Of a DNA stretch of 64,000 nt, positions 1 to 64,000 are shown one piece after another. The stretch is from positions 186,001 through 250,000 of the forward strand of contig CT868230.1 of the NCBI GenBank assembly GCA_000165425.1. Reading direction: 5' to 3'. The notes under the pieces were generated by a model that searched no databases, was not told the origin of the DNA, and saw nothing but the letters and a program-made list of their open reading frames with translations. A program made the translations under genes and the position numbers. Positions within the stretch are counted from its first letter, which is position 1, and every line of letters begins with the position of its first letter. This stretch comes from Paramecium tetraurelia. Lineage: Eukaryota.

Positions 1-27
1 AATGATTTTGGGACTCAAATATATTGG

Positions 28-177
28 NNNNNNNNNNNNNNNNNNNNNNNNNNNNNNNNNNNNNNNNNNNNNNNNNNNNNNNNNNNNNNNNNNNNNNNNN
101 NNNNNNNNNNNNNNNNNNNNNNNNNNNNNNNNNNNNNNNNNNNNNNNNNNNNNNNNNNNNNNNNNNNNNNNNNNNNN
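28..177. other. Assembly gap (150 N)
   Basis: Run of N. The 10-mer AATATATTGG occurs on both sides (18-27 and 178-187). Confidence 0.99.
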
Positions 178-408
178 AATATATTGGAACAAATAAAGCA
201 AGACTATTTTTGTCATCACATAATACATTTATTTTGATTGTGAAGAAACTTATATAATAATATGAACTTTTACTTTAAATATAAAATTTCATTATCAATT
301 AAACATAAATTTATGAAGATTTCTTAAATTCACTAATACGGCTATATCTTGAAATTAATATTAAAGTAAAATATTTTATACTGATTATTTTGAATATTTT
401 ATCATTAC

Positions 409-2346
409 TCAATCAGATTGGATATTTTTTTGAACTTCTGCTTCATCATTTGATTCAACTTATTCATCGATTAAGATTTCATCTAAAATTTTTAAAGAAT
501 TAGACCTATGAGTTTTTAAATTTTTATGTTCTCTGGGGATATATCAAGTACTGAGTGTAAGAGATCAATGGCTTCTTAATATTTTTTCAAATGAGATAGG
601 GTAATGGCTATAAAATTATATTTTTATAACCTTTAAAGGATGCAATCCAAAAATTATACGGATCCCTAGATAAAGCTGCACTAAAAGTTAGTAAAGCTTC
701 ATCATATTTTTTCTCATTCATTAAAATAAAGCCTTTAATCCAAAATAGAAATATCAATTGTGGAAATCTTATCAACAAATAGTCCATGTATTTAATTTGT
801 TAGTCGGAATCTAATTAAGCTAAGTCCTAAGTAAGAGTGTTTTGATACTTAGAATCTTTCAAATGTTATACGAATGTTATCAGGATTAAATACTAATATT
901 GATTCTAATAGCTCTAGAGATTAATCATTTTTGTTTTCATTTTTTAAAAACCTCACTAAAAATAAGCTCAAATACACCTTTTAAATGTTTAATCATCCAT
1001 GATGTTGGGTCGATTTCTATAAGCTTCTCTTAAATCTTTTATGCTTCTTCAATATTGTTATCCTTTATTAAAGATATTCCTTAAAAATAAATGGATTTAA
1101 TGCCTTTTAAGTACAATGCAAAAATATTCTATGGAAATTATTATATCATTTATTCAACTTCATTAGTGTCTTAGTGGAAATCACAGAACTCTCTTATAGT
1201 AAAAGTTGATATTGATGTATTCAACAAAAAGATGTCAAATTTTTGAGGAGAATTTTCTAAAATTTAATCAAGGATCTATTTAGCTTCTTCAGGATGTAAG
1301 GTTAGAAGTAACAAATTGCCTAAATTATAATATATTATACTTTTAGCTAGCAGAGTATAATTATTATCGGAATTAATTTTGACTACTTCTTCGAAACACT
1401 CTTTAGCTTCTGTAAAATTCCACAATTATAGTAAACAATAACCTGATAAAAGTTTTACAAATTACCCTTATAATAAATTGATGCAAAATCAGATTTATCC
1501 AAAAGTATGGCTTTATTATATACCTTAATTGCTGTATTAAATTAATGCAAATATCATAAACATTCTCCTAAAAATTAAATTGTTTTTAACCTTGTTTGAT
1601 ATATGCTTGAGCATTGTTGTTATTTATGAATTAAACTTTTTAATAACACTCTGATGCTTATTTAAATTATTGAATAGCTCTTAAACACTCGCCTGAAATT
1701 TAATTAGAATTTTACCTTTTCCGAATAAAGCTTATTCATTTTCTACATTCATATTTAAACATTCATCGTAGTATTCAATTGCCTTTCTGTATTATTATTA
1801 TTCAAATAAATAGCTACCTATTTTGTTATTCATTAACTCTTACCAATTTTTACTAAGATCTCTTCATCTTTCTAAATGAATAAGTTTAACTAAAAATTTT
1901 GATATGTATCTTCAATGGTTTTTCTTAATTTGTAAAGTGTTTGATCAATTGATTATTACATTGTTGATTTTACTCTTTCAAATAAGAATAAGTTTGCTAT
2001 TGTTTCTTAAATTTCATTTAAGTTCATATTGTTCATCACAGCCTCTAACCCAAAAACTTGATATTATAACCCTATTATCAATGTGTTGAATGACTCCTTT
2101 GCTAGGTCAAATTCATTTTTTGTGGCTGTAATAACTTCTTTAATTTTGCTTAGCTATTAATTAATGAAAATGTTAGCATCTTCCAATTTTTAAACAGCAT
2201 CCATATGCTCTATATGCTATTTCTATTTCAAACAATCCAAACAAAATATTCTATTTTAATTGCATTCTTATTTAAAGCAGCAGAATATGACGCTTTCATT
2301 AGGATGTAATTTACAATGTTAATTGCTTTTTTATTACTAAATCATT
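409..2346 (-). CDS. TPR-repeat protein with N-terminal Cys/His zinc-binding (B-box-like) domain; multi-exon
   Basis: Starts MIQQQKSNQHCKLHPNESVIFCCFKQECNQNRIFCLDCLKQKQHIEH. TPR exons of 102 nt at 978-1079, 1341-1442, 1466-1567, 1591-1692 and 1716-1817. Ends ...KNIQSD-TGA. Confidence 0.85.
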
Positions 2347-3054
2347 ATTAAATACAAAATTTTATAAATAAAGTAAATAAAATATACGTAAAAGTGTTCT
2401 TTCAAACGTGAAATATTCAATAATTATTATAAGAAGATACATAATTAATATAATTCTATAATATAAAATTTACTCTGCCATTGGTTATTAAATTTGATAA
2501 AATAGCACTTTTCTTAAGAAAAGTTGAATGCCTTAGTTTTAAGATATTAAGAGCAAATTTAAGGAAGGATACGTAATTAGACAATTCAATTTTTATGATA
2601 CTCCAAGCTACTCATTAGGGAAATTTGAGCATTTATCTACATATATATATATTCAATTTTATCAAAAAAACTAAATTTTAAATCGATAATAAAATATCTA
2701 AAATAAGGTGGATAAGTGAATTAGATTCATTTTATCTCGTAAATGGCTTCTTAAAATTTATTTCTTTTGAACTAACAATAACAATTTTAATTGAAATCAT
2801 GGTAAAGCATGATACAAAATTATTAATTAGTTTATTGTTTAATAAAGGCCGATTAATCCATTAATATTGTGATTTTATTCAGGTTAAATCGAATTAGTTA
2901 ATTGCTGTAAACATTTTAATTATTATAATTCTGTTTACTCAATTCTAAAATATATATAAACATGTAAATTAGAGATTATTAATAAATTAATGGATTTTCT
3001 ATTTAATTAAACTTTATGATTATATGATTTGAATAAATATTATAAATTTATTAT

Positions 3055-6000
3055 TCATTTTGATTTTGCAGAATTTGTCTTCTTAAAAACATCTTCACAT
3101 TATTCTACATCAAAATATAATTATTACTTTTTCTAGTTTGAACCCATTCATCATTTGGTTTAATTCTCAAGGCTTTATCAAAGATTGATAATGCTTCTGA
3201 ATATTGTTTTATTTCTTGTAGACATGCACCTAAATTTGTATAAGTCCCATTGCTACACTTTTTAAATAAGAGAAATATAATTATTAGGGTTAATACTCAA
3301 AGCAATATTAAATTATTTCAAAGCTTGGTCATATTGTTTAAACATCCTTAATATTTCACCTAATTATGAGAACTTATTACCCTTACAAGCCAATGAGTTA
3401 ACGTGTTTGGAATCATGCTTTAATGCAAAGTCAACCCATTATTCAGCTAAATTATACTAACCCTAAGCTTTTAAACAATCAGCTATTAATATTCACCATT
3501 TATTTACCTTTACAAAACAAAGCATTTACTGATTTAGAATCATAGGCCAAAATCTTTTCAGCAATTACTATTGATTCTTTACATTTACCCAAAGCTCTTA
3601 AATTATCAGCTAAAAATTAATTACTAAGTTACCTTTATAGTTTAATATACTCATGTTATCTGGATCTTATTCAAGTACCTTTTCAATCCATAGATTCGAT
3701 TCCTCATGTCTTTCTGTTGAATGTAAGAGTTGAGCTTATTAGGTTATAAAGTATTTTATACCTTTTTGTTCAATAACGGTTAGGTTAGTAGGATCAATGG
3801 TTAAATATTTGTCTATGTAGATGAGAGCTTCCGAATGTTGTCCTAATAGTCTTAAACAATTAGCTAACTAATAAAGAGGAATACATTTGCAAAGAATAGT
3901 TTCAGCATGATCTGGGTCTACTTTTAAAACTGCATCAGTCGATTCTAGAGCTTCAGAGAATCGGCCAAGTTTAAATAAGGTATTAGCTAAATGAATGTGA
4001 TTGATTACCTTTTATGAATAAGGTAGGAACATGATTAGGATCAATCTCTAGAACCAAATCAACACAAATAAGAGCCTCTTTATTTTTATTTTACAAATGT
4101 AAGCACTACGCTTTTAATTTATGATAAATTTTAATACTTTTGCAAATCAGAACATCTTTGTTCTAAAAATTAGTTTCTAAAACCTTATCAGCTTACTTAG
4201 ATGCCTCTACATGCTATCCCTTTTACAATAGCACATTCACTAAAAATATAATTTCAAGCATACCTTTACAACTAATGACTTACTCATTATTTGGATCCAG
4301 TGCAAGTACTTTATTGATGTATTCTAATGCCTCATCGTATTGTTTAAGGTTATATAAACATTGTGCTAGAGTTAATTGCTGAAAGATACCTTTACAACTT
4401 AAAATATCTATGTGATTTGGGTTTATCTCCAATACTTTATTACAATATAACAGAGCATCCAAATACCTTTTCAATTGTCTTAAGCAATCAGCTAAAGATA
4501 TTTGAATTTGATTTACCTTTACAACACATGGAATTTAAATTACTTGGATCTAACTCTAAAATCTTGTCAGATAACACAATTGAATTATCAATTTTGCCTA
4601 GCCAATATATGCATTAAACTAAAATATAATATATTAAAAACGTTTGCAATCTAAAGTGTTTATATGCTTTGGCTCTATTACCAAGGCTTTTTCTACTAAT
4701 TCTAGTGCTTACTAATACTACCCCATATTTTTTAACTAATTAGCTATTCAAATGCTTTCAGTTTGTACCTTTCTAACGTAAAATATTAACTGATTTAGGA
4801 TTGGCAACTACAGCTTTCTCTGACCAAATAGCAGCATCCTAATACTAACCAAGTAATCTTAAGCAACTAACTAAACATATTTTATTGAATGATACCTTTG
4901 CAATGTAAAGTTCTGGTATGTTCAGGATTTATAGCTAATACCTTATCAGACCAAACAATTGCATCTTTGTAATTCCCAAGCAATCTTAGATTATCAGCTA
5001 GAATATGATATTAAATTTACAACCTTTGCAATATAATGTATCTAAATGATTAGGGTCTATTTCTAAAACTTAATCAGCCCAATTTATGGCTTCTTGAAAT
5101 TGATCGAGTAAATATAAACTTTGAGCTTTGATATTAAATAAAAACATACTTTTAAATAATAATAATTCTAAATTTTTAGGATCCTTCTCTAACAATTTGT
5201 TTATACAAATTAACGCATCCTTATGATTACCTTCTTATTTTAAACTATTTGCTTAAGGTTAATATTATTTTACCCTTATAAAACAATGCTGTTTGATGAT
5301 TAGAGTCAATACTCAATACTTTATCAGCATAAGTTTCTACCTTTTTATATTTTTTACGCATAAATAAACTCATTGCTTATAATATTTTAACAATACTTTT
5401 AAAAATTAAAGCATTCAGATGCTTGGGATTCTTAGTTAAAATCTTACCAGCTAATTTAATAGCCTCACGATATTTCCCAAGGGAATATAAAATTTCAACT
5501 AAACTTATAGGATTAAAATAATACTTTTACATTCCAAGGCATCAATATCATTAGGATCTTATACCAATACTTTGTCAACAACTTTTTACGCTTCACTTGT
5601 TTTTTTTTGTACAAATAAGATTTTTGCTATATTTTCAAAATTAAATTACCTTTAACACTTAAAAGATTGACTTGGTTTGAATCTTCACTCAAAGTTTTAT
5701 CTATCAATTGAATCGCTTCTTCATACTTCTAGAGACCAAATAAACTTTGAACTTGTAATTAATGATTACTTTTACTTTTACAATATAATATTTTGGAATT
5801 GTTAGGATTTTCAACCAAAGCATTCTCAGCACATTCAAGAGCCTCTTAACATTTACCAACCATAACTAAACCATACACTATTTATATGAATTTAAGTTTA
5901 CATTTACAAAACAAGATATTTATATTTTTGGGATCTTATTTAAGGACTACATCTGCCAATTAAATAGATTTTTGATATTGTCCTAGTTCTCTTAAGCAAT

Positions 6001-7147
6001 TCACTATTAATTACAATTGCTAATTACCTTTATTAATCATAGAATTTAAATGATTAGGGTTTATATGCAACACTTTTTCAATAACATCCAATGCTTCTTT
6101 GTATTTTCCAAGAATACTTAGACAATAAACTAAAATATTAACAGATTCTTACTTTTACAATCTAAAGCTTTTATATGATTAGGTTCTATCTCAAGGACTT
6201 TATCAGCCCAAACTAGGGCTTCGTCATAATTTTCTGTTAACCTTAAACCGTAAGCTAAAAATTGTTAGGTATATACATTTCAGATAAAAGGCTTTAGAAT
6301 TAATTGGATTTAAAACCAATGATTAATTAAACATCTCAATAGCTTCTTTAAACATTTATTTCTCAGTTAACTTCTAACCTATCAAATTGAATATTAGATA
6401 GATACCCTTAACGCAAAGTTCTAATGATTACTGAATATCTTTAAGGTTTGAAACAATTTTTTTTTCCCTCGACTAGCTCTTTTTTTAAGTTGATATGTTA
6501 TTTTTTTGACTTCGTACACTAATATTCTCGTTAGATCTGCTTATCTTATCACTTGATATACTAATTTTATCACTCAATCCACCATCTTTTTACATAGCTT
6601 CTTAATATTTATATTCACTTAATCTACTAATCTTCTCACTTGATTAATTATCTACTTGATTGACCTCCATATTTTTCTCTTCACTTACAATTAACTTATT
6701 TTACAAATTTATTATTTATTGATTAAACATTGATCCATACTCTTAAATTGTTTTAATAGTCTCTTCTTTAAATTCTTTGTATTTCAACATTTAACTGACA
6801 ACTACATTTATTTCTTTTAGACTTAATTTCTCAATTCTCTCCTAGTCTAAAATATATTTTGTTTTTATTCCTTCCTTCAAATTATTAAAATTCTATATAA
6901 TTGCATTTACATCTTGAGATAACTCAATCATTAGACTTTGATAATCAGTCTCAAAATTTTCTATTTATTCAATAAATTAAGGAATATCTATCCAATCTTA
7001 CAAATGAGTTGAATGATGCTTATTTTAAACGCATTTCATGCAAAATAGTCTAAACTCTTTACACTGCTCATTTAGACATACCATTTTAATATTGCTCTTG
7101 TGTTCAGCCAAAGAGCATGGTAATTCTAGACTCTTTTCTTATATCAT
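3055..7147 (-). CDS. Large TPR-repeat protein: N-terminal Cys/His zinc-binding domain, coiled coil, about 26 TPRs; about 27 tiny introns
   Basis: Starts MIQEKSLELPCSLAEHKSNIKMVCLNEQCKEFRLFCMKCVQNKHHSTHL. TPR units such as AQCLYNLKQYDEALEYINKVLALDPNNE. GT..AG introns recur about every 126 nt from 3105 to about 6405. One donor near 3257 is out of register by 1 nt. Confidence 0.9.
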
Positions 7148-9798
7148 TCTTAATTATTATTATTATTCTAAAATAAATTATTTTTAATTACAAATTATAA
7201 CCCTATATACTTATCAATATGACCTCTTGATTAGAAATAGAAAATCAGTATCAATATAACTACTAGAAATTGAATTATGAGAGCCCTTATAATTATTTTA
7301 ATATGAATATTTAGATATGTCAAGTGCGATTAATAATAGTGTTCATTTTTCAATCTACGCCTAAAATATTTAAAAATAATAAAATTTAGATACTGTCATA
7401 GTGTTCGAATTATTTTTTTAATTTCAGGTATTAATATAAATTAACAGAAAAGAGAAATGCACCACTTTAAAATAAAATAATTAGAAAAATGTAAATTTTA
7501 ATTTCTAAATTGCAGCCCTTTAAAATTTTAAAGTAAGATTTCTTTCTCTTCAAATAAATTTATAGTAGCAATGGGATTATTATTCATGCCAAAGACTTTT
7601 AAATCAAAAAATAAAATTTCTTAGAATTATTAACAAATAAACTATCTAAAAATTTTACCCTAAAGACCTTCATCTAAGATAGAACTGAATATATACTTTA
7701 AATGCTAATAACTTAGACAATAGAAATAAAAAATTCTTATTTAAGAATGAGCTAGTTTTACAAGCTACCCTAATTTGTAGACGATTGTTTTCTCTATCTA
7801 ATTTAAGGTAAGTGCTTGGACATATTAGCTGAAAAATATTGGTAAACATTAATAAGTTTTTAATTTAGACATGGAGAGTGTGAAGAGCAAATTATGAAAA
7901 TTAAAAAAATCAACAAATAGGTATATGAATTTATCAAATAATTTTATGTATCTATTTCTATTAAATTTAAGTAATGTATATATGTACGTCAATCAGAGAT
8001 GAGACTCTTATATTTATCTGTATAAAATATGTAAATTTCTTTAATATATTAGAAAAAAGTCAAATTTTAAAGAAAATATAGATCTAAGGAGAAACCTTAT
8101 ATAATAAATAGAGAAGACACGAAAAGATATAAAATGATGTGAAGAGGAGTAATGATTAGATAAATAAATCAATAGAGAATTTGTAAAAGAAAGGCATTTA
8201 AGGAGAAACAAAAATTTCCTAAATTAATAACTTAAATTACTCAAAATAATGAACAATATATTATATAAGGAATCACATTAAAAATTTTTCAAAAAATTTG
8301 AAATAGGATTGTTAGTACTTTGAAAAATGAAACTTATCAAGAAATAAAAACAATAATCCCATAATAGTACAGATCTTTCTCTAAATCATTTTATCTTATT
8401 AACTTTTTTTATTATGTCATTTATAGTTTGTTTTCATTCTCTATCAGATATTGACTATGAAATCGAAAATAGTTATTGGGTTTGTCCTTCTTCAAAGTTG
8501 ATATGATTATTTCAAATTTATCTATTATGCAAGTAGCTAATTATAGAATTAGGAAATTTGGCCTATTTTGATTGGCAATTAATTTTTCAATTAATTACTA
8601 ACCGAACTAATAGAAAACATGAAGTTTAAATAAAATATTCTCCCTATAAGTTACCCAATATATTCTTGAAATAGATTCTGTAACTTTTAAAAAGGTTCTT
8701 TTTTTTTTCCATTCCTTTAAATATATAAATTATTCTTATTTAAATGAAACAGTAATCCATTACTATGACCAAGATCTTTTAAAGTTTCATGTTGTCCTTT
8801 CCTTTTAAGAAAGCTTTTTGTTCATTATGAGAATTCTAACTAGTGAATGCATTTTCATTAAGAAATTTAGTAATTCAACTATAACTCATTTTGCTTTGCT
8901 TAAGGTGACTCTATTTTATAATAATTTGAGTGTTTTCCAAATACAAGTAAATTTTGACCTTTCTTCTAGATGGTGTATTTCGATGATTAATCTTAAACAA
9001 CCCAGCAGGGCTAGATCTATATATTGTTGTATTTTGCATTTCTAAGATTGAGATAATCTTTTCACCAATCTGAATTTGACAAAATCTTTTTGATCTTAAT
9101 GAGCTAATTTTATAATTTACGGGTTGTGTTCATTTTGTGTTATAAGTTTGAAAAATATTTATTAAAAATAATTGTATCAAAAAAGTGTAATCTAAACTGC
9201 TCATATTTTTGGTTAATATTTAGAAATAGCATTTAAACAGGTTATTTTTAAATATTTTCAAAACACAATATTAATTGTTGTTGAAGTAACACTAAAAGCC
9301 ACATTATTTTGAAAACATGGGATTATTTTGTCAAAACACTAAAAGAATCTGCAACAATTCTTAAGTCTGAATTTCAATCCATATTTTTCCCTTCTAAATA
9401 AACTCAGAGAAAATAGAACTGTTTGACTGTATATATAAAATAGGAGAAGTACCTTTATCAAAATATTTGCAATACGAACTTGGGTAATAAACTTATTCCA
9501 TAAATCAATTCTTCAATATTTATTAATCTTGTTTTAAAACATAAGAATCTGTATAGGTTCAATATTTAATGATTCAATCATGGTTTAAATTAATTTAACT
9601 TTCTGATTTATGAAAATTATAAAGATATTGAAGTAGATCTCAAAGAAATAATCAAATTATTCTTGAATGAACTACTCTGATATTCACTAAGTAATTTATA
9701 ATTTAAATTAATTATCAAAGTTTAATTTAACAATAAGGAGAGGAAAAAAATAAAATGATTTAAAATATTTCCCTATATAAATTTAATAATCAATTGGA

Positions 9799-12700
9799 TC
9801 AGAAAACTAGATATCCTAAGATAATAGTTGTGAAACCTAGAATGTAACCTGAGGTATCTGTGTTGTTTGGAGTTGTTGTATTAGGATCTGTAGTGTTATT
9901 ATTATTAGGTTAAACAGCTGTGCATACTCCACATTTATTTGTAGAAGTGCTCCAAGTATATGTATATCCTGAAGTCAAGTAGCATTAATCTTGGGTGAAA
10001 GTAGCAGGGTCCTTTTCTTTACAATCAGCACCATCGACAACACAAATTTGTTAAGATTTTTAATCCCAACTTAAGAAATTAACGCAATTTCCATTATTAC
10101 TTTATTTATATGAAGCGCAGGTATGTGGATCACATTTGCTAGGAACGGTTGTTGTTCCTGATTTTGATTCAGGAGTAAATGAACATCTGTCTTTGGCATT
10201 TGCGCAGGCCTTTGGATCATTTTTAGCTTATGTGCATGATGTCATCAAGGCACATGTACCTTAGTTTTCAGTGGCACCTGTAGCAGTAGATTTAGTGAAG
10301 ACACAAATTCCATCCTTTCCTGCAGAGTTGCAAGCAATTTTATTTTGATATGATGTACTACTGCAATTTGCTTAGTCAATACAGATAGTTCCATTGGAAA
10401 CACATGTGGATAATCCAGCCTGACAGATAGATGTTGATATGCCTCCAGCAATATCTGAACATTGGTATACTCTGCATGCTCCAGCATTGTTATTGGCTGT
10501 AGCATCCCATAAGCATTTACCAGAAGGTCCATCAGATCCATTAGCAGTTGTACAAGCTATTTAAGAAGTATAAGATGCGCAAGTAGAAATTGCTAAACAA
10601 TTAGTTCCATCTGAAGTGCAACCTTTCAATTACCTGTAGCACTAATCATGAGTTATTCCTTTAAGATCCTTACAAACTTCATCTCTGCAAGTACCATTCT
10701 CCCAAGCACATTAACCTGTTGATGTAATCAAATTAGTTGTCTACTCAAGAACTGCACCAACATTGTTTAAGACACATGCTTCTTAAAGACCATAAGTTGA
10801 ACAAGCAGCAAGAGGAGCACAAGATGTTACACCATTAGTTGTGCATTTATTACTTGCTTCTTAACATAATCTGTGAGTCTTATAGAATGCATCAGTGCAT
10901 GAAGTATAAGCTTTACAAATAGCGGAATCAGTTGAATCAAGTGCTGGAACAGTCTTAATGCAAGGACCATCATATCCAACTCTGCATCCCTTTGTATTTG
11001 TTTCTGAACATAAAGTAATAGCCAAACAAGTTGATCCATCTGTAGTACATTAGCCTGAGATCTTTTAACATTCATCATGGTCTGTCCAAATTAGACTCTT
11101 GCATGAAGAATATTGGAAACAACCTCCATTTCCAGAGTTTGCACCAGAAATCCAAAGACATGGTTGATATGTTCCATTATACAATCCTTCAATACAAGCA
11201 GCTCTTACTGTAGCAGCTTCACAAGTTAACTGGGTGGTACATTTACCATTCAAGCCAGCAGTGCATTTAATTTTAGTAGTTGCAGCTTTGCATTCTGCAT
11301 GAGTAGCAAAGGAAAAATCTTAACATCCTTGATCTCTACATTTACCATTGTCCCAGGTACATTTATTAAGGGGTTAGCCTGCAACATTATTACATGCTGA
11401 TTCTGCTGTTGCAGCAGAGCATGTTGATTTAATAACACATCCTCCTCCTTACTTAGTTGTACATTCTTCTTTGTAGGCTATACATTCTGCTTCAGTGTCA
11501 TAATCAGTAGAAACAGGAGCTGTTGCACAAGTTCTTGAAACACAAGTGCTACTGGCTGTCAACCATTAACATTTTCCATTCTAATCATCTTTCACACATC
11601 CTGCAACATTAGTGACAGCTTAACATGAAGTTCTCAATACACATTTAGTACCATTAGTAGTACAACCAGCTTTTGCTTTTTAGCATTCGTCATCTGTAGT
11701 GAATGTGAAATCTTCGCAAATTTCAAGTTTACATTTACTACTTTCATCCAAAGTACATCCTGAGAAATAACTAGCACATCCATCTTTAGTGGTTACATCA
11801 CTTGGAGCAGTTGAACAAGCTTTTGTATAGCATGCACCATCCAAATATTAACATGCATTTCCTCCTTTATCCTTAACACATTATTTTTCAGTCATTCCTT
11901 CACATTTGTCAGGTCTAACAACACAACCCATATTATCTGATGCAACTGTACATGTACCATCATCCAAATATAATTTGCATTCATCATCGCTATCATAACT
12001 TTCTGTATCAGGTGCAGTTTCACATGTCTTAATTCTGCATTTAGCTGTGTCATCCCAAACACAGGTTCTCCCTTCAGAATCAACAAAGCATTGTGCTTAA
12101 CCATAATCAGTACAGTTTCCAACCTTTTAACATCCAGAAGCAGAAACTGTTCCATCTGCGGCTGTCACTATAGCAACTGTGCAATGGTCTGATTTCTTGG
12201 TTCCAGCATTAGCCTTATAGTAATCATAACAACCATTATGGTCAGTGTAGGAACTTCCTGCAGTTGTACAAGCTTTTTCCATGCATTTATTTGAACCATC
12301 TTCCTGTGTTACCATGACACATGGCCATTCAGCTGAGTTTAGGTAACAATTTTTATCATTATAACTGGAACATGTAGCCTATCTGTTTTAACATCCTACT
12401 CCTGTAGATTTAACTGTACATTTCAAGCTAGAAATTCCATTACATAATGCGTGAGTATTGTAAGAATCCTCAATTTTATCACATGAAAGATCTACACATG
12501 TCAAAGCCTTTTTTTCATTCCAGAAACAACTTCCTCCATTTGTGCATTATTCAGAGGATAAATAAGTATTACATGCAGCCTTAGGAATACAACCACCTAC
12601 TTTTGCAACTGTGCAAGTATTTAAATAAGTATTACAATCTGAATGAGTTAATGCTGTAGTAGTTGGTTTAGTATAACAAGTCTTTTTCACACATTATCCT

Positions 12701-15700
12701 CCATCGCTACCAACAACCCACTCACAATCTGCATCGGTAACAGAACCTATGCAGTCTGCTTAGACAGTAACTTCTGAACATTTATTTGGTGCATTTTTGC
12801 ATGCATCAGCTCCAGTCACTTTATTGGCTGTACAAGTTGACAAGTAAGTTGAACATGCAGAATGATTCCATGGTGTAGGCTTATTTGTACATGATTTAGC
12901 TTCACAAGCATTAGCAGCAGTATTAACGCTACAATTTGTATTGTAGGATTGACAATCACTATATGTTAATCCAGTACCTGTTACTTTAGCACAATCTGTT
13001 GCATTTATTTATATACAAGCAGCAGTTCCACTTGTATTCCAGTAACACTTAATTCCTCCAGAAGTGCTTACACAATTTGTAGATGAACCAGTGTAATCAG
13101 AGCATTTTGTTTTCACTTCAACGCAAGAAGAAGCATCACTATTTTTCACGCAAGAAGCATTGAATGCTTTACATATTGCATCAGAAGTATTAGTATTTGA
13201 TAATTATGCTTTCAATAGTTTGGGACAATCAGAGCTGGCAGTTGAAATTTATATACAAGAAGCAGTACCTCCTCCACTTGGGGTATACCAATAACATTTA
13301 GCTCCACCTGAAGTTTTTGTGCAAGATTTTTATACATAATCAGAACAATTTGTTTTCTTTTCAAAACATGCAGATCCATCTGATAAAGCATAGCAGCTTG
13401 AATTATATGATTAGCATTTATCATCTGTAAGGGCGCTACCTGCATCAGTTACTTTGGCACAATCACTACCAGCTGCTATAGCTACACAACTAGCTGCATT
13501 TGCTCCGGCAGCACCATCAGAATCATACCACAAACATGTTCCATCGGAACCCTTTACACAATCAGCTCCAGCAGCAGCAACATAAGAGCTACAAGTTCCA
13601 ATCGTTAAACAAGCAGATCCATCTGCTTTAACTGAGCATGATGTACTAAAGTCTTAACATATTTCATATGTTAATTTATCGGAGCCATTTTTAACAATTT
13701 TAGTACAATCTAATGTTGCATCAATGTCGGCACAATCAGTACCGCTAATCTTACACAATCCAGCGGTTGATTTTCTACAGCTTGCAAGTGCACTTGTATA
13801 ACCTGAACAAGCAGCTTTTTTATCAATACAAGCAGTACCAGCAAGGTTGACAGAACAAGTTGAATTAACAGCTTAGCATTAAGCAAAGGTCAAATTAGTT
13901 CCAGTTTTTTAAATACAAACAGTAGATTTTAATACACAATTAGTACCGTCCCAAAAACATTCTCCTGCTGTAGAGTATGAGCATGCATTTTAATCTGTTC
14001 CTGTACATGTTGCTGGTTTTGTCATACAAGCTTTTGTAGAAGCACTATTAATAGTACAACTTGAATCTAAAGATTTGCAATGATCCTCAGTGGAAACAGC
14101 TGTGCCAGATGCTGTTCCTTCAACCTTTGTATAGTCTGCACAAATTTTATTTTGACAAGCAGTTGTAGAATTAGCCTTGCAAGTATTTTTAGCAGCTTCA
14201 CAATTGGCATCACTATATGATGCCAAAACAATTTAAGCACAAGTCAAGGTACTAAAAGTCACACATGTATCATTTCCATTCCAATAGCATGAACCGCCAG
14301 CAGAATTAAGAACACATTAAGGTTTAGAAGTATAATCACTACAATTAGCTTTTCTGGGTATGCAACCTTTATTGTCTACTCTTTCGATAACAGTACAAGT
14401 ACTAACATAATCATTACATTTTTTATGTGTATTATATGAACCATCGTCTGTGGCATCAGAACATGTAGCTTCCCTACATGCAGCCTTATCCCAAATACAT
14501 TTTTTTCCAGATTTAGTGCTCTTACATTAATTCTATTCATATTATCCACAACTTTCCAATTTAGTCATACATGCAGTTGGAGTGCTACCTTTAGCTACTG
14601 TACATGCTGAACTCATTCCTGAAACGCCCTCACAAGCAACATGAGTAGTTAACTTAATTTTTTCACATACTAGGTCAACACAAGTATTATCTGAGTTCAA
14701 ATAACATGATTTATCAGTGGCTGTTTTTTCAGAGCAATTATATTAATTATAATCAGCACATTGAGAAGCTTTGTTTCGGCATCCACTATTTGAATTATTA
14801 ACAACACAACCATCAAAATAAGCCCTACAATTTGAATTAGTAAATGATGTGAGATATCCACCAGTACTGGGTGAGGTAATTGTATTATCTGATGCAGTGT
14901 CGCAACTTCTTGGCTAACATTTCTTAGAAGGACTAAAGACACATTTAAATCCTACTGATGAATAACAGTTGTCCTCAATTTAACGTGATGTGCAAGCAAA
15001 AGTAGTAGGATCAATACATCCATTTGCAGTATTGTTTACTAAACAATTATTTTTATAGCTGCCACATGCAGTATTATCGGTAGTTGTTGATGGTGCTGTG
15101 GAACATGATTTATCTTGACATTTACCACCAGACCATGCACAATCTCCGTTTAATGAATTGGAAACACAACCCTCCTATGTTTTGATAGCACCACAACTTG
15201 GTGGGATTGGCATACATCCTTTTCCAGTATTGTCAAGTGTACAAGATGGCATATGTGATTAGCATCCAGAATATGTAGTTATAGATTATGATGCTAAACG
15301 GCATTCTTATTTATAACAAGAGCTCTTATATTTGCATTTTGAACCACTTTTATCAACTTTACAATCTCCTGATTCTACAATGTTTTCGCAAATCATATCA
15401 ATACAAGCATTCTTTTAAGAATTAACTGTACAAGATGACAAATATCCATTGCATTTTTCATGTGATGTCTTAGAATCAGCTGGTGCATTTGCACAAGTCT
15501 TATCAAGACACTTACTCAAATCTTTATCCCAAACGCAATCTTTACTAGATTAATCCTTGAGACACACTTCTTAAACATCAATTCTATCACAGGTTGTAAG
15601 ATTTTAACAACCACCTCCTTTTTTAGGTATACAATTAGGCCAATAACTGCTACAATCAGTAAGTGAAACCAAGGTAGATGGTGCATTATCACATGATCTG

Positions 15701-16851
15701 ATTCTACATCCCTTTGAAGTAGCATTTACTGTACAGGTGGGGAGATATAAGGTACATGCTTCATGAGTTGTATTTGTAGTAGGGGCATTGTCACATATTT
15801 TATCTTTACATAATGTTCCATTAACTACACAAGGTGAATTATTTTTATCCTTCTCACATGCAACTACATCAAGGGAACTGCAAGTACCATTTTCTTTACA
15901 ACCTCCATCTTTCTTTGTAACACATCCTGGGATAAAGCCATTACATAAGGAGTTCGTATTCTTTGAAGGTGGGGCAGAATCACATTTATAATCCCTGCAT
16001 GAACCTTCAACCCAAATACATTATTAACCAGAACTATTAATTTTACAACCCTCTTATAGCTTTGCATCACTACAAATTGTTATTTATCTACATCCAGCTC
16101 CATTTGTAGTACAACTGGGATCATAATCTGTAAAACATTGTTCATGTCTTGTGTTGGAAGTGGGAGCTTAATCACAAGTCTTATTCACACATGCATTTCC
16201 ATTCCAATAGCATTTCTATTTTGCCTACTGATCTCCATATTTGCATTGTGGTTGTCCATCTTATGAAGCACAAGATGTAGCACTATCCTAACATCCAGTT
16301 CCACTCTTTGCAACAGTACATTTGACATTCTTAGCTCTACATTGTTCATCAGTTGTTAGGGTTTTTGGATATTGTTCACACAATGTAGCATCAATACATG
16401 CATTATCCTTCCAGAAACAATCTTTTTTATCAGAATTCACTACACATGAGACCTAATTCAAATATGATTTGCATTCTGCAATCTCTACACAATGAACTCC
16501 ATCTGTAATACATCTGTTAGATATAGCTTTGCAATCATCATCTGTAGTCTTTTTAAATGCTGTGCATCCTGTAAAATGGGTGCATTTATCAGTATTCCAT
16601 AAGCATCCAAAGGTCTTTACACAATCAGCTTGTGCGAAGTTTTAACAATAGGATGCATAAGTTGTTGTTACGGGAGGAGTAACAGTGCCTTTTGAGCACG
16701 TATTTTTAGTTTCATCCCATGAACAGCCAAGTGAAGTTCTCTTTGTGCAATCTGTCTTTGATAGTAATTGTGTACATGAACATTCAGTTATTGATGTTGT
16801 TACACTTAATGATATTCCTATCAGAAGCCAAAGGCATAAAATTTATTTCAT
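9799..16851 (-). CDS. Paramecium-type surface (immobilization) antigen, Cys-periodic, predicted GPI anchor, intronless, 2350 aa
   Basis: One frame of 7053 nt in the ciliate code; the Cys-rich ORF-track fragments at 11253, 12315 and 14226 share it. Signal peptide MKQILCLWLLIGISLS, repeated C-x-W Cys periods rich in Thr/Ala/Ser, and a Thr/Pro/Asn spacer before the hydrophobic tail DTSGYILGFTTIILGYLVF-TGA. Confidence 0.95.
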
Positions 16852-17768
16852 TTAAAGTATTATTTAAAAAGTACGTGCTAATTGTGAATTTATATAAATT
16901 ATTTGATTAATATATTTTTTGGTTTATCTTACGTTTGTTTTATTTTTAAAATTAATTATCAACATTTAATCTGTTTTTAAATTACATTATTAATAAAAAT
17001 ATTAATATTATAAATTTCTACGATATAAGAATTCTACTCCTCATCAGACGTTGCCCAAAGAAATAACTTTAATGTTTAGAACGATCACACCTATTTACAA
17101 ACATTTTTTAAATTCTACGTATCCTTTAACAACGCAATTTTCTCACCATCATATGAATCTACTTCTTCTTTCAATCCCTCGACACTCTTAATATGCAGGT
17201 ACAATCGAAATACTGTTTAAGTATATGAAAATCGAGAAATGCCACTTTTAAAAATAGAAAAAAAGGGGATTTTTTCATTGTTATAACATATATCTTATAA
17301 TTAAACAAGAGTAAGAAATTTTCTCATTACACTTTGTTATCATTCTTCTAATTGTGGGCTCCTTATCTCTAATCTCTATTGATTGATGAATAGAATATAA
17401 TTTCAATATATATTTCCATTAAACCATTTTTAGAATATATCAATTAAGTCTATCTGCTCTTTTCCTCAAAAAATAAGAATTTATTAGAGATTCAAAAGAA
17501 GTCAAAACATTCTAAAGTCTACCATAAAGAAAAAACAACAAACTATCTAGGGAATAAAATATAGAATCCCAGAAAATATATTTAAAGTTGGATATAAAGA
17601 AGGTGCTACTAAATGAGATAATTCTTTTCATAATATATAGTATTTTAAATACGGTTACCATTTGAATTTCATTAACATATTTTTATGTAAAAATAAATTA
17701 TGGAATTCTATAAAATTTATTTATAAAATATTATAATACTTATTAATAATTAAAGTAATAAATATAAA

Positions 17769-18491
17769 TCAGTTATCAGTGGAATAATTTCCCCGAATTA
17801 AAATAGACTTAAAAGGCGCGAAATATTTATTAGATCCAACTGGCGTAACCGAATTCAATTATTCTTTAGTTTATTGATTCTTCGTTGAGGTATTTAGTTC
17901 TTTTGATAATTCTCTTCTACTATTTTTTATTTTTCTCTATAAATTTTTAACTGCTTAATTATTGATTATCAATTTTGAAGTATTTTTTGTTAGATTTACT
18001 TTAGTAGTTTATCTTTAATTTTTTTCTTCATATTTCATAGCAGCTTAATAATACTTCTCCATTAAAATCAAAGAAATATTATTTTGAGATTCAATCTTGC
18101 TACTTAATGCTTGTTCCCTAGATACTCTAACAATAGGAATATCTATCAATTTGGGTTCATGTCCACTTTGCTTTCTCTTAATTGATTCCAATATTTGCTT
18201 AGAAACTCTATTTTATGAGCTCATGATCTATTCCTTATTTTCCTTATTTGATATTCTATATTAAGAATATGAGGATGGTTATGTAACTTTAGAATTATTC
18301 TAGTATTATTGAGATTTGTTTCGTTATTTATCTGGAGTTTTCTTCTTCTGTTATTAACCCATATATGGAATCTTGTCTAATTCAAATATTTTCATCTTTT
18401 CCTTTAAAATTTCTTATGCCTTGCTTCCAAAAAATTCCTCATCATCTGTCTTACATATTGCAAAGCTTGAATGAATGATTTAATTGTGCAT
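17769..18491 (-). CDS. Hypothetical Gln/Lys-rich protein, 240 aa
   Basis: MHNQIIHSSFAICKTDDEEFFGSKAQEILKEKMKIFELDKIPY...RGNYSTDN-TGA; 723 nt, in frame. Confidence 0.65.
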
Positions 18492-18530
18492 AAAATAAAT
18501 AATTATAATTAATATACAAAGTTGTTTTAC

Positions 18531-19942
18531 TCATAAGATTTTCTTAATTGTTCTTTCCAACGATTCTGTATTCTTCCCATGAGTTTACAATAAATTTATT
18601 AATTTTTAGAGGGATCTCCTCATTCTATCAGTCGATTGAGGCTCATTCTTAGCAAATTATTAATTCATTTTTTAAAATTGCTCTCTGAGTATCATTTCCT
18701 ATGATCAAATCAATATCATACCGATTCAATATTACTAACTATGTGTTATGTCTGATCCAAAGGCAACAAAGTTAGCAATTAAAAGTAACTGCCAAGTTCC
18801 AAGTCTGAGATTTCCTTAATATTTATAAAAGAGATGAGGTTGAGCAAATGCTCCTTGGATACTACGTAATTCCATTTTAAATGCATTTCAAATAAGATTA
18901 TAATCATGATCTTTGTAGAAAATTATTGAATCTAAACTCTCTATTATATAACTTATAAAATTTCTCCTGCCATTAATTATTAATAATCTGTAAGTTGGGT
19001 TAAATTAAATACGAATGATTATAAGGCTAGATCTGGAAATGAAGAAACCCCTGTCTTCTAAATTCGATTTAGCAAAGATGATATAATTACATTTATTTCT
19101 TATTTCATAAATTAATCTTTTAGTTTTAAAAGGGCAGTAATTAAAATTGTAGTTTCTTTGGGTGTCATATTATTGAAATCTTAACCTTCAGCAAAATTAC
19201 ATATTAATATTTTGTAGTAGGTTTTATAGAATTCAACAAATTAACCTATATATGTTGCTTCTTGTTCTAATTTAAAGTAAAATAATCCTTTGATGAGGAA
19301 TGAAATTTAAGAAAACATGCAACCAGATATTTTATATTCTGGTTTATAATTAGCAATAGCATATTTTATCAAATCCTACCACTATTTTATGAATGCTTCA
19401 TTTTTAGTTAGATTGCTATACCTTAAAAGGGCTTAACCAAAAATAAAAAGTAATTACACTTAAATTGTAAAATTATATTATGTAAATTCTTAAATTGTAA
19501 ACTAATTAATAAAGACTTCCATAAGTTATTCATTAATAAACCCTAATTAACATGCTTGATTAATTATTGAGATGATGTCCTCATTAAAGTTGTGTAATTA
19601 ATTTAGCACTATTTATGTCAAACATTATTTATTGGTTCTTGACAAAAACAAATTATTTTAGTAGATTTTCTCTAATAGTATTTATAACTCGCTGATTTCA
19701 ATATCATTTACATTCAAATATGAAGCCAAGGATGTGTTAAATTGAATACTATTTGATTAATATATGTCATCAATTAAATATTAAAATTTGCTAATGGTAA
19801 TTTTTGGACATTCAAATTCGCTCATTTCATAGTTGGCAAAAAAGTGCTCTAATTTACTATATTGATATCTGGTTTAATTTTTTGTTATCATTTTCAGCAT
19901 TTGAAATGCAGTTCTGGTCAAAGATGCTCCTTTATTAATCAT
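18531..19942 (-). CDS. Hypothetical helical protein, possibly mitochondrion-targeted; 5' exon structure unresolved
   Basis: Basic, acid-poor N-terminus MINKGASLTRTAFQMLKMITKNQTRYQYS. Clear introns near 18996 and 18700. Ends ERTIKKIL-TGA. I could not resolve frame breaks at about 19400-19600. Confidence 0.5.
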
Positions 19943-20060
19943 CAATAATTTAATTAACCAGAATTAAACTCAATAACAATAAATATTCAAAGAATTTTAT
20001 AAATATAATTTAATTACCTCGTATGCACATTGTTCTCATATATAATTATTATTTTAATTT

Positions 20061-20803
20061 ATGAATAAAAATAAAGAATCTGGAAAGCAAACTTAAAATA
20101 ACAAAGCAAATGATTCTAATTCAAATAAAAACAAAGAATTATAAAAGCTTGTTTAAAATAATAAGCATTTTGAATTTTTATCAAGTGGAAAAATTAAATG
20201 CATTCTAACACATCATGAAATCCTCCCAACTTTACAAGAATTCACCAATTATTTAAATGGTCGAAGCTATAAAAACGCATTAGAAAATGAGATTGAATTT
20301 ACTTAATTTGAACCATACATTGTCTAGCATAAAACTGATAAGTAATTTAATTAATTAAAATATAGAAATAAACTATTTTGTAATTTAACCAGATAAAATA
20401 TTAGTAAAAAGAAATCTGTTGTTCTCAAACACGTAAATGGAAAGAGATACAAATATTATTTATCCAGTAATTCTATTTAGTCTATATATTCTTAGAGTAC
20501 CTAGAGGAATAAGCCAAAGAAGAACAAGAAAATTAATAAGACAATTAAGAAGAGGAAGTCTAAAATGAATTGGAAGAATTGAATAACTTAGTAAATGAGG
20601 AAGAACAGGAACACTAACCAAAAAAATAAAAAAGTGGTATTCTAAAAGGAGGAAAGAAAATTAATAAAAAGAAGGTGAAACCTCAATAAGAAGAATAAAT
20701 AGAAATTGAATAAACAGTATAAAATAAATCAAAAGTATAATAAAAAGATGGTAAATAAGTGAAAAAGTTAAAAAATAAATAATAAAAAGGATAAGTGGAA
20801 TGA
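20061..20803 (+). CDS. SURF2: Surfeit locus protein 2 homolog
   Basis: GKIKCILTHHEILP..YLNGRSYK..FTQFEPYIVQHK..KLFCNLTRQNISKKKSVVLKHVNGKRY matches the two SURF2 zinc-finger-like repeats. Two introns and an acidic/basic tail. Confidence 0.85.
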
Positions 20804-20857
20804 AATACGATGACTTTATTATGTATAATATCAATGTAATCTAAAAACAATATTAAA

Positions 20858-22235
<1,378 letters not shown>

Positions 22236-22281
22236 TTTTTATTATTATAATTTTAATGATTAATTCATTGTATTATTATTC

Positions 22282-22700
22282 TAACACCTAATTCTAATTG
22301 ATATGATTAATGTTATTTTGATCAAGTATATGAGAATGCATGATCTTGACTTTGATTATTGTATAAATAGTAAATTTGGATGAATTTAATGTATTTATTC
22401 ATTTATATCTTACTTGAAGAGATGAAGAAAGTATCTTAATTGGACATATCATGAAAGTAGTCATAACAACTGATAATAGTAATAGATGTAGCAAAATAAA
22501 AAATAAGTAACGAATAGGCTGGTTAAGTAATGCAATTGAAAGAAAATCTAAATTTTTGATAAAATATTATCTATTGGTAGTGATATAATGACAAGGGTAA
22601 TAGGATAATATAAAACGAAGATTTCCTTAGTTTAGTAAAATTGAAATTAATATTTACTATTGTCCATATAATTTGCTTAAATCATGATATTTTGAATACA
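22282..22700 (+). pseudogene. Possible decayed tail-anchored (SNARE-like) gene
   Basis: Coiled-coil-like fragments ending in the hydrophobic stretch LVKLKLIFTIVHIICL; interrupted by TGA codons and frame breaks. Confidence 0.25.
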
Positions 22701-22794
22701 AAAAATATATCATATGAATTAATCAAAATTCAAATTTATAATTATTTGCGTATATAAATTACTTTACATATATTATAAATAGTTAATTATAAAA

Positions 22795-24316
<1,522 letters not shown>

Positions 24317-24370
24317 TTAATTTAAATACTTTATTTTATTTTAGTTTAGATAATTTAAAGTAACTAGAAA

Positions 24371-25749
24371 ATGAGCAAAGTATATGAACTTTATATTCAC
24401 TTACTTGTGAAACAACAACACAGTCCTATGATTTCAACAATATCTAAGTACGAACCATCTGGTTTCAAGGATGACAACAACCCATTGTGTATGGCTAACA
24501 AATTTAGAGTGATGAGATATAGATCAGAAAAATTACTATTACCAGATAACATTCTCCAACATTACATTAACTTATTTAGACATAATAGATAGTTGTTTAT
24601 ACTATTTTTAAGATAATTAACATCCCCAGTTTAAGAACATGAATTATCGGATTAATAATAGATAGAGAATATTATATAATAAATTGAATTGGATAGTATT
24701 CTAATAGAATAGATGAATTTATGGTCTAATATCTTTCAACTCACTTAATAATAACTTCAATCCTTTTTCTTATGTCAAAATATGAGTGATTATTTGAATT
24801 TCCTTAAAGAGTTCTTATCAGACCAATTGCAAAGGTTTTAGAATATTGACTTATCTCAAATCAATTTAGATGATGACTATTAAAAAAATGAATAAACTCA
24901 AATCATCTACGTAAATGAAATGTATGAGAATCACTACAAACCAAGTAGTAAAAAGAAACTTGTCTCATTTACTCATAAGAATGAATTGAGCGAATCTGAT
25001 TAAAATTCAATTATCAAAATTATCCAAAAAAAGAAGTTAGCTTCTATTAGAGATATATATAATGCCATTATTACATAATTTGATCTTTAGCCTAAAATCC
25101 AATACACTGAATAAAATGGATAATGGATATGCTAAATTGAGATTAAGTAAATTTAATCAAAGTAAACTTCTTAGAATAAAAGTTTATCATTAATATGCTC
25201 ATAAATCCACGTAATTAAATAATTATGTCCAGTCATATTTGATTATATATTAGAAAATTCTAATCAAGATATCGATTAAATCAAAAACAACAAAGGTAAC
25301 TTAAATCTCGCTTTACCCACTTCTAAAAATCATAAGTTAATACCTTAAGAGGATTATTTGAAACAATTACCATATAATTATGAATTAATTGAGAATTATA
25401 TTGAGCATAAAAACAGTAATGAAACATGTGCAATTAGAAAATTATAGAATGAAGTAACCAACTATTTAATCTAAAAATATAATAAATTTTCTATTAACAA
25501 ATAGTTATTAAGTGTAGCTTCAACTTATGAATTGACTATGACTTTCGTGGAGAATGGACAACTGAAATAAATTCAAAAGTAAAATTTATTAAAATATCAA
25601 TTAGAACTTTTACCACAAAATTAAGATTTTGCAATGCAAGATTGATAGGTTAGTAATATATAATAAATGTGATTGGAAACTTGATATTTGGAGAAGAAAG
25701 ATCAAGACAATTTGATAATATTAATTAATTTTTGTTATAAATCTAATGA
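24371..25749 (+). CDS. Hypothetical protein, 450 aa, possibly with degenerate dsRNA-binding-domain-like segments
   Basis: Continuous ciliate-code frame with one 26-nt intron at about 25579. Ends QFLLQIQ-TGA. Confidence 0.75.
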
Positions 25750-25954
25750 TGTTTATATATCAATGATATATCGAAATCTACATATCAGAACAAACCCAAA
25801 AGCATTAAGAATAAAAATATTCTACATATTAAAGTAAGACTTAAGTAAAGGAATAAATCAACAAAATTAAAAGTAAATTTAAAGCCAATTTATTTTAAGA
25901 CTATAAACAACAACAAATTGTAAAATTGTAGACAAATATAAATATATGTATGTA

Positions 25955-26860
25955 TCAAAATTTCTTTACTTATTTGGCTTTAATTGAAGCAACGTGCAAA
26001 GTTACAGATTTCTTGTTGCTATTATCTTATAATCTAGATTTTGGTCGAGAGTACAGAGTTGCTAATTCCTAAATTTTCTCGAGAGATGAATATTGTTTTT
26101 CTTCAATTGACTATTTGGAACTTGATGAATATATGCTATTAGTTACTTTGTTTAAAAATCTTAGTATTCAGTAATCAATCTATTCTTTCGAGTATTAGAT
26201 TTAACAGAGATATGTTATTTTTATTAATTGAGATTCATGAAATTGTTGTGGAATGTATTTGATCTGGATTTAGAATCGTATTGAATGGTCTATTTCTATT
26301 GATCTAAAATAATTTTATCGATAATTGATTGAGTTTTTTGTTACAATTACTGATTCTTCTAATATTTGGCATCTTCGAGATCTTTCTTCATCTATGTAAT
26401 CTCCTTTTAGTAACTCTAAGAATATAGAAATAAGAGATCATACCAAGATTTAAGCTTTATAATCTTTTTCTATTACCAGTTGTTATTCATAGAGTTCTTG
26501 GATGTTTTCGCAATGAATTTTCAATCTCTATTCTGTCTATAGTTATTTTAATTATTAATACTCTGATATGAGATCTGCACTCTCCTTCATACTTTTATAA
26601 CTATTATTCTAATTAGGCATATTGGCAGTTTATTTCTTATAGAATTCTAGAGAGAAATATTTATACTAATACCCGAATAATTCATCAAGGACTGATATGA
26701 TAATTTGAATACCCTTTAAGGCATTGTTTGGTTATTAGATTGTTAATGTTGATTGTCCTAATTCTTGTAAGTATTATGTAAGTTTGGGAAAATAGTTAGT
26801 AATCTATAGAAATAATAGTAAAAGGATTACTTCTTATTAGATCTGATCTTGTAAGTTCAT
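25955..26860 (-). CDS. Hypothetical coiled-coil protein
   Basis: MNLQDQIQQE|ITNYFPKLTQYLQELG...; about 3 tiny introns; ends KAKQVKKF-TGA. Confidence 0.65.
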
Positions 26861-26901
26861 GAAGATAATATTTATTATTATTGTTATTATTATTGTGAAT
26901 A

Positions 26902-27498
26902 TCAATTTCCAATAAATTTAGTTTATTCTCTGGCTGGTCTTTCGTTTCTTTAGTGCTTCAAAGCAGGGTGTCGTTATCTAAGCAATTCAAAGGTGCTGTC
27001 ATCTTGAGTCTTCTCCCAAGGTTTGTAATATCTAGAAAATGATAAAAAGTTAGTATACTTCATTTGGTCAACCAAGTCAACTTCCTTGGCAAGTGATTAG
27101 ATGAGGAATTCTATTTACTCAAACCCGAATTCCTCCTCAAGTTATCTGATATCCTCGATTTCATCTGTAATTCGCATAATATATTTTAGTTTCTCCTCAG
27201 TGTATATTCTGTAAAGAACACCTTCAGGAATTTCTGCCTTTAATTTATCAAGTATTGTGTAGCATAATTTCATGATCTTAGCTCTTGGCATGGGCTCAAC
27301 ATCAAGGAAACTGTATCCAGTAGTTAATTTGATTTTTGATGATGGTACTTCGTATTTCTTGGCTTCATATGGTCTTAAATAAACAGGGATAGGATTTGAT
27401 TAAGATGCTGATGTTTGAGTACCAGAAGCTACATTGGATGATCCAAGTGTTGATGCAAACCTGAATCTGGGGACTAATCTATAGAGTGTTTGAATCAT
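26902..27498 (-). CDS. NDUFA5: NADH:ubiquinone oxidoreductase subunit A5 (B13) with mitochondrial presequence
   Basis: TTGYSFLDVEPMPRAKIMKLCYTILDKLKAEIPEGVLYRIYTEE..DIRQLEEEFGFEQIEFLIQ..E..L..QMKYYKPWE matches the ETC_C1_NDUFA5 pattern. N-terminus MIQTLYRLVPRFRFAS. One intron. Confidence 0.9.
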
Positions 27499-27522
27499 TT
27501 ATATTTAATAAATAATAATAAA

Positions 27523-29784
27523 ATGAGTGTTCATAGGAAAATTTTGGAGAAGAATGGTAGATTGGATTTTCTGCAATAACAATAGCAATAATATCCACAT
27601 CCATAGGTTTAGGAGCTTAAATAATAAATAGAAAAATAGGATTTTGAGGTTCTCATAAATTTAGAGTCATATCAACAATATAATGCAATTAATAACATAA
27701 GGGTTACATCCAGAGTGTTTCCAAGAACTAAATAACTGTATATGGAAGTCAAAATTCCATTTGCAGTGATTATTTAACCCTATGGCTTAACTATATAATA
27801 AGGATTCCCTACTGTAATTTATGGGAGCAATCAGATTTTGAGATGCCAGAATTGTAAACCTTACATCAATCTTTTTATGGAGCATATGAAGGATGAAGAT
27901 TATTTGAGATGTAACATTTGCACATCTATAATTAAAATACCAACAAACTTCATTAGATAGGAGTCCTGATTTGACTACTAGATCCTATGACATCAGAGCA
28001 GGATAAGAGTATTAGATGAGACCACCAATGGCGCCAGCTTACTTTTTTATGATTGACATGTCGCAAAAGAGTCAAGAATTATTAGGAATTATGGGGTAGA
28101 TCATCAAGGATATGATTGTGGAAGATAAATTGAATCAAAGAACATTGCTTGGATTCATTATGTTCAATACTTGTATACATTCGTACAATTTCAATTCTAA
28201 AATTAAATAAGTATAAATGTATGTGTTAACAGATGACAACGAAATGCCAACTCCTGATGATTATTTGTTTAATTTGTAAGATTCTAAAGATATTATTGTG
28301 GCCTTTCTGAATCAATTGGATAGTTTATTTCCTAAACAAAATTAAAGAGTACTTAGTTCATTTCAGCATTTAATTTTGCTTTTAAAATTATGTAAGACAA
28401 AGGAGGCAAATTGATCATTTTGACCTCCTCTCCAATTAAAGAGTTGAATCTAACTGATAATTCTAAATCATCTTAGAATCGCTTTTTAACAATAAACAAT
28501 GTATTAAAGTAAATCACTGGAAAAATGCATTTGAACTGCATATGTTCTTCAATCTTTGTTTTACCTTGTGGATTCAATAATGTTGTGACTCTAAATTAAT
28601 TAGTCAAATTCTTGAATGGCGACATCTTTTTTTATGATGATACCGCTATTTGCAGTAATTATTATATTAAGGTAAGCTCAAAGGTTTTATTCCGATTTAA
28701 TTTCAGTTTTGGAGAGAGATTATACTTGGGAATCAGTCTTCGGAATTCGAATATCAATTGGATGGAAAGTTAATTTATAGAATAGTCAAAAGGTAATAAT
28801 TTATGAATTAGAAATGAATCAACCTAGAGCTCCTTAAGATAATTTATATCTATAAGCCGCTTTACTATATGCTTCAACCCAAGGGGGGAGAAGAATACAT
28901 ATTCATAATTTTTGTATTCCTACAGTGATTTCTTGAGGGCTATCTATTCTCAAATCGATTAATCATGTTTAGAAATCTCATTGTACATAAGATTGCCCTG
29001 TCTCAATTAAATAGTGCCAAAGAGATCAAAGACTGTATTCAAACCAATGATTTCTTAATAGCTAAAACCAGATCCATAACTAATAATTCTAAGATTTTCA
29101 AGGAACCCCTTGATTCTTTAACTTTTATATGTTAGGAATCATGAAATCCTCAATTATGCCTATGATCAACAGTTAGCCCTAACAGATTATATGATTTCCT
29201 TCAGATCAATTATCCAATATACAGATGTGGATGAATTGATTACATACATACATAGGTAGTCAGATATTTAATCTATGATACCACAGTTATACAACATTTC
29301 TATCTTACAAGAACAAGATTACTTTTAGGATGAAAATGGGTATTTCACATATCCATAACCGATTTCCTTAGTTTTGGAGGAGGTTTCGAATGGAGGATTA
29401 CTACTGATGGATTGCGGTTATTATTTGATATTGTTTATATGCAAAAGTATTGAATCTTTAATAATTAGGTTGCATGATGAAAGTCAAATTGGCGACATAT
29501 TTGGGAAATAGTACTATAGTCTCAATCTAGTAGAGGATAATCTTTATTTCAATTCTAAAAACCCCATAAATGATAAACTACATTATCTAATTACAGAATT
29601 GAGAAAGTAAACATTCAATGTTATTATGTTTAGCAACAAGTATAGTAAATATGCCTCATTGTATATAGTGAAATAAGGATGTAAGAGTTATTGGGAGGAG
29701 GTTTTCTTTCAAAACTTAATTTACGATGATTTTAATAAGAATTATAGAATGGATTATAATCAATTTGTAAAATATATTGGTTGA
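27523..29784 (+). pseudogene. SEC24: Sec24 (COPII cargo adaptor) pseudogene
   Basis: IPFAVIIQPY, RCQNCKPYIN..RCNIC zinc finger, SYDIRAGQEYQMRPPMAPAYFFMIDMS, GGKLI, QAALLYASTQGGRRIHIHN. Frameshifts at about 27960 and 28350, TGA at about 28935, an apparent internal deletion at about 28770, and substitutions at conserved residues. Start codon uncertain. Confidence 0.8.
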
Positions 29785-29818
29785 TATTATTAATATTTAT
29801 ATATAATAATAATATACA

Positions 29819-32800
29819 ATGAAGAAAAATAGATTCCAGCAACAAAAGGAGGAGCAGAAGAAACAAAATTATTTTGACGAAGAGGAAGATATTGATTTAG
29901 AAGATGATGGTCTATTTGGGAAAGAAGTATTAACAGCATGTAATCACTAATCATTTATTATCAGCCAAACCCTATGAAGAGTACTTCTAAAAGTTTAATG
30001 AGTTATACAACAATCACATCGTTAAGTTCTCAGCATTTGAAGAGGATTATCAAATCCCATTGACTTCGCCTGATTATGAAAACATCATTCAGAGTCATTT
30101 CATGGTTTACGAAAAGAACATGGGATTGTTTGATTTCATGAAGTCAGATAACAAAGTATTTGATAAGATTAGTGCATCCTTTGTCTTCATCGATAATTAA
30201 ATTAGATAAATAGAAGATCAAGTACATCAACAACTATTATTCTATAGTTCTATAAATTCCTTGATAAACTGACTATTTATGGAGAGTTGGCCGATCTTCA
30301 TTTGGAAGAAGAGAGAAAATTGACTGATGGTGAGGCTGAAATCATGATATGTAGAATGCTTGGCTAATTCAAGTAAATATATGACATTATTAAAAAACTC
30401 ATCAATTACATCACCCATTTGGTCAATCAATTGAATTTACTTTACAATAAAAAGGATCCTATTTCTAAAATCATTAAAATCTTTAACTTAAAATTTTCCA
30501 TTAGATACAATAGGAAGAGCATTGCAACTGCTTTTACATCTTAGACAATGTTGTAGAATAGAATGATTATCTTATAAGAACATTGGAATTATTGTAAGAG
30601 AATGATAAAAATTGTGAAACCAGATCCCACTAAATTTAATTCTAATGCCTAAAATGTTAGACAATTAGAAAAAATTATGATAAGATTAGACAAGACTGTA
30701 CTATCTGGTTCTTGTCTCTAATCAGTTTTAGCACAAAATTGGGATTAAAATGTGCATGAAAAAACAGGAAAAGAGAAAAATGCCAATATTCCTGCCATCA
30801 AAAACAATAAAGAATTCTACAATGTTCTCAATACATACCTCAAAGAAAGATATGAATTATTTGATAAAACCTTAGGAACTGCTAAAGAAATGTTCGAAAG
30901 AGATTTATTATTACCAACATTTTGTGTTTATGCTTTAGTCAGATAATTATATCAAAATGATGAGAATAGAGATCTATGGAAAAATCTTTGGTCTCTTTAA
31001 AAGAAAGTTCCAATGGTGGATGGACACTCACAAGTTCTATGTTATTTGAGTAAATTTCTTATGGAAGTTACTCCATTATCTAAAAAGAGTTCAACTATGG
31101 ATCCAAAAGATCCTATTGCCAATTTTAAGAGTTATCTATAAAGATTATCAGCCTCATTTTAAAGTTCATTAACTGCTTAATATGTTGCATTCACAACTTG
31201 GATTGTTAGAGTTGACTCATTCTCTTGTAGTTAAGCCTCTTTTAACAATATTGATAAAATTGATAGGGAAAGAGCACAGAGATATATTGAAGAGAGAATG
31301 AATTAGAGAGTAATTTTAGTGTTGTAAGGATTGACAATAGCTTCTCAAACAAGGAATCTATTATAAGCATTGCTATTAGGACATTTTGGATTAGAAGAAT
31401 AATCTTTAGATATGTCATTATCAAAGGATGTTGTTTTGGCTGTGGAGATGCTAAAAGCAATAGAGTATTATTTCGAATAAAAATATGATGTCTTCTAGCC
31501 TGCTTTAATCTAAAATCACATCACTAAAAATGGATAGAGAATCATATAATAAGTATTAGAGAAGATGAAGGCAAATATTAAGAGTTTTGGTACAGGAGGT
31601 GCAGAAATTTTGGGAGCATTATAAATTTTGAATTCTATTCTCAAGAGCACACTTTCGCCTTTGAAATTATAGACAATGTATTATTTGATGGATTTCATGG
31701 TTGCAAAGGATATATTCACTAATTCAGAGAAGGAAGATTTTAGAAATATTCTTTGGAAACTTGATAAATTAATTTTATTACCACTCTATGTCAAAAAGGT
31801 GACAGCAAGTACCTATTTTTATTGGTGTAGAGAATTGCTACCTTCATTCTTTTAATACATCTATTAAAATCCATCATAAGCAAAAAGGTTCTAATTTTTA
31901 TTGAATGCTGTTTCTGATTGTTCAATCTAATTAAAAGATTGTATGCACTTAGAAAATCCTGATGAATTATTTGATTCTTTTAGATAATATGTTGTTAAGG
32001 AGTTTTATGCTTAATATTTGTAACCCTTGGCCAGAGACATCGAGGATTATTTAAGAATTTAAGTGCATACAGTGTTGATTGAAAAAATAACAGCTTTAAA
32101 CCCATTCAAATAATAAGTGAAAGACTTGAAAAGATTACTAGATATTGATTACGTATTGATATTTGATTCAATTGTGAATTTAAGAACTGAAATCAATCAG
32201 ATACTCAATGAAACATTCTATAATATCAATGTTCTCAATATGTATGATCAAGAAACCTATGAATAAATGAGAAGTTTAGCAAATTCTAAATTTGGATTAA
32301 ACTTAATAAATGTTTATTTGCCAACTTAAACAGTTGATTAAGGAAACTTCGATGTGCTCAATGTTCTCAAGAATATCCAACAATTCTTTACTAAATACAC
32401 CTACAATTTATATTAGTAATAATTTGTTTAGGTATATAAGTTTATATTATCAATATAGGTAACATCGGAGAGTAAATAAGTCTATTCAATTAGTATTCAA
32501 TAAATTGCAGATTCAATTAGAACGCATGGTATTGGTATCCTGAGTACAACAGTTAATAGTGTGTATAAATTCTTACAAAAGTATAATATTATATGTGAAT
32601 CATTAGAAAAATTTAAATGTTTTCACAATTTTTATTTGATGATCTAATTCAATCTCCCTTGGTCAGAGAAGACAGATTTTTTAGGGAAAAAGAAGGATGA
32701 ATTGGATGGCCAATATCCTTATGATAGAGCAGAGGCATTATACAAAGAGATCAAGAAAATGGGTACATTTGATGATGGAACAAATTACCTTGACAAATTC

Positions 32801-33569
32801 AGAACTTTAATAACACAAATAGGAAATTCATTAGCATTTGTTAGATTATTGAGATCAGCAGCTTTACATGTTAATTCAAAATGTTTAGAATACGTTCCAA
32901 GTTAATACAATCCTACTCAATTAGAATCTTTGACAAGAGAAGCTGGATTTAGTGGTAAATATATTTTTTGATATCCAATAATAGATGCCACTGTAAGTAC
33001 TGCAAAGGAGTTGGAGGAGATATTTACATTATATAAGAGTAGTTTTTCAGAGAAGATTGATTATATAAACCTGTTGTTGAAGGCATTCTCAAGTATCAAT
33101 ACACCAGAAAATGAACATTTGTCTCTATTTTATTTAATTGTTCCAACATTGACTCTGAATTTCATTGAAAAAATGTTAATTTCAAAAGATCAAATTGGTA
33201 AGAAGAACTCTACTACTGAAGTCTTTATTAGTGTAAATAACTATTTGTATTAATATAGGATGATGGTTTCATTTTGGGAATTCAGTTTTTCTTAACCTTA
33301 TTAGATTAAAAAGGATAATTTGAATCTCTTCATTGGAGGAAAGAAATCAAAAATAAATTCAATCTTGATTTGAAATCAGCCAAGACCTTAGCCACGACAA
33401 AACCAAATTAATCATAAAGAGCAACAGATGAAGTAATTCTTATATCAAATCTTATTAGATCAATATGTAAAAAGAATTGTCATTACGTAAATTAAATATG
33501 CAATATGATGAATTCCAAATGTTCTTCTATGCTTTCAATTCATGTAAAATTCTATTTCTAGGAGAATGA
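29819..33569 (+). CDS. WASHC4: WASH complex subunit 4 (SWIP/KIAA1033)
   Basis: SIRTHGIGILSTTVNSVYKFL, YPYDRAEALYKEIKKMG..YLDKFRTLITQIGNSLAFVRLLRS, DDGFILG..LLDQ..FESLHW. Several tiny introns. Apparent +1 insertions at about 30495-30575 and 32690. Confidence 0.9.
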
Positions 33570-33606
33570 TTAAACAAATTTAAATAATAATATATATATA
33601 TATATA

Positions 33607-35952
33607 ATGAATTAGTCTTAATATGGAGCCTTTGGTATGAGTGGAAACAATTTCAACCAAACTGGTGGTAAACCACCTGTCAATAATTATAATTTTGAAA
33701 ATGTCAGAGTAAAACAATATTATTATCAGTTTAGGCACAACAACCTGCACCAGGTGGACCATAACCATCTAGAGGGAAACCCCTGGGAACAGCTGCCAGA
33801 CAACCATAGGCAGAAGCCAGACCAATGACATCTAACAGAGGAGCTAATTTTGGTTAAAAAAAGGACCCTTTCAATTCTACTCAAAATCAAATTAATTTGA
33901 ATAAACCTAAACTTGAAACCAATCCTGAAGAATAGTTTAAAGGGATGGAAAAGGAAATCAATACCCTAATAGAATAGAGTGCTATCGCTAAATTGAGAGG
34001 CAATCTCTCTGAATGTCTAGAAAAGGCAAAAGAAGCATTTAATAAAGAAAAAAAATTAAGATAATCTAAAGAAGCACAAAATTTAGCAGAATCCATCAAT
34101 GCAGATCTTAGTTATTGTGCAGCCTTAACTTAAGCCTGTGCTTTACATGCTAATGGACTCCATTAAGATGCTTTAGCAAAATACCAAGAAATTATTAAAT
34201 GTAAATAATACCCACAAGCAGGTAGATTGAGGGTTAATATGGGAAACATTTATTTTGAACAGAAGAAATACCCTACTGCCATAAAAATGTACAAAATGGC
34301 TTTGGATTTGATTCCTGCTACATCCAAGGAAATGAGGTTCAAAATCCAAAAAAACATAGGTCATGCGCAAGTAAGGTAGGGCAAAGAAAAAATCCTAGAG
34401 GCAATCAACACATATGAATAAATCCTCAAAAGTTCACCTGATTTTCCAACTGGGTTTAATCTTATGATTTGTTTGTATTTTAGTGGAATTAAGAATAAAA
34501 TGAAGGACTATTTCGTTACTCTATTAACCATAGAAATACCAGGAGAGAGTGAAGAAGAGAATAATGAAAATAAGGGTACTACCATTACAGATAAATTGAG
34601 AGAGGATACAAAAGAAAGAAGAAGAGAAGCCGTTCATTATATTGTAACATCTGCTAAATTGATTGCTCCATTAATTGAAGACGATATTATTGTTGGATAT
34701 GAGTGGATTTTAGAATAACTCAAGAATTCTACATTTCCTGAAGCTGAAACTGAAATTGAAATATGCAAAGCTATGGCCCATTTAAAGAAAAAGAACATTG
34801 AGAAATCTATCGAAACACTTAAAGGGCTTCGAAAAAAAGGATAAATCAATTATGGCTCGCATTGCTACAAACATCTCTTTTTTGTATTTCTTAGAGAATG
34901 ATTATAAGCAGGCTGAGAAATATGCTGAAATTGCAATTACATATGATAGATACAATGCAAAGGCTTTAGTCAACAGAGGAAATTGCTTATATGTGAAAAA
35001 TGAATTCTTGAGAGCCAAAGAATAATATCTAGAAGCTATAGGTGTTGAAGCAGATTGCATAGAAGCACTCTATAATTTAGCTTATGTAAATAGAAAATTG
35101 AATATGTTTGTTGAATCTCTGCAAGCATTAGACAAGTTATAAACAATTGTCTGCATCCCTGAAGTTTTGTATCAAATGGCCACATTGTATGAGATGACTG
35201 GTAATTCAAAATAGGCCATGAAATGGTATTTAGAATTGTTAAACAAGGTTCCAAATGATCCTAATATACTAGCTAGATTAGGTTCACTATTTGCAAGGGT
35301 AAATAAAATGATATTTATATTTGATTAGGAAGATGATGAACCCTAGGCATTGCATTATTTTTTGGAATCCTATAGAATATTACCAACAAACATTGATACA
35401 ATATCGTGGTTGGGAGTGTATTATGTGAAATAAGAAATGTATGAGAAGGCGAGCTTATATTTTGAAAGAGCAGCACAAGTGTAAACAAGAGATGAGAAAT
35501 GGAAATTGATGGTTGCAAGTTGTTATAGAAGAATGGGGCATTTTCAAAAGGCATTAGGCACCTATTAGAAAATCTATTCCGATTATCCAGATAACATTGA
35601 ATGTACTTTAAGTATATAAACATCTTAGGTCTTCGATTCTTAGTGCAGCTATGTAGAGAAATGGGATTACCATATGAAGAATATGCAGGGTAATTAAGAA
35701 AATTAGAAAGAGAAATGGAAATGATAGAAGGGTATTAGGGTCAAGATATAAATTTAATCAATAATGAAGAAGAATAAATTCGTTTGCCTTAAGGAGACGA
35801 TAATCCTGTTAGTTTCACTAATAACACTAGGTATTTACAAAAAATATTATTATAGGAGAGCCAATAAACAACCACCTCCTAAAACAAATGTGAGATAAAA
35901 TTTAGAAGATGAACAATTTTAAGATGGGGTGGAGGATAACTTTTTACCTTGA
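33607..35952 (+). CDS. IFT88: Intraflagellar transport protein 88 (TPR)
   Basis: RPMTSNRGANF, AGRLRVNMGNIYFEQKKYPTAIKMYKMALD, DRYNAKALVNRGN, KWKLMVASCYRRMG, PDNIECLRFLVQLCREMG. One +1 insertion at 34824-34826. Confidence 0.93.
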
Positions 35953-35969
35953 TATTATGTAAAATCTAG

Positions 35970-36959
35970 AATATTGATAAATCTGCTATTTTATAAAGAA
36001 ATTAATTCTATGTATTTAGGAGCAATATTGGACAACTCTTGATTGTTTTCATATTGTTCGACTTTATTAGATCCTTCTAATTCTCTTCCTTCAGTTCCCA
36101 TAGCAGTAACGTAGATCTGGATCATTCTCCTTGCATTTTCCTCAAACTACATAAATTAGAATCAAAGAATTTCAATACATATATTATTTTGTGTAACCTA
36201 TGCATGTTTGTTTTTAATTGCTCAAGAGCTTCAATATGGGAGGGTTTGCTTCCATCATTTTCCAATATTTAATTGATATGTCTTAATTTCATTTTACTCG
36301 TTTTATGGACCCTTTTTGTTGGCCAAAATAAATAAAGAATATTAAAATCTAATTATACCAAAAGTTATGAATCAAATTCTCATAAATTCAAAGTCATTTC
36401 AAATTGAACTATCGTACCTCCAGTCCCCAATTCTGTACTTCAATCTAACCCATCAAATGTAGTTGACTACTAGAAAACCTCCATTTTTTACTTTTCCAGC
36501 CTTTAAATCAATTAGGTCTTTCTTGCCAACATAATCTATAAGATCTAGATTTGATCTCACCTTAGAATAAAGCAGAAAATCAGAATAATTAGCTTGCTAC
36601 ACCTTTCAAAGATTCCACCTAAATAGGGGATGATCCACTTATATTTATTGATTTCTAACAATTATAATCTATTTAATTCACAATGGAATAAAATTCAGTA
36701 CATTATTAATCTTAAACCTTCTGGGATGAATGTACTTTAACGCAAACTCACTAAAATTCAACACAATATTTCATTTATCATATCTTTGTTTGGGCTCTTC
36801 TTTATCATAAATTGTTATCTCTTTATCAACTTCATTGTCAAATTATTTCAACGTTAGTATTCCATGATCTATTTGTTGGATTTAATTATCTATCATAAAT
36901 GGTCTTCTTTCAGAAATAACAAAAATACAGAAATGTAAAATTAGACAATGGTTCGTCAT
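35970..36959 (-). pseudogene. Decayed gene with signal-peptide-like start; family not identified
   Basis: MTNHCLILHFCIFVISERRPF... followed by in-frame TGA codons, a damaged intron donor at about 36775, and frame breaks. Confidence 0.4.
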
Positions 36960-37027
36960 TATAATTAATTTATCGAACTGGTATTTTTATGTATATTTCA
37001 ACTAATTTTAAATTAATTGAATTTATA

Positions 37028-38158
37028 ATGTAAATATTAGTAATGTTAATAGCAGTCGTTTCTACGACTTTTGGTGTATTTCTTATAAGTGGATTAGGAG
37101 CTTATTTAACTCGCAAGAAAATCATCAACAAGTAATTGACAAACCAACTATCATGCTTAACTGAGAATTTATTTACTCCAGCTCTAATATTTACAAGCTT
37201 TTAAAAGACTCTTACACTAGAAACCATTTATTTGTATATTCCTTGTATCATCATAACTTTACTCTGCTTAATTCTCGGATATGTTGCAGGAATACTAAGT
37301 AACAAATATTGGATCAAAGAAAAAGCCTTGAAATCTGTAATAATATTAGCCTGTGCAAATCCTCACACCACGAATTTACAATTATAACTTTGCTATGGGT
37401 TAAGTAATTATTTTGCAAAAATAACTGGACAGCCATAAAAATAATTAGAGTAAAGACTTATTACAACTGTTATTATTTAAACTGTAGTAGTGAATTCAAT
37501 AAGGTGGTCAATTGGAAAAAGTATTTTAGAATAGCATGAAAATAACTAAAGTGATCTAGAAATGACAAATTTATCAGTACCATAATCACACTAATTGACT
37601 TTGCCTTTGTCTCAGTAATAACAAACAAAACCTGAAAATGAATCTTAAAAAAAGTCATTTTGGAATCCTCCTTTGTACGCTACTTTGGTTTCAATAGTTT
37701 TTATATGTATTCCAGGGCTTCAGGCAACTTTACTTGAAAACTAGATAATTTATAATGCAATTTTTCTACCTCTTTAAACTATATCAAGAGCAACTTCTCC
37801 AATTATATTATTAATTCTTGGGAGTAGTCTCTATTAGATTTATTTTGAAAATTAGGAAAGAGTGGAAAAATATTCAACAATATTATATATAGCTTTCAAT
37901 CGGTTATTATTGATGCCAATAATTGGTATATTTATAGTGATCATTGTGCAAAGCCAGAAGATTATTAATGATTAATGTCAGTTGTTTATGATATTTCTAA
38001 CATTTTGCACTCCGCCATCCATTAATATATTAATGTTAGCAAAATAATATCTATAATCAGCTGAGGAAATAGTGGCAGTAATTTTATTAAACAGTTATTT
38101 GATATCTATAATAACATTGCCTCTCTGGATGATTACATATATGATATTTTTTATATGA
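37028..38158 (+). CDS. Auxin efflux carrier / PILS-like membrane transporter (Mem_trans family), intronless, 376 aa
   Basis: About 10 hydrophobic segments in a 5+5 layout around a central loop. Motifs LFTPALIFTSF, FWNPPLYA, PIILLILGSSL, RLLLMPIIG, TPPSINI. Confidence 0.88.
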
Positions 38159-40954
38159 TAATAGTGTTGTTAAAAATTTAAATTTTTAATATCGTTTTTG
38201 TAATTTTTGGTTTATTAATTAAATTATAAAATAAATAATTAAGATTACAAATAAATCAAGAAATTCTCAAATTTTTAAATTTACTCTATATAATAAGAAT
38301 TCATTAAATATATTTCTGAATTTATCAATATAGTTGATCAATTTATATTCTCAAGCTTGTAAATCCAAATTAGATTATACTTTAATACATTTCTATTTTC
38401 GTATATGTACAATTGAATTATGAATAAAAATTTTATAAAATCTCTTGATTTGAATGATTTTCTTGCAATTTTATTGTTTGTTGTTCGATTAGTTATTCAA
38501 AAGCTTATTCAGCAACATGTGGGCATAATACTATTTAATCATAACCCTAGTTAATTAATTCAATTATGCAATTCAAAATTGCAGAATTCAATTAAGAGTA
38601 AGACTGTCTCATGCTAAACTCAAATAATTTCTCATCAATTATCGAATTATTTATAAAAAATTTTTGCTATTTCATCTTTCTTACTTTCAGTCCATGATAA
38701 ATAATATATTAAATAATTATATATATAATTTATACTCATCATATTATATAAATCTCTTATTCACACCATAAAATATTTTAATTTATTTTTCCTTTGCTAC
38801 AAATACAAGGAATGGTGAGGGAGCAAATTATAAATCATATTTATTTGAAAATGAAAGAACTAAAAATATGTATAAATTTTTTAAATTTTTATGTTAATCA
38901 AAAATGCAGATTTCATAAATGCAATCAATATTGTTTCAATTGAAAGTAAGATAGGGGTTTTATATAATCAATTGTTAAATGGAAATATTGTTGTACTATT
39001 TCTCTCAAGTGTTTAACACTTGAATAGAAAAAAAAGGAAAATTATCGAACAAAATTTGTTATTCTTAAAACTTATACAAAAGGATCCTAATAATAGAATT
39101 AACAAAATTAAAGTATAAAAATATTATAATTCTTGGGATCTTAATTTACTTTATAATTGGCGAGAAGAATTGTAGTGATTTTCGAGCAAATCTTTAAATG
39201 ATATTCTTTTTCTCTTATATATCATTTCCTTTGAAAAATGGAGATCTTAAATATTTGACAGGCAATTTTTAATAACAAATCAAAGTTCAAACTCAAAAAT
39301 TAATTTACCCTCTAAATTCAATTCATATGGAATTTATATACCAAGCATCGAATGCATATCATATAATTACAAAGCTACATTAAGAATAAACACATATTAA
39401 AAATTTGAAATTGGAATTTTACAACTTCATTGTTAAATATTGATAAATTAGAATTAAAATGAATAGTTAACTTTAAAATATGGAAACAAAAATTTAGAAA
39501 AAAAAAGTGGATATAACTTAAAAAAAATTAAAATATAATTTTATTATGGGTCTATTTTGCTATCAATAAAATGATTTGTAACAACCTACTGATTGCTTGT
39601 TGATAAACAAGGTTAAATAAGGTGATAAGGAATTCTTGTAGAGAAAAGTAAGATATGATTAAGATTATTACAATATAAATTCTTAATAGTTTAATGCTAA
39701 AATTAATTTACAATTCAAAAGGTTTGCAATTTTAGATAGCAGATGCCAGAAATTATTATTAATATAATTTATTTTATTAATTTATAGATTTGGGAGATAA
39801 AATAGGTCTTTAAGTCAGATTAAATTGCAAATTCACGATATTAAATAGAGTGCCAACTTTAAAGTGTACAAATTCTAAATCAATAAACTAGACTGAAATA
39901 AAAAATAATAAAAGATGATTAATTGTTAAAGCATCAACTATTTTAAGAAACTGTGTATATTTTAGAAAATTACCTTACATTTTAAATAATATATATATAA
40001 ATTATCTTAGGATTATTGTTTAGAGCACTAAACAGAAAGACAAAGCCATGAACATAATATAAGAACATTTAAATTTAATGAGGCGAGGTATTTTATATTT
40101 GACTTGTTTTTTATATTCCATAAATCTCTAAATAAGGAAATTCATTAAGATATTTTTATATTATATAATGAAAATTTAAAAAATTATTATATTTTTTGCC
40201 AAATATGAAGTGGTGAATTTGCAATAGAGGAAAATCACCAATAGATATGTTAAATTTATTGGTGAATTTGGAGATTTGGAAATTTACTCATATAATTATG
40301 GATATCTTCGTTAAATTCCTCGCCTAAAATTTATAGAATGGGCCAATTATATCTCCAAAACTCATAAGTTATATTTAAGGAATAATTTCTAGCGTAAGTT
40401 CAAAAGTCATAAGTGATGATTTTTTACAATTATAGAGTTCTGAATGAAACCCAAAATGAAAGATTTTTGTGAATTACTTAGCAAAAGTACATCTCTCAAA
40501 TTATCCATATTTTTTAAAAATTTTTATAATGAGTAAAATACTACCAATATTACTATCAGATAACTCTAATATCTAAAAATAATATGAAAACTATTAATCG
40601 CAAATTTTTAATATCTAGATTTGGAAAAGTTGTCTAAAAATTACAAAGTTGTCAATTAATTAAAAATTATATCTATCTTATTGTAAAATAATAGGGTATC
40701 TGAGGCCAACCCTTCGTAATCATTAGAATATTTAATTCAAATATTCTATCAATACCATATAGTTTGATTTGAATATACCAAAGCATTATTGTAATATTTT
40801 TAGTAGTTAATGTTTTTGCCATTCTTTTTATTTTATTTAGAAATAAATTTTAAGAACAATAAATATCGCTCAGTTGGTATTAAATAAAAATTCAAATTTT
40901 CCTTATGATATATGAGCATTTAGATAATTTTAATGAATTAATAATTAAATAAAT

Positions 40955-41682
40955 ATGGATTAATAATTTACATTAAGCGTCCCAATCGATATATTAAGTG
41001 ACATTTCTAAAGAAACCTTTTAAAAGTATTTTCATTATAAATATTTAGAGTTGTTTTTAGAAGCATAACTGATGAATTTTCTTATGATTTTGATATAAAT
41101 AATGGACTAGTTTTAAAAGATTCTACTCTTACTTAATTTAATTAAGCTATGCTTAAGGATATTAATTGCACTTATTAACAAGATGAATTATTGAGTTTAA
41201 TATACCCTACGTAACAATAAATAAATATTAGTAAAATCAATAATCAAAGTTTATTAATGGTTGTAAATATCTCGAATGATGGAATTTATGAAAAGATCAA
41301 TAACTAAAAAGAATTATTTAGAGGAGAACACTATCAGATTGGACTTCCAGCGGGATCAAATAAATAAACTATTGAAATAAAAGAAGATCAAATTATCATC
41401 AATTCTTAATCTTTTGCGATAAAAGAAATGTTGCAAATTGTTTTTGTTAAAAAGATTTCTGATAATAAATATGAATATATATAGATGGCTAATCCAAGCG
41501 ATTGTTCATCTCGTAAGCATGCTCATATTAAAATTTAAAATGGACGAATATTTTTGCTTGATGGGTTTGAAAAGCAGGTTTCAAAAAATGGAGTATGGGT
41601 ATTAATTAAACATTAAAGATTTTCAAATCAGAATCAATATTGTTTTAAAGATTTTAGAGTAGCTATTAGATTAAAATATTGA
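40955..41682 (+). CDS. FHA-domain-containing protein, about 234 aa
   Basis: One 23-nt intron. C-terminal SSRKHAHIKIQNGRIFLLDG..VSKNGVWV fits the FHA SRxHA...SxNG motif; the GR motif is not evident. Confidence 0.7.
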
Positions 41683-41736
41683 AGTATTGAGTAACTTTTC
41701 ATTAATTATTATTATATATAAATAATAATTAAATAA

Positions 41737-42795
41737 ATGGATAAAAAGTATACAATCAAGTAGTATGAATTGAATGAAGAGTTTAAATAGAAAGTTTAAG
41801 TGGGAGACTTCATTTTAACCCAGACAGATAGCTTTATATATTCACTTGCTAGATCTATTTTAAAAATTGAATATGATCACCTATTGGTTTTAATAAAGGA
41901 AGATCAATTATTGCACATTGGCTGGCCTTAAATAAGAATAATAAACCCTCTTTAGATACTTAGTCAATCTTCTAGATATATTATATTTAGACCACCATAT
42001 TAGGAAGGGGAGCTTCAAAAGTTCATCATGTATCTTTAAACTAGTTTAAAAGCAGACTATGATTACTAAAAATTATTATAAGGAATGATAAAAAAATTAG
42101 TAAATAAGGTTCCGACAGATCCTGTGCCGTTTTAACCCAATCTAAAATCTTCTCGGGTTTGTACAGATCTAATTTTCTATTGGTTAGAAGCTAGCAGTGC
42201 AAAGTTTAGAGAATTATTACCAAACTATTTAGGGTATTTGGATTATCCATTAATTGGTTCTTTCACACCAGACGATATAAATACATTAGCAAAAATGAAT
42301 GTATTTTTTCAAATAATTCATACAAAAGAAATATAAAATCCAGAAAGTACTTTAGAAAGTTTAGGAAGGAATATTTAGAATAAAGGTATCAGTAATATCT
42401 TTTTTGCTGAAACTCCAACTCTTAAATAAATAAAGAAATTGATCTAATTTATCCCCTACCCTCAAAATTTTATAGGATTAATACAATAATTTATTTTTGG
42501 GTTTTAACTAATAAAATTGTATCAAATGCCAAAAAAGAAACGAATGAAATTGTTACTACTCTTTGTGGTTAAGAGATACTCTAACGATGTGTTAGATGAA
42601 AAAAAATAAAGAAAAATAGTAAAAAAATTGATGATTTTGGTTGATACAATGGAGATCATAATTTCACCTTTTTAATGGATAAGCTATATAAGATTAATTT
42701 AGAATATAATCGAGTTATTTTTTTTCACAAATTAATCAGCAAAGGATTAGGTGATTAAAATGATTTTTAAAGACATTTTTAAATCAAAATTATGA
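41737..42795 (+). CDS. Permuted papain-like NlpC/P60 enzyme (YiiX/YebB C92-like) with C-terminal SKL, intronless, 352 aa
   Basis: VQVGDFIL...EYDHLLV...ADYDY...RVCTDLIFYWL...FTPDDI gives His-before-Cys order. Ends KDIFKSKL-TGA. Confidence 0.75.
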
Positions 42796-43096
42796 ACAAA
42801 TAACTTATTTTCTAATGTTTACATTTTTAATAAATAAATGAATTAGGACTAATTAACTTATTCCTATCTTTTTTAATTATGAAAATTATATGAAGAACAT
42901 CTAATTACGAAAGTATCATCAGTTTTTCAATCTGATCAAACTTGAGTTATTATTCCACATCATTTTTTCCAATTTCCATATTATTTTTGATCGATTTCAA
43001 ATTTATTTTAGCAAAATTTTAGAAAAAATTTGATCAGATTAGTTATAAAAATTAACAACTCTAATAATAATATATTTTGAATTTAAACTTAAAAAG

Positions 43097-44343
43097 ATGT
43101 TAAAAATTTAAAGATCAAAAAGTTGTGATGCTATTCTAATAACTCTAAAAAATCTTGATAAAGGAGACAATTAATCATAGTAATCATTTAGGGTCTATGA
43201 AAACTCAACAATTTTAGATTTAATTGTTCATATCAATAAAAGTTAGCAAACTAAGTCAGATATTAAACTATACTTTGAACAAAATATTTAATTTACAGGA
43301 GATTTGAATCAATATTTAATAGATATTATAAAGAAAACGAAAAATAGAAGCATAGGGTATAGATTGATTGAATAGCATCCCTAAACGAAATCTGAGTATG
43401 TAAAAATTAACTAATATACTTAATCTGAAATATATCCTGAAAAAAGAATCATTGCTACCTAAATCCCAAGTGTTGAATAATATAATCCAGACCTAAATAT
43501 TAATACATAAAATTAAGTTGTGAAAAATTAATTAAGAAACAAAGAAAACTATGAAGAAGAAAGATCATAAAGAATTGATAATTTTGAACAATTCAAATAA
43601 ATGTAAGAAAAAGCTTCTTAATACCAATAATTTTCATAATTAGTGTCAAAAACAGAAAATATTCACCATGAATAATAATAATCCAATCATCAATAGAGCA
43701 TGTACATAAATATTTTATATTAAGGTCTTAAAATTATAAAAATCTTGAAATTGAAAATTAAAAACTAAAGGATGCATTTAAAACCTTATAGAATTAGAAT
43801 CAAATTTTGGCTGAAGAAAACAATAGACTAAAGATTGAAAACTAAATTTTAAAAGTTAATTAGAACAATCAATAAGTAAAATAAATTTCTCCAGTTTCTG
43901 AAAGATAAGAAAACAAATTACATGAAACCACATAATTCACTAATAAATGCAAACATCAAATTAAAGAGAAATAATTGGAATAAATTTTTACTTAAGCATT
44001 GCTCAATAAATAGTTTGCAAAATGTCCGTAATGCAATCAAAATATTAGCAATAAGCTATGTTAGTAATTTATAATTTTTGGGCGCTAGTATCTTGATATG
44101 AAGAATTAAATGGATTTGTATGTTTTAAGTGAAAATATACAATAAAAGTTGAGATAGAATAAAGAATAATCTTTGGTTCGATGTTCAAGCAAAAATTGTA
44201 ATTTCATATGTATTTGGTAATAAAATTTGGTAACCTAAAAGCAACTAGGATTTTGCCCTATTTGTTTATCTAATTCTTTAGGCAATCCATAAATTAAAGG
44301 CTATCGATAGAGCAATTTATTACTAAACAAAGGAACTAAATGA
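43097..44343 (+). CDS. Protein with ubiquitin-like N-terminus, coiled coil and C-terminal RING/IBR-like Cys clusters
   Basis: SFRVYENSTILDLIVHI..IKLYF; CKHQI..KCPQC; RCSSKNCNFIC..FCPIC. One intron at about 43700. Confidence 0.65.
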
Positions 44344-44394
44344 ATTATAAAAATAAATTAAAATTTATAATATTGTAAAAACTACCCTTATTTT

Positions 44395-45170
44395 ATGTAA
44401 AATAATTTCGAAAGTATCAACAAACATATAAGTTTAACATAGAAATTATTAATATTTTTGTTAAATCAACAAACATGATTCCGATTATTATTAACATGAA
44501 GATTAAACTTGATATCTTAGAAATCGTGATACTTCACCTGTATTGATATCAACAACTAATTTCAATAGGATCAATTTTTTTTTTCATTTTAGAATTAAGC
44601 TTAGAAAATGAGAAAATAAGAAAGCTAAAATAAGAAATTCAGAAATAAAATATTAAGCTAAAAGTCTTATCAATATACAGAGGCAAGCACCATTCATAAG
44701 TAAAATTAAAAAGGGTAATTTGAAGAGATAAAAGGAAGAAGAGGAATTAAAAGGATGCATTTTAAACCAATATTAACAAATAAATATAATATTCATTAAA
44801 ACCTGTAAGAGTGAGTCTGAAATTTTTTTATAGAGATAATGAATAAGGCAAGATAGATGAAATAGGAAAAGGAGGTTTTCTATGATGCTGAATACCAAAT
44901 ATTCAAAATCGACCTAATTAATCTGTACCCAAAATTTTTGATTTGAGTAAAGAGTCTCCAATTCTAAGTGTATTTATTGAATGTCAAAATATGAATCTCA
45001 AAATTGAAAGGCTAGAATTTGGATGAGAGAAGGAAATGATATAGAATCAGTGATGAAAAGATTTACTAAAGCTCATAGAATTAACAACTTGTAATACAAC
45101 TAATATAAACTTTTGGTTTTAATTATGTTAAAAGGAAATTGTAATAATTTATATAATTCATTGTTAAAGA
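44395..45170 (+). pseudogene. Decayed gene (EEELKGCIFKP-motif coiled-coil type)
   Basis: Protein-like fragments (EEELKGCIFKPIL; KARIWMREGNDIESVMKRFTKAHRI) in different frames, separated by TGA codons. Confidence 0.4.
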
Positions 45171-45232
45171 AATTTTAGAATACTATATTTATTGATAAAT
45201 TTTTATTATATGCTCAATTTAATATCTGATTA

Positions 45233-46728
45233 TCATGATTAGTGCTCATTAATTTCTTCACTCCACATTCTCTTATATGGATAGATAGAAGAACGATGGC
45301 CATCAGACCAAACAATTGCTACAGCATAGTTTCCTTTTGGTTCAATCTTTTATGGAAATACTTCTTGATCAAATTTTTGATTCTAATTTAAAGTTAAAAT
45401 TACTTGATTTAATCTTTTTCCAGTAAATTCATCTACACATAAGGCACAATTGCATTTTGATCTAAGTTCTAGAGATTTTATAGATTTTTCTTTGCCTTCA
45501 AAGTCCTTAATGATGATCACTCTTTTAGTTGTATCATATCTCACAGTGGGACTTTTATTCAAATCAGTTCTATTTAATTCATTTACAACGTTATTGGCTA
45601 ATTTTCTATAGATATAATTAATAGTGTGGTCTTCAGGTAAGGTTAAGACTACAGGACTTCCCAGATCTGAATATTTGGAAATATCTCCATATAAAGGGAT
45701 AGACAAAGCGGTAGCAATGCCAAATTGTTTTTGTAACAGATTTATATAACCTGGTCCAAAAGGTCTATGTAAGTGATTGCAATTAGGACAGACATATTCA
45801 GCCATATTCTCAACCACGCTTAATGTTGGTACTTTAAGGACATCAAACATTTCTATTCCCTTAACAACATCAATGAAACTTAATCTTTGAGGAGTAGTAA
45901 CAATGATTGCTCCATTAAAATTTAATTCTTAACATAAACTGATTTGAATGTCTCCTGTTCCTGGTGGCATATCAACAACTAAATAATCTAAGTCTTGCCA
46001 TTAAGTCTGTTGTACTAATTAAACAACGATGCTACTAACCATAGGACCTCGAATAATAGCTTTCTAATTGCCACTAGCATATCCATAACTCATGGTTTTA
46101 ACACCGTTGAATTCTATGGGTAGAATTTCTTTAGGTTTATCTTCTGGAGCATATAATTACTATTTCTCTTTGCCAATCAAGGTCGGAAGAGATGGACCAT
46201 AAACATCAGCATCAAATATTCCTACTTTGAAACCCAATTTTTGCAAGGAAAATGTAAGATTTAAGGCAATTGTGCTTTTACCGACTCCTCCTTTGCAACT
46301 TGAAACAGCAATGATCTTGCTAACATTTTACAGATTTCCTCTTTTTTATGAATTAGCTTGGGTTGTAACATTCTCTTTTTTTGGAGCCATGCGAATATCC
46401 AAATTCTTGACTCCATTCATATTGTTTCCAGGGCATCTGAGCAAAGAGCCCTTTATCTTTCTGTAATCTTAGTCTAGTTTGAGATCAATAATGACTCTTT
46501 CCATCTAATATACTTGGTCATTTGAGGTACCATTTCCAATGATAGATTTTTCTATTTGCCCATTGGACCCAATGTCCTTTTCAGAATTGGATTGCTTTAT
46601 ATGTATGAGTCTATTGAGAATTTAGATCTTATATTCTGATTATCAAAATTTTGATACCTTCATTGACAGAGAAATTGAAATACAATCTCTCGATTAATGG
46701 AACTGATCCAGATTAATTTTCTGAACAT
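45233..46728 (-). CDS. HCF101: HCF101-like Fe-S cluster carrier (DUF59/MIP18-like + Mrp/NBP35 P-loop ATPase + DUF971/GBBH-like N domain)
   Basis: [65 protein letters not shown]-terminal [36 protein letters not shown]. The 5' region has apparent single-base insertions. Confidence 0.85.
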
Positions 46729-48118
46729 TTAATAAATATATATATATATATATGTATAGTTTATTTTCAGAGTAGTGACAAGTGTATCTCATAAACAATC
46801 AAAAACACGGACGAAGTGATCATCATTATATAAATTAATTTTATTAATGAATTATCTATCATAAATATTTTAGTTAAAAATTCTCAAATTTTATAACACT
46901 CTTAATTACTAAATAATGTAATAAAAAGTTTGGCATTATATTTGAGATTTCATTGAGAGTTTGATACGAAATTTAAATATGGGCTTTTTAAAAATAGAGT
47001 CAAATATAACCTTTTAATGAAGTCCTAATGCTTAGCCAATCAATTTAAAATAATTGCTGAAGGATATAAGTTCCTTGATTAGGTGGTATATTTGGAAAGA
47101 TAAAACAAACAATTTTTATCTCTAATTAAAAAATAGACTGAAATAATTCAAAACCACCTTTCATTATACAATTTTAAATTGGTTTGAGACTTAGTTGTGG
47201 TTTAATCAAGAGAATTCTGAACTAGTTTTCACATTTAGCTCCTAAGAAATATTAAAAACATATAAAAAAGTTATATTAAGATTTGAATATTTTAGATTAT
47301 TTAAGACCTACAAAATTTTAAAGTTAGACAACACTTCCAATTTAAATCTTAGTGGGAATTCAGAACAAAAACAGATGCTCCTGGCATTAGTTCCAAAAAC
47401 GATATACAATTATAAAAAAATTGCTTTTAATTTTCTGTTGAAAATGATTGATTGTCAATTATTCAAACAATCTTCAAATATTAAGAAGGTCATCTTGATT
47501 CTGGATATTTATTTAATAAAAATTAAATAGAAATCTATATTTCAAAACCTTTTAAGCACAAAATAACATCATTATTATTTTTCTATTAGATGAATCCTGC
47601 TCTCCTAACTTGGATTAATATTTTTTCTTTGTTTTAATATGTATCATTTCTTAGCTATTAATCTTGAATTAAATTGCTTCTCAAACATTAATTAATTATG
47701 TATTGGAATAATCTATTTTAATTTATTTTACTTGCAAAAGAGTCTTAAGTTTAAAGTGATTTAAAAGGAATTCAGATAGAATGAGCAAAGACTTTAAATT
47801 TTTAGTTTCAGAATTTAAGATTTAATTAAATGAAGAAAATGTTTATGAATAAAAAGTGTTTTTGATGTAAACGAAAAAGCCATTGTGAATAATGTCTAAT
47901 AAATTTAATTCTCTTTAAGATATTTTGCAAGAATTAAAATTACTTGAGTTATTAAAATATAAATAAAGTAGACCACACACATTACTTATGAAACTGTTAC
48001 TATCTTAATCTAGGAATAGATACTTAAGGAATACAATCATATTTAAGACAAGGCTTACAATAGCAATAATTTCCTGATTTTTATTTATTATAATAATTTC
48101 AAATTTAAAAATTGAAAA

Positions 48119-51100
48119 ATGACAGATAAATTTAAGGCGGAACGAGACAATATTCAAGTTTCCATCAGAATAAAGTATGAATCTGTTTATTAAGTATGCA
48201 AGACCTTTGATAGAAGATGGAAGATCATGTATTAAATTGGATTCCAATTTAAAAAATACTATAATTATTGAGGGCAATCAGTAATTATAGTAAGATTAGA
48301 AATATTTTTATTTTGATTACGTAGCATAACAAGACTCAAGCTAAGAAGACATATTTAATATTGTAGGAAAATAATAAGCAATTAATTGTCTAGATGGTTA
48401 TAATGGATGTGTGTTTGTCTATGGGTAAACTGGAAGTGGAAAGACATATACTATGATGGGTACATAGAAGTAACCTGGCGTATTGCCAAGAGTTATCGAT
48501 TTTCTATTTAATTGCATTTTGGAGGATTCGTCAGAAAATGTAGAATATTTAGTGAAATGCAGTTATTTGGAAATCTATAATGAACATATAATAGATCTTT
48601 TGAATCCTCAGTTGGGAAACTTACAACTAAGAGAAGATCTAAAAAAAGGGGTTTATGTGGAATAGTTAAGTGAAGAAGTTTGTACAAATGTGGCTGAATC
48701 ATTAGAAGTACTATAGAAAGGGAGTCTTAATAGACATATATCATCAACTCAAATGAATATAGAATCATCAAGATCACATAGTGTGTTCACGATATAACTT
48801 GAATCAAGAAGATAGTCATCTCAGACATAGGTTATAAATCATAGATTCTCTAGATTTCACTTTGTAGATCTTGCAGGTAGTGAAAGATAGAAACAATCTT
48901 AAGTTCAAGGTGAAAGATTGAGAGAAGGTTGCAATATAAATAAGAGTTTACACATTTTAGGTAATGTAATCAATTCTCTGGTTGAGGACAATCAATCATA
49001 TGTGCATTATAGAGATTCTAAATTAACATTTTTACTCAAAGATTCTTTGGGAGGTAATTCAAGAACTCATCTTATTGCTAATATTTAATAATCCTAACAA
49101 TTCTATCAAGAAACCTTATCAACTCTTATGTTTTCTAAGAGAGTCAAATAAGTGAAAAATAAAGCTAGGATCAATGAAGATGAAAGTGGTAATTTAGAGA
49201 GCTTGAAGAACGAAATCAAAAGACTCAAATAAGAACTTGCAAAAAGTGTTACTACATAATAATAAAAATGGGAATCACCAAAAAAGTTTGAATAAAAACA
49301 GTAACAATCGTTTATTAATGAATAATGTATTAAATTTCTTATTATGTCTTAGTCTTGCAATCATTAGAATTGGAAAGTTTAATGATAAATGATTAAAATT
49401 ATATCAAACTTGAAGAAATCTTAAAATGTTATTTGGAGTAATCAACTGAAAGTGAAACTGCTTTATTTTTAGAAATTGAAAAATATTTGAATGGAATCAA
49501 ATAATTAAAGGAAGGCTTTTAATTAGGATAATAACTAGAGTAACAGTTAAAATTTGTTATTAAATTGTAAAATGAATAAATATAAAAATTAAAGTTAAAT
49601 TAATCAGCAGATGACATACAATAATAAATTTAGTAATAATTAGCATATGCTTTGCAATGTCAAGGTTTAGTTATGAAAACATTTTATGAAAATTTAACCT
49701 TAAAAGAGTAATAAGGAGCTATATAGACAGTGTCAAAAGTCTAAGTACAAGTTGATACCAATCTAAATTTATTAAAAGATATAGTTGAAACTGTTTAAGT
49801 ATTTATTATTTTTATGAAAGAATTCTCTAAATGAAAGAAGATAGTTTCAATAATAATTAGATTTATAATTTAATTCATAATATGTTACATTAGATAAATT
49901 TAAAGAATTAGAAACCTTATCAGAATATAAGGAGAAGCTCTTATCAGAATAAACACAAAAATTAGTCTTCATGGAGGATTAAATAAAAGAGATTGAAAAA
50001 CAAATATTGCAGAAGTTAGAAGAAAATGGCATTACATTTAATGAAAATGATAAAGTTGTTGATGTTAGAGATTAACAGATTTAGGATTTGAAAACCAAAA
50101 TTACTGATCTTAATTAAGAACTCCAAAATTCAAACTAAGAATTAAAAGAATTATCTATAAACTCAGAACAGGTAATTTAATAACTAAGGTTTGAAAATCA
50201 ATAAATTGTTAATTAAAAATAAGAAATAGAAAGTAATTATGAGCTAACTTAAACTCAAATATCCGAGTTCTAAGATAATTCTAAATAATAAATTATTAAT
50301 CTCGAGTAACAACTAAGCTAATTACAAGATTAAAATTCATAGTATTCAAATCAGTATCAATAGTTAAATCAATAAAATGAAGATTTAAAATATAAAATTG
50401 AAAATGAGGAACATTAAAATAAATAACTTACTTAAGAATTAATATAAAACCAAGAAAAATTAAAATTACTAGATTAAATAATAGTTGATAACGATATTGC
50501 AATTTAAGAATTTAAATAATAACTAACTTCTTATGAAAGCATTATCATTTAATTAAAAAAAAATATAAATGATTAGAATGCAAATCTTCAATTAAATTAA
50601 TAATCTATTTCTTAATTAGAGTTAGAAAATGCAAATCTAAAATAAGAATGTTCCAAATAATAAAATGAACTTACCCTTATGTAAGAATAAGTATCATTAT
50701 CAATGTCTAAATTAGAAAATTCAGAATAAGAATTATTCTCCTAATTATAGTTATCTTAAAGAGATAATTAAAATTTATAAAATGAGAATTCTCTCCTGTC
50801 AAAAGCAAATTAAGAAATGCAGTCAGAAATGGATGTTTTGATTCTAGAATTAAACTCAAAAACTGAAGATCTTTAAAATACGCAAATTTAACTTTAATAA
50901 AAATAACAAAAGTATGAATAGGAAATAATAATATATCAATAAAAATCTTAAATTGAACGTTCAACCTTGGAAAAAGATTATTAAGAATAAATTAAATAGT
51001 AAAAGAAAGATTTTGAGTTGCTATTATTTTAGTTTAATACAAAACAAAGTTGTGATTTAAATAAGTTGAATCAAGAAGTATTTTTTAATATATAATTAGA

Positions 51101-53910
51101 TACTCTCATTAAATTACATAATTAAGGAAAAAGAAACTAATAATACAGAATCTCAATCCTAATAAGAATTCCAAATTAATGTACTTTATTTATACTTATT
51201 TTTAGTTGTTAAATTAAAAAATACAGAAAGAGACATAAAGAGCTCTACAATTAGAGAGCTTACTTGAAGGATAGAAAAATGAGTTTCAAGAAATTCAAAA
51301 AGAGTAAATGTCCAGCATAGACTTATTGTAAAAGTAATTAGAAAGTAAGCAGGCTGTAATTCAAGAAACATCGGATCATTATAACCAAGTTCATGAACTC
51401 TACCTCTCTTTGTAAGCTAGGATGGAACAAAAGGACTTAGTTAATTCAGAATTGAAAAGAGATATACTATAAAATAAATCCAAATTAGAGAGTTAGACAA
51501 AAGAAATACAACAATTACAATAAAAAGTAATCTCAATAGAGAATGAGAATTTACAAAGCAGAAATACAATGGAAATTTAATAATAAGGTAAATTGTAAGA
51601 TATGACATAAAAATTATCAATAAAAATGAGAACAATAGAATAATTGACTGCTGAAAAGATTAATCTGAATGATAAAATTAAGGAGATTGAATGTGAATCC
51701 AATAAAAATAAATAAACCATATGCCTATTAGAACAATAATAACATGAATCTTAAAATTAAAATAACTTATTATAAGCTCAAATTTAAAGTTTAAATAATG
51801 AGCTAAATCAGAAGGAATAAGAAATTGGGTTTTTATAATAAGAATTAAGTAAATAAAATTAGGTTCTTGATAAGAGCTCTGAAATTTATAAAAAAGAAAC
51901 AGATTAGATGGAAATAGATAACAATATTTTAAAAAAATAACTAAGTGATAAATAAAAAGATATTCACAAACTAGAATAAAAATTGAATGCAACTTTAAAT
52001 GATTTACAATTAAAAGAATAATAAATAGATCAATTAAAATTGTAATTAAATCATCTCAATACAAATTTATAACAATAGTTAGAATTAACGACTAAAGATA
52101 ACTTATTATTGAAAAAGGAAATATAATAATTGAATCAGCATATTGAATCATAACATGAGGAAATAGATTAGATGAGAATAGAATTGGATTAAAAATAAAC
52201 TCAAGTTGATGAAAATAAATCAGCTGTTAAGAAATTGACTAAATAACTTGAATTAGAAATTAAATAATATTCTCTACATCTAAAAAGAAATGAGGATTAA
52301 CATAAAAAAGAAGTTTAAGAGTTGGTAGATCAATTAGACATTCATCAAAAGCAATTATAATAAAAGGATTTGATTGTTGAATCATTAAATAAATAAGTAA
52401 ATGGATTATAGTGTGCATTTGAAACGAAAGAAGATTTAAATCATTAGACTCAAAAGGATATCTAATAATTAAAGGATAAATTAAAATCTGACTAAAATAA
52501 ATTCACGGTAAATACATATATATATTGATTATTAGAAAATAATTTAAAGTCTTGAAAATGCCAACAATCAATTGAAAAGTTAATTAGAGGAAAGTAGTCA
52601 TTAAATTTAAGAAAATGCTCATAAATATTAATCAGTATAGAAGTAAAATGATTTATAGAGCATTTAATTTAATGAATAATAAGAAAAATACACTCTCTTA
52701 AAAGAATAATTTACTAGATTAGAATCTTAAATGAAATAAGAATCATAGATAAGAGAATAATATAGTCATATTGCTGATAAAGTAACAAAAGAAAATAATG
52801 AATTAAAATAGAAGATTGATAAAAAATAATAAGTATAAATTGTTATGTATTAAAGATCATAGTACAATTAGAGTCAGCACTCTTGTAAAATGAAGAGACA
52901 TTAAAAAATGTTCATGATCGAGCTAAGGAATTTTGTAAATAATAAGAAAAAGAAATTAATGATATTAAGGATCAATACTTAAAGCTCGAGGCTGAACACA
53001 ATGCAATATTAGTAACTTACTTTATTATATTTAAAGTCTTAAAATCAAGAAAGAGAGGATGAAAATGAATAAATGAAAGATTAAAAAGATCAAGCATTAA
53101 GATAAATGCATACTTTAGAGGATGAGATTGGAAAATTAAAGAAAGAATTATAAGAATAACATGAAAAGTTAACCAAATCAAATAATGAGAGATCTATGTT
53201 GTACAAATAAATAGAGGAAATGTAAAAGGATATTGCTTAGCTTGGAGGTCATAATAATCCCTCTTAAAAAATAAGATATTTAAATACAATTAAATAAGAA
53301 AATTCTTGTTTGAAATAAGAAAAACTATACTTATCCGAATAATTGCAAAAGGAAATAGAAGAAAAAAATAAATTATTATAGTAATAATAATAGAATCGAA
53401 AAAACACTGACTCAGATAATTAGTCATCTAAATTAGATATGGTATTTATACTGTGTATTTTTATAGTAAAAATTGATGGTTGAAAATTAGAGACTTAATA
53501 ATGAGATGACTAAACTTAATTAAATTTTAAATTTAAGCGGAGTTAAAAACAGATTTTCTACAATAAAAGGTAGTGACGGAGACAAGATCATCTAATCTGT
53601 ATAATTACTTATTTAAGAATTAATTGTAATTCTCATATATAATCTCTAGGATTGCAAATAAGAAATTTAACAGAGGAATAAAGATTAGGAAGGGAAAAAT
53701 CTTAAATATCAAACCATGGAAAAAGATCTACTAGTTATGAAATAAAAGTTCTATGCTATCTAAAAGGATAATCCTTAAAGCTAAACTAAAGCATAGAGTC
53801 CTGCTGTATAACATGATGTGTTAAGAGACAATAATCGAATGAATATGAATTCAGGTAGTGTGTAAAGATAATCAAAACCAAAAACTTAATAGACTTTCCA
53901 ATTTTAGTGA
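48119..53910 (+). CDS. KIF15: Kinesin-12 (KIF15/Xklp2-like): N-terminal motor, very long coiled coil, HMMR/KIF15-type C-terminal motif
   Basis: [61 protein letters not shown]-terminal [25 protein letters not shown]. Multiple tiny introns; I did not check the stalk codon by codon. Confidence 0.85.
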
Positions 53911-53957
53911 TTATAAAAATACAAATTCCATTTAATTAATGTATTTGATATTTAAAC

Positions 53958-54847
53958 TCAAAATTTTGGCTTATTTTATATAAATTAACCATCTTTAACA
54001 ACTTCACCATTCAAAAATGCTAATGGTGAATTCTGAAACTTTCCCACATGTCCAGTCAGCCTTTATAAATTACCCTCTAATTCAAATCTAAAATCTGATC
54101 TTTCTAATTGATTATATTTGACTTTGATTTCATTTTTTAAATAGTCTGTTTGTTCAGATTCTTACAGCTTTTATAAATCGTAGTTTGGATCTGGATAATT
54201 AAGAATTCCTTTTTTGCCTAATAAGAAGATAGTAATTGATATTTACTGAATTAGAAGATATGAGGATATGTATGTTTTAATGAATCTCCAGAATCAATAA
54301 AAGTGAGAATGTTTTTATAACTGCCTAATTATTTAAGTATTAGCAATTGTAAGAATATGGGTGGAAATAAGCTTATCTAATTAGAAATAAATTTTTCTAA
54401 AAATCCAACAGGAGTATTCCATTCATAGCTTATACTTTCATTCTTATTGATATTTAATGCTTCATAATTGTTTAAATTTAAAATAAAAAACTAAGTGTCA
54501 TATCTTTTTTTCATCATCTGAGGTGTAATTATTCTCATGAATGGTTTAATTTGTGAATATAATTATTTATAATCTAATTGAATATTAGTTTCTTCAGTTG
54601 TTTCTCTAATAGCAGCAATTAATGATGAATCATACCATGAATGAGTTTGATGGCAATAATATTTCAAATGACTTTGTTAAATTTATTATGAATCTGCCTA
54701 TGCTAATTTATAATCTGTTTCTTCTAAGACCCCTCCAGGAAAAGCAAATGAACCTCCAAAAGATAGATCATTATTTCTTTTTAACAGTAGGACATTAAAA
54801 TCATCCCTTATCAGAATTAATGCAGCGCTCCTTCTACAAATGCTCAT
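53958..54847 (-). CDS. Nudix hydrolase, NUDT19-like (acyl-CoA diphosphatase type)
   Basis: RRSAALILIRDDFNVLLLKRNNDLSFGGSFAFPGGVLEETD, then an insert, then AAIRETTEETNI: the split Nudix box typical of NUDT19. One probable 29-nt intron. Confidence 0.8.
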
Positions 54848-54934
54848 TTTTATTCTAAATTATTTTATATTTAATGATTAAAGTCTTGGAATCAAATTTT
54901 ACAATAATTCATAATTATATTGTATTTTATTATC

Positions 54935-55899
54935 AATTCATCCCATATATAGTTAGATGGCGATGATCTTCCCTGTGTTGAATTGAACAGCTAATATTTC
55001 CAAATCTTGTATCCATGAAACCCTAGTACAGTTTAGATCTAATATGACATTGCTCTCAAACTTTTGTTTCTTATCAGGAATGTTTAATTATCTGATTAAA
55101 TTTAGGGAGAATTAATTGTTTAATTTTAGATAAAAAGATGAATCCAATTTTTCAATTATCAGATCATCACCATAATTATCTAAAGTAAACATATAGCCAT
55201 AACTTTTTTATTGCAAACTAAAATATTTAGTATAATTACAATTTATTTCCAGGAGATGTTCCTTTATTTCTCAGATAATTCTATCGATCTGTTTCGTAAT
55301 TTGAATATTAATATGCTGTTGAAAATATATCATCCACTTTTGGATTAGGATCCTATACTGTTGTGAAAATATCATCATTAACATTCTATTATGGGGTTTG
55401 ATAAATCATTTAGGGTAATAAATTTACATTAGAAGATTACATACTTTAATAAGGCGATTGTGGGTTTTACGAGACTATTGTGCATCATATTACTAATTAC
55501 CTTATTTTATTTATATCTGAGGTTAGAATACTCCCTGAGCAATTACAAATTAGGGAGTTGGATTACTTTAAATTTATTAAGGTATTGTCTTCTATTACAA
55601 AGTACTTTAATTAGAAATAATACTCGGGTTTCCAAAGTTCCCTTATTGCTAATTGAAAGTTTATATTGTCTTTTATGGCTTATCCTAAACATACATTTTA
55701 AATTTACTATAAGTTAAAGTTAATTATGAGGTTAGACAAGATCTTTTACTAAAGAATTTTAATTTACTAACAAAATCTAACCATTTCGTTGCCAATATTT
55801 GTCGCTAATATTGCCAGGAAGGCCAGAATACTAAAATAATTAATAGAATGTCAAGTTTTCAGGCACCTAAATGGGCTAACCATTGAAGTAGATATCCAT
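54935..55899 (-). CDS. Hypothetical protein; exon structure unresolved, possibly decayed
   Basis: Starts MDIYFNGQPIQVPENLTFYQLFQYSGLPG with coding-like sequence and candidate tiny introns. The 3' frame is ambiguous. Confidence 0.4.
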
Positions 55900-56037
55900 A
55901 GTATTAATTAATTATTAATAAAATTCTTTTAAATCCTTAATTCTTATTTGTTGGAGTGTATATAATAATGACTGACTTTGAGTTTTATATATATTTGATA
56001 TTAAAAACATAAAATATCAATAAATAATATTCCATTA

Positions 56038-57183
56038 TCATTGTTTATATCTGCTAATATAATTCGAAATCAATCTTGAATTTATCATGCTATCTTTTGA
56101 AGAAGATCTGTCACGTTATTTAATTTCTTAGTTCATTTGATATAATTGATTTTCCAGATTCTATATAACTATCTTATACTCTGCCACTTATTCTGAGAGC
56201 AGTGAAGCTTAAGCTTATATGTCATCTTGATAACTATTAATTATAAATAGTAATAATGTACTTCTAATTCAATTCTTAAATTTTATTTTATAATAAAAGG
56301 TTTTCATTTAGTAATTTTTGAGTTTCTGATTTTTATTTCTCAAGTTCCATTTTTATCAAATGCAACTCTTCTTCCTTTTATTCAATTTAAGATTCACAGT
56401 CTTATGACAATTCATTACTTTAGATAATATACTTTTCTTAAATTTCAGAGAGTTTGATTTGGAAATTAATTTCTTGTTAAGTCAACTATTCAGATAGATG
56501 ATTATTTTATAGTTTTATAGTTTACATTTAGGAATGAATTTCTTGTAAGTATTTTTGATTAGTAATATCATCAGTTAATTTGGCAATCAAGTCCTGCTAT
56601 TTAATTGAATATTTATCTTATTTGTCTTTGTATTCAACAAATTAATTATGTAAGGATTGAAACGATTATTACAATTCATTATTAGCTATGAGTAATTATT
56701 CAACTTAATATTTATATTATTAACACTCTATTTATAACTATTATTTTTCTTTTTAACTTTCAATAAATTTGACTTCCAATTATTGCAACAAACTGATTTC
56801 TTTTTCATTGCTTTTAGCAGATTCAAGTCGGGCAAGCAAATCCTTTTTTTCATTAAGCAATTTCGTTATAGTGCCTTATTATTATGTGAGCAAATTCTAG
56901 TATTATTCGAATTTCATCTCATAATAGTATTTATCTGCATATGCTTAAGATAATTTTTCAATTTCACTTTCCTCATTTGTCATAGAATTTCTTAATTCAG
57001 TTGATTGATTATCTGGGAACATTTTTTTTTGATTATTAATAGATTAAGTCTTTTCGAAAGTTTGTGCCACATATTATATATCAAGTTGCTAGGATTATTA
57101 GAATCTATTACCACTCTTTTACTTGGCTGTTTAGATTAAACTGAGCTTTAATTCACATAGGCACTTGTTTTGTCAGCTAACAT
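56038..57183 (-). CDS. Hypothetical coiled-coil protein
   Basis: MLADKTSAYVNQ..., Gln/Glu/Lys heptads, introns at about 57090 and 56195, ends YISRYKQ-TGA. Confidence 0.7.
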
Positions 57184-57251
57184 AATCGTTATATTTTATT
57201 AAAATAAATTGTTCAAAAATTAAGAAATGTCAAATATAATTATATATTTAA

Positions 57252-58280
57252 ATGGGTTCTCATTGTTCTTTATGTAATTGTGATAAGAAATCATATGAAA
57301 TATAAGTAATATAATTTTTAATTAGGAATGTCTATCAATCCAAACTACTGGTTCTAAAACTGAAAAAACATATATGACAAAAAATAAAATGGCAACAGTA
57401 ATCTAAAAACATTGGAGAGGTTATATTGAAAGGCGTAAAGTTGATTATTAAAAAATACTTTATGCCTTTGAAACTGAAACAGTTGAAAGCGGAATCTCAA
57501 TAAATCACGATGATTAAGCTAGAGTTGAAAAACTTACTTATATGTATTGAATTCCAATATTTAGATTTCCTGGAGGAGCTACTTATACTGGTGAATGGAG
57601 AGGAAACTCAAGGGATGGATATGGAATACAAGTTTGGCCGGATGGTGCAAAATATGAAGGTGAATGGAAACATAATAAAGCACATGGAAGAGGTAAATTT
57701 TCACACATTAATGGGGATACTTATGAGGGAGAATGGGAAAATGATATGTCTAATGGATATGGAGTCTATAAACATATTGATGGTCCCAAATACGAGGGAG
57801 AATGGTTTAATGACAAGTAACAAGGATATGGTATTGAGTTATGGCCTGATGGCTCTATGTACGAAGGATATTATCAGAATTCTTTAAAGCATGGAAAAGG
57901 TAAATATCAATGGAGTAATGGTCAAAAATATGAAGGAGATTGGGTTCAAAATAAAATATCTGGAAGGGGAATTTTAATTTGGATGGATGGAAGAAGATAT
58001 GAGGGAGATTTTTACTTTGGTAATATGAATGGCAGAGGTATATACACCTGGCCAGACGGAAGAAGATATGAAGGATAATATCTTAATGATAAAAAGCATG
58101 TATCTTTTTCATATGATGTAAAATAAGGGTTATGGCATTTATGATTGGGGAGATGGTAGAAGATATGAAGGAGAGTGGGAGAATGGTAAGTAGCATGGCA
58201 AAGGATGCTTTTATATGAACAAAAAAGGGAAATATGGATTTTGGAGTAAAGGTAAACGGATAGCATGGGATGATTAATGA
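57252..58280 (+). CDS. MORN-repeat protein with IQ-like motif and predicted N-terminal acylation
   Basis: MGSHCSLCNC start, VIQKHWRGYIERRK, and about 10 YEGEWxxxxxHGxGxxxWPDG repeats. Three introns. Confidence 0.92.
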
Positions 58281-58350
58281 TATTTATGCATTACTAACTA
58301 AATATATGTTATTTGACTAGTTCTTTATTATTATTATAACATTTAAATTC

Positions 58351-61300
58351 TCATTAACCTACAGACTTTAAGATTTATTCTGTTAGACATTTTCCACAAA
58401 ATGAATCAACTTCTTTTGAATTTAATCTTAATCCTTACAGAATGGAGATTATTAATCTAAATTTCTCTTTTTCCTTATCAAGATTCTATTTATTATTTAA
58501 TTATATCTTACTTAATCTTATTTTTGTAATTATTATTGCAATGTTTTAAGAATAGGCTCAAAGGTTTTTAGCAAAATTTCTAAATAGGGCACTAATTCAA
58601 GAGGGTTTGATTTAATGATCTTCTAAATAATTCTTAATCTAGGTATTCTGGTTTCTTCGTATTTATCATCAGCTATCATATAATTATGATAAATTTTACC
58701 AAATTTGTCAAAGACTTCAACTAAAATAGGTTTCAACTCTACATTTTATATGGATAAGAATGATTCTAATAAGTCAAATGAAAGAGATCTTAAATCTTTG
58801 GCATCATCTCTTTTTTCAACAAAATTACCAAAATTTAATTCTTTTTCTTCATACCTTCTTAAACAAAAAGTTAAATATTGAGTCAAATTATTTAATTTAA
58901 TATGTTGTATATTTTATGTAAGTGCTTTGATAATTCCTGTAAGTATTTGAATATCCTTTTCCTTTTAAAGCATTTCTAATAATATATGAGCTTTGTTGGT
59001 CCATTGATGGGTATACTTCAGACTTTGAATACAAGAATATCTAATAGCTTAAGATGCACTTTAGATACTGTAAAATAACAGTTGTTCAAGTTATGTATAA
59101 TTCTATTTGAAGAAACCACCTAAAATGTCACCACAAATAGTTGAAATAGTCTTATCTTTTCCATCTACTTAATTTAACATATATTATGCAATTTCAGTTG
59201 GATTATTTATTTATGTTATCTCAGTGAATTCTTTTAAGGCTTGATAAAATTAATATTAATTAGGATTTTAATCAATCAACTTTTGTATTTATTGAAAGTC
59301 AGTAACAGCTGATCCAATCACAAATGCAGCTAAATCTGAATCTTAGTTATCTTTAATTAATTAACATAATATGTCTAAAGCCTTTTGATCTTTTTGATAC
59401 TTATGTAAGAATCTTAAAGTTGATAATTTTAATTATCTATTAGTTGTTAATGAAGAATATAAAGAACTAAGGGATCCAGGTACATTTTTTAATATTGAAC
59501 AATAAATTTATCCGGCAGGATACAATTCTTCTTTTCCTAATTATTTAGTGATTTCTTATTCAATTAAATTTTTCTGATTGACCAAATTAAAGAAGTCTTC
59601 AATTTCTGGTTTTATTTTTGTTTGTTACAATCCAATTTTAACAGTCTCTTTTATAAGTGAATCAGGTAATTTAATATTAGTAACTTTAATTAAGACCTAA
59701 AGGGTTAAAATTTATAAATCATAGTTTTCTGTTGTAATTTACTTGAATCTACTTAAAATATCAGTCGCTAGATTTTGATCAATTTTGTTATTCTAAATTA
59801 AATTTATTAATGCTAAGTAAGTTTAGGATTTGTCGTTTTTCTAAAGATGATTAGCTATGCTTGAAATCAATATCTTAGGATCATTGAGGTTCTTGAAGTA
59901 TTAGACAAGTGTCATAATATTGTTTGTTAGAGCTTCAATTTATAATCTAAGCAAGGAGGTTTGAGCTAATTACTCTACTTCTGTTTTTGTATATATGGAA
60001 GGGAAGTATTTAAACAAGCTAGTAGCGAGTGAAAATAAACTTTATTTAACCTCTTAATCTAAGGTATCAACCTAAATTTTAATAATTAAAGTTTATTTAA
60101 TTTTTGACAATGAGTCTTAAAATTGTTCTTGATAATTCTATTTAAATACAAAAACTAATATTTCTAAGGTACTATATCCTTCTATTTAAATTCTGATATA
60201 TTTCTAATTGACTGCTTCAATTAGTACTTAAACCATCGACTTCAAAATGGGTACTTAAAATGCAGCTGGTTCTGTAATCTTAAGTATACTTTTCATAGTT
60301 AAAATGGAGGCAAGCTAATTTAGGATTGAGAAATACTTTTTATTCATTAGAATAATTAACAGAAGAACCATCAATTGATTATTTAATGATTTCAACAATT
60401 TTTGAGAAACATAATTGTGATTTTTATATTTGAGAGTGGAAATATTGACCAATAGCTAATAATAATTTTGTGGATTCAGATTTTAAGGATTATTATTCTT
60501 AAGCATCCTAAAAGATCAATGATACTTTATCCAACAGTTATTCTACTAATTCAATTAGGGAAATAGATGGTGGAATTGATCTTTACTTTAATAATGACAA
60601 TTATTAGAGTTCATCTTCTGGATTCAATTCCTCGTTTGTAACCGCAGATGCCTAAACCAAACTAATCAAAAATTAAACAATTGATAATTTTATTTCAGCA
60701 TTTTTTTCATTTATTCTGTTCATGATAATTTGATTTGGACCAAATAGAGCTGATAATATTACCTTGTATTATTATGGTTAAATCTTCAATAACTCTTGGA
60801 ATGTGTATAATGCACATCTTCTGACTCTCCAGGTTGAATCAGAGGCTAATGAATATTTAACCAAATTATACTCTCATCAATATAGTAATCATCATCATAT
60901 GGATTTTCTTCTATTGCTGCCACTCCTAAAGGATCAAAGTCAATCAATGGTGTAATCTAATCTATCAATTTTTGATCAAATGCACGAGCATAATTATTGG
61001 ATAATAAATAATTTATTGTGAGTAATTAGATTTCTAATATCTCAGCATATTAATTAATATTATCTAAATCTATTTTTTGTTGTTCTTTCTATATCTAAAA
61101 GAATCTCTCAAATATTTATTCAACTAAAGCTTTTTCAAAATATTTCCCAGAACTTTTAGCCAAATGATTCAAACTTTAATTTAAGTAAAGTATTTTTGCA
61201 AAACTCTATTAATCAAATCTTAATTCTTTAACTAGTGGTAAAATTCCTATATATATTTCAATCTCTTACTGTTTTAGATTAAATCATTTAGGCTTTATTA

Positions 61301-62014
61301 ACTAAGGGATACTCCCAAGTAGCCTAGACATACACATGAATTTTTTCGAATTGATAATTCATTTGAATTTGTTATATTATCTAATAACAAATCACTAAAG
61401 TCTTTCTGATATAGTTTAGGCCATCTTGACATTATAGAACTTAAAATCTTTAGAAGTTCAGCCTATATTTCTACATTCTACTAAATCTCTTGGTGAACTA
61501 TTTAATTGGAAACTTATAATTTCTTAACAGTTTCCTTTGATTCTCTTAATTCTATTATTCTTATGATCATATTTACTTTTGACAATCCCTTCTTAAACCT
61601 CAAATAAACTCTAGACTTGAATTGGAATCTTTTCCACAATTTCTTAAAGACAAATATGATAATTCTCTCTTGTATCATTCATACCTTGAGTTGAAGACTT
61701 CAATAATTCCTATGCTATATATTGCACCTCTTAAGATCTCATCAATGGAGATAACCTTTAAAATTATCTAATTGCATTTCCTTATATAATATATTGAGTA
61801 CTATACCTTATATTTCTCTATATTGAGATGATAAATGCTAATAAAATACATTGTAGCATTCATTAATAATATTTTAATTCTTTTCATTCTATTCCTGTTT
61901 CCCATAAAAAATTGTCAATTCATTTGTGAGTTCCTCTGCTCTCATATATTGTATATCAGGGTCAGGATTTTTTAATGCTTCATTAATAAGACTCTCAATC
62001 TTCTTTTAATCCAT
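58351..62014 (-). CDS. CAND1: Cullin-associated NEDD8-dissociated protein 1 (TIP120, HEAT repeats), divergent
   Basis: N-terminal NPDPDIQYMRAEELTNEL, acidic loop followed by SDSTWRVRRCA, C-terminal ELNFGNFVEKRDDAKDLRSLSFDLL; about 1200 aa. Confidence 0.8.
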
Positions 62015-62368
62015 AAAATTATTTCTAAATTAATTTTAAGAGTGTCATAGTCAAGAATCTAAATCAATAGTCAGATTGTAATAGGCAATTAAAAAAAATA
62101 ATACTACCATTATTGGCTTAATTCATAAATATATGATATGATGTTATTAAGCTATATATATATATCTACATATTTATGATACAATTAACTAAATTTAAAT
62201 ACATTACATATTAAATCGTGAAATTAAATTAATGATTGATGACTAAAATGAAAATCAACTTAAACCTTAAATAGATTTTATTAGTTTTGTCTTTTATATC
62301 TAATGAAAAATCAGTTATATCATTGAATTTTTCTTATTATTTATTAAAATAAAACATATTTGATTTAA

Positions 62369-63312
62369 ATGTTTGCAAATAAGGAAACCTTTGAAGTTTA
62401 TGAACAAGTTAAAGAAATTCGAAAAATTTACTCACAATTTAAGTAAAGCATTGTTGTTTAGCTTGAAAAACTAGAAGTCTAGATTGAAAAAATGATTTAT
62501 GAGTTTTCTCAAAGTAATTCTTCTATTGATCAAATTTATGATAACAAAATTGAAAATGAAAACACCTTACTAAATGAGGATGAAATGCAATAACTGATTT
62601 CAAATTGGAATAAAGTATGTAATCAGAAAAATGTTGAATAGTGCCCTAAATTTAATCATCAATTAGTAAGAAGAGTTCAGAAGACATTTAATCTATGGGA
62701 TAAATAAATTTAAGAACTATTATAATTTAATCTCGAAATTATTCCAAGACATTCCAGTTTATAATATTATTTTGGTACTAACTCAAAATATCAAAGTATT
62801 AAAATTAATGAAAAATCTATAATTGAATAAACTCAAACTTAAAACCATTATTGTTTTGCTATTATTGAATAAAGATTGAATTAAAATGAAACTAGTTCTA
62901 TTTAATTCAAATTTCCAAAATTTATTGGAGACATTGGAGTTGGAATCTGTGATTAAAAAATCCTCAAATCTAAAGATTATAGGCCTCCTTTGAACGTTGT
63001 GAATAATGGATGTTTTGTTTGCTTTTAAGATTCATGTAAAATGATACATAATCATAGACACTATAAATACTGAATAAGAAGAATTAAACTGGAAAACTAA
63101 AGGATTTCAATTTGGCGAAAAAGATGTTATCGAAGTTACTTATGAACCAGCTCTTAAAAGGGTCAGTTGGAAAAAAGTTTAAGTATTTATTTCATATATC
63201 TTAGAAACCTCTAGAAGGATATTCAATAATCTTAAAAAATGATAATAGAGAATTACATTTTTGCTGTATTGTTAAAACATAAGGAGCAAAAGTCGAAATA
63301 ATAACAGAATGA
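62369..63312 (+). CDS. Coiled-coil plus SPRY/B30.2-like beta-sandwich protein
   Basis: MFANKETFEV...; GDIGVGICD, GFQFGEKDVIEVTYEP, LHFCCIV. Two introns. Ends VEIITE-TGA. Confidence 0.65.
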
Positions 63313-63476
63313 AAATTCAGAGCCATTTTTGTAAACATTAATTTACTCAACAATCATTTTATTAAATATCGTATATCTCTAATCAATTGATAATTATAAT
63401 ATGTATTTTTTGTAAATAATTTTGGAATAATATTGAAGAGTTAAATAAAAATAAAATTTATTTAGAATTAATAATA

Positions 63477-64000
63477 ATGAGATCATAAAGTCTTTTACTA
63501 TCCCCTTAAAATTATTAGCTGAATCCTAATCTATTAACACCAACTTAGAAAAGATATATTTCACAATTATCAACCGGATAAAATAAATCTAGTACATCTT
63601 AGACTGAGTTTATACTCAAAAAAAAAAAGGGAATTCTAACTGTATATCCCTTAGTTAGTTTCTGAAAAGTAAGAATAATTTCAAACTGTTAATAACTACT
63701 ATAATCCAAATAGTATAACCTATTTAAAACTTTCTGAAAGTCCTTAAAAAATTTTATTCAAAACAGGATATGAATAATAAATAGAAATTAAAGAGTTGAA
63801 TTAGGAAAATCAAAATTTAAAAGAGATTGTAAAAAAGTAAGAAGATTAATTACACGACTTAGGAAATATTTTAGAGTTAAATCAATAGCTTAAAGATAAA
63901 TTATTATAATTACAACAAGAAAATGATATACTACTTTAAAAGAAAGAGCAACATCAAAAAAATTCTCAAAATGTATGACTTTAATTAAATTAGATTTTAA
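63477..64000 (+). CDS. Hypothetical coiled-coil protein, truncated by the window end
   Basis: MRSQSLLLSPQNYQLNP..., open to an intron-like GTATGA..TAG at about 63973. Confidence 0.6.

What the first reader, a model, noticed from the sequence alone, without database searches (positions are those of the whole stretch)
3105..6406. TPR array built from exact 102-nt, phase-1 exons: one exon per repeat, about 26 in tandem
Seen: GT..AG introns of about 21-28 nt recur at one fixed position in every TPR. Exons I counted (3128-3229, 4264-4365, 4390-4491, 4517-4618) are exactly 102 nt = 34 codons with phase-1 boundaries. Repeat sequences and introns are strongly diverged while length and phase are kept. 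Established: symmetric exons can be duplicated, deleted, skipped or shuffled without breaking frame, and Tetrahymena has a comparable LRR gene family built from 90-nt exons. Inference: this is a modular, exon-cassette TPR family that could diversify binding surfaces, possibly as intracellular recognition proteins, through unequal recombination or exon skipping.
Basis: partly seen in the sequence, partly recalled or inferred. Interest (0 to 1): 0.8.

Follow-up and report, generated by a model that had tools for sequence, protein, structure and literature searches.

The report
Paramecium TPR gene, one exon per repeat
A Paramecium gene encodes about 26 tetratricopeptide repeats, nearly every one on its own 102-base exon split at the same codon, and this looks like the relic of old tandem exon duplication in a known repeat-gene family, not an actively shuffling cassette system.

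Summary
The gene lies on the minus strand and uses the ciliate code. A chain of 25 GT..AG introns (21-27 nt) is spaced by exactly 102 nt, giving 24 consecutive 102-nt, phase-1 exons; 200 shuffles gave chains of at most 5. Each exon is one TPR, split in the codon for TPR position 8. Exon 25 is 101 nt, so the 26th TPR-like exon (3128-3229) is out of frame.

The protein has a Cys/His zinc-finger-like motif, a coiled coil and the TPR array. Fifty-nine relatives cover the N-terminal module; the 10 looked up are from four other Paramecium species. A tandem paralog has four more 102-nt phase-1 TPR exons and an in-frame stop. Stranded RNA reads cover the gene, and one contig lacks exactly the first intron.

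Exons are about 50% identical, neighbours are no more alike than distant ones, and introns cannot be aligned. Exon skipping has not been reported in P. tetraurelia (PMC8997360). I read this as old tandem duplication in a birth-and-death family; ongoing cassette diversification is unsupported. An invariant TA at exon bases 10-11 (26 of 26) may mark germline IES sites. This is a new member of a known kind, of moderate interest.

The parts
6406..7147 (-). Exon 1 (742 nt). ATG at 7147. Encodes a Cys/His motif, a long coiled coil, a low-complexity linker and the start of the first TPR. Ends in phase 1.
   Evidence: Relatives align from their own residues 2-10, which supports this start. AlphaFold model: mean pLDDT 81, above 95 for residues 10-150.
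6379..6405 (-). Intron 1 (27 nt, GTA..TAG).
   Evidence: An RNA-type contig of run X6 (618 nt, no mismatches) lacks exactly 27 nt here.
3381..6378 (-). Core array: 24 consecutive exons of exactly 102 nt, phase 1-1, one TPR each, separated by 23 introns. Exons: 6378-6277, 6254-6153, 6129-6028, 6003-5902, 5877-5776, 5751-5650, 5626-5525, 5498-5397, 5375-5274, 5251-5150, 5125-5024, 4997-4896, 4870-4769, 4743-4642, 4618-4517, 4491-4390, 4365-4264, 4239-4138, 4110-4009, 3986-3885, 3863-3762, 3734-3633, 3609-3508, 3482-3381.
   Evidence: Chain search. Exon translations and splice sites. Shuffle control. Pfam TPR hits.
3360..6276 (-). Introns 2-25, 21-27 nt: 6276-6255, 6152-6130, 6027-6004, 5901-5878, 5775-5752, 5649-5627, 5524-5499, 5396-5376, 5273-5252, 5149-5126, 5023-4998, 4895-4871, 4768-4744, 4641-4619, 4516-4492, 4389-4366, 4263-4240, 4137-4111, 4008-3987, 3884-3864, 3761-3735, 3632-3610, 3507-3483, 3380-3360.
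   Evidence: Of all 25 introns, 12 are multiples of 3 and all 12 lack an in-frame TGA if retained; the other 13 must be removed to keep the frame.
3259..3359 (-). Exon 25: TPR-like but only 101 nt with the GT donor at 3258 (103 nt with the donor at 3256). It breaks the phase-1 series.
   Evidence: My exon HMM scores it 20.4 bits.
3230..3258 (-). Intron 26 (29 nt; 27 nt with the alternative donor at 3256).
3128..3229 (-). Exon 26: 102 nt and TPR-like, encoding the family's usual last repeat, but out of frame with exon 25 in the sequence as given.
   Evidence: Its C-terminal pattern matches the family cap in relatives (judged by eye).
3105..3127 (-). Terminal intron (23 nt, GTA..TAG), at the same repeat position and phase as the others.
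3055..3104 (-). Terminal mini-exon in the TPR frame, with stop codon 3057-3055. It is used only if the frame is intact.
3167..3169 (-). Stop codon reached in the sequence as given (29-nt intron spliced). The product is 1117 aa.
1341..2345 (-). 5' part of a tandem paralog. ATG at 2345 and exon 1 at 2345-1844 with the same Cys/His motif. Then four 102-nt phase-1 TPR exons (1817-1716, 1692-1591, 1567-1466, 1442-1341) separated by 23-nt introns, and bounded by a 26-nt intron upstream and a 21-nt intron downstream. In-frame TGA at 1556-1554. Degenerate TPR-like matches continue down to about 519.
   Evidence: N-termini are 33% identical over 49 aa, E 3e-07.

Best explanation
This is a transcribed nuclear gene of a Paramecium species, on the minus strand, read with TAA/TAG as glutamine.

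Protein. It belongs to a Paramecium family with three parts:
- an N-terminal eight-ligand Cys/His motif (C-x4-H-x7-C-x4-C-x6-C-x2-C-x5-H-x2-H);
- a coiled coil of roughly 130 residues;
- a C-terminal repeat domain, here 25-26 TPRs.
By inference, the TPRs form a multi-turn superhelical protein-binding scaffold, and the coiled coil lets the protein oligomerise.

Gene structure. One 102-nt exon per TPR, with a 21-27-nt intron after the first base of the codon for TPR position 8. The best explanation is repeated tandem duplication (unequal crossing-over) of an ancestral unit of about 126 nt that already held one exon and one intron. Because every unit is phase 1-1 and a multiple of three long, any gain or loss of whole units keeps the frame. 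Exon length then stayed at exactly 34 codons because the TPR fold tolerates no indels. Intron length stayed near the Paramecium optimum.

Age. The duplications in this gene are old: silent sites and introns are saturated. The family evolves by birth and death. Tandem paralogs exist, repeat number varies, the neighbour carries an in-frame stop, and here a 1-nt deficit lies before the last repeat.

Shown: the anatomy, the TPR identity, the existence of the family, transcription from the minus strand, and splicing of intron 1.
Inferred: splicing of the other introns, the duplication mechanism, and the scaffold function.
For: - 25 introns are spaced by exactly 102 nt; shuffles give chains of at most 5.
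- All 24 core exons are phase 1 and translate to TPR units.
- Pfam TPR_2 and TPR_1 give E 2e-25 and 8e-25 on 4009-4741, and hit the three other array segments tested.
- 0 TGA in 1097 coding-frame codons, against 20 and 60 in the other frames.
- Splice signals: GTA 23 of 25, TAG 19 of 25; intron GC 0.20 against exon GC 0.29.
- RNA: 102 and 69 reads were laid from two oligo-dT stranded runs, all with the first mate on the + strand, covering 3051-7127. An X6 contig lacks the 27-nt intron 1.
- The share of 31-mers held by 12 probable RNA runs is 0.48-0.62. The expectation is 0.61-0.64 for fully spliced mRNA and 0.95 for unspliced.
- Genus: the ORF at 9799-17040 matches the Paramecium surface antigen domain at E 1e-224.
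- Family: 59 representatives match exon 1 at E<=1e-3. My exon HMM finds TPRs in 35 of these 59. The 10 looked up are Paramecium proteins.
- In 57 aligned members, C24, C29, R33, C36, C39, H45 and H48 are at least 90% conserved.
- Same intron site in relatives: 90 of 110 consecutive TPR pairs have the expected 1-aa linker. Four insertions of 8-10 aa sit directly after position 7, begin with G or S and end with L/I then A/G, as a retained phase-1 3n intron would read.
- The tandem paralog has four 102-nt phase-1 TPR exons.
- Old age: exon identity is 0.505; lag 1 is 0.515 against a permutation mean of 0.505; intron alignment score is 2.17 against 1.84 for shuffled introns.
Against: - Only 1 of 25 array introns is directly shown spliced. 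Reads were 58 nt and depth 0.3-4.6, so no joints were listed.
- The 31-mer share argument is indirect. The run type is the tool's guess, and about 1.6% strain divergence would give the same share. X6's laid contigs have no mismatches, which argues against that for X6 only.
- Exon 25 is 101 nt, so the family-typical last repeat and C-terminal cap are out of frame. The gene may be decaying, or the assembly may have a 1-nt error.
- 12 of 25 introns are 3n without a stop. PMC8997360 (passages) says this class is counter-selected genome-wide.
- No orthologue DNA was available, so collinearity and copy-number stability are untested.
- The function is inferred from domain types alone.
Confidence: 0.8

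Rival explanations
1. Active exon-cassette system. The 102-nt units are currently being duplicated, deleted, exchanged between paralogs or skipped in mRNA to diversify the binding surface, like the Tetrahymena LRR 90-bp arrays.
For: - Every unit is symmetric (1-1), so any such event keeps the frame.
- Repeat number differs widely among family members.
- Paralogs sit in tandem.
- PMC3464196 (passages) attributes multi-copy IESs to 'expansion or recombination' of TPR and WD40 repeats in P. tetraurelia.
- Tetrahymena LRR arrays show recurrent clonal expansions (PMC6564038, passages).
Against: - The highest identity between any two exons here is 0.686.
- There is no adjacency effect.
- The lag-9 excess (0.529 against 0.505, p 0.006) does not survive correction for 20 lags.
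- Introns cannot be aligned.
Confidence: 0.12
2. Decaying gene. The focal copy is a young pseudogene, or a truncated allele, in a birth-and-death family. The regular exon array is only its inherited skeleton.
For: - The 1-nt deficit in exon 25 puts the conserved last repeat and cap out of frame.
- The tandem neighbour has an in-frame TGA in its third TPR exon and degenerate repeats downstream.
- RNA depth is low.
Against: - No TGA in 1097 codons up to the break.
- All 25 splice-site pairs are intact.
- The gene is transcribed from the correct strand.
- The break removes only about 50 C-terminal residues.
- A single-base assembly error is an equally simple explanation.
Confidence: 0.2
3. Parallel intron gain. 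The introns were inserted independently into each repeat at a recurring proto-splice site (AAAG|GT in the codons for positions 7-8), and were not inherited with each duplicated unit.
For: The exon side of every donor is AAA plus one base, usually G (A in 25 of 25 at -4 and -3, A in 22 of 25 at -2, G in 15 of 25 at -1). A favourable site therefore exists in each repeat.
Against: - It needs 25 or more independent insertions at exactly the same base.
- The same site and phase recur in the tandem paralog and, by inference, in relatives from other species. That is simpler to explain if the site was inherited.
Confidence: 0.03
4. The short GT..AG segments are not introns but translated insertions or a chance pattern.
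For: 12 of 25 are multiples of three with no in-frame TGA, so they could be read through.
Against: - 13 of 25 would shift the frame.
- The periodicity is far beyond the shuffles.
- Intron 1 is absent from an RNA-type contig.
- Relatives' protein models have 1-aa linkers in 90 of 110 repeat pairs.
Confidence: 0.02

Closest known systems
Tetrahymena LRR gene family with arrays of exactly 90-bp exons (Xiong et al. 2019, PMC6564038; passages read)
   Same: It is a ciliate repeat-protein family. It has tandem arrays of exons of one exact length and a single intron phase throughout, so each junction codon is shared between neighbouring exons. It shows a variable number of units per gene.
   Different: That family is LRR, 90 bp, phase 2; this one is TPR, 102 nt, phase 1. 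In Tetrahymena there are nearly 50,000 such exons, with recent clonal expansions and ectopic recombination. Here I see only two genes, and their exons are saturated with change. [quoted passage not shown]
IES-dense TPR-motif genes of Paramecium tetraurelia, e.g. PTET.51.1.G1500001 (Vitali et al. 2019, PMC6771405; passages and the Fig. 8 legend read)
   Same: They are Paramecium TPR genes described as having 'TPR coding exons'. [quoted passage not shown] My exons carry an invariant TA at bases 10-11 (26 of 26), which would fit that.
   Different: That paper concerns IES retention. In the passages I read it does not state the 102-nt length, the phase or the intron position. I have no germline sequence, and I did not show that this gene is related to PTET.51.1.G1500001.
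Annotated 'Tetratricopeptide repeat protein' models of the P. aurelia complex, e.g. XP_001428099.1 / GSPATT00030930001 and CAD8079958.1
   Same: They share the N-terminal Cys/His motif and coiled coil (23-38% identity to exon 1, best E 3e-18), the TPR consensus and the C-terminal cap pattern. Annotation run-ons after TPR position 7 point to the same intron site.
   Different: Their models are 88-829 aa, with up to about 8 detected TPR units, and many are truncated. This gene has 25-26 repeats. No close orthologue (over 40% identity) was found.
TRIM-type B-box and coiled-coil modules, e.g. TRIM72 (7xt2)
   Same: A small cross-brace-like Cys/His finger is followed directly by a long coiled coil and a C-terminal substrate-binding repeat domain. 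In relatives the same N-terminal module is joined to TPRs (32 of 57 sequences) or to WD40 propellers (8 of 57).
   Different: - No Pfam B-box or RING match.
- Foldseek found nothing at E<=0.001; the top rows are B-box, ZZ and RING domains at E 0.28-2.
- The TRIM72 match (Z 6.6, rmsd 5.2, 82 residues aligned) is tied with generic coiled coils.
- There is no RING domain.

Membership tests
Tetratricopeptide repeat (Pfam TPR_1 PF00515 / TPR_2 PF07719) | Significant match to the 34-residue profile, in tandem. | tested here: met
   TPR_2 E 2e-25 and TPR_1 E 8.4e-25 on 4009-4741. All 4 array segments tested score above the curated cut-offs.
Tetratricopeptide repeat (Pfam TPR_1 PF00515 / TPR_2 PF07719) | Consensus small or hydrophobic residues at positions 8, 20 and 27 and Pro at 32 (consensus positions recalled). 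| tested here: met
   Counts over the 26 units: A20 in 21, V or A at position 27 in 19, P32 in 21, L11 in 25, L28 in 25. Position 8 is the split codon and is mostly A, S, I, V, T or L.
Exact-length exon arrays of the Tetrahymena LRR type | Three or more consecutive exons of one exact length. | tested here: met
   24 consecutive 102-nt exons here and 4 in the neighbouring gene.
Exact-length exon arrays of the Tetrahymena LRR type | One intron phase throughout the array. | tested here: met
   Phase 1 at all 25 introns. The Tetrahymena arrays are phase 2.
Exact-length exon arrays of the Tetrahymena LRR type | A genome-wide peak in exon length carried by one domain family. | not testable with these tools
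   No genome is held for this window. There are only two genes in the window, plus indirect signs in relatives.
Exact-length exon arrays of the Tetrahymena LRR type | Recent clonal expansion or ectopic recombination, seen as closely similar exons within and between genes. | tested here: not met
   Maximum exon identity 0.686, mean 0.505, no adjacency effect, introns cannot be aligned. This was tested within this one gene only.
Paramecium Cys/His finger, coiled coil and TPR family | The conserved N-terminal Cys/His ligand pattern. | tested here: met
   C24, C29, C36, C39, H45 and H48 are at least 90% conserved in 57 sequences, and C11 and H16 are in the consensus. The query has all eight.
Paramecium Cys/His finger, coiled coil and TPR family | A long helical coiled-coil region after the finger. 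| tested here: met
   Helices 55-98 and 110-187, with pLDDT above 95 up to residue 150.
Paramecium Cys/His finger, coiled coil and TPR family | The family's C-terminal cap after the last TPR, in frame. | tested here: inconclusive
   The cap pattern is present in exon 26 and the terminal mini-exon (judged by eye). It is out of frame because exon 25 is 101 nt.
TRIM / B-box proteins | A B-box zinc finger recognisable by profile. | tested here: not met
   No Pfam family at E<=0.01 for exon 1. At E<=1 the first 57 residues match only Rhodanese_C (E 0.01), and the paralog matches zf-UBR (E 0.02). No PDB sequence match at E<=10.
TRIM / B-box proteins | The B-box plus coiled-coil fold. | tested here: inconclusive
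   Foldseek: the best rows are the PML B1-box (E 0.28) and the TRIM39 B-box (TM 0.59 of target, rmsd 2.8); none reaches E<=0.001. VIA: TRIM72 at Z 6.6, tied with coiled coils at Z 6.0-6.3.
TRIM / B-box proteins | An N-terminal RING domain. | tested here: not met
   The protein starts 10 residues before the Cys/His motif, and no RING family was hit.
IES-dense TPR genes of P. tetraurelia (Vitali et al. 2019) | A germline IES near the 5' end of most TPR exons. | not testable with these tools
   No germline sequence is available. The only indirect sign is TA at exon bases 10-11 in 26 of 26 units, and in 4 of 4 in the neighbour.

The most novel reading that the evidence does not exclude
The array may be periodic on three levels. 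Each TPR would have its own 102-nt exon, its own phase-1 intron and its own germline IES, the IES excised at the invariant TA ten bases into the exon.

The codon at TPR position 11 is NTA in 26 of 26 units, while other leucine codons in the array are NTA in only 50 of 102 cases. That is the pattern expected if the TA is needed for precise IES excision.

If so, incomplete or imprecise excision during macronuclear development, or retention of the many stop-free 3n introns (which nonsense-mediated decay cannot detect), could give somatic or transcript-level variants of the TPR surface. That would make this family a Paramecium counterpart of the Tetrahymena LRR arrays, with a developmental source of diversity in place of exon skipping.
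Probability: 0.12. Interest if true: 0.75.

Novelty: new member of a known kind. Interest (0 to 1): 0.4.

Why it matters
Exact-length, single-phase exon arrays are the clearest footprint of exon duplication as a way to build repeat proteins. Tetrahymena's 90-bp LRR arrays were reported as unique (PMC6564038).

A TPR counterpart in Paramecium, with a different length and phase, would suggest that ciliates build large repeat-protein families this way more than once. It would also give a simple genome-wide marker, a 102-nt phase-1 peak in exon length, for tracking that family.

For annotation, the regularity predicts the correct gene model. Several annotated relatives look truncated, or carry insertions, exactly at this intron site.

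The invariant TA and the excess of stop-free 3n introns link the locus to two Paramecium-specific quality-control topics, IES excision and dependence of splicing on nonsense-mediated decay. Both links can be tested with existing kinds of data.

For this gene alone, the finding is an ordinary product of old tandem duplication.

Tried and rejected
- Whole genome: none is held, so no exon-length histogram and no paralog census.
- Word-indexed protein database. With exon 1, among longer proteins, there were no hits. With an unspliced TPR segment there were only 18 generic TPR proteins at 32% identity or less, none recognisably Paramecium. Neither search helped with orthologues.
- Earlier scan notes: nothing for this genome or for these words.
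- Rfam on the whole window: no family.
- Plus-strand ORFs across the array (4001-4888, 4893-5711): no Pfam family at E<=1. I take them to be antisense artefacts of a code with one stop codon.
- A most-parsimonious ORF model needs only 9 of the 25 array introns, because many are stop-free multiples of three. I rejected it as the gene model in favour of the strict 102-nt chain.
- Alternative donors and acceptors to bring exon 26 into frame: none found.
- RNA runs: no listed holder is on record as RNA. The lay of two raw RNA runs listed no joints, other letters or molecule ends. With 58-nt reads and depth below 5, this says nothing about splicing of introns 2-25, about exon skipping or about the 1-nt deficit.
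- Higher-order periodicity: only a weak lag-9 excess, which does not survive correction.
- Literature searches for a 102-nt or 102-bp exon description, for Paramecium TPR exon structure, and for a B-box/TPR family found no explicit description. The exceptions are the passing 'TPR coding exons' remark in PMC6771405 and the TPR-repeat IES remark in PMC3464196.
- Supplements of those papers were not opened and may list the gene models.
- Jaillon et al. 2008 and Saudemont et al. 2017 were not read. They are cited only as quoted in PMC8997360.


Full report
**What is in the sequence**

The region is AT-rich, with GC 0.25-0.27 in 2-kb windows. Read on the minus strand with TAA/TAG as glutamine, TPR-like peptides appear in all three frames and hop frame about every 126 nt.

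I searched for GT..AG segments of 17-39 nt separated by exactly 102 nt. This finds one chain of 25 introns, from 6405-6379 to 3380-3360, and therefore 24 consecutive exons of exactly 102 nt. With segments of 18-35 nt, other spacings from 96 to 108 nt give chains of only 2-4. Two hundred base shuffles give a maximum of 5 and a mean of 2.25.

Every exon begins with the last two bases of a split codon and ends with the first base of the next, which is phase 1. Numbering from the conserved Ala20 and Pro32, the split codon is TPR position 8. Each exon therefore encodes positions 8-34 of one repeat and 1-8 of the next (the TPR numbering is recalled).

Intron properties:
- Length 21-27 nt, mean 23.9.
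- GT..AG in 25 of 25, GTA in 23 of 25, TAG in 19 of 25.
- GC 0.20, against 0.29 in exons.

The coding frame holds no TGA in 1097 codons, against 20 and 60 in the other two frames. Pfam TPR_1 and TPR_2 match all four array segments I submitted, with a best E of 2e-25.

**The ends of the gene**

Exon 1 (7147-6406, 742 nt) starts at an ATG that matches where relatives start.

At the 3' end the 25th TPR unit is 101 nt with the GT donor at 3258, or 103 nt with the donor at 3256. No donor/acceptor pair restores phase 1. As given, the protein ends 20 residues into exon 26 at TGA 3169-3167, for a length of 1117 aa.

In its own TPR frame, exon 26 (3229-3128, 102 nt), a 23-nt GTA..TAG intron (3127-3105) and a short last exon encode what looks like the family's normal C-terminus. 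Relatives end their last repeat with a Trp-containing variant, followed by a short x-x-C-E-x-x-L/F tail, and this locus has the same pattern (judged by eye).

So the sequence carries either a real 1-nt frameshift just before the last repeat or a single-base assembly error. Read depth there was 0.3-0.75, which cannot decide between them.

**Organism and expression**

The following features place the window in the genus Paramecium:
- the genetic code;
- the roughly 24-nt introns, which match the 25-nt average given for P. tetraurelia in PMC8997360 (passages);
- a 2413-codon ORF at 9799-17040 that matches the Paramecium surface antigen domain in 24 stretches (E 1e-224).

I did not try to go further than the genus.

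Two oligo-dT stranded RNA runs of the same species label gave 102 and 69 laid reads. All have the first mate on the + strand, which in most stranded libraries means RNA from the minus strand. They cover 3051-7127 at depth 0.3-4.6. No joints were listed, because the reads were 58 nt and depth was low.

One contig of run X6 (618 nt, no mismatches) spans 6335-6979 and lacks exactly 27 nt at intron 1.

Twelve runs that the tool guesses to be RNA hold 0.48-0.62 of the sampled 31-mers. I compute 0.61-0.64 for a fully spliced mRNA, 0.84 if only the frame-restoring introns were removed, and 0.95 if unspliced. This agrees with complete splicing but is indirect.

**The protein and its family**

Exon 1 has no Pfam family and no PDB sequence match. 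A full phmmer scan of 1.84 billion representatives found 59 relatives at E<=1e-3, of which 24 are at E<=1e-10. They are 23-38% identical and mostly align from their own N-terminus. The ten I looked up are annotated proteins of P. tetraurelia, P. primaurelia, P. pentaurelia and P. sonneborni, nearly all named 'Tetratricopeptide repeat protein'.

I aligned 55 of the 59 relatives plus the two window genes; four long relatives were left out. C24, C29, R33, C36, C39, H45 and H48 are at least 90% conserved, and C11 and H16 are in the consensus. The motif is C-x4-H-x7-C-x4-C-x6-C-x2-C-x5-H-x2-H.

With this alignment AlphaFold gives mean pLDDT 81, above 95 for residues 10-150. The model has a small finger, then helices 55-98 and 110-187, then a disordered linker at 189-218.

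Fold searches are suggestive but not significant:
- Foldseek's top rows are B-box, ZZ and RING domains at E 0.28-2.
- The all-against-representatives search puts TRIM72 first (Z 6.6, rmsd 5.2, 82 residues aligned, model 9-99), but this is tied with plain coiled coils.

Of the 57 aligned sequences, 32 carry TPRs and 8 carry WD40 propellers. The N-terminal module is thus combined with different repeat domains, much as the TRIM B-box and coiled-coil module is. I do not file the protein as a TRIM or B-box member, because the profile test failed and there is no RING.

**Is the exon design a family feature?**

Two lines of evidence say yes.

First, the next gene downstream on the same strand (ATG 2345) has the same Cys/His motif: 33% identity over 49 residues, E 3e-07. 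It then has four consecutive 102-nt, phase-1 TPR exons separated by 23-nt introns, between a 26-nt intron upstream and a 21-nt intron downstream. Its third TPR exon holds an in-frame TGA (1556-1554), and its later repeats are degenerate. It is probably a decaying copy.

Second, my exon HMM finds TPRs in 35 of the 59 annotated relatives. Their annotated models give two further signs.
- 90 of 110 consecutive repeat pairs have the expected one-residue linker.
- Four pairs have 8-10 extra residues directly after position 7. These begin with G or S (N|GT) and end with L/I then A/G (..TTA G|CT), which is exactly what a retained 3n phase-1 intron at this site would read as.
- About ten models run on into non-TPR sequence right after position 7, starting G-I, G-Y, G-K or S-I (judged by eye).

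As an in-window contrast, another TPR-containing ORF (33699-34901, plus strand) carries its TPR matches inside one continuous 400-codon frame.

In print, PMC6771405 speaks of 'TPR coding exons' in a P. tetraurelia gene, with IESs at their 5' ends (Fig. 8 legend). PMC3464196 notes multi-copy IESs due to expansion or recombination of TPR repeats. My searches found no explicit description of a 102-nt phase-1 array.

**How old, and is it still moving?**

- The 26 units are on average 50.5% identical in DNA (composition expectation 29.6%, maximum 68.6%) and 33% identical in protein.
- Third codon positions are 42% identical, against 33% expected from composition.
- Adjacent exons (0.515) are no closer than the permutation mean (0.505).
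- The only excess is at lag 9 (0.529, p 0.006), and it does not survive correction for the 20 lags tested.
- Intron cores align no better than shuffled ones, 2.17 against 1.84.

Nothing in this gene therefore points to recent duplication, conversion or exchange.

It has not been reported in P. tetraurelia, and its tiny introns are recognised by intron definition (PMC8997360, passages). In P. bursaria, intron retention and alternative 3' sites were the most frequently regulated events (PMC12862383, passages).

Over longer times the family clearly changes. Repeat number ranges from a handful to 26. There are tandem paralogs, one copy has a stop, and one has a frame break. This is birth-and-death evolution by unequal crossing-over. 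The 1-1 symmetry is what makes that harmless to the reading frame.

**Best reading**

An ancestral unit of one 102-nt exon plus one short intron was duplicated in tandem many times. The exon length is frozen by the TPR fold and the intron length by the Paramecium splicing optimum.

The product is probably an oligomeric scaffold made of a finger, a coiled coil and a TPR superhelix of about three turns. The figure of roughly eight repeats per turn is recalled. The function is inferred from domain types only.

My confidence is 0.8 for the anatomy and its origin. It is much lower for any specific function.

**Two unexplained details worth a follow-up**

First, the codon at TPR position 11 is TTA (21), CTA (4) or ATA (1). 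That gives TA at exon bases 10-11 in 26 of 26 units, and in 4 of 4 in the neighbour. All other leucine codons in the array are NTA in only 50 of 102 cases. A constraint on the dinucleotide itself is what one expects at an IES excision site. This fits the 'IES at the 5' end of TPR exons' remark in PMC6771405, but I have no germline DNA to test it.

Second, 12 of 25 introns are multiples of three and none of these has an in-frame TGA. Random introns of this composition would be stop-free 84% of the time, so this is not striking on its own. Genome-wide, however, this class, which nonsense-mediated decay cannot detect, is said to be counter-selected (PMC8997360, passages).

**Verdict**

It is not supported on ongoing diversification, and exon skipping is unlikely. 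The locus is a new member of a known kind and is of moderate interest.

Noticed in passing
window 3128-6378 (minus strand), bases 10-11 of each 102-nt exon; also 1341-1817: TA is invariant at exon bases 10-11. The codon at TPR position 11 is TTA 21, CTA 4, ATA 1, which is 26 of 26, and 4 of 4 in the neighbouring gene. Other Leu codons in the array are NTA in only 50 of 102 cases. This may be a footprint of one germline IES per exon.
   Followed up: partly
window 3360-6405 (minus strand): 12 of 25 introns are multiples of three and all 12 lack an in-frame TGA. Their retention would add 7-9 residues at TPR position 8 without triggering nonsense-mediated decay.
   Followed up: partly
window 3255-3260 (minus strand): Exon 25 is 101 nt where 102 is expected. 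The exon ends AAA|GT where 22 of the other 25 donors have AAAN|GT. The family-typical last repeat and C-terminal cap are therefore out of frame. This is either a real frameshift or a single-base assembly error.
   Followed up: partly
window about 400-2345 (minus strand): Tandem paralog with the same Cys/His N-terminus and four 102-nt phase-1 TPR exons. It has an in-frame TGA at 1556-1554 and degenerate repeats downstream, so it is probably a pseudogene.
   Followed up: partly
window 9799-17040 (minus strand): An uninterrupted 2413-codon ORF with 24 matches to the Paramecium surface antigen domain (PF01508, E 1e-224). Its GC is 0.35-0.37, well above the rest of the window.
   Followed up: no
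relatives P0019-P0077: The same N-terminal Cys/His and coiled-coil module is fused to WD40 beta-propellers in 8 of the 57 aligned sequences, where 32 have TPRs. This is a TRIM-like modular family in Paramecium.
   Followed up: no
window 28-177: A run of 150 N, which is an assembly gap near the start of the window and inside or just beyond the neighbouring paralog.
   Followed up: no
window 30164-32971 (+), 33699-34901 (+), 36467-38158 (+), 45233-46642 (-), 48123-49385 (+): Ordinary conserved genes by Pfam: a WASH complex subunit, a different TPR protein in one continuous ORF, a Mem_trans transporter, a NUBPL/ParA-type P-loop NTPase, and a kinesin motor.
   Followed up: no
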